Notes under the pieces: generated by a model | The model's database searches: none | Told to the model about the DNA's origin: nothing | The model's input: only the letters and a program-made list of their open reading frames with translations | Part shown: positions 1 through 64,000 of the stretch, piece by piece | Numbering within the stretch: position 1 is the stretch's first letter | Layout of the letters: every line of letters starts with the position of its first letter | DNA from: a virus | Length of the DNA: 64,000 bases | Virus record (IMG/VR): IMGVR_UViG_3300008261_000084 | Location: 1 to 64,000 of that record | Direction: 5' to 3' (one strand) | Program-made: the position numbers and the translations under genes

Positions 1-114
1 TTCAATGGATACCGTGTAATGATGTCTCAAACAATGCCTGCTATTTGGGTTAAAGATCCAACTAAAGTATTGAAAATTGTTATGAGAAACCCAATCACTG
101 GTGGATCATTCTAA
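1..114 (+). CDS. 3' end of major capsid protein (partial), Crassvirales-type
   Basis: Frame 1 reads FNGYRVMMSQTMPAIWVKDPTKVLKIVMRNPITGGSF* (TAA 112-114). It resembles the GY...(I/V)xVxDP C-terminus of crAss-like MCPs, is followed by a strong terminator, and the downstream synteny fits. Confidence 0.65.
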   Translation, partial: FNGYRVMMSQTMPAIWVKDPTKVLKIVMRNPITGGSF

Positions 115-125
115 CAATACCTAGG

Positions 126-162
126 ATAGGTAGAGGATTAATTTCCTCTACCTATTTTTTTT
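126..162 (+). terminator. Rho-independent terminator after the capsid gene
   Basis: 12-bp perfect stem ATAGGTAGAGGA (126-137) / TCCTCTACCTAT (144-155), loop TTAATT, followed by a T-tract to 162. Confidence 0.9.
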
Positions 163-196
163 AATTAAATTTACAAAAACAAAAACCAACAAAACA

Positions 197-1168
197 ATGG
201 AAAATTTCACAATGGTTGAGACCGGAAAGGGCTCAGTTAAAAAAACAGCTATTGCTGTAAGACCTTACTTTGACAGCTCTGCATCTAACATGGGATTAGA
301 AGAGTATGGAATGAGTTTATTTGATGGAGTAACACACAATGAGCAACTTGCTTGTTTAGACAACAATGGTGTTGTAAGATACGTTACTGGATTGAATGAG
401 TTTGCTCCGGAAATCAAACTACTTCCTACCCAAGACAAAGAAGCTAGAATAAGAGAGATAAGAGTTGCAGTTGCAGATTTAGAACAAGAGTTAGCTGCAA
501 ATGTAATTGATATTGAAGATAAAGAATTTTGGAATAAGGTTATTTTATTAAAACCTAACAACTCAGAATTTTGGAATAAAATTTCTATGTCATGTGGTAA
601 TGATCCTGTATTCTTGGATCCTAAAGACCCATATGATAGAATTAAACTTTATGCTATTGAAGCTGGTGGATTCTCATTAGTTGCAAAAAGCTTAGAAGAT
701 GCAAGAGCAAAAGCTGTACCGCCTAAGTTTTATTTAGATAAAGAAGAAGAAACTGTAATGGTTAGAACTGAGTACAAAAAATTACGTAACAAAGCTCTAT
801 CTGAATTGCAAAAATTATTTGACAAAAACAGTACTAAGTTGTTTTACATTGCTAAAGTAGTGGATATCAACAGTACACAATATAGAAAATCTACACCTAA
901 TGATGTAATCTATGAAAACATGGATAATTACATTGCAGGTTTAGGTGGTGAAACCAACAAAGAACGTGCTGCTAAAACCTTTATGGATACAGCAAATATG
1001 GATATGGAAACACTAAAAATTAAATCAATTGTTAGAGATTCCGTATTTTTTAAGTATATTGTTAATAAGGCAGACGGTTATAACAAAGCTGTACAAGCAA
1101 TCAAATCTCCAAAAGGTAAAGTTGGAGGAATTTCTAAAGCACCAAAAAAAGCATCTCCTTGTCACTAA
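197..1168 (+). CDS. Conserved crAss-like protein encoded directly after the MCP; C-terminus possibly chimeric
   Basis: 323-aa ORF with an A-rich leader (AAAAACCAACAAAACA-ATG). The globular sequence switches abruptly to a Lys-rich low-complexity tail after ...NKADGY. Confidence 0.7.
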   Translation: MENFTMVETGKGSVKKTAIAVRPYFDSSASNMGLEEYGMSLFDGVTHNEQLACLDNNGVVRYVTGLNEFAPEIKLLPTQDKEARIREIRVAVADLEQELAANVIDIEDKEFWNKVILLKPNNSEFWNKISMSCGNDPVFLDPKDPYDRIKLYAIEAGGFSLVAKSLEDARAKAVPPKFYLDKEEETVMVRTEYKKLRNKALSELQKLFDKNSTKLFYIAKVVDINSTQYRKSTPNDVIYENMDNYIAGLGGETNKERAAKTFMDTANMDMETLKIKSIVRDSVFFKYIVNKADGYNKAVQAIKSPKGKVGGISKAPKKASPCH

Positions 1169-1178
1169 GGAGATGTTT
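1151..1178 (+). terminator. Hairpin/weak terminator overlapping the stop codon of 197..1168
   Basis: CATCTCCTT (1152-1160) / AAGGAGATG (1167-1175), 6-nt loop, followed by TTT and an AT-rich run. Confidence 0.5.
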
Positions 1179-1191
1179 AATTTATTTTAAT

Positions 1192-1494
1192 ATGGCAACA
1201 AAGAAAGTAAAAGAAGAAGTTAAGGATGAAGTAGTAAAGAATGTTAAAACTACTAAGAAACCATCATTAAGAAAACCTAGAGTTAAGAAAGTTAAACCTG
1301 TTGAAGTTAAAGAAGAGGTTGAACAAGAAGTATTACCTCAAGTTGAAAACGCTGTGTATGAAGCTACTAAAGCAATTTCTGAACACAAAGAATCAGTTGA
1401 GGAAGTAGTAAATGAAGCTAAAGACTTAACGGTTGAATCAGTATCATTAGCTACTAGAATTAAGTTATTTGTTAAAAAATTATTTAAAAAATAA
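1192..1494 (+). CDS. Small Lys/Glu/Val-rich hypothetical protein (100 aa)
   Basis: ATG at 1192 (MATKKVKEEV...) lies downstream of the hairpin and is preferred over the track's start at 1159. Ends in KKLFKK. Confidence 0.75.
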   Translation: MATKKVKEEVKDEVVKNVKTTKKPSLRKPRVKKVKPVEVKEEVEQEVLPQVENAVYEATKAISEHKESVEEVVNEAKDLTVESVSLATRIKLFVKKLFKK

Positions 1495-1499
1495 TAGTC

Positions 1500-1721
1500 A
1501 TGGCAATTAAGAAAACAGCAACTGTAAAAATAGCTGCTTCTAAAGAAATGGACAAATGGGAAGTTGAATCTGCTTTGTCTACTTTAAGAAGGGCTGATGA
1601 AATTAGAAAAAACCCTTCAATGATGACTAAAGTTAAGTCATTAGCACAAGAGCAAATTAAAGCTCTAGGAGGTGTTGTTGGAGGAACTGCTAAACCAGTA
1701 AGAACTTTGAAAAGAAAGTAA
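1500..1721 (+). CDS. Small basic hypothetical protein (73 aa)
   Basis: MAIKKTATVK...WEVESALSTLRRADEIRK...; tightly packed, TAGTC-ATG start context, TAATG coupling to the next ORF. Confidence 0.75.
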   Translation: MAIKKTATVKIAASKEMDKWEVESALSTLRRADEIRKNPSMMTKVKSLAQEQIKALGGVVGGTAKPVRTLKRK

Positions 1722-1873
1722 TGGCAAAGCAAATGCTAAAAAGAAAAGACGGTAGTGTTTCCCAGAGAGGTCTCTGGGATAACATCCGTGATAATAAAGG
1801 TTCTGAAAAGAAACCTACAGCAGCAATGCTGAAACAAGAGAAAAAGATTAAAGCAACAACAAAAAAGAAATAG
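1721..1873 (+). CDS. Small basic protein (50 aa), absent from the ORF track
   Basis: MAKQMLKRKDGSVSQRGLWDNIRDNKGSEKKPTAAMLKQEKKIKATTKKK*. ATG overlaps the previous TAA and the ORF fills the gap exactly. Confidence 0.75.
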   Translation: MAKQMLKRKDGSVSQRGLWDNIRDNKGSEKKPTAAMLKQEKKIKATTKKK

Positions 1874-1875
1874 TC

Positions 1876-2184
1876 ATGGCAAAGTGTATGAAATGTGGTG
1901 GTATGAAATATAAAACAGGAGGTTCTACAATGAAAACTACTGTTGGTTCTGCTTCACCAAAAGGACAAATTTATGGAATTCCTCAAACTGGATCAACAGG
2001 TCCTAATATTAAAGGAATTGACACAGCAAAAAATGGCGGTCCTGTAAAGAAAAAATTAGTTAAAGCGCAGAAAGGTGCTTTTGTACCATATGGTAAAGAA
2101 AGTATTGGTCCTTCTTCTGGTTCATCCATGGGTGCTATGGCAAGAAAAGGTGGTAGTGTTAAATCTAAAACTAAAAAGAAATAG
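1876..2184 (+). CDS. Small Lys/Gly-rich basic protein with multiple xxxGG motifs
   Basis: 102 aa; MKCGG, YKTGG, AKNGG, AQKGA, ARKGG; ends KTKKK. Confidence 0.75.
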   Translation: MAKCMKCGGMKYKTGGSTMKTTVGSASPKGQIYGIPQTGSTGPNIKGIDTAKNGGPVKKKLVKAQKGAFVPYGKESIGPSSGSSMGAMARKGGSVKSKTKKK

Positions 2185-2186
2185 TC

Positions 2187-2396
2187 ATGGCTTCTAGAAA
2201 AGTTACAACATCTTGTAAAAACACTAAAGTAAGATCTGCTTCAGGTAAGTGTGTATCTGAAAGACCAAGTTTAAAATCTGGAGGTAACTTAAAAACTGTA
2301 CCTGCTGATAAAACAGGTTTATCTAAATTACCTACAGCTGTTAGAAATAAAATGGGTTATAAAAAATCCGGTGGTGCAACTAAGAAAATGTGCTAG
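2187..2396 (+). CDS. Small basic protein (69 aa)
   Basis: LKSGG and KKSGG motifs flank GLSKLPTAVRNKMGY. Confidence 0.75.
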   Translation: MASRKVTTSCKNTKVRSASGKCVSERPSLKSGGNLKTVPADKTGLSKLPTAVRNKMGYKKSGGATKKMC

Positions 2397-2398
2397 TA

Positions 2399-2545
2399 AT
2401 GGCTGAAAAGAAAGATAAGAATTGGATACAAAAAGCAGTTAACCCTAAACATAAGGGTTACTGTACTCCAATGTCTAAACCTACTTGTACACCAAAGAGA
2501 AAAGCTTTGGCAAAGACATTTAAAGTAATGGCTAAAAAGAAATAA
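2399..2545 (+). CDS. Small basic protein (48 aa), absent from the ORF track
   Basis: MAEKKDKNWIQKAVNPKHKGYCTPMSKPTCTPKRKALAKTFKVMAKKK*; fills the gap with 2-nt spacers on both sides. Confidence 0.75.
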   Translation: MAEKKDKNWIQKAVNPKHKGYCTPMSKPTCTPKRKALAKTFKVMAKKK

Positions 2546-2547
2546 TT

Positions 2548-2892
2548 ATGAAAAAGAAAGAAACACTTAATCCTATTACTGCTTTTAGAAAAGCTAATGA
2601 AGCTAGAAAAGCTGTAGTAATGAAGTCTTTAAAAAAGGCTCAAGAAGGTATTGCACAAGATACATCTGCAGCACAAACACTTTATAAAAATACAAAACCT
2701 TGGGAAGGAAAAGCTAATTTTAATTCTCCTTTTGATCCTCTTCGTAGTGAAGACCTATACAAAGAAAGTCAAAAGCTGGCGAGTGAGGCTGAAGCTAATA
2801 AAAAGAAGACAGATGGCTTAAATGCAATTTACCCTGGTTACCAGACACCTTTTCAAAAAAAGAAGGGTGGTTCTGTAAAAAGAAAAAAATAA
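2548..2892 (+). CDS. Small basic protein (114 aa)
   Basis: AQEGI motif; C-terminal KKKGGSVKRKK closely matches the end of 1876..2184 (RKGGSVKSKTKKK). Confidence 0.75.
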   Translation: MKKKETLNPITAFRKANEARKAVVMKSLKKAQEGIAQDTSAAQTLYKNTKPWEGKANFNSPFDPLRSEDLYKESQKLASEAEANKKKTDGLNAIYPGYQTPFQKKKGGSVKRKK

Positions 2893-2895
2893 GAC

Positions 2896-3594
2896 ATGTT
2901 AAACAGCACTATTGAAATAAAGGTAAAACAAAGGCTAAACAAATTAGATAGCCAAGACTATGACAACATTCAATGTTGGCAAATAGTTGAGGCATTTAAT
3001 AAAGCTCAGGTAGAGTGGATAAGAAGACAGCTACATGGCCTTAATGTTCTTAAAGAAGGAGATGAAGCTAGTAACAGAAGAAAAGATGATCTTCAAAGAT
3101 TACTGGTATCTGATAACTTGACTTTAGGAAAAAGAGACCTTTATTATGAAGCATCTTTACCAGGTGATTATTTAGCTTGGAAAAGAGTTGATGTCTATGC
3201 TAATAAAGAATGCTGTGATAAGAGAAAGATGGTAGTATATCTTGCAGAGGAAGATGACTTAGCTTTACTTTTAAGAGACAAGGCTAAAGAACCAAGTTTT
3301 GAGTGGGCTGAAACATTTGCTACTTTAATGAATAATGGTGTAAAGATTTATACCAATAATAAATTTGATATTCCTAATGCATCATTAACTTATTATAGAC
3401 AACCGGTAAGAGTCCAGTTTTTAAATTGCTCAGACCCATACACCGGAGTTGCTTCTACAGCAGATGTATTATGTGAATTCAAAGATGATATTGTAGAACT
3501 AATAATTGATGATGCAGTAAGTATATTGGCAGGAGATATAGAATCAACAAACCAATACTCAAGAAACGCTCAAGCATCTGAAAGAAACAACTAA
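2896..3594 (+). CDS. Putative tail ring / head-tail adaptor structural protein
   Basis: 232 aa; N-terminal helix ending in AFNKAQ, a LPGDYL motif and a C-terminal helical region, the pattern of crAss-like ring proteins; lies in the capsid module. Confidence 0.55.
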   Translation: MLNSTIEIKVKQRLNKLDSQDYDNIQCWQIVEAFNKAQVEWIRRQLHGLNVLKEGDEASNRRKDDLQRLLVSDNLTLGKRDLYYEASLPGDYLAWKRVDVYANKECCDKRKMVVYLAEEDDLALLLRDKAKEPSFEWAETFATLMNNGVKIYTNNKFDIPNASLTYYRQPVRVQFLNCSDPYTGVASTADVLCEFKDDIVELIIDDAVSILAGDIESTNQYSRNAQASERNN

Positions 3595-3599
3595 TAATT

Positions 3600-4052
3600 A
3601 TGCAAAGAATGTTAAAGAGACCAGAGGCTACTAAAGCAACTAGCACATATGCTACTGCTCCAGCTAATGGTAATGTAGAATCACTTACTGCAGCTTGTGT
3701 AAGTGAATTAATGAATGCGGCAACTAGTTTCCACAAGTTACATTTAAAAGTAACCGGTACAGGATCCTATGCTGCACACAAAGCACTTAATGATTTGTAT
3801 GATGCATTACCTGGACATGCTGATGATTTAGCAGAAGGTTTCCAAGGGGCAACTGAAAAATTATTATCCTATGGAGAAGCTGCTCCTAGAAAGCTAGATA
3901 CTGTTGCTGACGGTATTGATTATTTAAAAGATATGTGTGATATGGTATGTAAGTTGCAAGATAAAATGCCTTACTCAGAAATAGTAAATGATCTTGACAC
4001 AATCAAATCAACTATGAATTCTGCTAAATACAAATTACTTTTCTTAAAATAA
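3600..4052 (+). CDS. Dps/ferritin-like four-helix-bundle protein
   Basis: LMNAATSFHKLHLKVTG..SYAAHKALNDLYD....ADDLAE matches the Dps ferroxidase signature H(x)nG..(F/Y)..H....(E/D).Y......D..AE. Confidence 0.8.
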   Translation: MQRMLKRPEATKATSTYATAPANGNVESLTAACVSELMNAATSFHKLHLKVTGTGSYAAHKALNDLYDALPGHADDLAEGFQGATEKLLSYGEAAPRKLDTVADGIDYLKDMCDMVCKLQDKMPYSEIVNDLDTIKSTMNSAKYKLLFLK

Positions 4053-4054
4053 TT

Positions 4055-4084
4055 TTGAATTTATAAAATCTTTTACTATATTAT
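4055..4084 (+). promoter_or_regulatory. Putative phage late promoter (TTG-N19-TATATTAT)
   Basis: TTG at 4055-4057 and ACTATATTAT at 4075-4084, intergenic; the same 10-mer recurs at 10888 and 18147. Confidence 0.5.
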
Positions 4085-4118
4085 ATATAGTGTTATTTAT
4101 TAATTAAAACAAAAAACA

Positions 4119-5705
4119 ATGAGTTATTTTAATCATGCGTTTGTTAAGACCTTTGTTGGTGTTAACGCAGCAAATCCTCAAAATGCAGGATTTACATCTA
4201 AAAACCGAGGAGTACTTGGGACACAAGGAAACATTTTGGAAACTGGACAGTTTGCATTTGTTAATCCTAAAAACTGGAAAATCCAAGATACTAACTTTCA
4301 AGGTGACTGTTGCCCATTAATTTTGGCTGCTGGATCTTTGTATTCAAAAGATAAAATTGGACCTTTCCACGGAGGGTATAAAGAGTCTAATAAATCTAAA
4401 GAAATTAATCCTAAGTATGTAAGCAAATTTTATTTTGCTCCTGCTTGTGCTCCATCTAATAATGTGATTCACGTAGGTAGAACTCCATACACAGATGATC
4501 AAGTTCTTGAAGTTTCTATCAACAATTCTGATAGTAACTTAGTTGATGGTGTATATAATGAAATCACTTTTAACGGTGGTAACGGAAATGGATTTATTGG
4601 TAAAGTTACTGTAGAAAATGGTAATGCAATATTAGTAGAGATTGTTAACGGTGGTACAGGTTATAGCGGTGGTAACAACTTATGTATTGACAATAACCAA
4701 ATTCCTTACCAAAATAGTACTAGTTACTCTACAAATGTTTGTATTACTGTACAAAATGCAGGAACTAAAGGAGCTTGTGAAAAAGAATTTTTATGTGGTG
4801 AAACTTATAACTTACGTTTAGATGTTAAAGGTTCTCCAGCAATGAGATTCTTAAATCACAATGCGTACTTGACATTAACTGCTTACACAGGGTGTTGTCC
4901 AGCTGGATCAATTTCTCCAGTAGCAGTTGATTCAACTGAAGTGTTTATCAAATGGGCTCAACAAATTGTTGACTCTCCATTGATCTCTCCATTTGTTTAC
5001 CCAGTTGTTGCAGATGAGAACAATAATTTATGGTACAAACCAGGAACTGATACAAGTTCTTTAAATACTCCTTCTGGATACAATATTGGTGGTACTTGGG
5101 ATAAATATGTATCTCCAGGACATAATGCTGGTGACATGGGTGGATTAATTTTATTTGGTGCTTATGTAGATACTAAATTTGGTGATTGTACTTTCCAAGT
5201 TTCTGATTTCTATGAAAAAGAGCCAGTAAGATTATATGCTTCTGAAACTGACTTAAATGGTGATCCATGTGAATTCCAAGGATTGTGTGTAGTTACTGAG
5301 TGTCAAGGAAGACAAGCAAATGGTTTAGGTGAAACAGTTCTTAGAGATGTAATTCTTTCAGAAAGATATAACCAAAACTTCTTCCACTCTGATTTCCGTA
5401 TCCGTGAGATTACTCAAGGAAACCAAATCTTGAGTGCAATTAACAGATCTGCATCTTACAACAGATTCTTCATCCAACATAATGTTCCACGTTTCAATAA
5501 TCCTACAAGTACTTTTGATAATGATCAATACTTATTGGAAATTATTGTTGATGATTTCATTACTCCAAATAATGGTTTTGGACAAGACTTCACTAACTTT
5601 GTTGAAAGCTGGTTAAGTGGTTGTGGTAACTCATGTTCAGAGCTTGAAATTTTTGAATGTGGTACTGACTGTGAACCATTAGTAGATGTTCCATCTGGAA
5701 TCTAA
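4119..5705 (+). CDS. Abundant structural protein (putative auxiliary capsid/decoration protein)
   Basis: 528 aa, beta-rich. Has its own promoter-like element and terminator and more C-ending codons (TTC, AAC, ATC), suggesting high expression. Synteny with the crAss-like capsid module. Confidence 0.55.
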   Translation: MSYFNHAFVKTFVGVNAANPQNAGFTSKNRGVLGTQGNILETGQFAFVNPKNWKIQDTNFQGDCCPLILAAGSLYSKDKIGPFHGGYKESNKSKEINPKYVSKFYFAPACAPSNNVIHVGRTPYTDDQVLEVSINNSDSNLVDGVYNEITFNGGNGNGFIGKVTVENGNAILVEIVNGGTGYSGGNNLCIDNNQIPYQNSTSYSTNVCITVQNAGTKGACEKEFLCGETYNLRLDVKGSPAMRFLNHNAYLTLTAYTGCCPAGSISPVAVDSTEVFIKWAQQIVDSPLISPFVYPVVADENNNLWYKPGTDTSSLNTPSGYNIGGTWDKYVSPGHNAGDMGGLILFGAYVDTKFGDCTFQVSDFYEKEPVRLYASETDLNGDPCEFQGLCVVTECQGRQANGLGETVLRDVILSERYNQNFFHSDFRIREITQGNQILSAINRSASYNRFFIQHNVPRFNNPTSTFDNDQYLLEIIVDDFITPNNGFGQDFTNFVESWLSGCGNSCSELEIFECGTDCEPLVDVPSGI

Positions 5706-5725
5706 TTAAAAACAAAAACTAAACT

Positions 5726-5763
5726 AAAGGAGAGTGAGAGTGTCAACTCTTCTCTCCTTTTTT
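5726..5763 (+). terminator. Rho-independent terminator
   Basis: AAAGGAGAG-T-GAGAGT / loop GTCA / ACTCTT-CTCTCCTTT followed by Ts. Confidence 0.85.
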
Positions 5764-5776
5764 ATTTTAAGGAATT

Positions 5777-6346
5777 ATGGCAAATCATATATTAAGTTTA
5801 GATATACCTACGGTAACAAATACCTGTGTAATGAAGATCTTTGATACTAGTGTGTATCAAACTGAATCTCCTAATATTCCTATTGTATGTCCTACACTGA
5901 CTATTACTGTACCAGGTTTTGGTACGTCAGTAGAAGTTATTGGACAAAAGATGTTAGATTTTGTTGAGACAGGTCATATTAATTTAACGGCTTGTGATCT
6001 TGGATTACAAACTCAAAATTGTGGATCACAGTTAGCAAATATACCAGATGGTATTTATGCAATTAAGTACAGTGTTTCACCAAACAACTTAGTTTTTGCT
6101 GAGTATAATTATTTAAGAATTTCTCAAGCATTAAATAAATATTATAAAGTTTTATGTGGTATTGATTTAGCAGCATGTGATCCTCCAGCAAAGATTAAGG
6201 AGAAACTAGAAAAGCTGAGATTAATAAAAATGTATTTAGAATCTGCTAAGTCAAAAGTAGAATTTTGCCATGAACCACAAAAAGGAATGAGTTTATATAA
6301 CTACGCATTAAAACTTTTGAATAAATTTGAATGTAATAATTGTTAA
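5777..6346 (+). CDS. Putative tail hub / fibre-anchoring structural protein
   Basis: 189 aa; FDTSVY and IPDGIYAIKYSV Ig-like N-part plus a helical C-part; precedes the fibre cluster. Confidence 0.5.
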   Translation: MANHILSLDIPTVTNTCVMKIFDTSVYQTESPNIPIVCPTLTITVPGFGTSVEVIGQKMLDFVETGHINLTACDLGLQTQNCGSQLANIPDGIYAIKYSVSPNNLVFAEYNYLRISQALNKYYKVLCGIDLAACDPPAKIKEKLEKLRLIKMYLESAKSKVEFCHEPQKGMSLYNYALKLLNKFECNNC

Positions 6347-6365
6347 ATTTTAAAAAACCAACAAA

Positions 6366-6554
6366 ATGAATTGTAATAATTGTAATGCAAAAATGTCTTG
6401 CGGATGTCAAAAGAGAAGAGCAAGTGATGGAACATCTTGTTGTTCAGGATGTTTAGCTTTTTATGAAAAAAAGTTAAAGGCAGAAAAAGAAATAAAAACT
6501 ATCAATGCGCCAAATAATACTTGGGGTGCTGATAGATACACATCAAATAAATAA
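6366..6554 (+). CDS. Small Cys-rich putative metal-binding protein
   Basis: 62 aa, CxxC-x5-CGC...CCxxC; A-rich leader AAAAAACCAACAAA like that at 181-196. Confidence 0.7.
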   Translation: MNCNNCNAKMSCGCQKRRASDGTSCCSGCLAFYEKKLKAEKEIKTINAPNNTWGADRYTSNK

Positions 6555-6559
6555 ATAAA

Positions 6560-8806
6560 ATGGCAATTTTAGCACCTGTAATACATTGTGATGATGCAGT
6601 GATAAATATTTCACCTAATCCCATAATAGCTAATACACCTGTTACAGGAACAATAACTATTCCTTATACAGGAGGAAGTATTGCTCCTAGTCCGTACCCA
6701 AGTGTAGATGTACCTTTAGATTCTGTTTATACAACTGATTCATCAAATCCAGGATTAACAGCAACATTAAGACCAGGTACTACTCCACAAAGTTTAAGCT
6801 TAACTGTAGGAGGGCCAGGTGAATTTATATTAGATGTAACAGGTCAAGTATCACAAAGTGGTGTACCTGTTGTGTTTAACTTTACAATGTTTGGAGGTTG
6901 TCAAATTACAATACCTGTAGCAGCGGCTCCACCATCACCATCTGTTGAGTCTTTAAATTGTATAGATCGTGTAATAAATATTACACCAAATCCTGTTATT
7001 CCAAATACTCCTGTTACAGGAACTGTTACTATTCCTTACACCGGTGGTAATGGTCAACCTTATTCTTCAGTTGTTATTAACTCAACATATAATACAGGTT
7101 TAACTGCAACATTAGTTCCAGGAACTTTATCTAATGGTTCAGGGGGAAATCTTGTTTTAAATATAACAGGACAAGTTAGTGGAGGTGGTTTACAAGCTGT
7201 TTTTGATTTTTCTTTTGGAGGACAGAATTGTGATTTTGCAATTGATGTTCCTGAATATTATCCTCAAGGTAATCAATGGTATGTATTATATCCTTGTTAC
7301 AGTGATGATTCAGACTTAAAAATTTTATTTTCAAAAGCTACAGCATTAGCAGCTCATGTAGATGAAACTAGATATTTACACTGGGGTGAATGTTTAAATC
7401 TACCACCTGATTTTTATGAACCTTGCGGGTGTTATAAAATTAAGAAATGGACAGGGTTTACACCAACAACAAATTTATATCCTAATATAAATGAAAATAA
7501 TATTGACAATAACTGTGATGATTGTAATTCATATTGTTTAAGTGTTAATGGTGTAGGTAATGTATCTTATGTATCTAGTGAAGATCAACAGATAACAACA
7601 AGTCTTCCAGCATTAATTTGTACTAAGACACAACTATATACACCATCAACACCTTCCCCTACAATAATAGCATTATCTGAATGTAGTTCATCTAATGATT
7701 GTAAAATTGACTGTTATGAATTAACTAATTGTAAAACAGGACAAATTATATATACTAACAGTTCATCATTATTTAATGCTTTTGCGGGAAACAAAGCTGT
7801 AGAACTATATGAGTATGAGGGATGCTGGACTGTTGACATAGGTATAGAATGTGAATGTTTAGTAGAAGTAACAGTTAAAAATTCTTATACAGACTGTATT
7901 AAATGTTTACCTATTGTTGCATATGTTCTTACAAATTGTGAAAATGAACTATTACAAAAATTTTCTGAAGAAGATCTATTACCTTATGTTGGAAAAATAG
8001 TTTCTTTAGATTGTGGAGATTGTTGGTATGTTGATCAAATAGATTATAAGCCACCACAAACACAAGAGTTTGTTATTGAGAATGTGTATGAATCATGTGA
8101 GCAATGTTCAAGAGCTTACTTCATATTATTTGATTGTGAAGGGTCCTTAGAGCCAATTACTACTTTTACTGATATGACTACTTATTTGGGTAGTACTTTA
8201 AAATTAGCAGGATATACAGGCTGTTGGACCGTACAAACTTCTCCTACTCCAGATTATGAAAATGCGGTAGGAGTATCTGTGACTACAGAGTTTGAAGATT
8301 GTGATGCATGTCAAACAGTTACAGGATGTACTTGTACTAAATTAAAAAATACTAGTACAGTTGAAGCTACAGCAAGTTATTTAGATTGCTCAGGTATACA
8401 ACAAACTATTACTTTAGATGCTGGAGACTCAACTGTAAAAATATGTGTTAATAGATGGTTATCAAAAAACCCTGCATATTTTGAAACAACAGAATTTGGT
8501 GATTGTGTTGAAAATGAAGGTACTGGTATTAAAGAATGTCCAGCTGTTTTAAATGGTAGAATGGTAAGACCTGGTTATACAGCACCAACTTGCGATACTG
8601 AAAAATTTGAAAGAATAACTTGTGAGACAGCAGAAATATTATACAAACAAGTTTTACAATTAAGATATGGTATAAGTAACTGTTGTCCTGAAGATGATGA
8701 TAAAGTGTTAGTTAAAAAAGAAATTCTTGACATACAAGCACTAACGGATAAGGATTATATTTGTAGTAACTTAGAAAATTGTAACTGTTCAAGTTGTAAT
8801 AATTAA
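6560..8806 (+). CDS. Cys-rich repeat structural/fibre-associated protein
   Basis: Two ~100-aa N-terminal repeats (TIPYTGG...GLTATL.PGT...TGQVS), then repeated YxLxxC...CWxV...DCxxC units and a Cys-rich tail. Confidence 0.7.
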
Positions 8807-8819
8807 AATAATTTTATTT

Positions 8820-10835
8820 ATGAAACCGTTAAATTTAAATAGCCAAAATTGTTCACCTATATCTTCAAACTGTGTTGTTTGGGAAGGGCCTAATATGCCA
8901 TGTATTAAATTATGCAAAGGTGATACAATATCTGACGTAATTGCTGAACTTGCAAATAAGTTATGCTCTTTATTTGATTCATTAGATGCTACATCATATG
9001 ATACAACATGTTTAGAATTAACTAAACAACCAAAAACAACTCAAGAATTAATACAAGTATTAATTGATAAAATATGTGACTTATCAAAAGCACCTGGTCC
9101 AAGAGGACCTGTTGGTCAAAGAGGTATAACTGGTCAACCAGGTACACCTGGTCCTGAAGGTCCGAAAGGAGATCTGGGCCCTGAAGGTCCAGAGGGTCCA
9201 GAAGGTCCAGCAGGTCCTCCAGGACAACCAGGTCAAAGAGGTGAAAAGGGTGATCCTGGTCTTCAAGGAGGTAAGGGTGATAAAGGTGATAAAGGAGATA
9301 AAGGTGAACAGGGTGAACAGGGTGAGAAAGGTGACCAAGGTGAAAAAGGTGAAAAAGGAGATCAAGGAGACAAAGGAGACAAAGGAGACAAAGGAGATCA
9401 AGGAGACAAAGGAGATCAAGGGGAAGTTGGCCCTAAAGGATTGGTTGATGTAACAACAAATTGTATAGAAGGTATTACTTCAAATACTGACATATACGCA
9501 TATGTTGATGTATCATCAGGTCCATATAGTAATGATTCTTGTGGTAGTGATGCAGATACAAATAGAAGTCTTCTATTTGTTGCAGTTAATGATTGGTATA
9601 ATGCATATAAATTAGCAAATCCTGATTATACAGGAAATCTTTACATATTTGTAGTTAATCAACCTGAGAATTATTTAAAGTGGCCTAGAAAAATTATAGA
9701 AGGAACTTTTACTGGTTTACTTCCATGGAATAGTGGTCCGCTTCCAAATCCTTCTCAAGTTATATGGATAGACCCAGCAACAGGTACAGCTGGTGATACT
9801 TATGCACCTTCTAATTTTGATACTGCAAACACTGGTCCAAATCCTTTGTGGGTTCCACCAACATCAATATTGTATATAGCATTTGTTAATGAATCTAATA
9901 TACCATCAGGTTATGAAAATTCTGATTATTATACATACCATGGTACTAATGCTATTCCTTCTTTAACAGTAGATCAACTACAACCAACATTAGGTTGGAC
10001 AACAGATTATAATGAGTTTACTTCTGATTATGCTGATCACTGGACTTTTTTTAAAGGTGTTATTTATCCTGTATATTGGTCAGGTTCTGCAAATCATGCT
10101 AATAACTTTTTATTACATGCATATGCAGCAACAACAAATGATGATATATCACTTACAGGATTACAGACTACACTAGGAGCTAATTACGATGCAGGGGTTT
10201 TTGGAGGTGTAACAGTTGGTCCTGGTTCTAACTTATATAAAACAAATAATCAAGGTTTATGGGATTATGGATGGTATTCATTTTTAGATAAAACATCAAG
10301 CGGTTGTAGTATAACATTTACAGCTACAGAATTTGCAGAGGATCTTGATTCTATACTTTACACTCCCGGTTTTGATACAGCTTCAATTATTGATAGTTGG
10401 GATTCTGATTCAGGAGTATTAACTTTAAAAGGTATAACATCAAGTTCTTTAGAAATTACTGATAATGATGGTTGTGTTCAAATTGAATGTGGTGACTGTG
10501 GTGCATCTACACATCTTTCTGTAAGAGTTCTGCCAGTGTGGGATGAAAACTCTTTAATTGCTTATCCTAGCGGTGCCGTAGGTGAAGTACTTTATTTTTG
10601 GGAGTTTGCTCAATCATATCCTTTACATGAATTTACAACACCTACCAATTTACAAACTGTTGGTTATACTCCTTGGCTTGTAGGAGGTGACTATAAACTT
10701 TATGGTGATGCTAATACTAATAATGCTTATTTTTATATGACATTAGCAAAAGTTAGTATTACAGATAGTTTAGGACGTAGTGCTTATGATACATATATGT
10801 TAATTAATGCTGATATATTTCAAAATAGACAATAG
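8820..10835 (+). CDS. Collagen-repeat tail/head fibre protein
   Basis: N-terminal Cys module shared with 10902..12773; about 38 consecutive Gly-X-Y triplets; globular C-terminal domains. Confidence 0.85.
9096..9440 (+). repeat. Collagen Gly-X-Y coding repeat with 9-bp tandem units
   Basis: GPR GPV GQR ... GDK GDQ; tandem GGAGACAAA/GGAGATCAA units at about 9357-9420. Confidence 0.9.
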
Positions 10836-10866
10836 TTGAGTAAGTTAGTTTGTCTAACCTAATAAA

Positions 10867-10897
10867 TTGCATTTCAAAAATATTATAACTATATTAT
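10867..10897 (+). promoter_or_regulatory. Putative phage late promoter (TTG-N20-TATATTAT)
   Basis: TTG at 10867-10869 and ACTATATTAT at 10888-10897, just upstream of ATG 10902. Confidence 0.5.
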
Positions 10898-10901
10898 ATA
10901 T

Positions 10902-12773
10902 ATGAAACCACTTAATTTAGATAATAATTCTTGTAGTCCAATATCAAGTAACTGTGTTATTTGGCAAGGTCCAAATATCCCTTGTATAAAACTATGTACT
11001 GGAGATAGCATTACTGATGTTATACATGCATTGGCTACTGAGTTATGTAATATTGTTGATCAAGTTGACATATCAACATTAGATTTGTCTTGTTTAGATA
11101 TTACTACTGGTGAACCTGCAAACTTAAATGAACTATTACAAATTTTAATTAATAAAATATGTAGTGTAAATAATGTACCTGTTCCAGCTACTTCTCCAAA
11201 AAGAGGTGGTTCATCTTGTCCTACAGATTGTATCGTACCAGTTGCTGAATGTTTACAAACAGGTGGTCAAACAACAATGAAACTGTTAGACTATGTTCAA
11301 TTAATTGCTAATAAGATTTGTACAATTTTAGATAGTATTACAACTATCAATAATTCAATTACTAATTTAACAACAAGAGTAACTATATTAGAATCTGTTC
11401 CACCAACACCACCATATATATTACCTAGTGTTAGACCAGATTGTACATTAGCTGATGGAAGTGTAGTTTCAGGAACAGAATATAAATTAAATATAATATT
11501 AGAAGCATTAATAAATGATGATAACCACGGGTACTGTGCATTGCTTTCTTCTACAGGACAACCTTCTGAAATAACACAAGCTTACTTATCACAACCAGTA
11601 TTTGGTACAGATATAGCATTATCACAATGTAATACAACATTAGCACAAAAGTTTGCTACTAGTTGGTTTACTTCTCCAGATAATTTAAGTAAAAGTTTTA
11701 CAGACTTATGGTTAACAGTAAAGGATTTAAGAGATGCTTATAAAACATATAAAGTTGTAGCAGGTAACTCTAATGTAACAGTTACCCCAACAACTAATGT
11801 TACAGCTTGTGGACCTGAATTACAATTTGCGGTTTCTGCAAAAGGATCATCAGTTGTTGCAGGTACTAATGTTACTGTAACATCAAATGAGGTTGCCGGA
11901 AATACAACTTATACTGTAAATGCAACTTCAAAAAATACTACTGTTGTAGCTGGTGATAATATTACAGTAGCAGCAAATACAACAGATCCTACAAATACAA
12001 TTTATACAGTAACAGGTAAAGAAGCAATTGTAACTGCATCAACAGATACAAATAATACTGCTACAGTAACTCCTACACCAGGACCTGGATCAAATGATAC
12101 AACATATTCTGTATATAGTAGATATGGTTTAGAATCAGTTGTATTTGCAACAGTAATAAATACTACAGCAAAACCAACTTTTATTCTAAAAAATTCAGGT
12201 GGTCCATTTACAGGTGATATTCCAATAAGAACACCAGGTGGGGCAATAACAATTGGTGAAGATATGGATATGTTAGTTCGTTATAATGTTGTAACTATTA
12301 ATGATACAACTACTTCGACTATAACTACCGCAGGTGGTTATGTTCCTAATCAAACATTACCATTTGGAACATATTTTGCTGATCAAGGAACTGTTGTTTT
12401 TAATAAAGAAGGTACATATCAAATAACAGGTACATTACAATTAAAATCTACAAATGCAACACCTCCTATTTGGCAATCATCAGGTATAGGTTCATTTCAT
12501 TTAGGAATTTTATCTAATGCTAATAATGTTTATACGGGAAATTCACAATCTTTACAAGGACCTATTACTTATGTTACTAGTGTAACACCTTTGGCAACAG
12601 CTACTATTCCTGGTCAACATACTACAGTATCATTATCAGCTACAACAACAGCTAGATTAGGTTCAGGAGATCAGGTTAGATTGGGTGTGTTTAATTTTTC
12701 GGATAGACTATATAATGGTAATGAATACGGAGCTAGTGATATAATTAGATTTGCAATTACAAGATTAAGATAA
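10902..12773 (+). CDS. Tail fibre protein
   Basis: Shared Cys N-module, short coiled coil (ITTINNSITNLTTRVTILE), VVAGxNVTV...TxYTV beta repeats, and a C1q/BclA-like C-terminal pattern (EGTYQITG...LGSGDQVRL). Confidence 0.8.
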   Translation: MKPLNLDNNSCSPISSNCVIWQGPNIPCIKLCTGDSITDVIHALATELCNIVDQVDISTLDLSCLDITTGEPANLNELLQILINKICSVNNVPVPATSPKRGGSSCPTDCIVPVAECLQTGGQTTMKLLDYVQLIANKICTILDSITTINNSITNLTTRVTILESVPPTPPYILPSVRPDCTLADGSVVSGTEYKLNIILEALINDDNHGYCALLSSTGQPSEITQAYLSQPVFGTDIALSQCNTTLAQKFATSWFTSPDNLSKSFTDLWLTVKDLRDAYKTYKVVAGNSNVTVTPTTNVTACGPELQFAVSAKGSSVVAGTNVTVTSNEVAGNTTYTVNATSKNTTVVAGDNITVAANTTDPTNTIYTVTGKEAIVTASTDTNNTATVTPTPGPGSNDTTYSVYSRYGLESVVFATVINTTAKPTFILKNSGGPFTGDIPIRTPGGAITIGEDMDMLVRYNVVTINDTTTSTITTAGGYVPNQTLPFGTYFADQGTVVFNKEGTYQITGTLQLKSTNATPPIWQSSGIGSFHLGILSNANNVYTGNSQSLQGPITYVTSVTPLATATIPGQHTTVSLSATTTARLGSGDQVRLGVFNFSDRLYNGNEYGASDIIRFAITRLR

Positions 12774-12778
12774 TTGAT

Positions 12779-13363
12779 ATGAAAAACAACTGTCAAGACT
12801 GTGGATGTGATGATAACTTACCAGTAAATGGTTGTTATGATAACTGTCCACCTGCTGATAAATGTGATAACACATTTGATTTAGGCTGTGTTACTTATAC
12901 AGGAGAACCAGTAGTGTGTGGTGGTCAGACATTATTAAATACTAATGAATCTCTTGAATCAGGACTAATTAATATCACAACTAAAATTTGTGATAGTACA
13001 ACTAATGATAGAGCATTTTTTGATGTTAATTTTACACAACCGCAAACATTAAAGTTAATGGTTACACCTTCAGGAGGTGTTGCACCATATAGTTATGAAT
13101 GGGTACAAGAAAAAAGTAATGTCCCTACAGGTATATTAATAGCAAGTGGAGCTAATACAAGTACATTAACATTTGTAAGAAATCTTACAAATCGGAGTAT
13201 AGGTTCACAACTGGCACCAATCAATATAGTAGATTTTGTTAATCCTTATAAATACTATCATAATTTTACACATTTAAAATTAAAAATTACAGATAGTACA
13301 GGTAAAATAGATTATAAAAATTATCTATATTATTTAACAGAAGGTGCTATTTTTTATGAATAA
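12779..13363 (+). CDS. Short fibre-module protein
   Basis: CVTYTG Cys module plus GGVAPYSYEW...KITDSTG Ig/SprB-repeat-like domain. Confidence 0.65.
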   Translation: MKNNCQDCGCDDNLPVNGCYDNCPPADKCDNTFDLGCVTYTGEPVVCGGQTLLNTNESLESGLINITTKICDSTTNDRAFFDVNFTQPQTLKLMVTPSGGVAPYSYEWVQEKSNVPTGILIASGANTSTLTFVRNLTNRSIGSQLAPINIVDFVNPYKYYHNFTHLKLKITDSTGKIDYKNYLYYLTEGAIFYE

Positions 13364-13399
13364 AAATAATTTAATTTTATAAAGTAAATATTATATATT

Positions 13400-14764
13400 A
13401 TGCCAGCTTGCAAAAATTGTGGTGGAAGTAACAATAAAGTAGTTTATAATTACACACCTAAGATATATACTATATGTCCAGCACCAGCTAATTGTGCTGA
13501 TGAAAATAAGTGCAGTGAAATATTAGATGCAGCTTGTGTTCAATACACAGGAAACAATATTATTAAATGTTCTACTGAAGATATTGTTATTCAATATGAT
13601 TCAGCTGAAGATGCTTTTATAAAAATTATAGATTTACTTTGTGAAAGATTACCAGAACCATTATCATCATTAGCTGCAGATATTGTAGAAGAAACTGATG
13701 AAAATGGATTCCCTAAATTAAGTGCTATTGCTATTAATGGAGTAGGTCCATATACCTATGAATGGAAATTAAAAAATGATAAACTTGCTCCACATTACAT
13801 AGAAGGAAGTAATACACAAGTTTCATTAAGATTAAACTGTTTAGGTGAAAATGGATTTAATGTAGAATTACCACAAGATGCAGAAGATCCATTATTTAAT
13901 ATAAAAATATCAAATGTATATTTAAAAATTACTGATGCAACAAATGCTACTGCATTTACACATTATGATTATATTTATAACTGTTACTTACCAGTAGCTA
14001 ATGATCCTATAGAACAAGAATATATAGGTTCAGATAAAATGGCTTTTTGGGATTTTGGTCCACATCCTGTAACTACAACATTTGTATTTATGGATGATAT
14101 AACAGAATTATCTACTTGTGAATATATTAAAAATTATATTTGTGATTCTGAAAGAGATTCCTATACTAGATATCTACGTGATACTCTTTTAAGAGAACAG
14201 AATGAAAATGCTGTTAACTATTTATCTGGAGGTAGAGGTCTTTTTCCACCTTATTTTTTTCCTTTAGATTATAGTATTTTTGAAAGAGATGGTTTGTATT
14301 CTCAACAATGGATGGGTTTACAACAGTTTCCTAAAATTGTTACAGTTCCAAAAGGATGTCTTCCATGTACACAAACTTATTTATGGAATAGAATTATTCC
14401 TGATTATGGTCAATCATTAGCTGAAAGATATCCACAACCAGAATACGCATGTTTGATGTTTAATGAAATCCCAAGACTTTTTCAAACTTTAGCTGAGTAT
14501 CCTGATGGGCAATGGGGGGATGTTTTATTATTAGATATATCTGGTAATTTCCAATACGCATGGGACCCTATAGATAATATTTGGAGTAGTGTATTATTTA
14601 GTGCTATAGAAGATAGTTATGTTAAATATACGGCAACTAGAGATGCCCATTTAAAAGCAATTAATGAACTTAGTCTTGCTCAAAATGCTTATTTACTTGG
14701 TGGTGATGTTGCTGCATTACACAGGTATAGATATGCACAAATAAAACCTTATTATATAAATTAA
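13400..14764 (+). CDS. Fibre-module protein, paralogue of 15411..16784
   Basis: CVQYTG module, GVGPYTYEW, ITDA, and YAWDP...W motifs mirrored in 15411..16784. Confidence 0.7.
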   Translation: MPACKNCGGSNNKVVYNYTPKIYTICPAPANCADENKCSEILDAACVQYTGNNIIKCSTEDIVIQYDSAEDAFIKIIDLLCERLPEPLSSLAADIVEETDENGFPKLSAIAINGVGPYTYEWKLKNDKLAPHYIEGSNTQVSLRLNCLGENGFNVELPQDAEDPLFNIKISNVYLKITDATNATAFTHYDYIYNCYLPVANDPIEQEYIGSDKMAFWDFGPHPVTTTFVFMDDITELSTCEYIKNYICDSERDSYTRYLRDTLLREQNENAVNYLSGGRGLFPPYFFPLDYSIFERDGLYSQQWMGLQQFPKIVTVPKGCLPCTQTYLWNRIIPDYGQSLAERYPQPEYACLMFNEIPRLFQTLAEYPDGQWGDVLLLDISGNFQYAWDPIDNIWSSVLFSAIEDSYVKYTATRDAHLKAINELSLAQNAYLLGGDVAALHRYRYAQIKPYYIN

Positions 14765-14769
14765 ATAAT

Positions 14770-15405
14770 ATGAGCTTATTAAAAAATATAGATGTTTGGA
14801 AAGGTTATAGACCAAGAGTATGCAATTTTGATCTTGATGATTATTGTTTATCTGGTATTATTGGTAATAATATTACAGGTATTGCAGACATACCAAGTTC
14901 AAGTAGTTTGGGTCAAGACCCAGATTCTTTATGGACTACAGCAAGAGCTACAAGAGATGCATATTTAAGAGCTGTTAACGAAGTGTTTGGAACTTGTATA
15001 AATTTTTATATTGATCCTGATGCTAATAATCCATCACCTTATCGAGAATGTATTACAGAAAGTCAATGGAATGCAATAATGGATTTATATAACGGTCCTG
15101 ATGGTTTTGTTAGTAAATCAATTAATTTAATAACAAAAGGTGATTTATTTTTTAATTCTTTGATGCCTAGTAGGCTTAAAAGAACTGATACTGTAACATG
15201 GTATTATAGAAAATTTATTATTTCTTATCAAGATCTTCCTGTACAAGAGCCACAAGTTTTTTTTACAATAGATTTTAAAACTTCATTATACCCTACAGCT
15301 CAAAGTTATATTGAATATACTGAATGTGTAAGAGATTATGTTCAATTTGTAAAAAGATTTATTAAAGCAATTACTAATTGTGATTTTCAAATTTACCAAC
15401 CTTAA
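14770..15405 (+). CDS. Fibre-module partner protein, paralogue of the N-part of 16825..18036
   Basis: MSLLKNIDVW...PRVCNFDLDDY..SG..GNN...TARATRDAYLR versus MSFIKNIQVW...PRVCNFDFEDY..SG..GNN...TARATRDAYVR. Confidence 0.75.
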   Translation: MSLLKNIDVWKGYRPRVCNFDLDDYCLSGIIGNNITGIADIPSSSSLGQDPDSLWTTARATRDAYLRAVNEVFGTCINFYIDPDANNPSPYRECITESQWNAIMDLYNGPDGFVSKSINLITKGDLFFNSLMPSRLKRTDTVTWYYRKFIISYQDLPVQEPQVFFTIDFKTSLYPTAQSYIEYTECVRDYVQFVKRFIKAITNCDFQIYQP

Positions 15406-15410
15406 TAATT

Positions 15411-16784
15411 ATGGCACGTTGTAATTCATGTAATCAAAATAATAACAATCCTATAGTGACACCACCAGTTGAGTGTCCTACACCTATTAAGTGTGATGAG
15501 GTAATGGATGCTTTGTGTGTATTATACACAGGAGATAAAATTAATCTTTGTCTTACTAATGAAGCTGCTATAAACAAATCCGACAACTTATCTGAAATAC
15601 TACAAATATTAGTAGATAAAATATGTGCTCTAGAGCAGAAAAATGTTGTAACGGCAGAGATATTACACAATAATTCAGGAGCACCTTTTCCTACCCTAGT
15701 ATCTCAGGTAACAGGAGGAGTAGGTCCTTACACATATCAATGGAGAGCTGCCTTAACACCAACAATTACAGATAATACTTTTATTAACACAAGTACTGTA
15801 GTAGGAGGTCATAGAGTAATAGGTTCAACTACTAATCCATTTTTAAATTTAGATGCTATAAACATTATGGGTATAGAATCTAAATTTGATATGGATAACA
15901 TAAAGTTTTCTTACTTAGAACTTATAGTAACTGATTCATTAGGTAATAAAGGAAATGCATATTATAAATATACTTCATCTTGTTATGAAACTGTACCTGT
16001 AGCATCATTACCAAGACCACAATACTTAGGGGCTAATCTTAAAAGTAATACTGGTTATCCAGGTGCAGAATGGAAATTCCCATCATTAGATTTTTGTGAC
16101 AACTATAATCTTATGACAACATGCGATAATCTTAAAAATCTTTATTGTATACCAGGTTATGAATATGGAGCAGATGCAGATGCTGAGTATAGATCTGAAA
16201 GAAATACTTATTTACGGGATTTAAATGAAAATTTATTAGCAGCTGAAATAGGTGTACCAGCTTCACAACTAGTAGATTTAGAACCTCAAGTAGAATCATT
16301 AAAAGATTTACAAAGTTTGTTAGGTTATAGACCTGATGGTTTTATGACATTTACTAATTTAATGTCATGTCCACAATGTAGTAAAGAAGCATGGAATGTT
16401 ATTACATATAATGGTGATACATTATCTGAAATATTTCCTTCATTAACAAATCCATCTTGTGATTTTTATTGGCTTGAACAAAGCAATTCATTTCCAATAA
16501 CAGGTCAAGCAGGACAACTTTTTATATTAGAAGGTAGTAGTGATACATATGCATGGAATCCTACTAGTCAAAATTGGGATATAAACTTAGGTCTTTTAAT
16601 TGTAAACAATTTTCTTTCTGATACAAATCAAGCAGGTGAGACATTAGTAAGTGAATATAAAAGATATTTGAATGATTTTATACAAGCTCATTTACCTTTT
16701 TTAGAAGCTAATTTGTATATTCCATTACATAGATGGAAATACAATACTATAAGATATAATCATTGTAGTTGTGATGGACAGTAA
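15411..16784 (+). CDS. Fibre-module protein, paralogue of 13400..14764
   Basis: CVLYTG module, GGVGPYTYQW, VTDSLG, YAWNP...W. Confidence 0.7.
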   Translation: MARCNSCNQNNNNPIVTPPVECPTPIKCDEVMDALCVLYTGDKINLCLTNEAAINKSDNLSEILQILVDKICALEQKNVVTAEILHNNSGAPFPTLVSQVTGGVGPYTYQWRAALTPTITDNTFINTSTVVGGHRVIGSTTNPFLNLDAINIMGIESKFDMDNIKFSYLELIVTDSLGNKGNAYYKYTSSCYETVPVASLPRPQYLGANLKSNTGYPGAEWKFPSLDFCDNYNLMTTCDNLKNLYCIPGYEYGADADAEYRSERNTYLRDLNENLLAAEIGVPASQLVDLEPQVESLKDLQSLLGYRPDGFMTFTNLMSCPQCSKEAWNVITYNGDTLSEIFPSLTNPSCDFYWLEQSNSFPITGQAGQLFILEGSSDTYAWNPTSQNWDINLGLLIVNNFLSDTNQAGETLVSEYKRYLNDFIQAHLPFLEANLYIPLHRWKYNTIRYNHCSCDGQ

Positions 16785-16824
16785 CAAACTATAAAAAATA
16801 GAGCATAAAATTAAATTAAGAATT

Positions 16825-18036
16825 ATGAGTTTTATAAAAAACATACAAGTTTGGAATAATCAGATACCAAGAGTTTGCAATTTTGATTTTGAAGATTACA
16901 CAACTTCTGGTTGGGTTGGTAATAATTGTAGACTTTTTACTAATCCACAAGATAATTATAATAACTTATGTGCAGAAGATATAGCTACAACAGCTAGAGC
17001 AACTAGAGATGCATATGTTAGATCATTAGATCAACTATTTGATTCTATATATGAGTTTTATTTTAATCAAGATAATCCAACATATGGTATAACACGTTCT
17101 GAAAATAATAATTGTATAACACCTACACAGAGACAAGCTTTTTTAGATGCCTATTGGGGACCAACAGGATTAAAATCAAAACTTTGGGATGTACTTTTTA
17201 TAAAACAACCGCAATTATTCAATGCTATGTATCCAAGCTGTAGTAGTGAAAAGTATAACGGAATACAAGATTTTACCGTAAATTGGCAAAGTGCTTATGG
17301 TCAACCAAGTACACCTGTAACATATCAAATTGATTTTACAAATTATCAATCTTTAAATTATTACATAGTAGACGCATATGAGTTAGCTATTAAAAATCTT
17401 ATGCAAGAAGTAAAAAATACTTTGATAAAATTAACTAATGCCCCTTTAACTATTAGTCAAAATAAAACATGTTCTGATGATGTTACAATCGGATCTCAAA
17501 TATGGACTAGATGTAATTTAGGTATAACAACATACAGAAATGGAGAGGTAATACCACAGGTGACTGATCCTACTCAATGGAGTAATCTTACTACAGGAGC
17601 GTGGTGCTATTATAATAATGATCCTTCTACTGAACCTAAATACGGTAAACTATACAATTGGTATGCCGTTAATGATCCTAGAGGTATTGCTCCAACTGGT
17701 TATCACGTACCAAGTGATACTGAGTGGACAGTTTTAACAGATTATCTAGGTGGTGAAAGTGTTGCAGGTGGTAAAATGAAAAAAGCAGGTACAGCTTATT
17801 GGAATGCTCCTAATACAGATGCAACTAATAGTTCAGGATTTACTGGTCTTCCGGGCGGTGACCGCTCCAACAATGGTGTTTACAGCACCATTGGCTACAA
17901 CGGTAGCTGGTGGAGTTCTTCAGAGGACAATACAAACTATGCTTGGTACCGCTACCTGAGCAACAGCGATGGCGGTGCACACAGGGACAGCTACAATAAG
18001 TTTAGCGGGTTCTCTGTTAGACTCATCAAAGATTAA
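16825..18036 (+). CDS. Putative receptor-binding protein with C-terminal Fibrobacter succinogenes major paralogous domain (FISUMP, C-type lectin fold)
   Basis: VTIGSQIWTRCNL...YRNG...GAWCYYNND....YGKLYNWYAV.DPRGIAPTGYHVPSD.EW...GFTGLPGG.R...WWSSS...GFSVRLIKD is the canonical family pattern. Confidence 0.9.
   Translation: MSFIKNIQVWNNQIPRVCNFDFEDYTTSGWVGNNCRLFTNPQDNYNNLCAEDIATTARATRDAYVRSLDQLFDSIYEFYFNQDNPTYGITRSENNNCITPTQRQAFLDAYWGPTGLKSKLWDVLFIKQPQLFNAMYPSCSSEKYNGIQDFTVNWQSAYGQPSTPVTYQIDFTNYQSLNYYIVDAYELAIKNLMQEVKNTLIKLTNAPLTISQNKTCSDDVTIGSQIWTRCNLGITTYRNGEVIPQVTDPTQWSNLTTGAWCYYNNDPSTEPKYGKLYNWYAVNDPRGIAPTGYHVPSDTEWTVLTDYLGGESVAGGKMKKAGTAYWNAPNTDATNSSGFTGLPGGDRSNNGVYSTIGYNGSWWSSSEDNTNYAWYRYLSNSDGGAHRDSYNKFSGFSVRLIKD
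17851..18036 (+). repeat. Putative DGR variable region (VR)
   Basis: Abrupt rise in GC with a run of NNC codons (GAC, TCC, AAC, TAC, AGC, GGC, CAC) at the 3' end of a CLec-fold gene in an A/T-ending genome. No TR or RT seen in the window. Confidence 0.6.
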
Positions 18037-18086
18037 ATATAATTAGTTAGTTGAAGTTTGTTGGTTTATTCTTACAACTACGGACA

Positions 18087-18115
18087 GACCCCTGCACTTG
18101 TAGGGGTTTTGTTTT
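18087..18115 (+). terminator. Rho-independent terminator / GC hairpin ending the fibre module
   Basis: ACCCCTGC / loop ACTT / GTAGGGGT followed by TTTGTTTT. Confidence 0.85.
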
Positions 18116-18156
18116 ATAGCTATATTTGCTAATATAACTAATTTTTACTATATTAT
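18098..18156 (+). promoter_or_regulatory. Tandem promoter-like elements: Bacteroidota-type TTG-N20-TATATTTG and phage-type TTG-N20-TATATTAT
   Basis: TTG 18098-18100 with TATATTTG 18121-18128 fits the -33/-7 TAnnTTTG consensus; TTG 18126-18128 pairs with ACTATATTAT 18147-18156. Confidence 0.5.
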
Positions 18157-18157
18157 T

Positions 18158-18739
18158 ATGAGAGAGTTTAAGACACCTGATTTATCAGCACCAAGATATA
18201 GACCTGAAGTATTTAATCTCTTAGACAAAGAGTTCTTTGATGGATTTAAAAAGAAGTATCCTAGATATGCTAAATATGAAAACAACATGTTAAAGAACAT
18301 AGCAAAAAGTTTTAACAAAAGTGTATACAATATGGTTGTTGATACAAGAGATGGTGTACAACTTCCTGATCAGATAGGATGGCTTTTTGTAGGAACATGT
18401 CAGCAAAGTAAGAAAAAAAATGTTGACTTCTCTAAATCCAGACAATATGGTGTAGAAGTATCCAATAATAATTTTGCTACGGATGGAAAGCTAGCAAAGA
18501 TATTTTTTACAAGCTATGCACTAAAACATAAAATGAAAAATAGAGAGTACTGGAGTTTTGTTGCATGTAGAGATTTTAAAAGGCTTGTAGCTAAATCATA
18601 TCCTGAAAATTGGAATATGTATAGAGTAGTAGAAAATAATAAAAAAATCAAAAAACTATATCAACAAATATATTATTCAGGAGTAGAAAAATTAAATACT
18701 CAAGCGGCTCTTAAAACATATAATGAATTTGAATTATGA
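18158..18739 (+). CDS. IHF/HU-like protein of crAss-like tail module
   Basis: Basic 193 aa; a helix followed by GVQLPDQIGWLFV resembles the HU/IHF VxLxxFGxF motif; position upstream of the tail tubular and stabilisation genes matches crAss-like phages. Confidence 0.55.
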   Translation: MREFKTPDLSAPRYRPEVFNLLDKEFFDGFKKKYPRYAKYENNMLKNIAKSFNKSVYNMVVDTRDGVQLPDQIGWLFVGTCQQSKKKNVDFSKSRQYGVEVSNNNFATDGKLAKIFFTSYALKHKMKNREYWSFVACRDFKRLVAKSYPENWNMYRVVENNKKIKKLYQQIYYSGVEKLNTQAALKTYNEFEL

Positions 18740-19407
18740 CAACAGTTGGTGAAGCAATATCAAGAATGAGAAACACTCTTAAATCAGTAAAAGAAGATCC
18801 ATTTTTAACTGATAGAGTAATCTATAATTCTCTTATGAAGTATGGTCAAGCATTACTTAAAAGAGAAGACAATCAATATAGACTTATGAAAATAAGTTCT
18901 ATATTTTCAGTACTACCTTTTGTTGAACTTATTGATGTAGATAAGATAGAAGCAGGTTGTACTGGAGTTTATTCAGGATGTTACTTCAAGAGAACCAAAG
19001 AAAAAATTCCTTCCATACTTAATGGAATATTAGGCCCCATTATACGTACTGTATCTTCAATAGATGGTAGTGAGATTATGTATAGAACTAATCCAGGTAG
19101 TTGGGTTTCTATAACTAAATCTACTACTTTTAAATACAATAAAAGAAAATACTTTTGGTTCTTAAATGGCTACTTGTATTTTCCAAACATTGATTGGGAT
19201 GCTGTAAGAGTTGAAGCTGTATTTAATGGTGATATCACTGCTTATCAATGTGAACCTGAAGAACAGTGTAAACTTAAACAAGATCAACCGTTACCATTTC
19301 CTGATTATTTATTTTCAGAAATAGAACAGTATGCATTAAAAGAATTAACCATGATTGCTCAAATGCCAGTTGATGGTAATGATGACGGTCAAAATACTTT
19401 AAGATAA
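18736..19407 (+). CDS. Putative tail ring protein
   Basis: 223 aa; ATGA overlap with the upstream gene; YFWFLNGYLYF..VRVEAVF...FPxPDYL pattern typical of crAss-like ring proteins. Confidence 0.55.
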   Translation: MTTVGEAISRMRNTLKSVKEDPFLTDRVIYNSLMKYGQALLKREDNQYRLMKISSIFSVLPFVELIDVDKIEAGCTGVYSGCYFKRTKEKIPSILNGILGPIIRTVSSIDGSEIMYRTNPGSWVSITKSTTFKYNKRKYFWFLNGYLYFPNIDWDAVRVEAVFNGDITAYQCEPEEQCKLKQDQPLPFPDYLFSEIEQYALKELTMIAQMPVDGNDDGQNTLR

Positions 19408-20459
19408 TGGACTTCAACTATACACTTAGATATAGAACATTTGACCAATTAATGGAGGATGTTCAAATTGACCTTCCTAGCTTTGCTTTGGAAAATATGA
19501 TTGAGCCTCAGCAGTTAATCAAACTTGCTAGAAAAATTAATTATGACTTAGGTCTTAGAATCAATCAAACTAAAGAAACTGTACTTGATATTTGTCATGG
19601 TAAAGTTAAGCTTCCTGATGATTTCTATGTATGGAATTACGGAATGTCTTGTCATGAAAGAACAGAGCATATTGGATATGATGGTAGAGTAGGTGGAACT
19701 AATATACAAGAAGTACCATATGGTACAGTAAAGTATCAAGAGTTTCCTGGAGGTGTTGATAGTTGTGCTGTAGGAACAGTTAATTGCAGGACCTGTAACT
19801 CAAATCCGTGTAACCTTACTGCTGCCTGTACAGATCATACTCCTGTTACAAATACAACTCCTGAGTATGATCCAAATAATCCTTATGGGGATACATGTAT
19901 AGCTCCAAGAGTATTTATGAACTGTAAGGGTGAATCATATGAATTGATACAAGTTGTGCATGCGGGTCTTACTAGAAAGTATAATACTTTGACTCAATTA
20001 AAAATGAAACCAAGTCAGAACATAGAATGTGAGTGCCCTAACTTATATCACAATGGTCCTGATGAAGGTTGGATTAAAGACGGGTTTTTATTTACTACAT
20101 TCCAAGATGGGCATGTGTATGTAAATTATCAAGGTGAGATGTTGGATTCAGAAGGAAACTTAATGGTTCCTGATCATCCAATGTTGAATGATTACTATGA
20201 GTATGCTTTCAAAAAAAGAATTCTTGAGAATTTATATTTAAATGGGGAAGATGTAGCTCAAAGACTACAGGTTATTATTCCTGAATTAAAAGCTGCAAGA
20301 AGCAATGCTCTTAGTTTAGTTAATACACCAAACTTTAAAGAAATGGAAAAACTATGGTGGACAAACAGAAGAGCTCAGTATTCTAAATACTATGATATGT
20401 TCAAAGCTCCTACATTTGGAAACTATGCAAGATTGAATTATAATACTAAAGTTATTTAG
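19407..20459 (+). CDS. Putative tail tubular/ring protein
   Basis: GKVKLPDDF, GFLFTTFQDG.VYVNY, G.LMVPD motifs, with a Cys-rich insertion; directly precedes the tail stabilisation gene. Confidence 0.6.
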   Translation: MDFNYTLRYRTFDQLMEDVQIDLPSFALENMIEPQQLIKLARKINYDLGLRINQTKETVLDICHGKVKLPDDFYVWNYGMSCHERTEHIGYDGRVGGTNIQEVPYGTVKYQEFPGGVDSCAVGTVNCRTCNSNPCNLTAACTDHTPVTNTTPEYDPNNPYGDTCIAPRVFMNCKGESYELIQVVHAGLTRKYNTLTQLKMKPSQNIECECPNLYHNGPDEGWIKDGFLFTTFQDGHVYVNYQGEMLDSEGNLMVPDHPMLNDYYEYAFKKRILENLYLNGEDVAQRLQVIIPELKAARSNALSLVNTPNFKEMEKLWWTNRRAQYSKYYDMFKAPTFGNYARLNYNTKVI

Positions 20460-20461
20460 TC

Positions 20462-23400
20462 ATGTCAGATAAATTACAAGATACTTCCCAAAATGTAACC
20501 GACAGTTTCATAAAGGGTCTGAATAAAGATTCAGATCCTTCTTATGTTACAGACGGTATGTGGACACATGCTGTTAATATGGTTAATAATTCTAAGACAG
20601 GTAAAGTAGGTTCTATATCTAATGAATCTGCCAATTACTTGTGCTTTAATACTGGCTTGTTTATGGCTGCCGGAGCTACTGAAAAGTTAGTGATAGGTAC
20701 TATATATTTATTTTCAGATAAATGGATAATTTTTACGGCAGGTCATAATAGTTTTGGTCAACCAGTTAGTGCTGAAATAGGTTTATTTGAAGAAGAGAAT
20801 TGCTCATACAAACCTATTGTTATTGATCCATGTTTAAATTTTGATAGAAGACATTTGATATCTGGTGTATCAAGATTAAGAGAAGATTGTACTTGGCAAG
20901 TATACTGGTCTGATGGTTTAAATCCGGATAGATACTTAAATGTTGGAGATCCTCAAACTTGGCCAGGACCAGACTACTCTTACATGGGATCTGTTGGAGC
21001 TAATGCAAACTATTATGAAGGACCTGGAGGTACTAAAATACTTTGGCCAAATGTACAATGGAATGAAGAATGTAAAGATGAAAATAATCAGATAGTACCA
21101 AAAGCTAACTATACAGCTGTAGGGTGTATTACTTGTAAAAACTTAAACACTTTAGATTGTGATCATATAAGATTAGCAAGATTAATGAAAACTCCTTGTT
21201 TAAAATTAAAAAGAGGGCAACAAGGGGGTACACTGGCTAACGGGACATATTTTGCTCTTATAGCATATACAGTAAAGGGACAGAAAGTAACTGATTACTT
21301 TGCACAAAGTAATTACCAGTTTATATATTCTCCACAAAATCTTCAAGGTTCACTTACTTTAGAGATATCTGCAGATAATGAAAACTTTGATGAGTTTCAA
21401 TTAGTAATTGTAAAGTGTGTAAGAGAACAAACAGTTGCACAATTGATGGGTATTTATTCTACTAATACAAGTACACTAAGCTTTGATCAAATTGACAGTG
21501 GTAGTAACATATCAGAACCACTTGAACAATTACCTTTACAAACACCGGTATATGAAACTTCAGATCAAATGGCTGAAGTAAATAATTATTTATTAAGAAT
21601 AGGACCAAGAAGTAAGTTTAATTTTAATTACCAACCATTAGCTAACTTAATTAAAACTAAGTGGGCTTCTGTAGAATATCCTGCGGATTACTACATGAAA
21701 GGTGGTAATAAAACCAATTATATGAGAGATGAAGTATATTCATTTTTCATTAGATGGGTCTACAATACAGGAGATAAATCTCCATCTTTTCATATTCCTG
21801 GAAGACCCCCTAGAGATTTTGCGGTTCCTAATGGTGTTACTCAAAAAGAAGATTCTGATTTAACAACTAATCAAAATTCATTATATGCAGATGACAAAGT
21901 ATTTGAAGTCTATAATACTGCTTCAATTGACAATGTGTCTACATTAGTTGGTACTAAAACTGATGATGGTGGAGAAGTTATAGCAACAGGAGATATGGGA
22001 TACTGGCAATCAAGTGAAAAGTATCCTGACAATAGAGCTGATATATGGAATCCTTCTAATCATTGTTGGACAGGAGAAACTACAAATGCATATGACTTGT
22101 GTGGTAAATACATTAGACATCATAAATTTCCTGAAGACTATACTGCCGGTAATAATTCAGCAAGTGTAACACACTTTAGAATAAATCCTACACCTAAGAA
22201 TAATTCTAATGATTATTACATTAGATTAATGGGTGTTTACTTTGAGAACATTGCATTACCAAAAGATAATGATGGTAATGATATTCCTGGTATTGCGGGT
22301 TTTGAAATTCTTAGAGGTTCAAGAGAAGGTAATAAAACTATTGTTGCTAAAGGTTTAGTAAACAATTTTAGAACATATCAAATTCCTGGAACCGGTGGTT
22401 TTAGTGCAACAGGTTTATATCCTAATTATCCTTTTAATACTATACAACCTTTAAGTAATACTTTAGGAGGTAATGTGGCTGGATATAATGATCCATATAT
22501 TAAAGCTGGTGTAAGTTCATTATATAATCAAACTGTACCAGATGATATATTTAGTTTCCATTCACCGGATACTATGATAAGAACACCATTCTTATCTACA
22601 ACAGAATTTAAAACATATGGTCAGTTATCAGGATATACACAACAAAACTTTAACATACCAACAGATCACCCTAAATTTAAATTATTATCTGATGTAGTTG
22701 TAATACCTATGATATTTGGTGGTCTTGCTGAAGCTATTATTTCAATGGTGGGTAAAAGAACTTCTGTGTCTCCAGGACCAGCATACCAAGATATTCAAAT
22801 ACCAGAAGTTCAAGGTGAAGAAATAAAAGGTAATGCTATTAATGGTACACCTATTACAGGTGGTGCAAGTGGTTCTGCTAATAATAATGGAGCAATTGCA
22901 ATTGTAGCTGGGGTTACCAATGGTACTTTAGCAATGGTTGAAAATGTTGTTTACACACCTTTAAGTGGTGGTAGTATTAGTGGTGGTGAAATAAGTGGTG
23001 GTGATATAAAAACAGATCCTAAACGAGCTTCTGATCCGGGTCAATTTGCTACGGTACTTAGTGGATTTACTGGTGCTAAAACTGGTTATAATCTAGGTGG
23101 TGCAATAATTGCAGATGCTTTAGCTGGTGGTGGTGGTTTAGAGGCTGTTTATACTAATGCTGCAAAAGCAGGTACGTATATTGATGGAGGTGTATATACG
23201 GGTCTTACATTAAACACAGAATATGCACAATCACAATATTTACCAAAAGTACTTGCAATTGCTAATAACATAGGAAAAATAGCTTATTATTTTTCTGAAG
23301 GTGCCAGAGTAACATTAGATTTAATATATGCTGTTACTGGATACAAACAATTTGCATTACAACAAAAAGCATATGGTTTTTATTCTAATATGGATAAAAA

Positions 23401-26014
23401 CTTAGCTGCAGATGTAACAAGATTTAAAACAGAAGACCAGTTCTATATTGATAGCAATATTCAATCTGTTTCAAGATACCAAGATGATACAGGTACTTGG
23501 AGATCTTATAATATTAATAATGTTAAAAGAACTCAAAAGGTTGTAGTAAGAACTAAAAATGGTGCTAATAAAAACAAAGGTCCTAAATTATTGTCTGGTG
23601 ATTTATCATTAACTACTTTAGGTACTTTACGTCAAGCTAATTTTGCACCTTACTTAGCAAGTACAGACTTACCTGATTTTAAAGGTGGTGTCAATAAAAC
23701 ATTTTCATTGCCAATTCAAAGTCACTATGGTGCTCTTAGAGGTAGAGTAAGAAACCAGTATGGTCAATTAGATTCTATTAAGCAATTACCTGTAGGAACA
23801 TGTGAGCAAAAAATTTCAGACTACACTATTAATAACATAGATTTAGTTTGTAATTCAAAAAATATAAAGAAAAAAGTTATTAATAGATCTCCACTAATGT
23901 TTGGTGGTGATACTTATATTAACAGATACACTGAAAAAGACAGTATGTGTTTCTTTTATGAGTGGTTATATAATGAACCAGATGGTTTTGAATATAATTA
24001 CTATTTGAGAAGTATGCTTCCTAATCCAAGATTTAGATTAAACAGTAGAAAATATGATATTCAAGATTTAGCAAGTGCTGTAAATGTTGAAACTATTTTA
24101 CAAGGTTCTTCTGTTACAGCTCCTCCAGGAGAAGGTGTAATGCCTTCAGATTTTTATAATCTTGATTATTATGAAAATGGTTCTAAAAAATATAATTACT
24201 CTAATGATACCGCTGCAGATTATCCTGGATTTTTTGTTTGTAAAGATTCAGCATTTTATTTAGCTGTGTCATCAATTAAAGATTTCTTTGTAGAATCTGA
24301 AGTACTTGTAGATTTTAGAACACAACCTGAAACAATTGCTAAGAAGTATTACAACCCTTATAATTTTACAGATTATAATTCTATGTTTGATACTAATCCA
24401 AATGTACTTGGAGAGAATAGTTCAAACTTATATGATTATTCATTAAGTGTGAGTAAGTTATATAATCAGTATTTTTCATTAGGTGTTGTACAAAGTAGGT
24501 ACTATGATCCAAATGTATCTGACTTATGTTATACTTACTATCCTAATAAGATTATCTACTCTTTACAACAACAAGATGATATGATAAAAGATAGTTGGTT
24601 TGTATTCTTAGCTAACAACTATAAATCATTTAAGTCTCATATTAGTGGTGTTAAGTCAATAAATAAATCAGGTATTGTAATTACATTTAAGAATGACAAC
24701 CCTATAATGTATCAGGGTGTAGATACTCTTCAGACTGATTTAGGTACAAAGGTTACTTTAGGTGACGGAGGTTTATTTAGTCAAGCTGCTCAACAATTAA
24801 GTAACGCTGATAAACCATATGAGTATGGAGCATCTCAAAACAGACTATCTGTAATATCTACACCTGTAGGTATATTTTACATGTCTCAAGCGGCTGGTAA
24901 AATATTTTCAGTTGGTGACGGGCTTCAAGAGATTTCTCAGCAAGGTATGAAATGGTGGTTCACACTTTTCTTACCGTACAAACTTTTAGTAGATTTCCCA
25001 TTATATCCATATACAGATAACCCAGTAGCAGGTATAGGATGTCAATCTGTATTTGATAATACAAATACTATTCTTTACTTCTGTAAGAAAGATTATCAAT
25101 TAAAAGATCAGTATAAAGGAAAAGTTACGTATGTACCACTTAAAGGAGATAGTACAGGTGATTACTTTATGATCAATGGTAATAATACAGCTCAGTTTAA
25201 ATTAGGTGACCCAACACTATTTAGAGATGCTTCTTGGACTATTAGTTATGACCCTAAGAATCAATTCTGGATTAGTTTCCATGACTGGCATCCGGATTTA
25301 TTAATGCCTACAAAAGATGTATTTATATCTACAAAAGGTACAGGAGGTTGGAGACATAACTGGATCTGCGATAAATACTGTAATTACTATGGTGTTGACT
25401 ATGCATGTGAAATTGATGTACCAATTGTAACAGGTCAAACCGTTACTACTACAAGATCCATTGAGTATATTTTAGAAGCTTATAGAAAAACTGATAACTG
25501 TGTGGATTCTCATCATGTACTAGATTATAATTTTGATACAGCTGTTGTGTATAACTCAGAACAAGTATCCGGTTATTTAAATCTTAACATTTATCCTAAG
25601 AATGATCTTGTACTTGCAAGACAGTTCCCAAGAGTAAATCCAGCTACTTTAACTTCATTTGATGTTTTATTTACAAAAGAAGAAAACAAATATAGATTTA
25701 GTCAGTTTTGGGATATAACAAATGATAGAGGTGAGTTTCCAATTGGTTCTCCGTATCCTGCAGATCAAGGTCCATATGTATCAGGTACAACTACTTTGCT
25801 TGGTACTTATAATAACTTAAACACTTGGATTACAGAACCTGATGGATTCAGAAGAGTATTGAATCAAAATAATCTTGATTACTTCAAACCAGAATTTCAA
25901 AGAAAAAAATTCAGACATTACATGAGTTTTGTTAACTTCAAGAAAAATATATCTGGTAATACCAATATTATTTTGAAAATCAATAATAGTAAAAATGAAA
26001 TTTCTCTAAGATAA
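20462..26014 (+). CDS. Tail stabilisation / muzzle protein (P22 gp10-like, Crassvirales)
   Basis: 1850 aa; F.KGLNKD N-terminus, VYWSDGLNP.R, YMRDEVYSF, FGGDTYINRY, WTISYD....WISFHDW motifs; synteny. Confidence 0.75.
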   Translation: MSDKLQDTSQNVTDSFIKGLNKDSDPSYVTDGMWTHAVNMVNNSKTGKVGSISNESANYLCFNTGLFMAAGATEKLVIGTIYLFSDKWIIFTAGHNSFGQPVSAEIGLFEEENCSYKPIVIDPCLNFDRRHLISGVSRLREDCTWQVYWSDGLNPDRYLNVGDPQTWPGPDYSYMGSVGANANYYEGPGGTKILWPNVQWNEECKDENNQIVPKANYTAVGCITCKNLNTLDCDHIRLARLMKTPCLKLKRGQQGGTLANGTYFALIAYTVKGQKVTDYFAQSNYQFIYSPQNLQGSLTLEISADNENFDEFQLVIVKCVREQTVAQLMGIYSTNTSTLSFDQIDSGSNISEPLEQLPLQTPVYETSDQMAEVNNYLLRIGPRSKFNFNYQPLANLIKTKWASVEYPADYYMKGGNKTNYMRDEVYSFFIRWVYNTGDKSPSFHIPGRPPRDFAVPNGVTQKEDSDLTTNQNSLYADDKVFEVYNTASIDNVSTLVGTKTDDGGEVIATGDMGYWQSSEKYPDNRADIWNPSNHCWTGETTNAYDLCGKYIRHHKFPEDYTAGNNSASVTHFRINPTPKNNSNDYYIRLMGVYFENIALPKDNDGNDIPGIAGFEILRGSREGNKTIVAKGLVNNFRTYQIPGTGGFSATGLYPNYPFNTIQPLSNTLGGNVAGYNDPYIKAGVSSLYNQTVPDDIFSFHSPDTMIRTPFLSTTEFKTYGQLSGYTQQNFNIPTDHPKFKLLSDVVVIPMIFGGLAEAIISMVGKRTSVSPGPAYQDIQIPEVQGEEIKGNAINGTPITGGASGSANNNGAIAIVAGVTNGTLAMVENVVYTPLSGGSISGGEISGGDIKTDPKRASDPGQFATVLSGFTGAKTGYNLGGAIIADALAGGGGLEAVYTNAAKAGTYIDGGVYTGLTLNTEYAQSQYLPKVLAIANNIGKIAYYFSEGARVTLDLIYAVTGYKQFALQQKAYGFYSNMDKNLAADVTRFKTEDQFYIDSNIQSVSRYQDDTGTWRSYNINNVKRTQKVVVRTKNGANKNKGPKLLSGDLSLTTLGTLRQANFAPYLASTDLPDFKGGVNKTFSLPIQSHYGALRGRVRNQYGQLDSIKQLPVGTCEQKISDYTINNIDLVCNSKNIKKKVINRSPLMFGGDTYINRYTEKDSMCFFYEWLYNEPDGFEYNYYLRSMLPNPRFRLNSRKYDIQDLASAVNVETILQGSSVTAPPGEGVMPSDFYNLDYYENGSKKYNYSNDTAADYPGFFVCKDSAFYLAVSSIKDFFVESEVLVDFRTQPETIAKKYYNPYNFTDYNSMFDTNPNVLGENSSNLYDYSLSVSKLYNQYFSLGVVQSRYYDPNVSDLCYTYYPNKIIYSLQQQDDMIKDSWFVFLANNYKSFKSHISGVKSINKSGIVITFKNDNPIMYQGVDTLQTDLGTKVTLGDGGLFSQAAQQLSNADKPYEYGASQNRLSVISTPVGIFYMSQAAGKIFSVGDGLQEISQQGMKWWFTLFLPYKLLVDFPLYPYTDNPVAGIGCQSVFDNTNTILYFCKKDYQLKDQYKGKVTYVPLKGDSTGDYFMINGNNTAQFKLGDPTLFRDASWTISYDPKNQFWISFHDWHPDLLMPTKDVFISTKGTGGWRHNWICDKYCNYYGVDYACEIDVPIVTGQTVTTTRSIEYILEAYRKTDNCVDSHHVLDYNFDTAVVYNSEQVSGYLNLNIYPKNDLVLARQFPRVNPATLTSFDVLFTKEENKYRFSQFWDITNDRGEFPIGSPYPADQGPYVSGTTTLLGTYNNLNTWITEPDGFRRVLNQNNLDYFKPEFQRKKFRHYMSFVNFKKNISGNTNIILKINNSKNEISLR

Positions 26015-29000
26015 TGTATAATAAAAAAGTTCTCTCCACAGCAAAGGCGGAGCTTAATAAAGCTAAAGCTCCTAAGAAACCTAAAGATATGATCACTGAT
26101 CGAATGGGTCAGTGGAAATATCCTGGGTTAGATACCAGAATTCCTGGTGATGGTTCTAAAGATATAAACATTACAATGGATGGTGTCTACAAACCTTTAC
26201 TTGCTATAGCAGATACAGGTGAGAAAAAAAAGTTATATCCTGGAGACAATCATACATTCCGTGGTGCTAAATATGTAGATGAATTTCCTGAAGCTAAAAG
26301 GGGCGGTAACAAAAAAAGAAAAACTAAAAGCTTATCAGGAACTAATAAGTTAATGCAAAAGAATCCTTTGCTCAGAGATTACAAGAACAGAGAATTTGAT
26401 CCAAATGTAGATTACTTTCAAGAAGGTGGTGATATAAATTTAGAACTTACACAAGATGAAATTGATCAATACGTAAAAGGTGGTTATATAGTAGAAGACA
26501 TATCTGTACCAGAACTTAATCAAGCTCAGAAAGGTAAAACTGTAGAAATATCTGACCCTAAAGAATTTGCTTATAGAAACCAAAAATACAAGGATAGTTT
26601 AGATTTATATAACTATTCAAATAAACAAGTAGTAGACAAAACTAAAAGATTTGGTTCAGATGCTATAGGTGTACAAAAAGAATATAATAAAAAAAAGGCT
26701 GCTGAATTTTTAAAAGAACAATTAAAAACATATGGTGATTTAGCACATGATCCAAAAGATAAGTATGGTAAGTTAATTACTAAACTTGTAAAAAAATCAA
26801 ATATATCACCAATAGGGTTAAGTATTAATGTTGAAGATTATGACTATATATTTAAAAAACCTGCACAAAAAGTAGTACTTAAAAAAGAAAATACACCTGT
26901 TCAAGATACTATAATTCAAAAACCTGTTGTACAGCAAGAAGTAAAACCTGTTATACAACAAAATATAAAACCGGTTCAAAAAACAGATTACCCTCAAGGT
27001 TATCAACCATACTCATTATATGGAAGAGTGCTAGATCCAGAAGTTTATGGGTATGGTGAATCTATAAATGGTAAACCATTAGAACTTGCTCAAGGTGCTG
27101 ATATGATGCTGAAAAAAATGCAGATGGAAAAATATAAAAAGGCTAATAAGTATCCATGGGTTAAACAAGAAGGTGGCAATATAAAAACACATAGAAGTAA
27201 AGACGGTACTGTTACTAATACAATTACTAAAGCTAATGGTGATACTGTAATACAGGTTAAAACTAAAAATGGTAAGTATTATGAAAAGCTTATTAAAAAA
27301 AGTGATGCCTTAGATACATTATCAAAATTACAAGGTGCTGTTAAACCTGAGTTTTTAGCATTGGGTAAGGCTGAAGCTGAAACTAAAAGAGAGGAGAAGC
27401 AAGCAAAACAAAAGTTTTTAAAAGAAGCTTGGTCTAATTATGATGATTGGTCTACTTCAGATAAAGTATCTGATAGAGTAGGAGCATTTCTGAATGATCC
27501 ATTTGGAATGACAGCAAGAGCACTAACAGGAGATCAAGCTTATATACCAGGTATGGCTCAAGGTTTACATAACCATGAAGATCCTGAAGTAAGAAATAGA
27601 TACTTAAAAGAATTAGGATACACTCCTGGAGAATTTGATGCTTCTGATGTACAGAACATGATTAACCCCGGTTACTGGGCTAGTTCATTTGTTGAAAATA
27701 GCAGAAAGGGTAATGTTGGTACAGCAGCATTAGAGGGAGCACTAATGTTCCTACCGCACTTACCTAAAGGTACTGTAAGTAAATCTAACATTAAATCTGG
27801 TGCAAAGCTTTTAGCTGATGATATAGTTAATAAAACACCATTAAAAAATACATACAAGATATTAGGAAAAGATACAAAGTTTTATAATCCTGGTGAAAAA
27901 CCACATTGGTTAAAAGGTTATACAGAATCTTGGAATCCTATGGAAGCAGATTTAGAACCACTTGCGGATTTTAGATTAAATGAAGCAATAAAAAATTTAG
28001 AGAACAAAAAGATATTTAAAGAACATGACGCAGTAAATAATAAATATTCACAAATACTTAATAATTTAAGTGAACAAAAAAAAATTGCTTTAAAGGCAAA
28101 TAATACAAAAGCTGTATCAGAAATCAATGCTGAATTAGATGATCTATTTAATGCAAGACTTAAAGAGCATAATAAAATTGCACGAAAACATTTTCAATCT
28201 AAAGAGCATCCTTTTGAAGAACAAATAGGTGCTGGTGGTTTTGGAACTGTGTATGGTTTACCTGAATCAGAATTTGTGATTAAAGTAGGGCAAGTTCCAA
28301 AAAATGAAAGTATATTAAAATTAGTAGAAAATTCTAAAGGTATTAATAAACCAAACATTGCTTTGCCAAAAAGAGCTAGTGCTACATCATCTGGTGAAAA
28401 GGTAATAGTAATGAATAAGGTTGAACCTGTTGAAGGTAATATTTTTACAAACCCTCCGACTAAAGAAAGTTATGAGCAATTAATAAAGGATGTTGAAGAA
28501 TTACAAGGTAAAGGAATTTATCTTGATTTTGAGAATCCACAAAATATACAATACAATCCAAAAACCGGTTTATTTAATATATATGATTTAAATACAACTG
28601 GTCATATTTTACACAAAACTGTTCCTAAAAATAGTTATAATGCTGGTGAAAAAACTATAGAACAATTACTTATTGATAATAAAAAATTACCTAGTGATTG
28701 GGGAAGTATAGCAAGTAGTAAATCTAATGCTGCAAATGAATGGGAAACAACTATAAGTAATTTAACAAGACCAGTAGGTGAAATACCATATAAGCCTGAA
28801 TTTAATACAAATGCTGCTAGTAAATTATATAGCTTAACTCATGAAAGAAAACTTCTTTTTGATACTCCAGAAGGTGAGAAAAGAATTAAAGATTTAATTG
28901 AAAATACACCAGAATTAAAAAATTCAGGATTTACTGTTGATGATTACAAAAGAGGTTTAGATGACATAACTAATGTTAATCTTCATTATCATAGATTATA

Positions 29001-31089
29001 CAAAGATTATACTGATTTAGAAAAAGCTCTTGAATATGCAAAAAATGTTGGGGGTGCTGATAAACAAGCAATATTAGATATGAATACCCAACTTGGTAAA
29101 ATGTCTTTTACACTTGCAGATTATGAAAAATTTATTCATGAACCAAAATGGTATTTAAATGCTTACATGAATAGAAAAGGACAACCTTCTGTAGGATTAA
29201 TAAAACCAGGAATACATCCAAAAGACAATTTTGATATTTTTGCAAATCCTCATTTAAATGACTTGGATATTTTAAGAATTGGTAGACATGAACTAGGTCA
29301 TTATATACAAAGAGGTGCAAGAACTAATTTAGATGATGAACTATCTAAAATATCTTTATTAGATGAAAATCCAAATATTAAACATATACCTTTTAGTGAA
29401 TCACAAGGTTCTTCAAAACTTCATCAACTCATTATGAGTGCTGAGGATCCGTTTAAGAAAATGAAAAAATATTGGAAATCTGCTGCTAATGGTAGAGAGA
29501 AAACACCATTTATAGAAGAAGTAAGAGCTGATCTTTTAGAAGAAGGTGTAATAAATAATTTATATGATGAAGTTACTCCTGATATGCTTGAATATCATTA
29601 CATAAATTATTTAAAAAAACAAGGTAATAAATATCCATTAAGAATTTTTGACTTGATGGAAAACAAACCTGAGAATTTTAAAATCATGTCTGATGTTATA
29701 AATAAGATGCCAGCAGTTGCACCTATAGTAGGTGGTGCAGGAGCAGCGGCTATTATGGGTAATGAGCAAGGACAAAAGAAAGAAATGAAGAAAGGTGGTA
29801 TTGTTGCTGATCTTACTGAAAAAGAAATTAGAGAATACACTGCAAGAGGATATATTGTTGAAGAGGATGATGATGAATACCAAGATGGTGGAGAAGCTGA
29901 GGCAATAAGCAACATTAGACGTAGACAAAAAGAAATAGCTGATTTAAGAGCTAATTCAAACATGTCAGAGGAAGTAAATCAAACACCTACTCAAGTACCT
30001 GTTCAAAAAACTATTGTTATTAACAAAGAGCCTATCAAACCACTTGTTAGAATTGCTGTTTCAAATAAACAAATTGAAAAACCAAAATCAACTGTAGTAA
30101 ATAAACCTATTGTAAAAACATTTGAAAAAAGTAAAGTAAAAGCAGAACAGAAATTAAATCAAAAACAAATAATACAACAAGTACAAGCAATCAAAAAAGA
30201 CTTAAAAGCTTCTTATTTACCTAATGCACCAAAAGAATTTTACAATCAGTTTGTAGAAAAACCGGTAACTAAACATGTTCAAACACCTAAAGCATTACAT
30301 AGTGATAATAAAACTTATGCTGATGAATTAAAAAGAATGATGAGAGCAATTGAGGAGGATGATATGATGGCATTAGTATCTGGAACAGAACCTAAACCAA
30401 AACCATTGTTTGAAAATTCTAACATTGAAAAAGAAATATTAGACAGACAGAAGTTTGATAATACTCATTATGGTAGATTTGATACAAGAGGTGATGATGT
30501 AATGAATAGAACAGATGTAAAAAGAAATAGAGACTCTGAGTTATTCTTTGCTAACATGGCTAAGAACAATTCTGTTATAGTTGACATAGGTTCTGCTTTA
30601 GGAAATAACAATCCTTCAATGGCTGGTGTTTCTGTATGGGAGTTAGCAAGTAATCCTCAAATTAAAAAGAAAGGTATTAATGTAATTGCAACAGACTTAC
30701 CGGATCAGATAAAAGATTTTAAGAAACATGTTAAGAATAAAAAAGCATATCCAATAGATTATGCGGAAGTTCCTGAAACATTTAACACTCCTATAGCAGA
30801 TATATTAAAATCTAAAAAGTTAGATGATAAGAAAGATGTATACCTTAGAGCAGCAAACAGTATTGACTTACTAATGAATACAGAGCAAGCAATAGAGCAC
30901 TTAAATCATATTGCAAAAACACTTAAAAATAAAAATGTAACGTACCTTTATAATAATGTAATATTATTTAAACCAGAAGGTAGTAAAACTTTTAAAAAGT
31001 TAGGTAATTTGAATAATGCAGGATTTGACCATAACAATAGAACATGGGTTAAAAACAAAAACAGAATCCCATATACCTTAAATTTTTAA
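26014..31089 (+). CDS. Polyvalent virion cargo protein with kinase-like, zincin and methyltransferase-like cassettes
   Basis: N-domain GQWKYPG..TRIP..ITMDGV..; GAGGFGTVY/VIK/DxxNxxN/YDL (28210-28600); HELGH (29287-29301); VIVDIGSA...ATD...RAANS (30574-30860). Confidence 0.7.
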   Translation: MYNKKVLSTAKAELNKAKAPKKPKDMITDRMGQWKYPGLDTRIPGDGSKDINITMDGVYKPLLAIADTGEKKKLYPGDNHTFRGAKYVDEFPEAKRGGNKKRKTKSLSGTNKLMQKNPLLRDYKNREFDPNVDYFQEGGDINLELTQDEIDQYVKGGYIVEDISVPELNQAQKGKTVEISDPKEFAYRNQKYKDSLDLYNYSNKQVVDKTKRFGSDAIGVQKEYNKKKAAEFLKEQLKTYGDLAHDPKDKYGKLITKLVKKSNISPIGLSINVEDYDYIFKKPAQKVVLKKENTPVQDTIIQKPVVQQEVKPVIQQNIKPVQKTDYPQGYQPYSLYGRVLDPEVYGYGESINGKPLELAQGADMMLKKMQMEKYKKANKYPWVKQEGGNIKTHRSKDGTVTNTITKANGDTVIQVKTKNGKYYEKLIKKSDALDTLSKLQGAVKPEFLALGKAEAETKREEKQAKQKFLKEAWSNYDDWSTSDKVSDRVGAFLNDPFGMTARALTGDQAYIPGMAQGLHNHEDPEVRNRYLKELGYTPGEFDASDVQNMINPGYWASSFVENSRKGNVGTAALEGALMFLPHLPKGTVSKSNIKSGAKLLADDIVNKTPLKNTYKILGKDTKFYNPGEKPHWLKGYTESWNPMEADLEPLADFRLNEAIKNLENKKIFKEHDAVNNKYSQILNNLSEQKKIALKANNTKAVSEINAELDDLFNARLKEHNKIARKHFQSKEHPFEEQIGAGGFGTVYGLPESEFVIKVGQVPKNESILKLVENSKGINKPNIALPKRASATSSGEKVIVMNKVEPVEGNIFTNPPTKESYEQLIKDVEELQGKGIYLDFENPQNIQYNPKTGLFNIYDLNTTGHILHKTVPKNSYNAGEKTIEQLLIDNKKLPSDWGSIASSKSNAANEWETTISNLTRPVGEIPYKPEFNTNAASKLYSLTHERKLLFDTPEGEKRIKDLIENTPELKNSGFTVDDYKRGLDDITNVNLHYHRLYKDYTDLEKALEYAKNVGGADKQAILDMNTQLGKMSFTLADYEKFIHEPKWYLNAYMNRKGQPSVGLIKPGIHPKDNFDIFANPHLNDLDILRIGRHELGHYIQRGARTNLDDELSKISLLDENPNIKHIPFSESQGSSKLHQLIMSAEDPFKKMKKYWKSAANGREKTPFIEEVRADLLEEGVINNLYDEVTPDMLEYHYINYLKKQGNKYPLRIFDLMENKPENFKIMSDVINKMPAVAPIVGGAGAAAIMGNEQGQKKEMKKGGIVADLTEKEIREYTARGYIVEEDDDEYQDGGEAEAISNIRRRQKEIADLRANSNMSEEVNQTPTQVPVQKTIVINKEPIKPLVRIAVSNKQIEKPKSTVVNKPIVKTFEKSKVKAEQKLNQKQIIQQVQAIKKDLKASYLPNAPKEFYNQFVEKPVTKHVQTPKALHSDNKTYADELKRMMRAIEEDDMMALVSGTEPKPKPLFENSNIEKEILDRQKFDNTHYGRFDTRGDDVMNRTDVKRNRDSELFFANMAKNNSVIVDIGSALGNNNPSMAGVSVWELASNPQIKKKGINVIATDLPDQIKDFKKHVKNKKAYPIDYAEVPETFNTPIADILKSKKLDDKKDVYLRAANSIDLLMNTEQAIEHLNHIAKTLKNKNVTYLYNNVILFKPEGSKTFKKLGNLNNAGFDHNNRTWVKNKNRIPYTLNF

Positions 31090-31139
31090 AGTTTAAATGA
31101 TAAATTTATTTTTAGTATATTAAATTATAATCTTTACAC

Positions 31140-32819
31140 ATGGAAAGAAAAAGAGTTAGAATTTACAAAGCTCCTGATGGACAAGGTGAATATAGATCAA
31201 AGCTTAAATCATTTGTTACTGCACAAAAAGGAATATCTGTGGATGATTCTGCTATGCATAGAACTCCTGATGAAGCCTTAAAAGAAAATGCTATCACTAC
31301 TTATGTGAAATATGTTAATACTCAGCTTAAAGATGGTATGTCAATTCAAGGAATCTATAAGGATTTACTTGAAAAAGGTTTAGCTGAAGAAGAAGCGGCA
31401 GGGTTATTAAAGTATTTTGTTCAAAATAATTTAGAAGGTACACCAGAAGCAAGTGAAGAAAAGCAACAACAAGAAGGACAATCTGCTGAACAACCTACAA
31501 TGCAAGAAGGTGGGGCTGCTGAACAAATATTATCTCAGTATGATGCTGAGAAAGGTGCTTCATTAGAAGATGATGAAACAATAGATTTAATGAAACTGTT
31601 AAAAGAACCTGCTGAAAACTATTTATCAGAAATGCAAAATAGTTCTAAGGTTTATTTTCCAGGTATTTCAGATTATATATTTGACTATAAACCTATTGAG
31701 TTTATGGATCCAACACATAGCAATGTTTATCCTGGTTTACAACAAGCAAAAAAAGGAGGAGTTTCTAAAAAGAGCTTTGTTAAAAATGTTTTGGGTCGCT
31801 TTAAGGAAGGTGGTGAAGATGAACCTGCTCAACAAGGAGACAAAATGGATACAATGACTTCTGAAATAAGTAACAGAAAAAATTCTTTTATTGCTAAGTT
31901 AAAGGAAATCAATGAGGAAGAGAAAATAAAAAATCTCTATGATCAAATGATGGAAACTAATGATCCGGGGTTAATGCAAACTGCGCAAACTCTTGCTGGT
32001 GGAAATGGTGGTGTAGGAGAAGACAATGAAGAAAGCTTATCTTATCAACAATCCGGTGGTTACTTAGGAGAAGGACAACCTGAACTATTTATGAATGGTG
32101 GTGTTGATTACCCATATGAGTTAGAACAAGCTCAAGAAGGAAAAGAAAAAAGAAAAACAAAAGTAAAATATGTTGACAATCCAACATTACCATCATCAAA
32201 ATTAAGATTGTTTAATCCAGTTTGGGGTGAAAGAAAAGTTTATAGTAATAGACCATATAACGCATTAACAAGAGAACTTTATAGAGATCCTGTTGATGAT
32301 TTAACTCCTGTTGCAAGAACTGTACATAAGAGAGGTATATTTGGTAGACCTAAAAAGTGGACTGATTACTATTCTAAAGATGGTAAATTAATGGTTCCTC
32401 CAGGTGCAACAGACATCACTACTAAAAAAGATGAGAAAAAATTAATAAATGATCAGTCAGAAGAATTATGGGATGACTTATCAGGTAAAGCTAAAAGAGC
32501 AATAAGAAGAGGTGAGAGAAGATTAAATAGAAGAAAAGGTTATGAAGATGAAAAAGAACTAACAATTCAAGAGTTAATTGCTTTACAAGAAGAACAAAGA
32601 AAAAAAGAAAATGATAAATCATACAAAGAAAGAAAAGATGCTATAGAAGCAGATGATAAAAGAAAAAAAGACTTTGGTAGAATTGATGATCCTGAGCGTA
32701 AAAAAGCAGACTGGGAAACTATTAATGATAGAATTAATGGTAAACTAGAAGAGTATGTATTCTCAACAATTAGCAAACCAAATGGGTTATGGAGTAAATT
32801 ATCAAAACATATTAGATAG
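31140..32819 (+). CDS. Acidic low-complexity virion cargo protein, 5' part
   Basis: 559 aa with multiple xxxGG motifs; overlaps the next ORF by 65 nt in a different frame. Confidence 0.7.
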   Translation: MERKRVRIYKAPDGQGEYRSKLKSFVTAQKGISVDDSAMHRTPDEALKENAITTYVKYVNTQLKDGMSIQGIYKDLLEKGLAEEEAAGLLKYFVQNNLEGTPEASEEKQQQEGQSAEQPTMQEGGAAEQILSQYDAEKGASLEDDETIDLMKLLKEPAENYLSEMQNSSKVYFPGISDYIFDYKPIEFMDPTHSNVYPGLQQAKKGGVSKKSFVKNVLGRFKEGGEDEPAQQGDKMDTMTSEISNRKNSFIAKLKEINEEEKIKNLYDQMMETNDPGLMQTAQTLAGGNGGVGEDNEESLSYQQSGGYLGEGQPELFMNGGVDYPYELEQAQEGKEKRKTKVKYVDNPTLPSSKLRLFNPVWGERKVYSNRPYNALTRELYRDPVDDLTPVARTVHKRGIFGRPKKWTDYYSKDGKLMVPPGATDITTKKDEKKLINDQSEELWDDLSGKAKRAIRRGERRLNRRKGYEDEKELTIQELIALQEEQRKKENDKSYKERKDAIEADDKRKKDFGRIDDPERKKADWETINDRINGKLEEYVFSTISKPNGLWSKLSKHIR

Positions 32820-34248
32820 ACCTACTAATCCAAACAATCCAAATGAGCAAAGAGCTAATTTAGAAGAAGATATTCTTAATAGAGAAATTAATGCTGCTGA
32901 AAATGCTGGTTATGATTTATACGGTGATCTTAATACTTACATTCCTGCTGATGAGAGAAACACAGTTTCTCCTGGCACATATCAATTTACTCCTGGTAAA
33001 TCTAAAACACGCGCTGCTGAAGAAGCAAGAATTGCAGCTGAGATGGAAAGAGAGCGTGAAGCAGAAGAGTGGGAAAGAGATATGCAAAGAAACACAAGAA
33101 AACAATTAGGTGGTTTGCCAAAAGCTCAAATAGGTGTTAAGTCACCTACTAATGGTGTAAACCCTGCTTCAGATCCTACAGCTAATAAACAAAATTGGTC
33201 TGGTGTTTTGAATATGAATAATCAACCTAAGAAGGAAGAATTCCAATTCCCAATGAAAATGGAAGCACCTGCTGAAGAAAAATCTGCATTACCCGATTGG
33301 TTAAATAAAGATACTTGGATGAATTCATTGACAGAAGATAAAGATGAAACTACTGAAGAGAATCCTGATTTAATTGCACAAGATTTTGAATCTAAAAGAG
33401 ACTTTAATGGAGAAGCTTTTAATCAAAAGCTGAATGCAGGTATTGATGCTTTTACAGGTCTTGCTAAAAGAATGGATACCAATAGACAAATGGCTGATTA
33501 CTATGCTAATAATAGTGGTGTAGATTCTTTCATGAATCCACAAGAAGCAAAATTAAAAGGTAAGTTTGTTGCATATGGTCAAGAAAGTGGATTGATAGAC
33601 CCAACAAAAATGGGTAATGAGAAAAACAGCATATTTGCTGGAACTAATAGTGCTCGTTCTGGTGGTTACATGCAAGATGGTGGACAATCTAGAGAGGAAA
33701 TTTTAAAGCAATTTACAGGTACACCTGAGTTTAAAAGAGGTCTTGACTTAATGATGCAAAGAGATAACACTGATAATGGTGATCCATTCTATGATGCAAT
33801 GAGAGAGGCTAATTATACTGAAGAAGATCAGAATAAATACCGTGAAGCTATTGGTGAAATGAATAATCCTGAGTGGTTAGAAAGAGTACCTCAAAAAAGT
33901 CCTTATATTAAATCTGGTAGACAGAGAGAGTTACAAGACTTAATGAATAAAGCTTATGGTTCAGAAAGATATAATACTCCATATGCAGTTGGAAGTGGTG
34001 GGCCAAGAAGAGAAGATGAGCGATACATTCCAACACCTGAAAGAAGACCTACACCATTTGAAGATGGTAGAGTTGATCCTAGAACATTAGAAGCAATTCA
34101 ACCTGGTGCAAATGAATATGAAGGTATGCAAATAGGTGGCTATATGGAAGAAGAAGGATATGCTGAAGGAGGTGTATTTGATATGGATGAAGATGAATTA
34201 AGAGAATTCCTTGCTAACGGGGGAGAAGTTGAATATTTAGAATCTTAA
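32755..34248 (+). CDS. Acidic virion cargo protein, probably the 3' part of the preceding gene
   Basis: 497 aa in the +1 frame with the same composition and motifs; the frame opens only at 32749 and has no A-rich leader. Confidence 0.6.
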   Translation: MYSQQLANQMGYGVNYQNILDRPTNPNNPNEQRANLEEDILNREINAAENAGYDLYGDLNTYIPADERNTVSPGTYQFTPGKSKTRAAEEARIAAEMEREREAEEWERDMQRNTRKQLGGLPKAQIGVKSPTNGVNPASDPTANKQNWSGVLNMNNQPKKEEFQFPMKMEAPAEEKSALPDWLNKDTWMNSLTEDKDETTEENPDLIAQDFESKRDFNGEAFNQKLNAGIDAFTGLAKRMDTNRQMADYYANNSGVDSFMNPQEAKLKGKFVAYGQESGLIDPTKMGNEKNSIFAGTNSARSGGYMQDGGQSREEILKQFTGTPEFKRGLDLMMQRDNTDNGDPFYDAMREANYTEEDQNKYREAIGEMNNPEWLERVPQKSPYIKSGRQRELQDLMNKAYGSERYNTPYAVGSGGPRREDERYIPTPERRPTPFEDGRVDPRTLEAIQPGANEYEGMQIGGYMEEEGYAEGGVFDMDEDELREFLANGGEVEYLES

Positions 34249-34252
34249 TAAG

Positions 34253-37200
34253 ATGAAAGTAAGAATTAAAAAACTACCGCAAGCTAGAACAGGATACCAA
34301 GTACAAGGTTCTTTAGCTAATGATGTACCAGCTATGGGTGGTGCAGACTATAATACTTATATAGGAAAGCCTGAGTTGAGAACAAGCAAGTATCTTACTG
34401 CTGTTCCTAGAGAAGAAGCTAATCTAGAAGCTGAAGGAGGTGAAACAGCATACGGTGACCTTAATGGTGACGGAATGGCTGAACACAAAATCATCAAAGG
34501 GCCTAGACACTCTAATGGTGGTGTTCCATTAAAATTGCCTGATGACACTTTTATTTACAGTGACTTCAGAGGTATGAGTATTAATGAACCTGAATTCTTA
34601 CAAATGTTTGGTAAAGTAGGAGGTTCTTTAAAAAGTAAGAAGAAAAGTTATACTCCAGCTGAATTAGCTAAACAATATGACATTGAGAAGTATAGAAAAA
34701 TTCTTCAAGATCCGGACTCAGATTATATTGATAAAAAAACTGCAGAGTTGATGATTAAAAATTATCAAACTAAACTTGGTTTATTAGCAATTGTACAAGA
34801 AAGTAAAAAAGGATTACCACAAGGTGAAGCAGAAGCATTTAAACCTGGTATGGCTGCATTAGGTATGAATACAGATTCATTAACTGATCCTGGTATTGCA
34901 GCTTTTGAAAAACAAATACAATCAAAAATTGAAGGTTTAAAACAACAAGAACAGCAACCTAATGAGCAAGAAGGTGCACAAGAAGCTGGTAGTGAAGATG
35001 GTTATGCTGAAGCACAAGAAATGAATCAAGGACAACCTGTTGCACAACCACAAGAGATGGAACAACCAATGGCTCAATATGGTATGTCCATGGGTGGATA
35101 TGATCTACCTTTTGCACAAGATGGTATAGAATTAGGTCCTATTTATACTCCAAAGTCTAATGATAAAAATTATGACAGAAATCAACCTGGTATGCAAGAA
35201 TACCTTAAAACTATTCAAAGATATAATGAGATAAATGGTAAACCTGAATTTATTCCTGTTGGAGAAGGACCATTAAATGAAAACCAGATGAGGAACTATG
35301 AGGATTTAATAGAAGAAATAAATAGTAAAGATCATGGAACTTCATATGATCCAGAAACTGGAGAACCTCTACCAAATGAAGAACATACACCAGAAGAATA
35401 CTTAAAAATGTATAAACAAAATGTGGAAGATTGTCCTTGTATGAAAAAAGTAATTGTACAAGGGATGCCTCAAAATAAATGTGTACCATGTGAGCAAATG
35501 GCAATGGCTCAGTATGGAATGTCTATGGGAGGTTATGATTTACCATATGGTGATGATATTCCTGAAGCTGAATATGGTATGGCTATGGGTGTTAACTCTA
35601 GAAACTATATGGGTAGACCTAAGTCTCCTATGTATGCTAGAGGAGGTGCTTTAAGAACATATCAAGGGGATAAAGGTTCTAGTGAGGTTAAACCTGGTGG
35701 AGGTGCAGCAACAGACTTAGATGTTTCTGGAAAATCTGATGCTGAGATTAGAAGAATGGAATGGGATGCAAAACAAAAAGATCCTAATGCTAATTTTAGA
35801 TTAGTAAGAAAAAATGCTAAAGGAAAAACGGTTGCATTAAAACATACAGATGTAACTGATAACTATCAAGAAAGAGGTAAGAAGTATGGTGAGGCTGACT
35901 TTAAAGATAAAAAATACAAAGACACTCCCGCAAATAGAATTGCTTTAGCACAAATTGAGATGTTTGAACAACAATTAAATGATCCAAAATTTGGTGCAGA
36001 ATATGTTAAAGAAACTCAAGAAGCTTTGAAAGATCCAAGAGTTTTTAAAACTAGAAATGGACAGTTACCAATTTATAAAAATGCATATGGTAAAGAACCT
36101 ACTCCTGAAGAAATTAAAACTGCTGCTGTAAATATGTTTAGAAGAAACACTATGTTACAAGCACAAGGTTTTAATGCAAGATTGTTAAAAGATAGTGGTG
36201 TAGGATTAGATGATCCAGCAACAATTGTTAAAGATGGTGTAATTAATCCTACTAATGGTAAACCATATACTTTAGATGAAGCTAAAGCTGCGGTGGCTGA
36301 TTATAAGGCTAAAAAATGGACTAGTGTAGCTAAAGTTGTTGATGAATTTGGTTTACCTCCAATTGGTGGTAAAGCAGATATTGCATTAGAACAAACTACA
36401 ACTCACGGTTATGCTAGATTAAATGATAAGCTTAATAGTGGTGGTTATGATGCTGATCCTGATATGAAGTACCTTATGACAACTACTTTAGGAGAAAACA
36501 GAAAAGGTGAATTAAACTCAGGTAGAGGTGATGAAAAATCAATGCAAGGTTTATATAAAAACAGTTCTGTTCAAATTTCTCCTTCTGACGGTTATTATGG
36601 TAATACTTCAGCTGAACAAAAAAATGCAGCTGATCCAGGAAGTGTTTCATATATAGAAGAACCAGAAGCAGAAGAGAAAAAAACAACTGATGTTAACACT
36701 GATACAGATCCAGAATGTGAATGCGAAACTGCAGATGGTGGTAAAATAACTACTGAAAAAGATGCTAATGGAGAATGTTTACCATGTCCGGAAGAAGAAG
36801 TATTACAAGATGTTCCTAAAGAACCAGCTAAGTTCTGGACACAGGATAACATTAAAACTGCAGGAGCTTTTACTGATTTAATGAGCATAAACAAATATGG
36901 GCCACTATCAACTACAGCAGATCTTGATAAAAATGAACTTGAGTATGTAGATCCTACAAGAGCTTTATCAGCTAATGCTGAACAAGCAAATATTGCAGGA
37001 AAAGCATTAAGTCAAATAGGTGCACCACAAGCAGCTTCTGCTAATATATTAGCATCTCAAGGTAAATCAGCGGCAAATGCTGCAAATATTATAAGTGATT
37101 ATGATATGAAAAATCAAGCTTTTGGTTCACAATATGCTACTAACTATGCTAATATTGAAAACCAAGAAAGAAGTTATAATATTGGAGCTAGACAAAAAAT

Positions 37201-37597
37201 GTATGATTCAACTATGATGGCTAATCAAGCATATGATAACTCTAAAAGAGCTGCTAGAAACAACCTTATGAATGCATATACAAATGCTTTAACTAATAGA
37301 GCTAAGACAGATGCAATGAATCAAATTTATCCAGACTATCAAATACATCCTGATAGAGCTGGTGAGATGACTTACAAAGGTGCTGGTAGACAAATGTCTC
37401 CTGGTAAAGCAAATGAACCATATTGGGAAGCACGTCAAAGGTGTGTAGATAACAATGCACCTGATCCTGATAAATGTGCTGAAAATGCAACACGTCAATC
37501 ACCTACTCCTCAAAATAAAGGAGAAATTGTAAATCAGCTTTATACAAAAGCGGGTGGGTTTGTATACAGTGATATAGTTTATCCTTTTGTCTTATAA
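34253..37597 (+). CDS. Virion cargo protein with conserved EAEGGE...GPRHSNGGV domain
   Basis: 1114 aa; ANLEAEGGET...KGPRHSNGGVPL pattern of crAss-like internal proteins; Ala/Asn/Gln-rich helical C-terminus. Confidence 0.7.
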   Translation: MKVRIKKLPQARTGYQVQGSLANDVPAMGGADYNTYIGKPELRTSKYLTAVPREEANLEAEGGETAYGDLNGDGMAEHKIIKGPRHSNGGVPLKLPDDTFIYSDFRGMSINEPEFLQMFGKVGGSLKSKKKSYTPAELAKQYDIEKYRKILQDPDSDYIDKKTAELMIKNYQTKLGLLAIVQESKKGLPQGEAEAFKPGMAALGMNTDSLTDPGIAAFEKQIQSKIEGLKQQEQQPNEQEGAQEAGSEDGYAEAQEMNQGQPVAQPQEMEQPMAQYGMSMGGYDLPFAQDGIELGPIYTPKSNDKNYDRNQPGMQEYLKTIQRYNEINGKPEFIPVGEGPLNENQMRNYEDLIEEINSKDHGTSYDPETGEPLPNEEHTPEEYLKMYKQNVEDCPCMKKVIVQGMPQNKCVPCEQMAMAQYGMSMGGYDLPYGDDIPEAEYGMAMGVNSRNYMGRPKSPMYARGGALRTYQGDKGSSEVKPGGGAATDLDVSGKSDAEIRRMEWDAKQKDPNANFRLVRKNAKGKTVALKHTDVTDNYQERGKKYGEADFKDKKYKDTPANRIALAQIEMFEQQLNDPKFGAEYVKETQEALKDPRVFKTRNGQLPIYKNAYGKEPTPEEIKTAAVNMFRRNTMLQAQGFNARLLKDSGVGLDDPATIVKDGVINPTNGKPYTLDEAKAAVADYKAKKWTSVAKVVDEFGLPPIGGKADIALEQTTTHGYARLNDKLNSGGYDADPDMKYLMTTTLGENRKGELNSGRGDEKSMQGLYKNSSVQISPSDGYYGNTSAEQKNAADPGSVSYIEEPEAEEKKTTDVNTDTDPECECETADGGKITTEKDANGECLPCPEEEVLQDVPKEPAKFWTQDNIKTAGAFTDLMSINKYGPLSTTADLDKNELEYVDPTRALSANAEQANIAGKALSQIGAPQAASANILASQGKSAANAANIISDYDMKNQAFGSQYATNYANIENQERSYNIGARQKMYDSTMMANQAYDNSKRAARNNLMNAYTNALTNRAKTDAMNQIYPDYQIHPDRAGEMTYKGAGRQMSPGKANEPYWEARQRCVDNNAPDPDKCAENATRQSPTPQNKGEIVNQLYTKAGGFVYSDIVYPFVL
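35069..35545 (+). repeat. Direct repeat encoding MAQYGMSMGGYDLP (two copies)
   Basis: Copies start at 35069 and 35504; identical 14-aa peptide with synonymous DNA differences. Confidence 0.85.
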
Positions 37598-37656
37598 ACT
37601 TCTCATGTTTAATAAACTTATAAAATTTTAATAGTTTTACAATAAAGAAAAATACT

Positions 37657-40578
37657 ATGGCAACATATCTTCAAGGTGTAACAGATTTACTCAAAAGAGT
37701 TTCAGGATTAGATCTTTCATTGCAACAGAATGTTAGTCAAGCAATGCAGGTATTCAAACCATACTATGAAAACAACTATTTGATGAAGGATGTTGCATGG
37801 ACAAAGAACTATAACTCTACAATGTCAAGAGCTATGTCTTTGCAAAATTCAAAAGATAAGGATGTTAGACAACAATATTGGCCAACAGGAATTGAGGAGT
37901 TAAAATATAGAAAAGAAGATTTCAGAAATGAAAAACTAGAGAATATTTTAAACTATGATAATGTAACATACACACCATATGTTAATGCTGTTCAAACTTA
38001 TTATGATTTAGCTGATAAATTAGAAATATCTAGAGAGTATACTGCACCTGAAAATGGATACATGGTTAGGAGAAAAAATGGTGAATTGATTCTTCCTACC
38101 CTACAACAAACATTCTTAGCAGAATACAGTGGTAACCCAGGTATACAAAAAGTATATGCAACAGAAGCCTATGTAAGAAGAAAGAGAGACATACAAGAAA
38201 GATCTCAAAAATTCAATGGTGATGTAGCTGCAGCTGAGAAAGATTACTTACAAGAGAAATTTAAATTCTTAAAAGACTATTCAGCTAAAGCTTATGAAAA
38301 TGCTTCTGAAAATGTAACAGTAACTCAGAATAAAAAAGCTAATGTTGAAAAAGATATTGAATCTGGTGATGTAAATTTTGCACAAAATCCTTATTTAGCA
38401 GAATTAGAAAGAGCTTTAGGATCATATAATGATACTAAAAATAATGCTAAACAAGTAAATGATGCAGTTAATGGTGGAAGTAGAACACCAAATACAACAG
38501 GTCCAACTAATACATTTGATGAGTTAAACTTAGAAAATTTAGATTTAGCAAGATTAACTGTTGATTCAGGTATAGGAAGTTTTCTAGCTGAACAAGATAT
38601 CATGCAAGCAGCTAGTAATTATTCTCATCGTGGTGAGATATATGATGTAACAGGTGCTGATCCATATGCTATGAAACAATTAGAGTTTCAAAACAGTCTT
38701 AAATTAAAACAATTAGATTGGCAACATGATGCTGAAATGAAAGCACTTGAGAGACAAGATAAAGCAACTGAAGCTTTTAACAAATATAAGATAGATAATA
38801 AACTAAGCATATATGATGCTAATGGAAATATTATTGATAATCCATTATTATTTAACAGAAGACCTTTAAATAAAAAAACAGGTAATACAGATCCAACTAT
38901 TGTTGATGTTTTAAAAGATAACTGGACAGACCTAAAAGGTCAAGCAAAAACTTTAATGGGTGATACTGGTTACATTCCAACATTCTTAGGTACTATTCAG
39001 AATTTAAAAAATGAATTAACTAATGAAGAGTTAAATGATATGATGTCTCATGTATTAAAAACTCCTACTTTAAAAAATAAAGTAAGTGGTAAAACAGGAA
39101 AAGAAAAATGGGAAAGTTTTTGGAGTTATTACAGTAATAATAAAGATGAAGTTGGTACTGATTTAATAATGTCAACTGCTATTTTTAAAATGAGAAATAA
39201 ATTTGAAAATGGTTATGCTCTTAAAAATGCAGGTAATAATTTAGTTATGAATTATTTTACAGCTAATAATGGTCAACACATTATGGGTGCTGAAAAAATG
39301 AGGGAATACTATCAACAGTTTAATGATATTAAAAAGGTAAACAATGACAGAATTAATAATGCTTTAATGCTAACATTGAAGGACACTAAATATTCTGATC
39401 AAAGTAAAAAAGAAATAATAAATTTATATAGAGATAAATTTTTGACTGGTAAAATTGATGAAGATCAGTTTGATGAGTTAGTTGATAAATATATTATAAA
39501 TAGACGTAAGGAAAAAAGAATTGACAAATCAAATGTTGATTATGTTGGAATAGCACATAAAACAGAAAAAGGTGGTAATCCTGATTTTGATTTTAATCTT
39601 AATAACTTAGCAAGAAGTTCTCCTGGTGCTGGTGCAATACAAAGAACGCATGAAAGACTTGAAGTTCCTGAATTAGGAAAATTAAATGCTGCTTATCATA
39701 GTATTATATCTAACGCTAGTCCTGAAACAGGTTTATTATCTACTTCAGGAACAACAATGAAGGGTGGACAAGCTGCTTATTCTTCAACTCCGTCTGTTTA
39801 TACAACTAAGCTTGATGTATTTGGAACTCCGGGTTCTCAAGCATTCTTTCAAGCATTTGATGATATTAGAAGAATTAACTTTAAACAAAGTGGCTATGAG
39901 ATCAGTACTCATGGTGTAGATAAATCAGATAATAAATTAGATGTAGGGGACTATACAAAAATTAAAAACTTAATCACTCAATTATCTTATACATCAAGAG
40001 GTAAAGATGCTCCTTATATTGATATAATTGCTCACAAAATCGCCAATGAGGATAAAACTAAAAGTGCTATACAAATTAAAATACCAAGAGATATCCTTGA
40101 GAAGCATTTAAAAGGTGATGATGGTGAAGTAGATGCAGCTTTAGTAAATCAAATTGATCAAAATGGTGTAACATTTATTGCAAACAAAAATGATTGGAAT
40201 GTTGATATGTTAAAGTCAATGGACTATACTCCTTTACAAGCTATATTGAATGCAAAAACTTCTGTTAGTTATCATCATCCTTATAATGCAGGAGGTTATG
40301 AAATAGAGAAATTGGAAGGTAATGATTACAGATTTAAGCAAACACTTTATGCAATGGATGAGAATGGACGTAAGGTAAAAATAGATGCTGGTACTCCAAC
40401 TTTCCCATATGGTAATTACATTGATGCAGCTAGAGATGATGTATTTGCTAAAATACAAATGCAAAATCAGTTAAATTTAGAGCAGTATAGAAAATTCCAT
40501 GCTAATGGACAAACTGATAAGATGCTTACTGCAGAAAAAGAATTTAAGTTAAATAGAAGTGATTTCGGATTTAAGTAA
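37657..40578 (+). CDS. Putative internal virion (ejection/cargo) protein
   Basis: 973 aa with a helical N-half; lies between the cargo genes and the giant genes. Confidence 0.6.
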   Translation: MATYLQGVTDLLKRVSGLDLSLQQNVSQAMQVFKPYYENNYLMKDVAWTKNYNSTMSRAMSLQNSKDKDVRQQYWPTGIEELKYRKEDFRNEKLENILNYDNVTYTPYVNAVQTYYDLADKLEISREYTAPENGYMVRRKNGELILPTLQQTFLAEYSGNPGIQKVYATEAYVRRKRDIQERSQKFNGDVAAAEKDYLQEKFKFLKDYSAKAYENASENVTVTQNKKANVEKDIESGDVNFAQNPYLAELERALGSYNDTKNNAKQVNDAVNGGSRTPNTTGPTNTFDELNLENLDLARLTVDSGIGSFLAEQDIMQAASNYSHRGEIYDVTGADPYAMKQLEFQNSLKLKQLDWQHDAEMKALERQDKATEAFNKYKIDNKLSIYDANGNIIDNPLLFNRRPLNKKTGNTDPTIVDVLKDNWTDLKGQAKTLMGDTGYIPTFLGTIQNLKNELTNEELNDMMSHVLKTPTLKNKVSGKTGKEKWESFWSYYSNNKDEVGTDLIMSTAIFKMRNKFENGYALKNAGNNLVMNYFTANNGQHIMGAEKMREYYQQFNDIKKVNNDRINNALMLTLKDTKYSDQSKKEIINLYRDKFLTGKIDEDQFDELVDKYIINRRKEKRIDKSNVDYVGIAHKTEKGGNPDFDFNLNNLARSSPGAGAIQRTHERLEVPELGKLNAAYHSIISNASPETGLLSTSGTTMKGGQAAYSSTPSVYTTKLDVFGTPGSQAFFQAFDDIRRINFKQSGYEISTHGVDKSDNKLDVGDYTKIKNLITQLSYTSRGKDAPYIDIIAHKIANEDKTKSAIQIKIPRDILEKHLKGDDGEVDAALVNQIDQNGVTFIANKNDWNVDMLKSMDYTPLQAILNAKTSVSYHHPYNAGGYEIEKLEGNDYRFKQTLYAMDENGRKVKIDAGTPTFPYGNYIDAARDDVFAKIQMQNQLNLEQYRKFHANGQTDKMLTAEKEFKLNRSDFGFK

Positions 40579-40586
40579 TAAATATT

Positions 40587-43500
40587 ATGGCTGAAAATAA
40601 CAACACAAATCCTAACACAGGATATGTACCTGGATTACCTAATCTTTCAAATGCAACATATAGAATTAAAGATGGAACAGCTGGTTCAACACCAACATAT
40701 CCATTAAATTCTATAAAGTCTAAAATGTCACCTGTTGATTTTGCTAAAGCAGCAGCTAGTGATTTCAATGTACAAAGTTCTAATTACATAGACAATAATG
40801 CCTATGGTAAAGCTTTTACATTTGATAACTCACCATCTGGTCCTTCATTTGTAGCTAGATATAAAGGTTATGGTCAAGAGACTTATAATAAATTAGGATT
40901 TGATCCTACTATAAATAATGAATCTTGGTATAATCAGAATACTACTCAGTATGATGATTTTAAAAGAATGCTTACACACTCAGCTTGGCCAATGCTTAAA
41001 TTAGGTTTCATGAGTCCTATTAAGTCATATGGTAAACTATTAGGTTCTGGTGATGTAGGTGCAAATCTTCAAGAAGCTAATGATTATGAAAAATATTCAA
41101 GCATTGGTTATTCTACTAAAGGTGGTGTTGGAGGATTTACAACAAACCTTTTTAATTCAGCTGCTTATTCTGCAGGTATTTTAACAGAAGGTTTAGTAGA
41201 AGGTGTTTTAGTAGGAGCCGCTGTTGGTGCTGTGGAAGGAGGTGTTGGTGCAATACCTGGAGCTATTATAGGTGGTATAGCTGAAACAGCATCTAGTATA
41301 GCAAAACTTCCAGGAGCTTTAATCAAATCAGCTAAGAACATAACTAACATGAGTAAAGCACTTGCTAATTTATCTAAGATAAGCAATGCTAAAAACTTTT
41401 TTGCAAATGCCGGTACTAAGCTTGCTAATTTTGCTAACCCTTTAAGTAATACAACAACTGCTCTTAAAAGTTGGAATGAATGGAAAAATGTAGATGACTT
41501 AACATCTTTAGCAAGAAGTGCCCGCACTGCTGGTGCTTTTTGGAATGATGTTAAAAATATCAACATGGCTTTATCTGAAGGTAGACTTGAAGGAGGTTTT
41601 TCTGAACAAGCTCAATACAAAAAATTATATGATGAACACTTTTCTAAATATGGTGTTCCACCTTCAAATGAAGAACAAGGAAGAATGATGCAAACAGCAA
41701 AAAGTGCTGGTTTTGCAAGTACTGCTTGGAATACAGGTTTAGTTTTTTATTCAAACAAAATTGCGTTTCCAACAATTACAAGAGCAGGCTTCCTAAAGCA
41801 CATCCCAAGAGCATCTTTTGGTAAGACAGTAGGTCAAGTAGGAAAAGAGTATCAAATAATGTTTGACCCTGCTAACAAACTAAAAGGTAGTGCATACTCA
41901 TTAGAAAAAATAGGATTAAGAAATACATTAAAAGCTGTAAAAAATCCAAAGAAATGGGGTTCATTAGCTGCTAATTATTTTAGAACAAACTTAGTTGAAG
42001 GTTTACAAGAAGTAGGTCAGGAAGCAATTGCTTCTGCTACAGAAAAATATTACCATGATGCATATCATAATCCAAATGTGAGAAGTTTTACATATGGTCT
42101 AGGTGCTCTTGGTGCAGGTATTGATGAACAAATCAGTACACAAGGTCTTGAAGTATTTGCTTCAGGTTTTGCTATGGGTAGTATTTTATCAGGACCTTTA
42201 AACACTATACAGAGATATAGCTCATTAGGTTATAATAAATACTTTAAACATAAGGCTGATTATGCAGATTATATAAAACAAAGAGAAGCTCAAGGTACTC
42301 AAATTGTAGAAGCTTTAAATAATTTAGATAAGAATGGTCAACACTTTTTTGATCCTAGAATTATAAATTATGCTAACATTGCCAAAGCTGCTAACACAGT
42401 AGATGATGAAGATAATTTTACTGTAAAAGATTTTAAGGATACAGAGCATGATACTTTTTTCTCAGCTGTTAATACTGCTTTAAGAACAGGTACATTTGAC
42501 ATGTTCCTTGATAATTTCAAGAGCTACAAAGAAGCAACACCTGAAGAATTAGAGGAGGCATGGTCACTGGAACCAGGTCAAGGGCAAAAAGCATTACGCA
42601 ATATAGATAGAGCTGTTGACGCAGCTAAAGTAATGGCTAGAAGAAATGACTATGCTACTAAGAAATTTGGTAAATATATAGTAGATCCAGCACAGTTCAA
42701 AGAAGGAACTATTGATAGAAAAAAAGCAATCCTTCAAAACAAAGCTTTTAATGCTGCTATCTCTAATTTAACTTATTATCAATCTGCTTATGATAATAGT
42801 TTAGAAAGATTGAATAAACTTTACAATAGTCTAGCTGACATATCTGTAATTGCAGGTACACCATTTTCTAATGTTTCTACTTTAACAGATTCAAGAAAAC
42901 TGGACAATGAAATTAACTTGTTAACACAAGATCTTACATCTATGCAAGGATTAAATGATCCTTCTATGTTAGATGATATAAGAAAGAAACAAAGTTTACT
43001 TGAGGCTCTAGTTAATTTTAGAGATAAGCAAACAGTTTCTAATAAATTCTTTATGGAAAAACAATTTGCACCAGACCTAGATGCTGTTATGGCAAGCTAT
43101 GCTGAGAAAAATATTGATCCAGATGAAGAATATAAAGACAGCTATTTTAAAGTTTTAAGAACCTTAGCTAATTTAAACAATCAAAATGTTGAACAGTATA
43201 ATGAGTTAGAACTTAACAGAGCTATTGAAGATAAAGGGGGTGAAGAAGCTATGTTCAAAGATCTTTATGATACAGAGATCTTAAAGAATGAAATGACCAG
43301 AATGAATGAGTATGTTAACTTACTTAATGACCCTGATGGTTTCAAAGAGCACTTAGATAGAAATTTTTCTTGGATGCAAAACATGTATAATAATAGAAAA
43401 GAATATTATAAAGACATTGTAAACCAAGAAATTAACAACATTGAGAACAATGAAATTCTTACTGAACTAGCTGATAAAGGTATTTATGTTGACTTAGAAC

Positions 43501-46500
43501 AATTTGCTGATTGGGTAGAGAACAATGAAAACTATCCTGATTACTTTATTGATGAGGTGCACAACATGATCATTGACCAAAACTCTGACCTCTATTATGA
43601 GTACTTACAGTTATTTAATGATGCAACTAAAGCTAACAAAAAACCAGCAGGTGAGCCTATATCTGATAAAGAGAAACTAGAACAAAGAATCAAAGAATTA
43701 GAAGAAGAAAGAGGTAATGCTATAAACTTAGCAAGAGAAGCTTACAATAAAGCACTGCAAGATGCATACGGTAAATCTGAAGAGGAGATACTGAAAGAGA
43801 ATGAGGATAAGTTGGAGAATGATGAAAGTATCCAACAAAAAAAAGATTTAGAACAACAAGTAGCTACTATTGAACCTGTAGTAAAAGTATTAAAAGCTGA
43901 TGATGTTAATGCAATTGTTGATATTTTTAAAGATGTACAAGCATTAGTTCCGGAAGAAGAAATTAATGCTGTAAATGAAAGAATTAAAACAGATGATGAG
44001 CTTTATAAATCTACTATTGCAAATGCTAAGAAAAGAATAAAAATATTTGACCCTGAAGCAGAAACTCAAGAACAGAAATTAGCTGCTCTTAATAATGCAA
44101 TGAGGGTTGAATCATATATTATTGCATTAACTGAAAAATTAGCAGTTGCTAAAGAACAAATAGATTTAATAGAAGAACCTCAGTTATTTAATTTAGAAGA
44201 AACTCCTGAGTATAAAACATACAAAGAAGCATTAGATAAAATAAATACTAAGTTTGATGACTTGATTAATGAGGAAAAAGAAAGTAATGATGAGACATCA
44301 GAAGATGACTATACTACTGACACACCTTATGATGAGTTACCAGAAGACTTGAAAAAGATTATTGATGATGGAGTAAAAAAGATGCTTCCTGAATTGATGT
44401 TAGATTTTGAGTCAATGGCTGAAGCTGATTATGTAAAAATCAGAAACAACTGGATTACACAAAATCCGGAAATCTTTGATGAGTACAATAAAGACAGAAA
44501 GCAAAAAGCAGCAGCTCTTGCTAAAAAACTTGCTGAACCACCATTCTTAAAAACATTTAAAGTTCAGGTATCATCATCAGACAGTCTTGAAAAACTAGAT
44601 GAGTACATTAGTTTTTTTACTAACCTTATTAAAAATGGTAGTTACACAGGTACAGATAGTAAAGATGTTAAAGCAACACCTGTTCAAATAGAAACTGCAA
44701 AAGAAGACTTAGAAAAAATTAAAGGTTATCTTGATGCAAGGGCTAAGGCTTACAAACCTCAGAACATGGCTGAAGATACTTTCAAAAGATTAAACAAAAA
44801 TTTAATTCAGAGACAAAAAGAAATTGAATTAGTTTATGATGAAGACGGTAAACTTATAGGTAGAAGATTTGCTGATGCTGAAGAAGAAACAGAAACTCCT
44901 ACATCTCCAGAACTGGCTATAAGACCTACTAGTATTGCTGATAAAGTAAAAGAAGACTTGACTAAACAAGAAGCTTATGAATGGGTTAGTGCTCAAGAAA
45001 ATGCAACTTACTACCAAGAAGCTTTGGATAACAAAAGTAATGATCCTATAGGGGAGTTTATGGTAGGGTTTAGACAACGGGCTTTTAATAGATTTAAACA
45101 AACATTTGGTTCTGAGAAAAAATTAAAAACTCTTGAGACCACATTGCGTGATATAAAATCAAAGACCGGAGTTTATCCTACAGCACAAGAAGTAAAACAA
45201 ATACTTAGTGATTTATCATCTATACACAAAGCAGAGACTGGAACCAAAGCGGATGTTCTAATAAGAGCAATGCTTACACCGGTAATAACTGGAGGGTTTA
45301 ATAATATTAAGTATACAGATTCATTTGATGTAAATGGAGAAACTGTACAAGTAAAAGACATCTTGTCAAAAGAAGCTTATGATAGTTTGTTTGAACCAGG
45401 TACAGGTGTTATTGCAAGATTTAGACAATACATGGTTGAAGGAGATTTTAGAATTTTTCCTGAAAACTTAATGGTATTTGACAAAACTTTGTTTGGTGGT
45501 AAAGGTATAATTGGTGAGATGGATTTACTTGCATTAAGTAACACTGGTAAATTAAAAATTATTGACATTAAACTATCTTCATCATTTTCTTCTAAGGATA
45601 AAAAAGATGGTGTTTACTTCTTTGAAAAAGAAAACAGCTGGCAAAAAACATACTTCCGTGCTCAACAATCTATTTATGGTACATTGATGTATAATATGAT
45701 GGGTATAAAACCTGACATAGCAATACTACCATTAAGTATGAAAATAAATGCTGATGGGTTTATTTCTAAAATAGAGTTAGCTCCATTTGTAGAAAAGGAT
45801 AAACTTATATATGACCTTGAGTATTTACCTGAGATAGCTGATTATGGTGTTGTTGAAAACTATACTGGTACTGATATAGTTCCTGGGGAAAAGGGAACTG
45901 GTTTACCAGGTAAAAAATCTAAGCAACTACAAGAATCTGACGATGAAAATGATACTAATCTAAGAGATAATCTTGGTGAGACTCTTATGTTCCAAGGTAA
46001 CATAGGTGAGTTAGTGCAATTACCTGATGGAACTTATGGTATAAAAGAGCAAACCACTGTTGATACATTTCAAACATTAGCAGTATTAAGTACTGACCTT
46101 GAAGAAAAACTTGCAGGTTTAGAAAGCACTGATCCTACTTATGAAGGTATTAAAAAACAGAAAGAGGACATTGATAAATTAATTGAGAACAGAGGTGTTA
46201 AAGAAACTATCACTCAATTAACAGTTAATAATGCTCCGGTTACTGATGGTAATTTAAGACTATCTAAATTAGGTTTAAAACCATTGTATGTAGTTAATGA
46301 TGTAAATCAAGTTAGATTTATAAATGGTAAATTAATGTATGTTAAATACAATAATAGAACACAGACTAAAGCTACTATCAATGGTGTAGATTATACTGTA
46401 AACAGAGATATAAACGGTAGTGTTATTTCTCTTCAGTATGATGCTAATCAAAGAAGAATTGATGAAATAGATGAGTTAACAACAGAGATTTCTCAAAGAA

Positions 46501-47822
46501 TTAGCAAGTTATCTCAAGGGTTAAACAATCTACCAAGAAAAGAAAAAAAGATAGTTAAAAATATCTACTTAAAAGATTTAGTAAATCTTAAAAAGAATTT
46601 AACAGATTTGAAAAAAGAAAAAAATGATCTGTTAAACACAACAAGTATTGTAACTATTTCTGGTGGTAATAATAATGATTTAATCTTTGGATTGAATACA
46701 TTACCAAGTATCTTTGTTAAGAATTTAAGTCAAGGAAAACCTAATCAACAAGAGCTAGACACTAAAACAATTGGTGCAATAATCTTAAATGATGAGATTC
46801 CTAAAGCAGTAGCTCAGATCTTAGATGAGAATTACCCTGTTAAGTTTGATGACTTATTAGAAAAAGGTGTTGCTTCAGTTAATGATGGTGACTTATTAAA
46901 AATAACTCTTTGGGCTAAAGAAGTTCAAGGAAATTTGAATGCATTAAAACAAACTGTTAGAAATAGACAAGATTTAGTGGACTACATTGATAACATCATT
47001 GCAGAACTAAATCAAACTATGAATGAAATAGGTTTAATTAAACTAAACAAAGATGGAAAAATCTCAAAAAAACAACCAAGGTACATCAAAGAATTCTTCG
47101 GACCAAAAAGGATCTCAGACTTACAAGAAAGGTCTGACTTACCTAATGTTCAAGGGGCTGACGGAGAGTCAACAGAAGGAGTACTTAGACAGGCAACAGA
47201 AGAAGAACTTGAAGAACTCATTAGGTCAATAAATCCGTTAGCTCTTGAGGAAGAACTTCTTAATGAAAGTAAGTCCAAACCTGCAGTATCTCCAAATACA
47301 ATATTTGAAAAAGCTAACATTGATAATATAGAAACTTTGAGAACAGAGGCTTTAAATAATATGACAAAATCAGGATTTACTTTCAATCAAATCATTGAAG
47401 CATATGATGCTAAACTTGCTCAATTAAATAAAGATATGGATATAACAAATTTAAAACCTGGTACGGAATTAAAAAGTAAAGTCCCTATCTTTACAGAAGG
47501 AAATGATTTAGTTCAAGTAGTAAAACTTAACAAAACTAAGAAACAACTTACTGTTAAATTAATCGGTACTAATGAGACTAAAACTATTTCTGAAACTGAA
47601 TTTAAAGAAAATTTTATGCAAATTAATGATGAAGCTTTAAAAGCTGAGGTTGAAAAACCAAATATTAATACTGAAGAACTAAACCTTCTTTCAGAGGAAA
47701 CTAATAAAAACATACAAGGTTTCTCAAATAATGCTGAAGCATTTAATGATAGTATTAAAAATGCTACTGAGAATAGTAAGGATGATTTAATGAAAAACAT
47801 TATAGATAATTTAAATTGCTAA
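40587..47822 (+). CDS. Giant virion protein with membrane-like segments, coiled coils and PD-(D/E)xK nuclease domain
   Basis: 2411 aa; GILTEGLVEGVLVGAAVGAVEGGVGAIPGAIIGG hydrophobic stretch; EGLQEVGQ; RecB-like GEMDLL...IIDIK...QQSIY at about 45510-45680. Confidence 0.75.
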   Translation: MAENNNTNPNTGYVPGLPNLSNATYRIKDGTAGSTPTYPLNSIKSKMSPVDFAKAAASDFNVQSSNYIDNNAYGKAFTFDNSPSGPSFVARYKGYGQETYNKLGFDPTINNESWYNQNTTQYDDFKRMLTHSAWPMLKLGFMSPIKSYGKLLGSGDVGANLQEANDYEKYSSIGYSTKGGVGGFTTNLFNSAAYSAGILTEGLVEGVLVGAAVGAVEGGVGAIPGAIIGGIAETASSIAKLPGALIKSAKNITNMSKALANLSKISNAKNFFANAGTKLANFANPLSNTTTALKSWNEWKNVDDLTSLARSARTAGAFWNDVKNINMALSEGRLEGGFSEQAQYKKLYDEHFSKYGVPPSNEEQGRMMQTAKSAGFASTAWNTGLVFYSNKIAFPTITRAGFLKHIPRASFGKTVGQVGKEYQIMFDPANKLKGSAYSLEKIGLRNTLKAVKNPKKWGSLAANYFRTNLVEGLQEVGQEAIASATEKYYHDAYHNPNVRSFTYGLGALGAGIDEQISTQGLEVFASGFAMGSILSGPLNTIQRYSSLGYNKYFKHKADYADYIKQREAQGTQIVEALNNLDKNGQHFFDPRIINYANIAKAANTVDDEDNFTVKDFKDTEHDTFFSAVNTALRTGTFDMFLDNFKSYKEATPEELEEAWSLEPGQGQKALRNIDRAVDAAKVMARRNDYATKKFGKYIVDPAQFKEGTIDRKKAILQNKAFNAAISNLTYYQSAYDNSLERLNKLYNSLADISVIAGTPFSNVSTLTDSRKLDNEINLLTQDLTSMQGLNDPSMLDDIRKKQSLLEALVNFRDKQTVSNKFFMEKQFAPDLDAVMASYAEKNIDPDEEYKDSYFKVLRTLANLNNQNVEQYNELELNRAIEDKGGEEAMFKDLYDTEILKNEMTRMNEYVNLLNDPDGFKEHLDRNFSWMQNMYNNRKEYYKDIVNQEINNIENNEILTELADKGIYVDLEQFADWVENNENYPDYFIDEVHNMIIDQNSDLYYEYLQLFNDATKANKKPAGEPISDKEKLEQRIKELEEERGNAINLAREAYNKALQDAYGKSEEEILKENEDKLENDESIQQKKDLEQQVATIEPVVKVLKADDVNAIVDIFKDVQALVPEEEINAVNERIKTDDELYKSTIANAKKRIKIFDPEAETQEQKLAALNNAMRVESYIIALTEKLAVAKEQIDLIEEPQLFNLEETPEYKTYKEALDKINTKFDDLINEEKESNDETSEDDYTTDTPYDELPEDLKKIIDDGVKKMLPELMLDFESMAEADYVKIRNNWITQNPEIFDEYNKDRKQKAAALAKKLAEPPFLKTFKVQVSSSDSLEKLDEYISFFTNLIKNGSYTGTDSKDVKATPVQIETAKEDLEKIKGYLDARAKAYKPQNMAEDTFKRLNKNLIQRQKEIELVYDEDGKLIGRRFADAEEETETPTSPELAIRPTSIADKVKEDLTKQEAYEWVSAQENATYYQEALDNKSNDPIGEFMVGFRQRAFNRFKQTFGSEKKLKTLETTLRDIKSKTGVYPTAQEVKQILSDLSSIHKAETGTKADVLIRAMLTPVITGGFNNIKYTDSFDVNGETVQVKDILSKEAYDSLFEPGTGVIARFRQYMVEGDFRIFPENLMVFDKTLFGGKGIIGEMDLLALSNTGKLKIIDIKLSSSFSSKDKKDGVYFFEKENSWQKTYFRAQQSIYGTLMYNMMGIKPDIAILPLSMKINADGFISKIELAPFVEKDKLIYDLEYLPEIADYGVVENYTGTDIVPGEKGTGLPGKKSKQLQESDDENDTNLRDNLGETLMFQGNIGELVQLPDGTYGIKEQTTVDTFQTLAVLSTDLEEKLAGLESTDPTYEGIKKQKEDIDKLIENRGVKETITQLTVNNAPVTDGNLRLSKLGLKPLYVVNDVNQVRFINGKLMYVKYNNRTQTKATINGVDYTVNRDINGSVISLQYDANQRRIDEIDELTTEISQRISKLSQGLNNLPRKEKKIVKNIYLKDLVNLKKNLTDLKKEKNDLLNTTSIVTISGGNNNDLIFGLNTLPSIFVKNLSQGKPNQQELDTKTIGAIILNDEIPKAVAQILDENYPVKFDDLLEKGVASVNDGDLLKITLWAKEVQGNLNALKQTVRNRQDLVDYIDNIIAELNQTMNEIGLIKLNKDGKISKKQPRYIKEFFGPKRISDLQERSDLPNVQGADGESTEGVLRQATEEELEELIRSINPLALEEELLNESKSKPAVSPNTIFEKANIDNIETLRTEALNNMTKSGFTFNQIIEAYDAKLAQLNKDMDITNLKPGTELKSKVPIFTEGNDLVQVVKLNKTKKQLTVKLIGTNETKTISETEFKENFMQINDEALKAEVEKPNINTEELNLLSEETNKNIQGFSNNAEAFNDSIKNATENSKDDLMKNIIDNLNC

Positions 47823-47825
47823 AAA

Positions 47826-50800
47826 ATGAATTGTAATACCGTAACTGCATTATCCCAAGAGCAAATCAGTAGTGTATTTGCTCTACTTTACCGTGAAATT
47901 CTTGATCTAAGAAATAGTGGTAAACCATTTAATTTTGATGTTCAAGAATTTACAAAGTCATTATACAAAAGTGTTAATGATGCTGTAGGGGCTCAAAAAG
48001 CTATGGAGTATGCTCAGGCTGTTCCACAGTTAGTGTATTTATTAGGTAATACAGAACTTAGTGACTATTTGGTAGATAATAATTTTAGTATGGATAAAGT
48101 ACTAAAATTGAAAAAAGATTTTAATAATATCAATAAGGTAAAAGAATATATCTTAGATGATGTTAAAACTGCTGCTGAATTAAAAAAAGAAAGCCAAAAC
48201 ATTAAAAAAGATTCTAAAAAACTTACAATAAAAAATCCAAGTGAAAACAGCAAGATTGCTCAAAGACAATGGACTAATGGAGCTAAGATTTTATTTCCTT
48301 TAGCTACTACATTTCAAGCAGCAATCTTTGTTAATCCTTATGAAGAAGGTAACTTAAATGAATTAGACAGAGAGAAAGCTTTATTTTATCAAGTGATAAA
48401 AGACCTTGTTTATTATGCAAAGGATGCTAATGAAGAAGGTGTTGTATTCTATGGTACTACTCCGGTTGCTCTTATGGCAATGCCTGCAGGTTCATTACCA
48501 TATGAATATAAAACCACAACAGATAAAGAGTGGCAAGATAAAAATGGTAATGACCCTTCAGAAATGTATGGTGTATTAACAGATACAGAAGGTAATCTGT
48601 TATATTTTACAGAATCCGGGGAAATTACCAATGACCCAACTAAAGGTAGAGTTATATATCAGTATTTAAGAAAACCTGTTTTAGAAAAAGGAGAACTTAT
48701 TTTCCGTAACCGTTCTGGTTATTCTTCTAATTTAGTTAGTGCACAAGATGTTTTAGAAAATGAAATTAAAAATGGTGTTATCTATCCTTCAGAAGAAGCT
48801 AGAAATGTAAGATTACAGCAGATTAAAGATCAACAAAGACTTCAAATGAATGCTTTATTTACTTTAAGAAATCTTATTACTGAAACACAAAGGCCTGTTA
48901 TGTTAAACATAACTGGTGGTTCTTTTGGTTTATTTACACAAAGTGCTCCCGAACCTACACCTGTAAAATTTACAGAGATAAGTGAGGCTGCTATTAAAGA
49001 CTATGATTACATAGAAACTGGTGCAATGAGTGGTCGTATTAAATTCAACTACACTGTTAAAAGACCTGGGGGAAATATTCAACAAACTATTTATCTTGAC
49101 AGAGGTAAATTTGATGAAAACTTAGCTGAAAAAGTAGCTGAAGTTCTTACTACAAAAGCAACACTTAATGGTGAAGAATTAACTCCTGTTCAAAAAACTA
49201 AATTCTTTGAAGTATTTGTATTTAACAAACTTGGCGGTAATGAGGGGATTTATGTTACTAGTGCTAGAGATAAACTTATTGTTAAAATAAATGGTAAAGA
49301 CATTCCACAAAAAGTATTATATACTCCTGAAGGGAAAGAGTTAATTAAAAAGCATTTGTTGGCTAAAAAAGTTCTTGAATTAAGTAAAAACAAAGATACT
49401 CAACCAGTTAATGTTCATTATAATAAGAAATACAAAAAGGATAAGTTTACTGATTATGAAATAAATGGTGATAAAATAACAGCAAAATTAGTTGACCATT
49501 TTGAAGTAATTAAACCTTACATGTCAATTGTATATGCTGGTGATGAAGCTGCATACTTTAATGGTTTAAATGCTTATTTAACTTTTAGTATTCCAATGGA
49601 GCTTTTAGGTGAAATAAGTAATTATGGTTTAGGACAAATTGCTTCTTATACAGATACTAATAAAACAACAAAATCCAAATCAAATTGGAACAAAACTAAA
49701 TCTAAAGCAGAACCTAAACTTACAAGAGCTGATTATATTAAAGCTGCTGCAATAAAAAAAGCAGAAGAACAAAAAGCAGGTGCATCACTTAAAAGAAATA
49801 CTAAAAAAACTCTTACTCCAAAAACTGCACCTACAACTGAAAAAACTACACCGGCTGAGAAAAAAAATATTGATAAAAAAATTCTTTCTGATAGACCAAA
49901 ACCAATTTCAACTGATGTATTGGGTATTGGTGAAAAAGTAGTACGTAAAGGTTTGTTTGAAAGAAACAGAAAGTTAGGAAACTTTCTTGATAGAGTATTT
50001 ACTACTAAAGCTGATAGAGAAAAAGCAGAGTTATGGTGGAAAAGTTCTCCATTAAGTAAATACATATCTTTAGAAAGAATTACTGAAGTTGTAAACTCAG
50101 ATGCATTTGCTACTTTTTATAACAGTGGGATCACATTATATGAGGGTGATGGTGGTACTTCAGTGGATATTTACCATGAAGCATGGCATGCATTTTCTCA
50201 AATGTTTCTTACACCAGAAGAGAAGTTTAAATTATATGATGATTTAAGAGCTATTCCTAAATGGGCGGATGCACAATTTGTAGATATTGAAGAAGCTATT
50301 GCTGAAGATTATAGAGACTATGCTAAAAGCAGAGCTAGAAAAGAAGCACCTAAAGGATTTTTGGGTAAAGTATTTGAGAGAATTTACAACTTCCTACAGA
50401 ACCTCTTTAAGAATGTAAAGAGAAGTGAATTAGCTTCAAGACCAAGAGATATTGAATCAATCAAAGTAATGTTTGATAATTTATACAAAGCATCTGAAAA
50501 CCCGGACTTTTTAGAAAATTTTAAATACTCAACTGAAAATATAGAGTTCACACAAGTTTTAACAAGAGCTAAAGAAAACATTACTCCTCTTAAATCTGTG
50601 AGTAAAGATGTTTCAGAATTTAGTGCTGAAGAATCAGATAAAGTTGCTAAGTTAATTGATAATATTATTGGTGATATTTTTTATACAAATAACTCAGTAT
50701 CAAATATATCAACTACTCCAATTAAAGTATTATTTAACAATAACAATAGAGTAAAACTTTATGAAGCTGTGTTTGATTATTTAGAAAACTTATGGTCAAT

Positions 50801-53800
50801 AAAAGTTGAGGAAGAACAAGCTTTGTTTAATAAAAATTTAAATACTGAAGTATTATCAGACAAAGATGCATTTGAACAAAATCAACTTTCAAGTATTGTA
50901 AGTTTGATTGGTAGAGCACTTGAGAATTTTGGTGACATTGAGGCATCAATAAATAGAGAGCAAAAAACCGGTGTTGTTGCATACCATTTAGATAACTCTA
51001 CATTTGAAGTATTAAAATCTAACTATATTGAATCAGAAGATGATCCAACTATCTTTAAAGTAGACAGTGGTAATATTCAAAACTCAAAAGATTTAGCAAG
51101 TACTGTTACTAAAACTATACTATCAAGTGTATTTAAAATTAAGAGAACTGAAAATAAAGAATTAGAGTATGTGTATGATGAGTTTGGTTTTAAAGAACTT
51201 GAAGACTATGATGCTATCTGGAACAAACTTGCAAAAGTATTAGAAGGATCTTTTGATAAAGAAGAGATTTACAAAAGACTTAAAGAGAATGAGCAAGACT
51301 TTCCAGAATTTTATCAGTTGCAAACTTTGTTGCCTGCTTTAGGAGATGTTTATGAGGATAAACTAGCGTTTAATGTAGCAACAAGTTTCTGGCAAGATTT
51401 GAAGAAACCAAGACTTTCTTATTACCAATTAAATTTAAATGAAACTGGTGAAGGTAAAACTGGAGGATTTGAGACTTTGTTATCAAGAAGTAGATTTGAT
51501 ATCAGTCCTGTAATAGGTGACTGGGAAACTGATTTTATACTTGCAAAACCAGGTGCAAACAAATACATAAAGAAAGCTGCTAATGGAGTTAACTTATTGG
51601 ATGTTGTTGCTATTGCTAATGATTTTGTAGATAAAACAACAATGAATTTAAACCCAAGAAAAGCTCAAGAATTTTTAAAAGCTCTTGGTATTAAATTGGA
51701 CATGACAAGCCCTTCTATTAGAGAAGAAGTTCAAAGTCCAAACTTCATTAGAAAATTTGGTTTAGATTTCATATATGGTGCTATAAGACAAGTTGCATTA
51801 GCAAAACCGTCAGATGAGCAATTACAGTTTAGATTAAAACCTTTTTACTATTTAAGAAAAGGATTACCTGAACTTCTTAGAGAAGACAAAGAAAAGTCTT
51901 TGGAAGTTAGAAGTAGATTTAATGCATTAGCTGAATTACAAATACAGTATTCAGATAAGTATTCAAACTTTAGTACTTTAAGCCCTGAAAGAAATAGAGT
52001 ATGGGAACACTTTGTAGATAATACAGTTACAAGAGTGTTAACTTCTATGAATCATGCAAGCAACTGGTTTGAATTAACAGATGAAGCTGCAGATGCAAAT
52101 GACAGATTTAAGCATATGCGTTGGTTATCTACTGATAATAATACATACACTCCTTTTTCTATTTTGATAAGAAGTATGTATGATATAAATACAGGAGAGA
52201 AGAAAGATAATAAAGCTGTGTTATACAACATGGCCGGAACACAGATCATTACCAAAAATGCTAATGAGGTAGAAGGTACTTCCACAAGTTCATTAGATGC
52301 ACCAAGTAAGTTTTTACAAGAAATGCATACAATGTTGCTTCAAGGTTTTGAGGAATTCATGCGTCATGCATCTAAACAAACTGCTCAGGGGATCACAATG
52401 TCAAATAAAATTGAAACATATCCTACAAAAGAAAAAAATAGGTTGTATGTAGACATTAAAGATTTTGCTCCAGGTAAAGATGGTGAGAATGATGCTTACA
52501 ATATTATAAAAGGTTACTTATCTGGAGAAGCAAACAGAATCTTTAGATTCCAAATGAATCCAGAATTTAAAAACTGGACAGGTTACAACAGAGATGTAAC
52601 AAGAAAAGACAAGAAGAAAACAAAGACAATGGCCGGTAATGCATTTACTGCCTTTGATGATGTTCTTACAGAAGATGTACAAGATGAGTTATATGCAATA
52701 ATAGACAATGCTGTTAAAGAAAAAAATAAAGACTTTGACATGTATGAGATATTAGAAAATAACCCTGTTTTAAATAGAAAAATTAAAGCTGATGTAAAAG
52801 AATACTTCAATAAGTTAAACGGTAAAGTAAGTAAGATACTTAACAATACTAAGTTTATTGATAAAAAATTATTGAATGAAACTTTTACTGAAAATGTAAG
52901 ATTGAAACCTGAAGAAAAAGAAGACATGCTTTTAAAAGCATATAACTATAATTCTTGGATTCATAAATTTGAAACAACCATTCTTGCATATGGGGATTTA
53001 GCACAGTACAATCATGCTAAAGAAGAGTTCCATAAAAGAAATGCCGGATTAGGTTCTGGTGGTTTAAGTTTTGGTAATGATATCAAAGACTACAAATATG
53101 TAAACTCTTTGAAAAAGTATTATGCTGATGCTAGAGGTATTGACTATAGAGATTATGATGGTACTATTAATACTGCAATTCTTAAAGAAGCAGCAAAAGA
53201 TAGTATTTACTATAATGAATATAGAGAAGCTTTAGTAAAAGCATATACAGAAAGATTAGGAGATGCTAAAAAAGCCATTCAGCTTGCTGATACTGCATTA
53301 GGAGAATATTTTAATGGTAAAGGTTCTCAAATGAAGATTGGTGATGGTCAAGGACATGTTACTATGGAGATGTACAGAATCTTGAAAAATCTTGAAGGTA
53401 AATGGTCTGATGAACAAGAAGAACTATATAAGAAAGTATCAACTGGTGAGCCAATTCAGATTGAAGATGTGGTTAAATATTTCCCACCTTACAAATTACA
53501 GTATTTTGGTAACATCAAAACAGAAGGTTTACCGGTAACTTCATTTCATAAATTCTCTCTTGCGCCAATAGTTCCAGGTGTAGCTAAACCAGGTACACCA
53601 CTATTTGAACTTCATGATAAAATGATGAAGGATAAAGTAGATTATGTTGTATATGGAACAGGTTCCAAAATTGCTCATATTGGAACAGGAGATGAAATAT
53701 TTGATGACAATGGTAAAGTAATTAAAGATTCTGAGTTTACAGTAAATACTATATTCAGTGAGTTCTTAAAGAACCAAACTGAAATTAATGATGAGTATAA

Positions 53801-56800
53801 AGGTAAATCCATATTCTCAACTCAGATGAGAAAGTTAATTTTAGAAGGTTTATACAAACAAGGTGTTATCAAATCTACAGATGAAAACAAAATAACAAAT
53901 CATATTGTAAAAAGATATATTGACCATGTTAAAGAATATACTGAACTTCTTAAACTTGAATTACTAAATGAGATAGGTTACAAAGAAGTTGAACAAGGTG
54001 TATATGAACCAGACAATGCAGAAAGTCTTGGTAAATTGCTTGATCTTGTTAGAAAGAATTTAGAAAGAGAGGATGCAGTAAGTAATGACATTATAAACTT
54101 TATTGATTCCACTAAAAATGGTGATCTTGTAAATGACTTATCTTACCATCCAGAGGCATCTAAGATTGAAAAGATCTTATTATCATTAATTAACAAGCGT
54201 GTAATTAAACAAAAGGTTAAAGGTGAAGCTCTAGTTCAAGTTTCTTCTGCAATGTATGACGGTAACATCACAGGATTACCTGATTTAAGAAATGCAACAG
54301 AGGCTGAAAAGAAGAAATGGCTTGGTACAAATGGTTTACCAACCTATTACCAAATGGAGAATGGTAAAACTGCAGCAATGAAGGTAATGATTGCTATACA
54401 AGGTGATTACTATAACTTATTTAATTTAAATTATGATGAAAATGAAAAGATTGGTGTTTACAATTCAGATGGTGTTCTGGACATGTCTGCAAGTCTTACA
54501 AGACTTAATCAAAAAATAAAAGATGATGCTTGGTTAAATGCTGATAATGAAGCTAACAGAAAAGCAATAACTCTTGTGGGTGTTAGGATTCCGGTTCAGG
54601 GTCTAAACTCTATGGAGTTTATGGAAGTTTATGAGTTTTTACCTCCACAAGCAGGTAACATTATCATCCCACCAGCAGAGATAGTTGCTAAATCAGGGGG
54701 TGACTTTGATATTGATAAACTCAGCATCTTTATGAGTAGTATAGGTAAAGAAGGTACACTTAAACAAAGAGTTTATGCAGATAATGAAACTGTAAAAGCA
54801 AAAATAGAAGAAGCAATTAAAAATGGTGAGTCAACAGATAAATTATTTAAAGATCAAAAAGCTGGTCTTGAAAATGAATTAATGGCTGATGTAAAAGAAA
54901 TTCTTGAACTACCTGAAAACTTTGTATCTCTTATTACACCAAATGGTACTTTCTTACTTAAAGAAATTGCAGATGAGTTATCTCAATATGTAATGGACTA
55001 TAATCCTTTTGAAACTCTTCAGACAACAGCTCAGAAAAAAGGTGATAAGACTTTAATTAGTCCTACAAGAGTATTAGAAGCTCCATATAACCTTTACAAA
55101 CATGAGTCAAATAATGTAGGTAAAAAAACATTAGGATTAGGTGCAATTGAAAATACATTCAATGTTTTATTTAACTCATTAGGTGCTTATTTACCTAAAA
55201 ATTATATTTCTAAACAAGGTAAACAGAGAGATACATACTTAGGTTTAAGACATAATAAGATGAAAGACCGTTCAGGAAATGAAGTTATTTCTCTTTCAGA
55301 TATCTATGATGTGGATAATGTAAATAAAATAGCGGATGTATTCTCACAAGCAATAAATGGTTGGGTGGATGTTGAAAAAGATGCATGGATATTCTTTATC
55401 CAGGGTAACTATGAAGTGTCTCCTGTATTATTATATTTACTTAAAGCAGGAGTTCCAGTAAGAGAAGCTATCTACTTTGTTTCTCAACCGTTGGTTAGAG
55501 AATATGTAAAAGAACAACAGCTTGCTGGTTCTACATTTGCTAGAGTATTAGGTAAGAAACCATATGGTAATACATCTGTACAAACTACAGCAAGAAAAGC
55601 AGTGTTTGCAAAATACTTTAATCCTTCTGTAGCTACACCTAAAATGAAAGAAGAAATGGTGCATGCAGCATCAAACAAAGTATTTAATGATTATATGTCA
55701 GATAAAAAGAGAGACCATTTTACTGAAAAGGAAATGTTTGATTTAATAGTTAACTACAAAAATGATCCTAAAGCTGCTAAAACTGATTTATCTCAAGCAA
55801 TGTTCTTACATTTCTTAAACATTGAAGGACAGATTTCAAACCTTACTAAATTAAAAGTAAATGCAAATCCGGATACTAATGTTAAAACTATGATTTCTGC
55901 AGTGGAACAAACTGAAGAAAACTTATTAGACATGGATCCTAACTTAGATTACTTGGTAAACAAGTTTAAAAATGACTCTGTTATATCTTCATTCTTTAAT
56001 GGACCTCTGGCACTTGCTTTAAGTAGACCTTTATTTAAATTAAGATATCATCCAAGCATCACTCAATACTTGTCAGAAAAAGGTTTTGATTTGATGGATG
56101 ATATGAAGCAAACATTTGGTGCTAACAAAAGAGATTTATTTACAAGCACTTTTAGAAATGATATGGTTTCATACCTATTCCAAAATGCTTTAAGGAAGTA
56201 TGTTGCTTCAGATGCTTACATGTCTATGGAGTCTAAAAACATCAAAGAGGTTAAGCAAATGAAGTCTGGTGTTTTAGGTGCTTTTGTTAAAACAAATGCT
56301 GATGGAACTAAGGTGTTATATGTAGATGAGAAAAAACTTGAACAAGAGTTTGAAGATGAGGTTTGGGCAAGAGGTTCTCAGTTTGAAAATAGCTACAGTA
56401 AACTAGGTTTACACCCACTGAATTTAAATACATTCAAGACTAATAACAAAAGTAATTTCAACCAGTACAAGAAATTTGTAATTGAGAGAGAATATTTGAG
56501 AAGTGTTTATCCTATAGCACCACAAGAACAAACTAGAGAAACCTATGAGAAGTTCTTAGCTAACAAAGCACTTGATAATATTTACAACATCTTCCATTTA
56601 TTTAAAGACAAAGAGAATGCATTCTCAGTTAGATACAATGAGTTACTTAATAAGTATCCAACATTACAGTTAAATTTTGAAGTACTTAAAAAACTACAAA
56701 ATGATTCTAAAGAATCTGCAGATGAGAGAAATGATAATTATAATATTTTCAATCTTAAACTTGTAGATAAAGATGTGAATACTAAGAAAGCTAACTTATA

Positions 56801-58796
56801 TACTAAGAACACTAAGAACTTAGCTGATCCGGTGTTTTTAAGAAAGCTTGGTTATTCTGTAGGAGAAGCAACGGAGATCTCAGACTTCTTTGCTAAACTA
56901 CCAATCTTTGCATACTTGCAAGCAGGTATCAATAAGACCTCTTATTCATTAGCTAACATTGTAGATTATCAACCATTCTTGGATGTTGTTAAAGGAGAAG
57001 GTGATAAGTTTATTAAATTACTTGATGATAGTGAAACAGCATATAAAGCTTTAGATGATGTTTATGATGCATTCATGACTCAAAATTATTTTGAAAGAGG
57101 TTCTGATAGAAACAGATACAAAGATTTCTTAGTAGATGTAACAACAAGTAAAAAAGTAAAAAGTAAGGTTAAAATTGAAAATGTTGTTACTATAGCAGAT
57201 GGAATAAAAATTATTAAAAATTCAATAACTTCTGCTGAAGAATTAAAATTATTTAATGAACTTAAACCATATTTAGAATCTCAAGGTAGTCAAACAAACA
57301 AAGGTAAGGCAGCTCCTATAATGATAGGTTTAGGATTACGTTGGGACTATACTGCTAATAACCCTGGTAAAAAAGCATTAGATTTAGGTGAAATTATATA
57401 CAACAGTCCTAGTCAAAAAAATAAATATGGATACTATACTGTAGCTCACAATGGACTAGCTTTAGGTAAAATATCTCAACAATTAAGAGATATAGTAAGT
57501 AAAGCTACAGGTATTGATGCAACTGATTATGATGGTGCAATAATAAATGTTTATCCAAAAAATGGATTTATTTCTGCTCATAATGATGTAGATGAATCAG
57601 CAACTGCAATAAATTATCCAGTATTAGTTTTAAATATAGGAGGTGAAGGTAGTTTAAGTGTTGAAGGTGCTGAAAGTCAAAAAGCTAAAAAAGGTTATGC
57701 TCAAAAAGAATATACTAATACAACTTTAGAATCTGGTGATGCCTATGTTTTTGGAGAAAATGGAGTAAATAGAGATGTTTATCATAGAACTTTAGCTTCT
57801 TCTGGAAAAGGAACACTTCCTGAACTAAACATTCAAGGACAAATAATCCCAGCTAATTCTTATAGAATAACAATTACATTGAGAAGAGTACAACCTTTAA
57901 AATCAGGAATGCCTTCAGCACCTAAAAAATTAAATACTTCATCAAAATCAGGAAAAACAGAAGATACAATATTATCAGAAGCAGAAAAATTTGATTTAGG
58001 TAGTTATATTGTAAACCTACAATTTTTAAATGAAGGTAATTTGCCTTTAACAGTTTCAAAATGGTTAAATATTTTAGATAAATCAAATTCTGATTTATCA
58101 AAATCATCATTTAACAATATGCTTGACCAAGTATTAACAAATAAGTTAATTAAAAAAGATGCTGATGGTGTTATTGAGTATGTTAGAGATTTAGGTAATA
58201 AATGGTTTAATGAATATAAACCGGAATCTAACATTCCTACAGATGAAGAAGGTCCTGTTTTATTATTAGAAAAAACAGAGATACCAAATCTATTTTTATA
58301 TGATGATTCAAATACAGATGAAGATTATTACAGTAACATGGTAAACAAGCATTCTGATGTAACATTTGTAATTGATGCTCCACAAAAGGAAATAACAAAT
58401 AATTTCAAAGGTGAAGCAAAAGGTCAGAGTTATTTTGGTAAATTAGCTAACTCTATGACAATTGCTATTCCAACAGACTTAAATACAAAAGGTGATGCTT
58501 TAAGAGATTTACCAGGTACAAGTTATGATAAGTACAAGACTATTATTGAGAACAAAATAATCAATATAAATCAAAAACTTAAACTAGGTAAACCGGTTGC
58601 TATGTCCATCCAAGGATTTGGAGACCCTTATAGAATGCCTCAAGAATTATTTGTATATTTAAGTAAGAGGCTGTTTGAATCTTTTGGTTATGTTAATCCC
58701 GGTTCAGTAATGGATACTACTGAAAAAAATGAAGATGACATGGATAAAGAAATTTTAGAAGCTCTTGGATTAGAATCTAATATATTTAAATGTTAA
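47826..58796 (+). CDS. Virion-packaged DNA-dependent RNA polymerase (phi14:2 gp66-like) with zincin and AlkB-like domains
   Basis: 3656 aa; catalytic GGDFDIDKL (DFDID at 54702-54716) preceded by RIPVQG..SM; GDGQG at about 53340; HEAWH at 50175; HND...H...RITITLR at about 57580-57890. Confidence 0.9.
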   Translation: MNCNTVTALSQEQISSVFALLYREILDLRNSGKPFNFDVQEFTKSLYKSVNDAVGAQKAMEYAQAVPQLVYLLGNTELSDYLVDNNFSMDKVLKLKKDFNNINKVKEYILDDVKTAAELKKESQNIKKDSKKLTIKNPSENSKIAQRQWTNGAKILFPLATTFQAAIFVNPYEEGNLNELDREKALFYQVIKDLVYYAKDANEEGVVFYGTTPVALMAMPAGSLPYEYKTTTDKEWQDKNGNDPSEMYGVLTDTEGNLLYFTESGEITNDPTKGRVIYQYLRKPVLEKGELIFRNRSGYSSNLVSAQDVLENEIKNGVIYPSEEARNVRLQQIKDQQRLQMNALFTLRNLITETQRPVMLNITGGSFGLFTQSAPEPTPVKFTEISEAAIKDYDYIETGAMSGRIKFNYTVKRPGGNIQQTIYLDRGKFDENLAEKVAEVLTTKATLNGEELTPVQKTKFFEVFVFNKLGGNEGIYVTSARDKLIVKINGKDIPQKVLYTPEGKELIKKHLLAKKVLELSKNKDTQPVNVHYNKKYKKDKFTDYEINGDKITAKLVDHFEVIKPYMSIVYAGDEAAYFNGLNAYLTFSIPMELLGEISNYGLGQIASYTDTNKTTKSKSNWNKTKSKAEPKLTRADYIKAAAIKKAEEQKAGASLKRNTKKTLTPKTAPTTEKTTPAEKKNIDKKILSDRPKPISTDVLGIGEKVVRKGLFERNRKLGNFLDRVFTTKADREKAELWWKSSPLSKYISLERITEVVNSDAFATFYNSGITLYEGDGGTSVDIYHEAWHAFSQMFLTPEEKFKLYDDLRAIPKWADAQFVDIEEAIAEDYRDYAKSRARKEAPKGFLGKVFERIYNFLQNLFKNVKRSELASRPRDIESIKVMFDNLYKASENPDFLENFKYSTENIEFTQVLTRAKENITPLKSVSKDVSEFSAEESDKVAKLIDNIIGDIFYTNNSVSNISTTPIKVLFNNNNRVKLYEAVFDYLENLWSIKVEEEQALFNKNLNTEVLSDKDAFEQNQLSSIVSLIGRALENFGDIEASINREQKTGVVAYHLDNSTFEVLKSNYIESEDDPTIFKVDSGNIQNSKDLASTVTKTILSSVFKIKRTENKELEYVYDEFGFKELEDYDAIWNKLAKVLEGSFDKEEIYKRLKENEQDFPEFYQLQTLLPALGDVYEDKLAFNVATSFWQDLKKPRLSYYQLNLNETGEGKTGGFETLLSRSRFDISPVIGDWETDFILAKPGANKYIKKAANGVNLLDVVAIANDFVDKTTMNLNPRKAQEFLKALGIKLDMTSPSIREEVQSPNFIRKFGLDFIYGAIRQVALAKPSDEQLQFRLKPFYYLRKGLPELLREDKEKSLEVRSRFNALAELQIQYSDKYSNFSTLSPERNRVWEHFVDNTVTRVLTSMNHASNWFELTDEAADANDRFKHMRWLSTDNNTYTPFSILIRSMYDINTGEKKDNKAVLYNMAGTQIITKNANEVEGTSTSSLDAPSKFLQEMHTMLLQGFEEFMRHASKQTAQGITMSNKIETYPTKEKNRLYVDIKDFAPGKDGENDAYNIIKGYLSGEANRIFRFQMNPEFKNWTGYNRDVTRKDKKKTKTMAGNAFTAFDDVLTEDVQDELYAIIDNAVKEKNKDFDMYEILENNPVLNRKIKADVKEYFNKLNGKVSKILNNTKFIDKKLLNETFTENVRLKPEEKEDMLLKAYNYNSWIHKFETTILAYGDLAQYNHAKEEFHKRNAGLGSGGLSFGNDIKDYKYVNSLKKYYADARGIDYRDYDGTINTAILKEAAKDSIYYNEYREALVKAYTERLGDAKKAIQLADTALGEYFNGKGSQMKIGDGQGHVTMEMYRILKNLEGKWSDEQEELYKKVSTGEPIQIEDVVKYFPPYKLQYFGNIKTEGLPVTSFHKFSLAPIVPGVAKPGTPLFELHDKMMKDKVDYVVYGTGSKIAHIGTGDEIFDDNGKVIKDSEFTVNTIFSEFLKNQTEINDEYKGKSIFSTQMRKLILEGLYKQGVIKSTDENKITNHIVKRYIDHVKEYTELLKLELLNEIGYKEVEQGVYEPDNAESLGKLLDLVRKNLEREDAVSNDIINFIDSTKNGDLVNDLSYHPEASKIEKILLSLINKRVIKQKVKGEALVQVSSAMYDGNITGLPDLRNATEAEKKKWLGTNGLPTYYQMENGKTAAMKVMIAIQGDYYNLFNLNYDENEKIGVYNSDGVLDMSASLTRLNQKIKDDAWLNADNEANRKAITLVGVRIPVQGLNSMEFMEVYEFLPPQAGNIIIPPAEIVAKSGGDFDIDKLSIFMSSIGKEGTLKQRVYADNETVKAKIEEAIKNGESTDKLFKDQKAGLENELMADVKEILELPENFVSLITPNGTFLLKEIADELSQYVMDYNPFETLQTTAQKKGDKTLISPTRVLEAPYNLYKHESNNVGKKTLGLGAIENTFNVLFNSLGAYLPKNYISKQGKQRDTYLGLRHNKMKDRSGNEVISLSDIYDVDNVNKIADVFSQAINGWVDVEKDAWIFFIQGNYEVSPVLLYLLKAGVPVREAIYFVSQPLVREYVKEQQLAGSTFARVLGKKPYGNTSVQTTARKAVFAKYFNPSVATPKMKEEMVHAASNKVFNDYMSDKKRDHFTEKEMFDLIVNYKNDPKAAKTDLSQAMFLHFLNIEGQISNLTKLKVNANPDTNVKTMISAVEQTEENLLDMDPNLDYLVNKFKNDSVISSFFNGPLALALSRPLFKLRYHPSITQYLSEKGFDLMDDMKQTFGANKRDLFTSTFRNDMVSYLFQNALRKYVASDAYMSMESKNIKEVKQMKSGVLGAFVKTNADGTKVLYVDEKKLEQEFEDEVWARGSQFENSYSKLGLHPLNLNTFKTNNKSNFNQYKKFVIEREYLRSVYPIAPQEQTRETYEKFLANKALDNIYNIFHLFKDKENAFSVRYNELLNKYPTLQLNFEVLKKLQNDSKESADERNDNYNIFNLKLVDKDVNTKKANLYTKNTKNLADPVFLRKLGYSVGEATEISDFFAKLPIFAYLQAGINKTSYSLANIVDYQPFLDVVKGEGDKFIKLLDDSETAYKALDDVYDAFMTQNYFERGSDRNRYKDFLVDVTTSKKVKSKVKIENVVTIADGIKIIKNSITSAEELKLFNELKPYLESQGSQTNKGKAAPIMIGLGLRWDYTANNPGKKALDLGEIIYNSPSQKNKYGYYTVAHNGLALGKISQQLRDIVSKATGIDATDYDGAIINVYPKNGFISAHNDVDESATAINYPVLVLNIGGEGSLSVEGAESQKAKKGYAQKEYTNTTLESGDAYVFGENGVNRDVYHRTLASSGKGTLPELNIQGQIIPANSYRITITLRRVQPLKSGMPSAPKKLNTSSKSGKTEDTILSEAEKFDLGSYIVNLQFLNEGNLPLTVSKWLNILDKSNSDLSKSSFNNMLDQVLTNKLIKKDADGVIEYVRDLGNKWFNEYKPESNIPTDEEGPVLLLEKTEIPNLFLYDDSNTDEDYYSNMVNKHSDVTFVIDAPQKEITNNFKGEAKGQSYFGKLANSMTIAIPTDLNTKGDALRDLPGTSYDKYKTIIENKIININQKLKLGKPVAMSIQGFGDPYRMPQELFVYLSKRLFESFGYVNPGSVMDTTEKNEDDMDKEILEALGLESNIFKC

Positions 58797-58800
58797 AGAA

Positions 58801-61800
58801 ATGACTTGTGAAGTAAAAAGTAATGCTCTATTGCATTTGCAAAATGTGAATGCAATAGACAACAATCAATCTATTATTGATCCTAAAAAGTTTTTAGAAG
58901 AAGTAAACAAACTCACTCAATTTGCATCTATCAAATATGGATTAGATACTAAAAATGATTACTTATTTACAAAAGAAACAGATGAAAAGGGTGTTGAAGT
59001 AGCTGTACCAAATGAAATCTTATTTGATGACTTTCAAATTCTTAAAAATAAGTATGACGGGGTAGAAACAGATGAGACATCTGCAGAGACAATTCAGGAA
59101 GAGCTACCAGAAACTTCTCCTACAGAAGCACCATTTGCAATAGACAATAGTGTTCCATTAGTAGATATCAACATTGATAAAATCAATGATATTCACTCAA
59201 GAGATTTAGCTGAATTAATGGCTATGAAAATGGCCAATAAAATGAAAGTAGATTATTTTAATATATCTGCAAAAGAAGCAACAGATTTATTGAAGAACAC
59301 TGCTAAACCATACAATAGTCAACCTGCATTTTACTATGCAGGAAATGTATATTTTGTAGGAGAGAATATTACTGCTGATACAGTTTTACATGAATTCTCA
59401 CATCCTTTAATGCAAGCTATAAGAATAAAAAATCCAGTTTTATTCAACAGTTTATATGATACATTAGCTAGTACTGTAGAAGGTAAAAGTCTTATTGATT
59501 TAATAAACAAAACATATCCTGAATTAGATACTGAGTCACCATTATTCAAAGAAGAAGCTCTTGTTTATAGTTTACAATTAGCTACCTTGAATAAAATCAA
59601 TAAGCAAATTGAATCAGATGGGTTTAAATCATTTTTAAACAAATTAATAGCAGGATTAAAGCAGGTATTACGTGGGTTATTTGGAACTGAGGTGTTTGTG
59701 AAAAATCTTTCACCATCTACAAGTATCAATGAATTAGCTGAGATGCTATTGGATGAAACCTCTTTTAACTTTGAGAATGCTAAATTAACTGAGCAAGACT
59801 TAGTGATGTATGCAAAAGATGTGACTACAAGAGCATTAAAATTGATTCAGATGTCAAAATCTGCAGAAAATCTTCAGGATCTTATCAATACTAATTTTGC
59901 TACAAACAGTGCTATATACAAAGAAGTATTAAACTTTAAAGGTAAAAAGCTAACTGCTCAAATGTTATATAATACATTAAGAGCTAGTGGTACTACAGCT
60001 TTATTACCGGATGTTGTTAAGAATATGAAACGCTATGAGACTTTATCTTCAGATAGAATAGAAGTTGAAGTAAAAAGTGACTTAGCAGAACTTGAAGAAT
60101 TACAGAATAAAGCAAAAGCCTTTGTAAATAGCTTTGATAAAATTGATAGAGCATCAGAAAATATTATCAATGACTTAAACAAAATTCTAAAGCAAGCTAA
60201 TATAATTGATAATAGTACTTTAGGTCTTGTAAACATTTATAAAAACACTGCATATTCTTGGTCTAATCTTATATCAGAAGTTAATGACATCCTTGATGAA
60301 GACAATCCTGATAGATCAAATGAGTTTTACCAGGTAATAAATAAAATTGCAAATGAATTAGCAGTAATCCAGACTAAAATTTCTGAGATTTACAAAAAGA
60401 ACAACATTCAATTTTTTGTTGAGAACACATCTAACATGAATAAGTTCATCAAAGAACAGTTCAAAAAAGATTTTGGTAATGCATTAAAGAATATTTTTCC
60501 TGACACAGCTGAATTAGAATTAGAACTTAATAATATCTACAATAAAGTTGTTGAGCAAAGAGATGTAATTCCTGATTTGCAGAGATATGCTGAAAAAGGG
60601 GCCCCATTACCGGTGTTACAAAAGTTTATAACTGACTATGCAAAATACATTATAGATGAATCAAAAATAAAGGATGCTCTTACAGGACATGCAAAAGATG
60701 TAAGTTGGTTTAATAGATGGTTAGAGTCTTATACTTCAAGTAATGATCCAATTGTTGGTTCATTAGCATTGTTTATAGAAAACCAAAAAACTAAAGTATT
60801 AAATGAAGTTTGGAAAAATGGTACAGAATTCAGAAATAAACTTGCTGGTTTACTAGGTAAAATAAACTTTAACAAAATGGATTCTTTACAGCTAAGAGAT
60901 ATGTTAGCTACAGAAGATGAAGTATTCTATTTTGATAAAAAAACAGGACAGACTGTACCTAAAAAAGTTTGGACTTTTTTAAATGATTTTGGTAATGGTT
61001 GGAGATTTCAGTTAGATCAATTGGAATACAACTATGCAAAAGCAAAAGACACAGGAGATAAAGATGTTATAGGAAAAGCTTTGCAAGATCTGAGACAGTT
61101 TAAAAAAGACTACATGTGGCAAGAATATACTTCTGAGTATTATGAGAAAGATGATATCTTCAAGGAATCTGAAATAGGTGCTCTAGCTTATGCTGCTAGA
61201 AAAAATGCATTGGATGAATACAACAACTTGCAAAATGAGTTTGACAGAGAGGAAGATAGATACCAAAACTTTGGTCAACTTGAAGCTGCATATAGAAAGT
61301 ATCAACAATTGTATTCTCCATTTACAGAAGGTAGTGTTTTAAAAATTGATGACCCTGCTAAAGGTATTTATGATAAATCAATCTATGAATTATTAACAAA
61401 ACATAGAGAGGCTACCAAAGATTTTTATGAGTTTATTCCAATCAAAGGATCATTAGAGAACTCATATAATGAGTTTACTTCATCATTACTGTTGAAGAAA
61501 AACTCTGCTGGTAAACCCATGAAAAAAACAGATCAAGAATTTATTGATCAAGTTCATGAGTGGACAAAGCAAAATGTTAAAATGGTTTATGCTGATGAAT
61601 TTTATAAAGCAAGAAATAGAATATTTACTAGATTAGCTGAAATACAAGCAAAACAAAGAGAAGCTAACAAAAATGCTTTTGATGTATCAGAAGCATACAA
61701 AACCATAAGTAATTTAATCTACAGCTTTAGAGATGATTTTGGTCAACCAGATGCTTCAAAATTGGGCCCTGAAAGGTTACAAAAAATAAAAGAGTTGCAA

Positions 61801-63951
61801 CAATCTATTGTTGATTTCCAATCTAAAATGGATTTTGAATCTGGTTTATCTAAAGAAGATAGTTTAAGATTAGAGGAGTTAGAAAAAATCAAGAAAGAAG
61901 GAGAATTCACCAACAGTGAAGCTAAAGAATATATTGACCTTAACAGAAAGTTACAAGTTGAAGGTATTGATCCGGGATTAGTTGCTGAGATGAAAGACCT
62001 GCTTTCTGAATTAAAAGACATGTCTTCTAAAATGCCAACTGAATACTATTTAGATAACTTGAATTTGTATCTTTCAAAATATAGTATCAGAGAAGTTAAA
62101 GAAGCTGATGTAGATGATTTCATAAACAGTGATGCTTTCTTTGATTTAGTAAAAAAAGATGAAGCATTAGGTGACTGGTTTCATTTAAATCATATTATTG
62201 TTGAGGCTTATGAAAATAACCAAGTTGTAGAAAAGTTTCAAAGAACCGCAGCTAACTCAGTTACTAGACCAAGTGATCCAACACATTATAAAACTACTAC
62301 AATAGTAGACAGTGACGGAGAAACTATAACAATAATGGGTGTGCCAAATTCTAGACACTCAAGACTTGAGATTAAAGATAAGTACAGAACTATACCAAAA
62401 GGTAAAACTCCTAAAGAATACATAGGAATCTATGTAGATAACAAAGGTAATTTCTTACCAAGAAGTTTTGAGCCCGGTAAAAAGAGTTCTGCAGTTGATG
62501 ATAGATTTATTGATAAAAGATACAAAGCATTAAAAGCAAAACCTGATTCACCAGAGTTTCAATTATTAGAAGAGTTTAAAAAATACCATCTTAAAATGCA
62601 AGATGGTAAAAGTAATTATGGTAAGTTGTATTTAGATTTACCAAGATATGGTGCTAGAGGTGATGTATATCAAACTTTCCAAAAAGGTCTTTATGGTGAT
62701 AAGATAAATGCTTTAGGAAAGAATGTTAAAGAATGGATGAAATTAAGTTTTGGTAAGTCTAATGAAGACCACATGAATAATCTTAACTATGATCCAGAAA
62801 ATAACTTAGTGCATACTAATTTAAATGGTGATAGAATTTCTTACATTCCTGTAACCGGTATATTCAACTTAGACTCTGATGTTGTAAATGCTGATATATT
62901 CAGTACACTTGATCAGTATCACTTATCATTATTCACACATGCTGAGTTGACAAAATCTTTACCACTTGTTGAGTCTATATTGAGTACATTGGAAGATCCA
63001 AAAAATCAATTGAAAGACTTAAATGCATATTCAGAGAATATAGTTAATGGTAAGAATAAAAGAATAAACCCTAACAAAAAAGCTACTACTAATAATAGAG
63101 CTGGTCAGGTAAGATCTTTATTGGAAAGAGAATGGTATGGTAGAAATGTTGTTGGTATAGAAGAGAACCATCCTACATTAAGTAAATGGTTAAACACTCT
63201 AACTAAGCTATCAAGTAGTGCAGCTCTTGCAGTAAATATACCATCAGATTTAAAAAACCAAGTTTCAGGTTATGTGCAAACTTTAATTGAATCATCAGGA
63301 GGTGAGTTCATAACTAGTAAAGACTTTGCATTATCGGCACCATGGTCTACTAAAGCTCTCCTAGAATGGACATCTAAAAGTATTTACCAAAAAGAAGCTC
63401 CAGCACTGTCATCTCAACTTATACAGTTGTTTGATGTATCCTTTAAAACTAAAGATAACTTAGGAAAAAGTGTTTACAGAAGTCTTTGGAAAGATTTAGC
63501 AAATGGTGAGTGGATGATGATGCATAGAAAATTTGGTGAGATGGATGTAGCAATGAAGCTTTTTGGTAGTTTCATGTTTGGTCAAAAAGTTGAAATGGAA
63601 ATGGCTAATGGTAAAAAAGATACTATTAGATATATTGATGCATGGGAGACTGATGAAAATGGGATTGCAAAATTAAAAGAAGGAGTTCACCCAAGCTGGA
63701 ATTATCAAGAAGTATTTCATGAATACCAAAAAGGAGAAACTTTGGATGAAATTGCTAAAAAATATAACATCACTGTTGATGAGCTAAAAGAAAGAAACAG
63801 AATCAAAGATGTAATTCAGCTTGAAGATGGTCAAGAAATAGTTATTGCTAAGTCAGAGTTTTTTATGAATTTTAAAAACAAAATGCAAGCAGTATCTAGA
63901 AGACTATATGGTGCTTATGATGATTTTGGACAAGCTGAGGGTAATAAATAG
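58801..63951 (+). CDS. Giant virion protein with zincin HExxH and LysM domains; apparently truncated or frameshifted at the 3' end
   Basis: LHEFSH...EE (59389); LysM HEYQKGETLDEIAKKYNITVDELKERNRIKDVIQLEDGQEIVI (about 63718-63846); coding-like sequence continues after the TAG in another frame. Confidence 0.8.
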   Translation: MTCEVKSNALLHLQNVNAIDNNQSIIDPKKFLEEVNKLTQFASIKYGLDTKNDYLFTKETDEKGVEVAVPNEILFDDFQILKNKYDGVETDETSAETIQEELPETSPTEAPFAIDNSVPLVDINIDKINDIHSRDLAELMAMKMANKMKVDYFNISAKEATDLLKNTAKPYNSQPAFYYAGNVYFVGENITADTVLHEFSHPLMQAIRIKNPVLFNSLYDTLASTVEGKSLIDLINKTYPELDTESPLFKEEALVYSLQLATLNKINKQIESDGFKSFLNKLIAGLKQVLRGLFGTEVFVKNLSPSTSINELAEMLLDETSFNFENAKLTEQDLVMYAKDVTTRALKLIQMSKSAENLQDLINTNFATNSAIYKEVLNFKGKKLTAQMLYNTLRASGTTALLPDVVKNMKRYETLSSDRIEVEVKSDLAELEELQNKAKAFVNSFDKIDRASENIINDLNKILKQANIIDNSTLGLVNIYKNTAYSWSNLISEVNDILDEDNPDRSNEFYQVINKIANELAVIQTKISEIYKKNNIQFFVENTSNMNKFIKEQFKKDFGNALKNIFPDTAELELELNNIYNKVVEQRDVIPDLQRYAEKGAPLPVLQKFITDYAKYIIDESKIKDALTGHAKDVSWFNRWLESYTSSNDPIVGSLALFIENQKTKVLNEVWKNGTEFRNKLAGLLGKINFNKMDSLQLRDMLATEDEVFYFDKKTGQTVPKKVWTFLNDFGNGWRFQLDQLEYNYAKAKDTGDKDVIGKALQDLRQFKKDYMWQEYTSEYYEKDDIFKESEIGALAYAARKNALDEYNNLQNEFDREEDRYQNFGQLEAAYRKYQQLYSPFTEGSVLKIDDPAKGIYDKSIYELLTKHREATKDFYEFIPIKGSLENSYNEFTSSLLLKKNSAGKPMKKTDQEFIDQVHEWTKQNVKMVYADEFYKARNRIFTRLAEIQAKQREANKNAFDVSEAYKTISNLIYSFRDDFGQPDASKLGPERLQKIKELQQSIVDFQSKMDFESGLSKEDSLRLEELEKIKKEGEFTNSEAKEYIDLNRKLQVEGIDPGLVAEMKDLLSELKDMSSKMPTEYYLDNLNLYLSKYSIREVKEADVDDFINSDAFFDLVKKDEALGDWFHLNHIIVEAYENNQVVEKFQRTAANSVTRPSDPTHYKTTTIVDSDGETITIMGVPNSRHSRLEIKDKYRTIPKGKTPKEYIGIYVDNKGNFLPRSFEPGKKSSAVDDRFIDKRYKALKAKPDSPEFQLLEEFKKYHLKMQDGKSNYGKLYLDLPRYGARGDVYQTFQKGLYGDKINALGKNVKEWMKLSFGKSNEDHMNNLNYDPENNLVHTNLNGDRISYIPVTGIFNLDSDVVNADIFSTLDQYHLSLFTHAELTKSLPLVESILSTLEDPKNQLKDLNAYSENIVNGKNKRINPNKKATTNNRAGQVRSLLEREWYGRNVVGIEENHPTLSKWLNTLTKLSSSAALAVNIPSDLKNQVSGYVQTLIESSGGEFITSKDFALSAPWSTKALLEWTSKSIYQKEAPALSSQLIQLFDVSFKTKDNLGKSVYRSLWKDLANGEWMMMHRKFGEMDVAMKLFGSFMFGQKVEMEMANGKKDTIRYIDAWETDENGIAKLKEGVHPSWNYQEVFHEYQKGETLDEIAKKYNITVDELKERNRIKDVIQLEDGQEIVIAKSEFFMNFKNKMQAVSRRLYGAYDDFGQAEGNK

Positions 63952-64000
63952 CAAGATATGATTGGGCTTTAGGAAAACCTACAAAAGGATTTTATGTTAA

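Follow-up and report, generated by a model that had tools for sequence, protein, structure and literature searches.

Short conserved Gly-Gly-ending peptides join swappable modules in the cargo proteins of an uncultured crAss-like phage

Introduction

The window analyzed here (the whole stretch of 64,000 nucleotides) contains four consecutive open reading frames (ORFs 26014, 31140, 32755, and 34253) that carry many copies of a short peptide ending in glycine. The original prediction regarded the motifs [AMFYKQ]xxGG and AQxG as either cleavage sites or a packaging tag of the virion. To judge their frequency, residues were shuffled within each protein (2000 shuffles), and their conservation was followed in 36 syntenic loci of relatives and in two homologue alignments of 12 and 17 sequences, which are 20-79% identical.

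Results

The cargo block

The ORFs occupy the place of the Crassvirales cargo block, directly 3′ of the muzzle and ring genes and 5′ of the RNAP-like giants. Profile matches to CrAss_Ring_1 and CrAss_Ring_2 as well as the synteny in 36 loci also support this assignment. Judging solely from genomic position, the cargo proteins are most likely packed into the particle and injected. The genes concerned are:

20462..26014, + strand: crassvirus muzzle protein gene (Pfam PF25731 crAss_MUZ, E 1.5e-25), motif-free, opening the cargo block
26014..31089, + strand: polyvalent/polymorphic cargo protein of 1691 aa, N-terminal ~100-180 aa conserved, remainder variable cassettes
31140..32819, + strand: second cargo protein, N-terminal half
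32755..34248, + strand: second cargo protein, C-terminal half
34253..37597, + strand: third cargo protein, header-like N-terminus KVRIKKLPQARTG, positionally conserved in 28 relatives
1500-1721, 1876-2184, 2187-2396, and 2548-2892, + strand: small Lys-rich proteins ending in K-x-G-G plus 6-11 basic residues

The counterparts of ORF 26014 in the 36 syntenic loci range from 448 to 2241 aa and can be aligned at the N-terminus alone; the protein itself yielded no Pfam or PHROG match. ORFs 31140 and 32755 form a single gene in all relatives, encoding one protein of 676-1726 aa. For the third cargo protein, resemblance to crAss cargo protein 1 is a language-model lead only (look-alike score 0.91), with an insignificant hhalign E-value of 0.28 and no match of the PF25725 crAss_CARG1 profile at E<=10 in the genome.

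Motif frequency and conservation

All motifs listed in the original prediction were found where it had placed them, e.g., AKRGG at 26293, FQEGG at 26416, KQEGG at 27163, MKKGG at 29785, YQDGG at 29878, MQEGG at 31500, and MQIGG at 34126. The four cargo ORFs contain 21 copies of [AMFYKQ]xxGG, compared to 6.97 ± 2.53 in shuffled proteins (z 5.5; 0 of 2000 shuffles reach 21), eight copies of AQxG compared to 1.13 (z 6.5), and 36 GG dipeptides compared to 21.6. In the 22 other proteins of the window (16.7 kaa), the respective numbers are 22 vs. 18.9 for [AMFYKQ]xxGG, i.e., no excess, and 0 vs. 2.5 for AQxG. The excess in the cargo ORFs is therefore not an effect of glycine content. About half of the sites are part of a longer module described below. 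IGAGGFG at residue 741 of ORF 26014, a site of the listed type, belongs to a kinase-like glycine loop and was rejected as a seam.

Conservation in position, which the prediction had called for, is seen in both homologue alignments: the motif glycines are invariant columns in the 12 as well as the 17 sequences, at a mean column identity of 31-46%, and rank among the few invariant columns between homologues that are just 20-37% identical. In ORF 31140, they account for six of the 15 invariant columns. Across the 36 loci of relatives, the pattern Φ-(Q/K)-x-GG (Φ, hydrophobic) is fitted by 106/200 and 79/251 GG sites of the two main cargo genes and by 34/296 sites at the position of ORF 34253. The corresponding numbers for the muzzle, RNAP-like, and ring genes are 1/191 (muzzle gene alone), 0/45, 2/146, and 0/14. 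In 150 database proteins that are mutually <50% identical, 728 motif sites were counted, against 40 in shuffles. Because the amino acids of the seams are kept at 20-37% overall identity and across 1127 clusters at <50% identity, the data indicate that selection acts on the peptide rather than on the DNA. The codons used for the seam glycines vary (GGT, GGA, GGG, and GGC), and no Shine-Dalgarno-like DNA signal was found at the seams. The pattern is real and widespread. Its occurrence is non-random, its position is conserved, and, as had been claimed, it is a specific feature of cargo genes and small basic head proteins. It also appears to be undescribed, since our search, in agreement with the prediction, found no published account of the motif.

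Seams, headers, and the acidic module

The pentapeptide belongs to a wider repertoire of conserved elements. These are a tail, Φ-(Q/K)-x-G-G, with a strict hydrophobic residue at -3 and Q/K at -2; a header, (L)P(K)AQxG, which is also found at the native N-termini of the ORF 34253 protein (h34253) and of a protein of relative L038 (MAKFKITGLPKAQTG); a basic tail, K-K-G-G-x-x-K-K, forming the terminus of small basic proteins; and an acidic module of 27-45 aa with the order strand-helix-GG-strand. In the polyvalent protein, these elements and the neighboring domains are arranged as follows:

26092..26292, + strand: folded N-terminal beta domain, aa 27-93, GQWxxPG signature, AlphaFold2 pLDDT 88-93
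26293..26307, + strand: first seam AKRGG with a basic stretch behind it; relatives' consensus PQM[KR]KGG
26413..26505, + strand: module copy 1, internal type, FQEGG and then strand-helix-GG-YIVEDI; profile E 1.5e-15 and alignment with relatives
26515-26535, + strand: header NQAQKG behind module copy 1
27163..27177, + strand: seam KQEGG, conserved as WVKQEGG in relatives L007 and L008
29287..29301, + strand: HExxH (HELGH), possible zincin metallopeptidase cassette, found by regular expression without Pfam support
29782..29868, + strand: module copy 2, normally C-terminal type, introduced by MKKGG; profile E 6.8e-14
29878-29892, + strand: YQDGG behind module copy 2, then a linker rich in Lys and another cassette

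The N-terminal beta domain has only weak, cupin-like fold matches, while its GQWxxPG signature is present in 89/150 database representatives. HExxH occurs in 45/150 of these representatives, where 1.7 sites would be expected. Among the close relatives, just 5/28 have it, while the motifs are found throughout. In the second cargo protein, the following elements were found:

31218-31232, 31500, and 31746-31814, + strand: KAQKG, MQEGG, and AKKGG-helix-FKEGG, all in ORF 31140
32046, 32088, and 32130, + strand: QQSGG, FMNGG, and AQEG, also in ORF 31140
32343..32354, + strand: tip of a predicted beta hairpin with the invariant, AT-hook-like core GRPK
33100-33135, 33652-33684, 34126, and 34159, + strand: KQLGG-LPKAQIG, ARSGGYMQDGG, MQIGG, and YAEGG, all in ORF 32755
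34144..34239, + strand: module copy 3 at the protein's extreme C-terminus (...ANGGEVEYLES); profile E 3.2e-9

GRPK is invariant in alignments A1 and A4, and the strands of its hairpin are predicted at residues 389-398 and 404-412.

Both main cargo proteins have the acidic module as their extreme C-terminus, and it was found in exactly three copies per genome, in this genome as well as in five complete relatives. All 97 copies in the 36 loci are confined to the two main cargo genes. The counterpart of module copy 2 ends the protein in relatives, and that of copy 3 is C-terminal in every relative. In the database, a copy ends <=5 aa from the C-terminus in 121/150 representatives, and 302/353 copies begin with GG. 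The last 27 residues of the second cargo protein are 80% identical pairwise, compared to 46% elsewhere in the protein, and the same acidic tail of this length is common to the ends of two cargo proteins that are otherwise unrelated and fast-evolving. Profile matches to known domains stayed below the respective cut-offs, with 11.5-17.7 bits (cut-off 29.3, about half of the profile covered) for the SutA RNAP-binding domain (PF20661) in the three copies shown and 12-23 bits (cut-off 27) for DUF7210 (PF23843).

No module copy was found in the third cargo protein, and its motif flavor differs, with A/S at -2 (e.g., AQYGMSMGGYD) and a poor fit to Φ-Q-x-GG. Its elements are:

35072-35125 and 35507-35545, + strand: two AQYGMSMGGYDLP repeats
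35633, + strand: YARGG
37544-37594, + strand: C-terminal GG plus 12 aa

The recurrence of the motif in the small basic proteins, likewise part of the original prediction, was confirmed by their K-x-G-G tails between 1500 and 2892 and by AQxG-type elements in ORF 1876 (GGP...KAQKG) and ORF 2548 (KKAQEG). The C-terminal GG tails of these proteins are kept in three complete relatives, and in total seven head or cargo proteins terminate in GG plus 5-12 residues.

Position of the motifs in the proteins

The motifs fall in predicted disordered linkers. In the AlphaFold2 model of ORF 26014, the folded N-terminal domain stops at residue 93, directly before AKRGG, and pLDDT falls below 50 from residue 96; in ORF 31140, 8/8 motifs are located within or at the edge of segments with pLDDT<50, which comprise 46% of the residues. 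Homology breakpoints among relatives lie <=5 aa from a motif in 20% of cases vs. 5.6% at random, with no null run reaching 20%, an enrichment that is partly inflated because the motifs themselves are conserved islands at which local alignments start and stop. Alignments of relatives diverge straight after YFQDGG. Both the end of the fold and the breakpoints agree with the proposed location of the motifs at cassette borders.

Discussion

The cargo (ejection) proteins encoded directly behind the muzzle gene consist of exchangeable modules that are linked, one after the other, by short conserved peptides with Gly-Gly at their end; Φ-(Q/K)-x-G-G and A-Q-x-G are the conserved seams of these proteins. 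As explanation we favor, at a probability of roughly 0.5, that the seams are recognized joints and the acidic module a C-terminal docking tag, with cleavage not being required. The Φ-(Q/K)-x-G-G tail would close a unit and the (L)P(K)AQxG header often open the next one, the same header opening whole proteins and GG plus 5-12 residues closing them; in addition, seams would frame the acidic strand-helix-GG-strand module in the two genes that vary most. As short recognized joints in disordered linkers, the seams may hold unrelated cassettes apart so that each of them folds on its own, like beads on a string. This would allow dense packing of the chain and its passage through portal and tail in an unfolded state, as has been suggested for gp45 of phage crAss001. 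The module at the C-terminus could bring the upstream cassettes, whatever they are, to a shared procapsid partner. Seams and modules might also be the sites at which cassettes are gained, lost, and exchanged, as no other stretches are conserved. We infer the recognition by a partner, the docking, and the threading from the arrangement of these elements. Of the two functions originally suggested, the packaging tag is thus retained, given that a 27-aa module introduced by GG ends two unrelated cargo proteins, while cleavage at the motif is not borne out. The 5-11 seam copies per protein are not obviously needed for docking alone, and the module reaches an AlphaFold2 pLDDT of only ~50 when modeled in isolation, its procapsid partner being hypothetical; both points speak against the docking model. 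Seams without the module occur in the third cargo protein and in the small basic ones, so that a single mechanism may not account for all of these proteins.

The strict hydrophobic residue at -3 and Q/K at -2 resemble the recognition site of an enzyme or a receptor, and the data fit either. If the seams were cut after G-G by a virion-packaged, embedded-zincin, or host protease, the cassettes, along with the short basic peptides at the C-termini of the small core proteins, would be freed during maturation or after injection, similar to the polyprotein processing of adenovirus or African swine fever virus. Such processing, for which embedded zincins in polyvalent proteins have been proposed in an earlier study (PMC5512222), would suit a short motif with specificity on its N-terminal side that occurs in many copies in exposed linkers and exactly at cassette borders, with sequences diverging immediately past GG. 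The seven head or cargo proteins ending in GG plus 5-12 residues, kept in relatives, are reminiscent of ubiquitin-like precursors, internal units open with a header that is also used at native N-termini, and the HExxH excess in the family points in the same direction. Nevertheless, we consider cleavage unlikely. No match at E<=1 was obtained in this record and five 100%-complete relatives for adenain C5 (PF00770), Ulp1/SENP C48 (PF02902), C39 (PF03412), HK97-type S78 (PF04586), T4-type S77 (PF03420), or ClpP (PF00574); the herpes S21 profile (PF00716) is not counted among these, as it matched nothing anywhere, its control included. The 23/28 close relatives without HExxH still keep the seams. 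Furthermore, F/Y/M are enriched at -3 from the first glycine, which corresponds to P5, with Q/K at P4, whereas the adenain consensus (M/L/I)-x-G-G↓x has its hydrophobic residue at P4. A bipartite tail-plus-header and a module of 27-45 aa also exceed what a cleavage site needs, and the crAss001 papers report no processing, with virion bands at 150, 270, and >300 kDa, though those proteins lack the motif.

The observation that breakpoints gather at seams and modules, and that relatives have replaced the middle part of the polyvalent protein wholesale while keeping both, would also be expected if the seams were partnerless, i.e., flexible Gly-Gly hinges left over as cassette-shuffling junctions whose flanks are kept only as recombination homology between co-infecting relatives. 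This is distinctly improbable in our view, since a motif of five residues (15 nt) with varying codons is below the length for homologous recombination, the conservation argues for selection on the peptide, and conserved seams likewise occur in the second and third cargo proteins and in the small basic ones, none of which undergo cassette shuffling. Still less probable is that the basic variants (K-K-G-G-x-x-K-K, GRPK core, and Lys-rich tails) are the elements through which protamine-like core proteins contact DNA and the acidic variants are unrelated to them, so that the motif would be two things with only Gly-Gly in common. Basic tails do terminate four small Lys-rich proteins whose genes neighbor those of the capsid, GRPK is invariant, and a relative's protein matches the histone-H1-like HC2 profile of Pfam below threshold (26.7 bits, cut-off 40). 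However, acidic and basic variants alternate within one protein at equivalent positions, e.g., as the module introducers MKKGG, FQEGG, and YAEGG, and AQxG accompanies both.

Comparison with known systems

Di-glycine sites are processed by adenain, with sites of the type (M/L/I)xGG↓x, by the African swine fever virus protease pS273R (GG↓x), by Ulp1/SENP, and by C39 double-glycine peptidases. These sites are similar to the seams in the hydrophobic residue upstream of Gly-Gly and in their recurrence in core and internal virion proteins, among them small basic DNA-associated ones; in contrast, no C5, C48, or C39 protease was found here and the hydrophobic residue is located one position further upstream. 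Capsid-targeting signals are known from encapsulin cargo-loading peptides and the capsid targeting sequence of T4 internal proteins. These resemble the module as short conserved terminal peptides that follow a flexible linker and are common to unrelated proteins inside an HK97-fold shell, but they share no sequence similarity with the module, which is acidic, has a length of 27-45 aa, and occurs internally as well as at the C-terminus; its binding to shell, portal, or scaffold is hypothetical.

In the polyvalent proteins of phages and conjugative elements (Iyer, Burroughs, Anand, de Souza, and Aravind, 2017; PMC5512222), unrelated effector cassettes are strung in one virion-delivered polypeptide. 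The variable cassette architecture seen here may be of this kind, delivery being deduced from position in our case. At the motif level, the cassettes of ORF 26014 comprise a kinase-like glycine loop (GxGxxG-like), HExxH, and a methyltransferase-like motif, without Pfam match, and those of relatives include SET and VanY; zincin-type HExxH is frequent in both systems. The cassettes described here differ in having their borders set by a conserved peptide grammar and in missing a conserved protease; a junction motif, a C-terminal tag, or a crAss-specific N-terminal domain is not defined in the searched passages of that study.

The closest counterparts in position are the cargo proteins C1 (gp45) and C2 (gp46) of Bacteroides phage crAss001, for which neither motif nor processing is described (Bayfield et al., 2023; PMC10172136). 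There is no detectable homology to them (BLASTP/hhalign E 0.07-0.7, with only a seam-like 20-mer aligning), and neither the AQxG header nor the acidic module at the C-terminus was seen in them. Nevertheless, both are encoded in the same genomic place, between the muzzle gene, which they directly follow, and the RNAP-like giants. Moreover, gp45, a partly unfolded chain that was modeled as one chain spanning tail barrel and capsid and runs from the tail barrel to the portal (PMC10172136), contains 21 GG vs. 13 expected, with FAEGG, KAFGG, FAYGG, and KAKGG located outside its two resolved segments.

Gene Order and Relatives of the Cargo Locus

All large genes of the window are encoded on the plus strand, and the source virus record, of which the window covers the first 64 kb, comprises 84,452 bp (~70% complete). 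The genes of the cargo locus are:

ORF 18736, + strand: crass ring protein 2 (profile match)
ORF 19407, + strand: crass ring protein 1 (profile match)
20462-26014, + strand: crassvirus muzzle protein (PF25731, E 1.5e-25)
26014-31089, + strand: cargo ORF 26014, a polyvalent protein
31140-32819, + strand: cargo ORF 31140
32755-34248, + strand: cargo ORF 32755
34253-37597, + strand: cargo ORF 34253

Searches of Pfam and PHROG with the four cargo ORFs matched none of them (0/4). Since the muzzle and ring genes adjoin these ORFs, their place equals that of the cargo proteins C1 and C2 of Bacteroides phage crAss001, which likewise follow the muzzle gene and precede the RNAP-like giants. Scanning viral contigs with an alignment as query recovered 36 syntenic loci with the order ring 1, muzzle, 26014-position protein, a fusion of 31140 and 32755, and the homologues of 34253, 37657, and 40587; a scan with ORF 32755 as sole query yielded no matches. 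The 26014-position protein of the relatives comprises 448-2241 aa and is alignable over its first 100-200 aa only.

A database search with ORF 32755 returned homologues of 712-870 aa, in which a 31140-like N-terminus is joined to a 32755-like C-terminus; no cultured relative was found in the phage collection for this fused protein. In the window (32740-32830), the two ORFs lie in different frames and share 65 nt, yet they form a single gene in 36/36 related loci. The frame change must fall in 32750-32819, a stretch that contains no slippery run, and a database homologue (P0001) likewise begins at the MGYGV position. Possible causes of the split are a genuine fission of the gene, a programmed shift, and a mistake in assembly. 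The polyvalent gene is also split in some relatives (locus L010, 5469-9943; locus L021, 5053-5604), with one relative encoding an N-terminal domain of 88 aa as an ORF by itself and another carrying a gene reduced to 183 aa, i.e., one cassette and one module (see below), indicating that these units are able to exist as separate genes.

Enrichment and Conservation of the Gly-Gly Peptides

The original prediction had described recurring phi-x-x-G-G and AQxG motifs in the cargo proteins, and all motifs listed there were present at their coordinates. Residue shuffling within each protein showed that both motifs occur above chance in the cargo ORFs.

Motif counts in window proteins, observed and after residue shuffling
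[AMFYKQ]xxGG, four cargo ORFs: observed 21, shuffled 7.0 (z 5.5; 0/2000 shuffles reach 21)
[AMFYKQ]xxGG, 22 other window proteins: observed 22, shuffled 18.9
AQxG, four cargo ORFs: observed 8, shuffled 1.1
AQxG, 22 other window proteins: observed 0, shuffled 2.5

A chance origin is excluded, and the within-protein shuffles together with the motif-free neighbour genes rule out a compositional artefact. The codons of the motif glycines are mainly GGT GGT but vary synonymously and show no bias towards Shine-Dalgarno-like sequences, which places the signal at the protein level; the synonymous variation also rules out a DNA-level signal such as an internal GGAGG or a repeated DNA element.

The motifs are positionally conserved in homologues, their residues being invariant inside variable acidic linkers. 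The alignment of the fused protein retains KAQxG near residue 30, [KR]GG-SKK, QEGG, Q-GG...F-GG, GGLPKAQ, and GGYM-GG, and a wider alignment (n = 17, 20-37% identity to the window protein) contains only 15 invariant columns, six of which are motif glycines and four a GRPK core. The latter, which resembles the core of an AT-hook, lies at 32343-32354 (ORF 31140 aa 402-405), where a beta hairpin is predicted to have its tip. Almost every homologue of the second cargo protein keeps this GRPK, which may be a DNA contact. The pattern [FYMAK][QKRAE][EDKRSNQ]GG, derived from the window, was then scored on the GG sites of de-duplicated relatives.

GG sites fitting the window-derived pattern in de-duplicated relatives
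Polyvalent (26014 position): 106/200
Fused 31140+32755: 79/251
34253 homologue: 34/296
Muzzle: 1/191
37657 homologue: 0/45
40587 homologue: 2/146
Ring 1: 0/14

Relative to the GG, F/Y/M is enriched ~5x at position -3 and Q 5.5-6.3x at position -2; the 34253 family differs in having A/S at -2.

These peptides, hereafter called seams, comprise a tail, phi-(Q/K)-x-G-G, and a header, (L)P(K)AQxG, which frequently comes after a GG (GGLPKAQIG, GGFDMPQAQKG, GGYDLPFAQDG, GGYIVEDISVPELNQAQKG). The header also opens whole proteins, the N-terminus of the 34253 family being KVRIKKLPQARTG and the protein of one relative starting with the header-type sequence MAKFKITGLPKAQTG. Conversely, GG followed by 6-12 residues (5-14 in relatives) forms the C-terminal end of seven window proteins, all of them (7/7) head-associated or cargo, and three complete relatives keep the basic tails seen in the small Lys-rich proteins.

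A Conserved C-Terminal Module

Three GG sites of the window open a longer repeat, consisting of GG, a short strand, L-T-x-x-E-I-x-x-Y, then G-G/Y and I-V-E. An iterated profile found 97 copies of this acidic module of 27-45 aa in the window and all loci. They are located in the polyvalent protein (one internal, one extreme C-terminal) and in the fused protein, which carries its copy at the very C-terminal end, with no copy in any other gene of the window or the loci, and this record as well as five 100%-complete relatives contain exactly three per genome. The copy at 29782-29868 of ORF 26014, which normally ends the protein, is here followed by an additional linker rich in Lys and by one more cassette. 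Pairwise identity of the fused proteins is 80% over the last 27 residues versus 46% for the remainder.

With the module profile, a search of 1.84 billion representatives matched 1127 proteins at E<=0.001, 320 of them at E<=1e-10. The best 150 of these 1127 contain 2-4 copies each; a copy ends <=5 aa from the C-terminus in 121/150, GG starts 302 of their 353 copies, and the GQWxxPG N-terminal domain of the window recurs in 89/150. The same 150 proteins hold 728 seam-pattern sites versus 40 after shuffling, half of them outside module copies. Assignments of the module to SutA-RBD or DUF7210 scored sub-threshold and a profile search of the PDB gave chance-level matches only. A double-glycine (C39) leader was rejected as well, the helix register being one residue off and a C39 domain being absent.

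Placement of the Seams at Unit Borders

AlphaFold2 modelling of the first 190 aa of ORF 26014 gave a confident beta domain (~27-93, pLDDT 88-93) ending directly before AKRGG, with pLDDT ~50 or lower beyond it, module included. This domain had weak cupin-like matches only (E >= 6.5e-3). In ORF 31140, 8/8 motifs lie within or at the edge of segments with pLDDT<50, which span 46% of the chain, and a predicted helix (210-223) is flanked exactly by AKKGG and FKEGG. The proposed position at cassette borders was supported by the local-alignment ends of polyvalent proteins, 20% of which fall <=5 aa from a motif versus 5.6% at random. No null run attained the 20%, in a test that is partly circular because the motifs themselves are conserved islands. 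The N-terminal polyvalent alignment diverges right after YFQDGG.

Recognition, Cleavage, or Recombination

The seams are under peptide-level selection, cargo-specific, exposed, and located at unit borders, which argues for recognition by a partner. They were originally proposed to be a prohead-protease cleavage site or a capsid-packaging tag for injected effectors. The tag part fits the C-terminal module, a shared terminal peptide, whereas cleavage is not supported: this record and five complete relatives gave no match at E<=1 for Peptidase C5, C48, C39, S78, S77, or ClpP. We favor recognised joints combined with a C-terminal docking tag, at a probability of roughly 0.5, since two otherwise unrelated, fast-changing proteins have the module in common as a conserved peptide at their ends and since no conserved protease was found. 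That the seams are recombination scars or hinges appears quite improbable, as specific side chains are conserved at great divergence.

Cleavage at the seams is nevertheless a serious, if unlikely, rival. Iyer et al. (2017; PMC5512222) proposed zincin-mediated processing of polyvalent proteins; no site is defined in the searched passages of that paper. An HExxH motif is present in ORF 26014 and in 45/150 module-family proteins (53 sites vs 1.7 expected). It occurs, however, in only 5/28 close relatives while the seams are kept in 28/28, so that an embedded zincin cannot be the general seam protease. For crAss001, the papers mention neither protease nor cleavage, virion bands of 150, 270, and >300 kDa were reported, and gp45 (cargo C1) was modelled as a single chain from tail barrel to capsid (PMC10172136). 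As the seam-like sites of gp45 lie outside the resolved segments and the reported peptides, these data neither show nor exclude cutting.

Were an unrecognised protease to cut after Gly-Gly, with the module as loading tag, environmental Crassvirales would widely possess a modular system that loads effectors and releases them on delivery, a scenario we regard as rather improbable. The enzyme would either be encoded by the phage, with a fold of a novel kind, or come from the host; its cut would free each cargo cassette as a separate effector, it would also trim the small basic core proteins, and any string of cassettes would be loaded into the head by means of the acidic module at the C-terminus.

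Further Features of the Window

The N-terminal domain of ORF 34253 (34253-34650, aa 1-130) is highly conserved: across 23 relatives, 44 columns are invariant, among them NLEAEGGE and GPRHSxGGVPLxLPDD. A language model gave the crassvirus cargo protein 1 domain as look-alike, which profile tests did not confirm. The last ~30 residues of the ORF at 197-1168 (323 aa), ending ...KGKVGGISKAPKKASPCH, correspond in three complete relatives to a small ORF on its own (56-64 aa), downstream of a 338-aa protein, so that the window has a fusion or a frameshift here. A ferritin/Dps-like protein (3600-4052; PHROG 858 'starvation-inducible regulator', Pfam DUF5856) has its gene among those for the head and shows 74-93% identity in relatives, and PF09603 (Fibrobacter succinogenes major paralogous domain, E 4e-41) at 16825-18036 makes up the C-terminal half of a tail/fibre protein. 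Within the 3656-aa RNAP-like giant (ORF 47826), residues 3127-3353 (57204-57884) match Pfam 2OG-FeII_Oxy_2 (AlkB-like, E 3e-11, above cut-off). The 1716-aa giant (ORF 58801) carries a LysM domain near its C-terminus (63727-63846, aa 1643-1682, E 7e-7). HExxH occurs at aa 784 of the former and aa 197 of the latter.

Significance and Relation to Known Systems

Crassvirales, which belong to the most abundant of known phages, select, package, and eject protein cargo amounting to several megadaltons. The peptide grammar provides a sequence rule for spotting cargo proteins and domain borders in metagenomes, with the module already in at least 1127 clusters at 50% identity, offers a specific handle on cargo loading, and explains the swapping of effector cassettes in these phages. 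If the joints were cut, tailed phages would have a system for releasing effectors in the manner of a polyprotein.

In the literature, no published description of the motif was found, nor were the pentapeptides found in a phage context. A PF25725 search found nothing, and homology of the window cargo proteins to crAss001 gp45 was not significant. The closest known things are the cargo proteins of crAss001, similar to those of the window in position and behaviour without detectable homology, and the polyvalent proteins of Iyer et al. (2017; PMC5512222).

Follow-up and report, generated by a model that had tools for sequence, protein, structure and literature searches.

The window analysed here is the whole 64,000-nucleotide stretch (positions 1 to 64,000 of IMG/VR record IMGVR_UViG_3300008261_000084). 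The gene under study occupies 26014..31089 on the plus strand, as do all features described below, and is an intact open reading frame of 1691 amino acids (hereafter P0001). The start codon shares bases with the stop codon of the preceding gene, which encodes a 1850-aa tail giant (TAATG), and the gene order runs from the tail-giant gene through P0001 to a homologue of the virion RNA polymerase (RNAP). A 3656-aa neighbour has matches confined to crAss-like phages, including the virion RNAP g066 of phi14:2. The gene order at the locus equals g071-g070-...-g066 of phi14:2, and the notes of record NC_021806.1 state that MS/MS detected all of the g066 to g071 products in virions. It also equals the order gp44-gp45-gp46-RNAP of crAss001 (PMC10172136). 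P0001 is the occupant of the first crassvirus cargo slot in an uncultured crAss-like phage of freshwater or lake water.

We searched P0001 and its surroundings against family, structure and phage collections. Nothing significant was found for P0001 in Pfam or PHROGs (Pfam at E ≤ 1 gave noise only), and the gene and its region had zero matches among 50,697 phage records (tblastn, megablast, cultured phages). Sequence searches of the PDB with aa 1-666 of P0001 and with the 1850-, 2411- and 3656-aa neighbouring proteins also found nothing. Leads from a protein atlas comprised methyltransferase clusters (0.90-0.92), unnamed viral clusters for the HExxH part and LPD23 (0.88).

The protein begins with a constant N-terminal module (aa 1-140, 26014..26433) that ends in FQEGG and is common to 118 collected proteins; we consider this module a candidate virion-incorporation or anchor piece. 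A second module, M2 (aa 177-390, 26542..27183), ends in KQEGG and is present in 25 collected proteins, in some of which its order relative to the other modules differs. M3 (aa 391-612, 27184..27849) includes a weakly hydrophobic segment, GTAALEGALMFLPHL (aa 569-583, 27718-27762). The kinase-like and HExxH cassettes follow, and a Lys/Pro/Gln-rich spacer with no family match (aa 1294-1465, 29893..30408), whose end (aa 1440-1459) has low confidence in the structure model, leads to the C-terminal domain. Domain borders are marked by double-glycine seams with the pattern aromatic/Met/Lys-x-x-G-G: FQEGG (GG at 138), KQEGG (387), MKKGG (1261) and YQDGG (1292). Two of these regions carry copies of a junction tag, copy A reading FQEGG-DINLE-LTQDEIDQYVKGGYIVED (aa 134-163, 26413..26502) and copy B reading MKKGG-IVAD-LTEKEIREYTARGYIVEE...YQDGG (aa 1258-1293, 29785..29892).

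The kinase cassette spans aa 613-907 (27850..28734), with a core at aa 735-862 (28216-28599) that contains the Gly-loop (G739/G741/G744), Lys757, Asp838, Asn841/844 and Asp858. Its motifs are IGAGGFGTVY (aa 738-747, 28225-28254), VIVMNKV (aa 797-803), KGIYLDFENPQNI (aa 833-845, 28510-28548) and IYDLN (aa 856-860). We built a profile (A1) from 26 sequences and searched it against the PDB. This resulted in 321 matches at E < 10, of which the best 60 are all protein kinases; twitchin ranks first (E 3.6e-4), and SteC and NleH1/2 are also among these 60. The alignment spans the Gly-loop, the catalytic loop and the DFG position, and GxGxxGxV (739-746), K757, D838, N844 and D858 align with the same elements of twitchin kinase. 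Among homologues of the domain, conservation is near-complete in the Gly-loop (G739 in 47/48, G741 in 48/48, G744 in 45/48) and in the catalytic set (K757 in 47/48, D838 in 49/50, N844 in 50/50, D858 in 49/50). The catalytic loop has YLD in place of HRD. A full C-lobe cannot fit, because only about 50 residues separate D858 from the cassette border. At E ≤ 1, the Kinase-PolyVal family (PF18762) matched nothing in the 70%-complete record, and at E ≤ 0.1 it matched none of the 26 sequences of A1. The profile matches and conserved residues support the prediction of a minimal protein-kinase-like domain whose catalytic set is complete.

The HExxH cassette (aa 926-1257, 28789..29784) consists of a helical N-terminal part, a core and a hydrophobic tail. 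The core residues are H1092-E1093-x-x-H1096, within the motif RHELGHYIQ (aa 1091-1099, 29284-29310), followed by D1107, Y1153, E1162, E1169 and R1210. The Ala/Gly-rich tail, MPAVAPIVGGAGAAAIMG, starts at 29707 and has MPAVAPIVGG at aa 1232-1241. H1092, E1093 and H1096 are each present in 112/112 homologues of the domain, and E1162 (111/111), E1169 (108/111) and R1210 (109/109) are similarly constrained. HExxH sits on a confident helix of the model (residues 158-174, pLDDT 85-97). No zincin fold was recovered for this model by Foldseek against the PDB or by the wide and second looks with VIA, and the matches were dominated by a helical hairpin (model residues 1-120). PDB sequence searches with the HExxH profile and with the HExxH core found nothing, and MPTase-PolyVal (PF18818) had no match in the genome (70%-complete record). 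Against BFVD, Foldseek matched the model to phi14:2 g070 (probability 0.97, E 0.17, TM 0.35) and to crAss-like cr113_1 (probability 0.99), with BFVD matches overall at E 0.03-0.2 and TM 0.35; hhalign aligned the HExxH family to g070 over just 23 columns around HExxH (E 0.07). Among homologues, Pfam metallopeptidase matches were limited to a weak one in P0200 (E 8.5e-4) and one in P0139. Pfam support for a zincin through the protein P0139 was dropped: its DUF6782/Peptidase_M78 match lies at aa 508-555, and the region homologous to P0001 at 153-266. At the level of the motif, the HExxH...E domain is probably a zinc metallopeptidase.

The C-terminal domain (aa 1466-1691, 30409..31086) was modelled with AF2 (pLDDT 77) as a Rossmann-like fold with a seven-stranded sheet. 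At E ≤ 0.001 Foldseek gave eight matches, every one a SAM methyltransferase (seven of class I plus DOT1L; probability 0.97-1.00), and the lower-ranking matches are mostly methyltransferases too. VIVDIGSALG (aa 1521-1530, 30574-30603) supplies motif I (VDIGSALG). Strand 2 closes with D1561 of VIATD (aa 1557-1561) and strand 3 with D1582, and YLRAANS (aa 1610-1616) belongs to RAANSID on strand 4. D1524, G1526, G1530, D1561 and D1582 are present in 30/30 homologues. Motif I is a variant, DIGSALG rather than DxGxGxG, with Ala replacing the middle Gly. Pfam methyltransferase families had no match to P0001 at E ≤ 1, and phmmer with the single domain sequence found no methyltransferase in the PDB. 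The model supports a predicted class I methyltransferase fold for this domain.

At least two disparate biochemical activities are thus predicted in a single 1691-aa reading frame that carries a kinase-like domain, a class I methyltransferase fold and an HExxH domain. All ten motifs quoted by the original prediction, which had read the gene as encoding kinase-like, zincin and SAM-methyltransferase-like domains, lie where it had placed them in the reading frame 26014-31089. They exceed chance, since the kinase profile matches solved kinases, HExxH is invariant in 112/112 homologues and the C-terminus has a methyltransferase fold. The kinase-like and methyltransferase-like assignments held, the former through a profile whose best 60 of 321 matches are solved kinases only together with the conserved catalytic residues, the latter through the AF2 model and Foldseek. 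The zincin assignment stood at the level of the motif: the HExxH...E pattern is invariant and on a helix, but no zincin fold or family was recovered by Foldseek, VIA or Pfam.

We compared P0001 with its homologues and with the same slot in related phages. The 94 proteins with the constant N-domain have 55 architectures, and the 81 other homologues (82 listed, including P0001) all match in part only, with shuffled order. One homologue, P0080, carries ART-PolyVal and is the only one to do so; others carry lysozyme, NlpC/P60, YkuD, peptidoglycan-binding and SET domains. At two syntenic loci (L002 and L003) the flanks are 67-95% identical, and the slot genes, of 904 and about 1490 aa, have neither kinase nor methyltransferase. 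In a complete relative (G001) all three cassettes are absent. A contig of run X3, from another study and with flanks >99.5% identical, has unrelated sequence in place of the kinase cassette alone. The same cassette alone gives way to unrelated sequence in P0002, and this sequence had no match in Pfam. Reads of runs X3 and X4 give no cover at 28076-28509, which we counted only jointly with the X3 contig spanning that interval. Cassettes are swapped between near-identical phages. The proposal of a multi-enzyme mosaic with a constant N-domain and variable cassettes, which had called for a check of orthologous loci across relatives, is therefore borne out by the homologue architectures and the syntenic loci, where cassette content varies.

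Our preferred reading, to which we assign a probability of roughly 70%, is that P0001 is a cargo-slot polyvalent protein with exchangeable kinase-like, HExxH and methyltransferase cassettes that is packed into the particle and ejected. From the position of the gene and distant virion-proteomics precedents, we infer that P0001 is delivered with the phage DNA. By analogy with crAss001 gp45 and phi14:2 g066-g071, late synthesis alongside the tail genes would be followed by incorporation into the particle, from which the protein would leave either before the DNA or together with it. The kinase and methyltransferase would then modify molecules of the host (or of the incoming phage), and the HExxH domain could either release cassettes from the chain or attack a host target. 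That the purpose is counter-defence or host takeover is a guess.

The seams raise the question of whether the chain stays whole. P0001 could be a virion polyprotein, cut at the xxGG seams or at the GYIVE tags into parts that act separately, with its own HExxH domain in cis or another protease as the cutter, during maturation or after ejection. This proposal refines the preferred reading rather than excluding it. In its favour, the xxGG seams are located at domain borders, and a tag of about 25 residues (GG-LTxxEIxxYxxxGYIVE) is highly conserved, with 1-3 copies in 61 of the 82 homologues; in form (LTxxEIxxYxxGG) it is similar to the double-glycine leader, LSxxELxxIxGG. The HExxH cassette is the most frequent partner of the N-domain and mostly stands directly ahead of a tag, and zincin-driven autoproteolytic release has been proposed by Iyer et al. 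(PMC5512222). However, the Peptidase_C39 family model had no match in the 70%-complete record, and in the type B tag the second glycine is missing (QGY, RGY); in many homologues this tag forms the extreme C-terminus, which leaves nothing to release. Nor does every cassette border fall on a GG seam: exchange of the kinase cassette takes place near aa 613 and aa 908, both without GG. We consider cleavage of this kind doubtful.

We judge it unlikely, taking both versions jointly, that P0001 is a late intracellular factor that stays in the producing cell rather than being injected, for example to modify or mature proteins of the virion or the cargo, or that it serves structurally in an ejectosome or channel, with enzyme folds of minor importance. 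The gene belongs to the late structural operon and shows translational coupling to the tail gene; P0001 has two hydrophobic segments, crAss001 gp45 and gp46 are proposed channel formers (PMC10172136), and the lysozyme, NlpC/P60, YkuD and peptidoglycan-binding domains of homologues would suit envelope penetration. Yet strong constraint acts on the catalytic residues in each of the three enzyme-like domains, a complete close relative does without the cassettes, as would be expected of accessory effectors more than of maturation machinery or an essential channel, and the ART-PolyVal and SET domains of homologues are typical host modifiers. That the three domains are decayed, inactive scaffolds in a long, fast-evolving structural protein, as the lack of a Pfam family at threshold, the variant motif I and YLD for HRD might suggest, is highly improbable given catalytic positions that are near-invariant across homologues 25-60% identical while the remainder of each domain varies.

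Packing and ejection of P0001 might also be one instance of a general crass-like loading system, in which the N-module and the tag would serve as address and seam, any enzyme cassette between them would be packed, and the ubiquitous HExxH cassette would release it in cis inside the host. The tag also ends a neighbouring cargo gene, and lake populations would be swapping cassettes of this arms-race kit on ecological time scales. We regard this extension as speculative and rather improbable.

Crassviruses are among the most abundant phages, and their cargo proteins are seen mainly as parts of the ejection channel plus the virion RNAP. Our results indicate that the first cargo slot can also hold ready-made enzymes (kinase-like, methyltransferase-fold and a probable protease), and that natural populations of near-identical phages trade such enzymes as cassettes. 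If delivery of P0001 is true, crass-like phages possess a modular effector-injection system, kinase and methyltransferase families without a Pfam or PHROG match gain a likely early role in takeover or counter-defence, and the N-module and tag become candidate tools for packaging foreign proteins into the phage particles of laboratory strains.

We compared P0001 with known systems, including the crassvirus cargo proteins, secreted bacterial kinases and phage polyvalent proteins. Cargo protein C1 of crAss001 (gp45) and g070 of phi14:2, both detected in particles by mass spectrometry (Bayfield et al. 2023, PMC10172136; NC_021806.1), are, like P0001, encoded first after the distal-tail giant and ahead of the RNAP block; gp45 precedes C2 and the RNAP genes, and the position of P0001 is equivalent (PMC10172136). 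Like P0001, g070 has HExxH motifs. P0001 is two to three times the length of gp45 and g070 and has no detectable sequence similarity to the crAss001 or phi14:2 cargo proteins, which are described as channel or ejection proteins and have not been ascribed kinase or methyltransferase domains.

The type III effector kinases NleH1/2, OspG-type and SteC (PDB 4lrj, 4lrk, 4o96, 8jbi) have compact cores of about 170 residues, are delivered into another cell and are among the best A1 matches (E 9e-4 to 2e-2). As bacterial proteins they target eukaryotic hosts, their match to P0001 is remote and at profile level, and the P0001 family differs in its catalytic loop, (Y/L)xDxxNPxN, which lacks a His-Arg/Gly-Asp motif. 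The idea of variable phage-borne toxins or effectors and of a phage kinase acting on the host links P0001 with MuF-linked polymorphic toxins and T7 gp0.7; gp0.7 is an early-expressed product and is not known as a virion component. No similarity of P0001 to either was found, and it had no match to MuF or other Pfam or PHROG head proteins.

The closest parallel is with the polyvalent proteins, which include C-lobe-less kinases (in Bacteroidetes phages) and zincin-like peptidases (Iyer et al. 2017, PMC5512222); the main text of that study names crAss-like or Flavobacteriia phages 0 times. P0001 differs from them in lacking the signature PolyVal or LPD Pfam domains (Kinase-PolyVal and MPTase-PolyVal are unmatched), in its anchor, a distinct 140-aa N-module that is neither MuF nor portal, and in its methyltransferase, which lacks (D/N)PPY and is not part of a DNA adenine methylase-SNF2 dyad. 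A conserved tag of about 25 aa also punctuates its cassettes. Like P0001, the phage-type polyvalent proteins place unrelated enzyme domains in one chain among virion genes, and like its family they have undergone extensive domain shuffling; the types described (C-lobe-less kinase, zincin-like peptidase and methylase) are those predicted for P0001 (PMC5512222). P0001 is a variant of the known phage polyvalent proteins.

P0001, the 1691-residue product of the open reading frame at 26014..31089 (+), is a late-operon, cargo-slot protein. It joins a kinase-like core with a complete catalytic set to an HExxH domain under constraint and to a domain with a methyltransferase fold; its relatives swap these cassettes. 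The window has a G+C content of ~31% and its large genes are all on the plus strand; the stop codon of the upstream gene, which encodes 1850 residues, overlaps the ATG of P0001 (TAATG). The motifs from which the original prediction had read a multi-enzyme effector were all found in P0001 where it placed them: a hydrophobic stretch (aa 569-583), kinase-like motifs (aa 738-860), RHELGHYIQ (aa 1091-1099), an Ala/Gly-rich tail (aa 1232-1249) and Rossmann-like motifs (aa 1521-1616). Four seams, FQEGG (residues 134-139), KQEGG (383-388), MKKGG (1258-1262) and YQDGG (1289-1293), punctuate the protein, and a 17-residue core, LTxxEIxxYxxxGYIVE, comes after the first and third of them.

A search with the whole of P0001 retrieved 81 other proteins, and every match was partial. 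Most of the 81 carry the N-module (aa 1-140), and the number and order of the other modules vary. Using profiles of the six modules, we counted 55 architectures in 94 proteins that start with the N-module, that of P0001 being unique. On average, 69% of the length of these 94 proteins is other sequence, including SET, ART-PolyVal, phage lysozyme, NlpC/P60, YkuD, transglutaminase and peptidoglycan-binding domains. In two syntenic IMG/VR loci, L002 and L003, the genes flanking the slot are 67-95% identical to those of the window, and the slot genes encode 904 and about 1490 residues. The L002 gene has only aa 1-518 of P0001 in common with it, and kinase and methyltransferase are both absent from the L003 gene. 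None of the three cassettes was detected anywhere (E<=1e-3) in the complete 121.7-kb genome that contains L002.

The kinase cassette alone has been exchanged in two cases. P0002, the closest protein, is 82-90% identical on either side of an unrelated module of ~245 residues that replaces aa 615-916. A 3945-nt contig from another study (run X3) has 7 differences from the window over 26264-27806 and 3 over 28775-30364, and carries 812 other bases instead of 27807-28774. There is no GG seam at the exchange points. The replacement module of P0002 (aa 289-535) recurs in three further homologues (P0118, P0194 and P0091); it matches no Pfam family and does not resemble the kinase profile. The 94 proteins, the syntenic loci and these swaps bear out the expectation of a constant N-domain with variable cassettes.

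We searched aa 667-1196 against 1.84 billion representative sequences and obtained 138 hits, cleanly divided between two independent domains. The first lies in the kinase-like cassette (aa 613-907), and an alignment of 26 sequences gave the consensus LGxGxxGxVY...VxKxG...M...L.DKG...D..NP.NI.YN..TG.F.IYDLN. The profile of these 26 sequences matched 321 PDB sequences at E<10, and the best 60 of the 321 are all protein kinases, led by twitchin (3.6e-4), SteC (8.7e-4) and NleH1 (1.2e-3) and followed by Cdc7, CK2 and a Legionella effector. The alignment spans the Gly-rich loop, the catalytic loop and the DFG position. Across 51 domain instances, 45-50 of 48-50 sequences retain G739/G741/G744, K757, D838, N841/N844 and D858. 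The predicted kinase-like domain is thus supported by both the match to solved kinases and the conserved catalytic positions. Because the cassette ends ~50 residues after D858, and some short homologues (possibly fragments) stop no more than ~10 residues past it, the cassette lacks a canonical C-lobe. Polyvalent-protein kinases of Bacteroidetes phages likewise lack a C-lobe (Iyer et al., PMC5512222), but the P0001 domain did not match the Pfam model of that family (Kinase-PolyVal). Single members of the kinase-like family gave weak Pfam hits to Pkinase, ABC1, APH and FTA2.

The second domain, in the HExxH cassette (aa 926-1257), has 121 instances in the collected proteins. H1092, E1093 and H1096 are present in 112/112 HExxH domains, E1162 in 111/111, E1169 in 108/111 and R1210 in 109/109; Y1153 and D1107 are nearly invariant. 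In an AlphaFold2 model (pLDDT 77), HExxH falls within a confidently predicted helix, and a later helix begins with the conserved Glu residues; this arrangement in the model is the gluzincin pattern. The zincin proposal therefore stands as to the invariant HExxH and downstream Glu, but not as to the fold: Foldseek recovered no zincin in the PDB, and PDB profile and Pfam searches were empty or gave a misplaced match. The best matches among predicted viral structures are crAss-like phage proteins and phi14:2 g070 (probabilities 0.99, 0.97 and 0.92; E 0.03-0.2). In our estimate, the chance that the domain has a zinc-peptidase-like active site is about two in three. Two cultured Cellulophaga phages encode virion proteins in the corresponding slot, phi14:2 g070 (L005 10360-12141 (-); HEFTH/HEFIH) and phi17:2 gp042 (L004 20350-22569; HEFTH/HELNH), and each of these has two HExxH motifs. 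Both proteins contain several GG sites, and their product names in the records do not mention a peptidase.

The C-terminal domain (aa 1466-1691) was modelled at pLDDT 77, and its strands are ordered as in a class I methyltransferase. At E<=0.001 Foldseek gave eight matches, every one a SAM methyltransferase (7 class I and DOT1L), with cap-N7 enzymes at the top (E 1.4e-4, probability 1.00). In motif I, a DIGSALG variant, D1524, G1526 and G1530 are invariant in 30 homologues, as are D1561, which ends strand 2, and D1582, which comes after strand 3. The structural matches and invariant residues agree with the SAM-methyltransferase-like assignment. A DNA amino- or C5-methylase is unlikely, since the domain sequence contains neither a (D/N)PPY nor a Pro-Cys motif.

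Of 82 homologues, 61 have the motif GG-hhxx-LTxxEIxxYxxxGYIVE in one to three copies. One type of this tag, …GGYIEAE-LTDDEIEEYRKGGYIVE, follows the N-module; the second, KKGG-IVAD-LTxxEIQDYIxQGYIVE, is often at the extreme C-terminus. P0001 continues beyond its second-type tag with a spacer and then the methyltransferase, which looks like an appended domain. A variant, GGVFDMDEDELREFLANGGEVEYLES, ends the neighbouring cargo-type ORF 32755-34248 (window 34162-34245), so that two adjacent genes share a tag of ~25 residues that marks their C-termini. The tag is disordered in the structure model; it could serve as an address, as a docking peptide or as a signal for cleavage. ORF 32755-34248 (497 aa) overlaps ORF 31140-32819 (559 aa) by 65 nt, and the two are a single ORF in L002 (878 aa) and L003 (896 aa). 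At 32756 one contig from run X3 has ~90 additional bases, and contigs of two other runs (X4 and X5) stop. The split therefore probably reflects a misassembly or a small deletion, and not two separate genes.

The window comes from an 84,452-base IMG/VR virus contig with a completeness rating of 70%, and near-identical DNA was found in lake, freshwater and plankton metagenomes from several studies. Since the nearest complete relative (G001) has 121.7 kb, ~30% of the genome is missing from the 84.5-kb record, and the missing part probably holds the terminase and portal genes. Past the window end, a minus-strand block encodes DNA polymerase, primase, helicase and exonuclease. A 671-residue protein at 8820-10835 strongly matches collagen-like tail-fibre PHROGs (phrog_819, E 5.5e-28), and the 1850-residue upstream protein resembles large virion structural proteins of Cellulophaga and Flavobacterium phages and one crAss-like phage. 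In the phage collection, a 3656-residue protein (47826-58796) matches exclusively crAss-like phages, with 96 records; the matches include phi14:2 g066, the catalytic virion RNA polymerase subunit of this Cellulophaga phage (E 1e-14). Near its C-terminus the 3656-residue protein carries an AlkB-type 2OG-Fe(II) oxygenase domain (PF13532, E 3e-11; 57204-57884, aa 3127-3353), a further case of a passenger enzyme borne by a cargo protein. The last protein of the cargo block (ORF 58801-63951, 1716 residues) has a C-terminal LysM peptidoglycan-binding domain (PF01476, E 7e-7; 63727-63846, aa 1643-1682).

P0001 would be packaged in the virion and then ejected, and could act on host or incoming phage molecules. 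P0001 belongs to an already known class, the polyvalent proteins; its particular families, its N-module with the tag, and the C1 slot of crassviruses were not found in the literature searched. In the window, the tail giant is followed in turn by P0001, a second cargo-type gene and giant polymerase-associated proteins. Phage phi14:2 has the same order (g071-g070-g069-g068-g067-g066), each protein being annotated from virion MS/MS according to the record notes, as does crAss001 (muzzle-gp45-gp46-RNAP proteins; PMC10172136). By this shared order, P0001 occupies the C1 cargo position of a crass-like phage.
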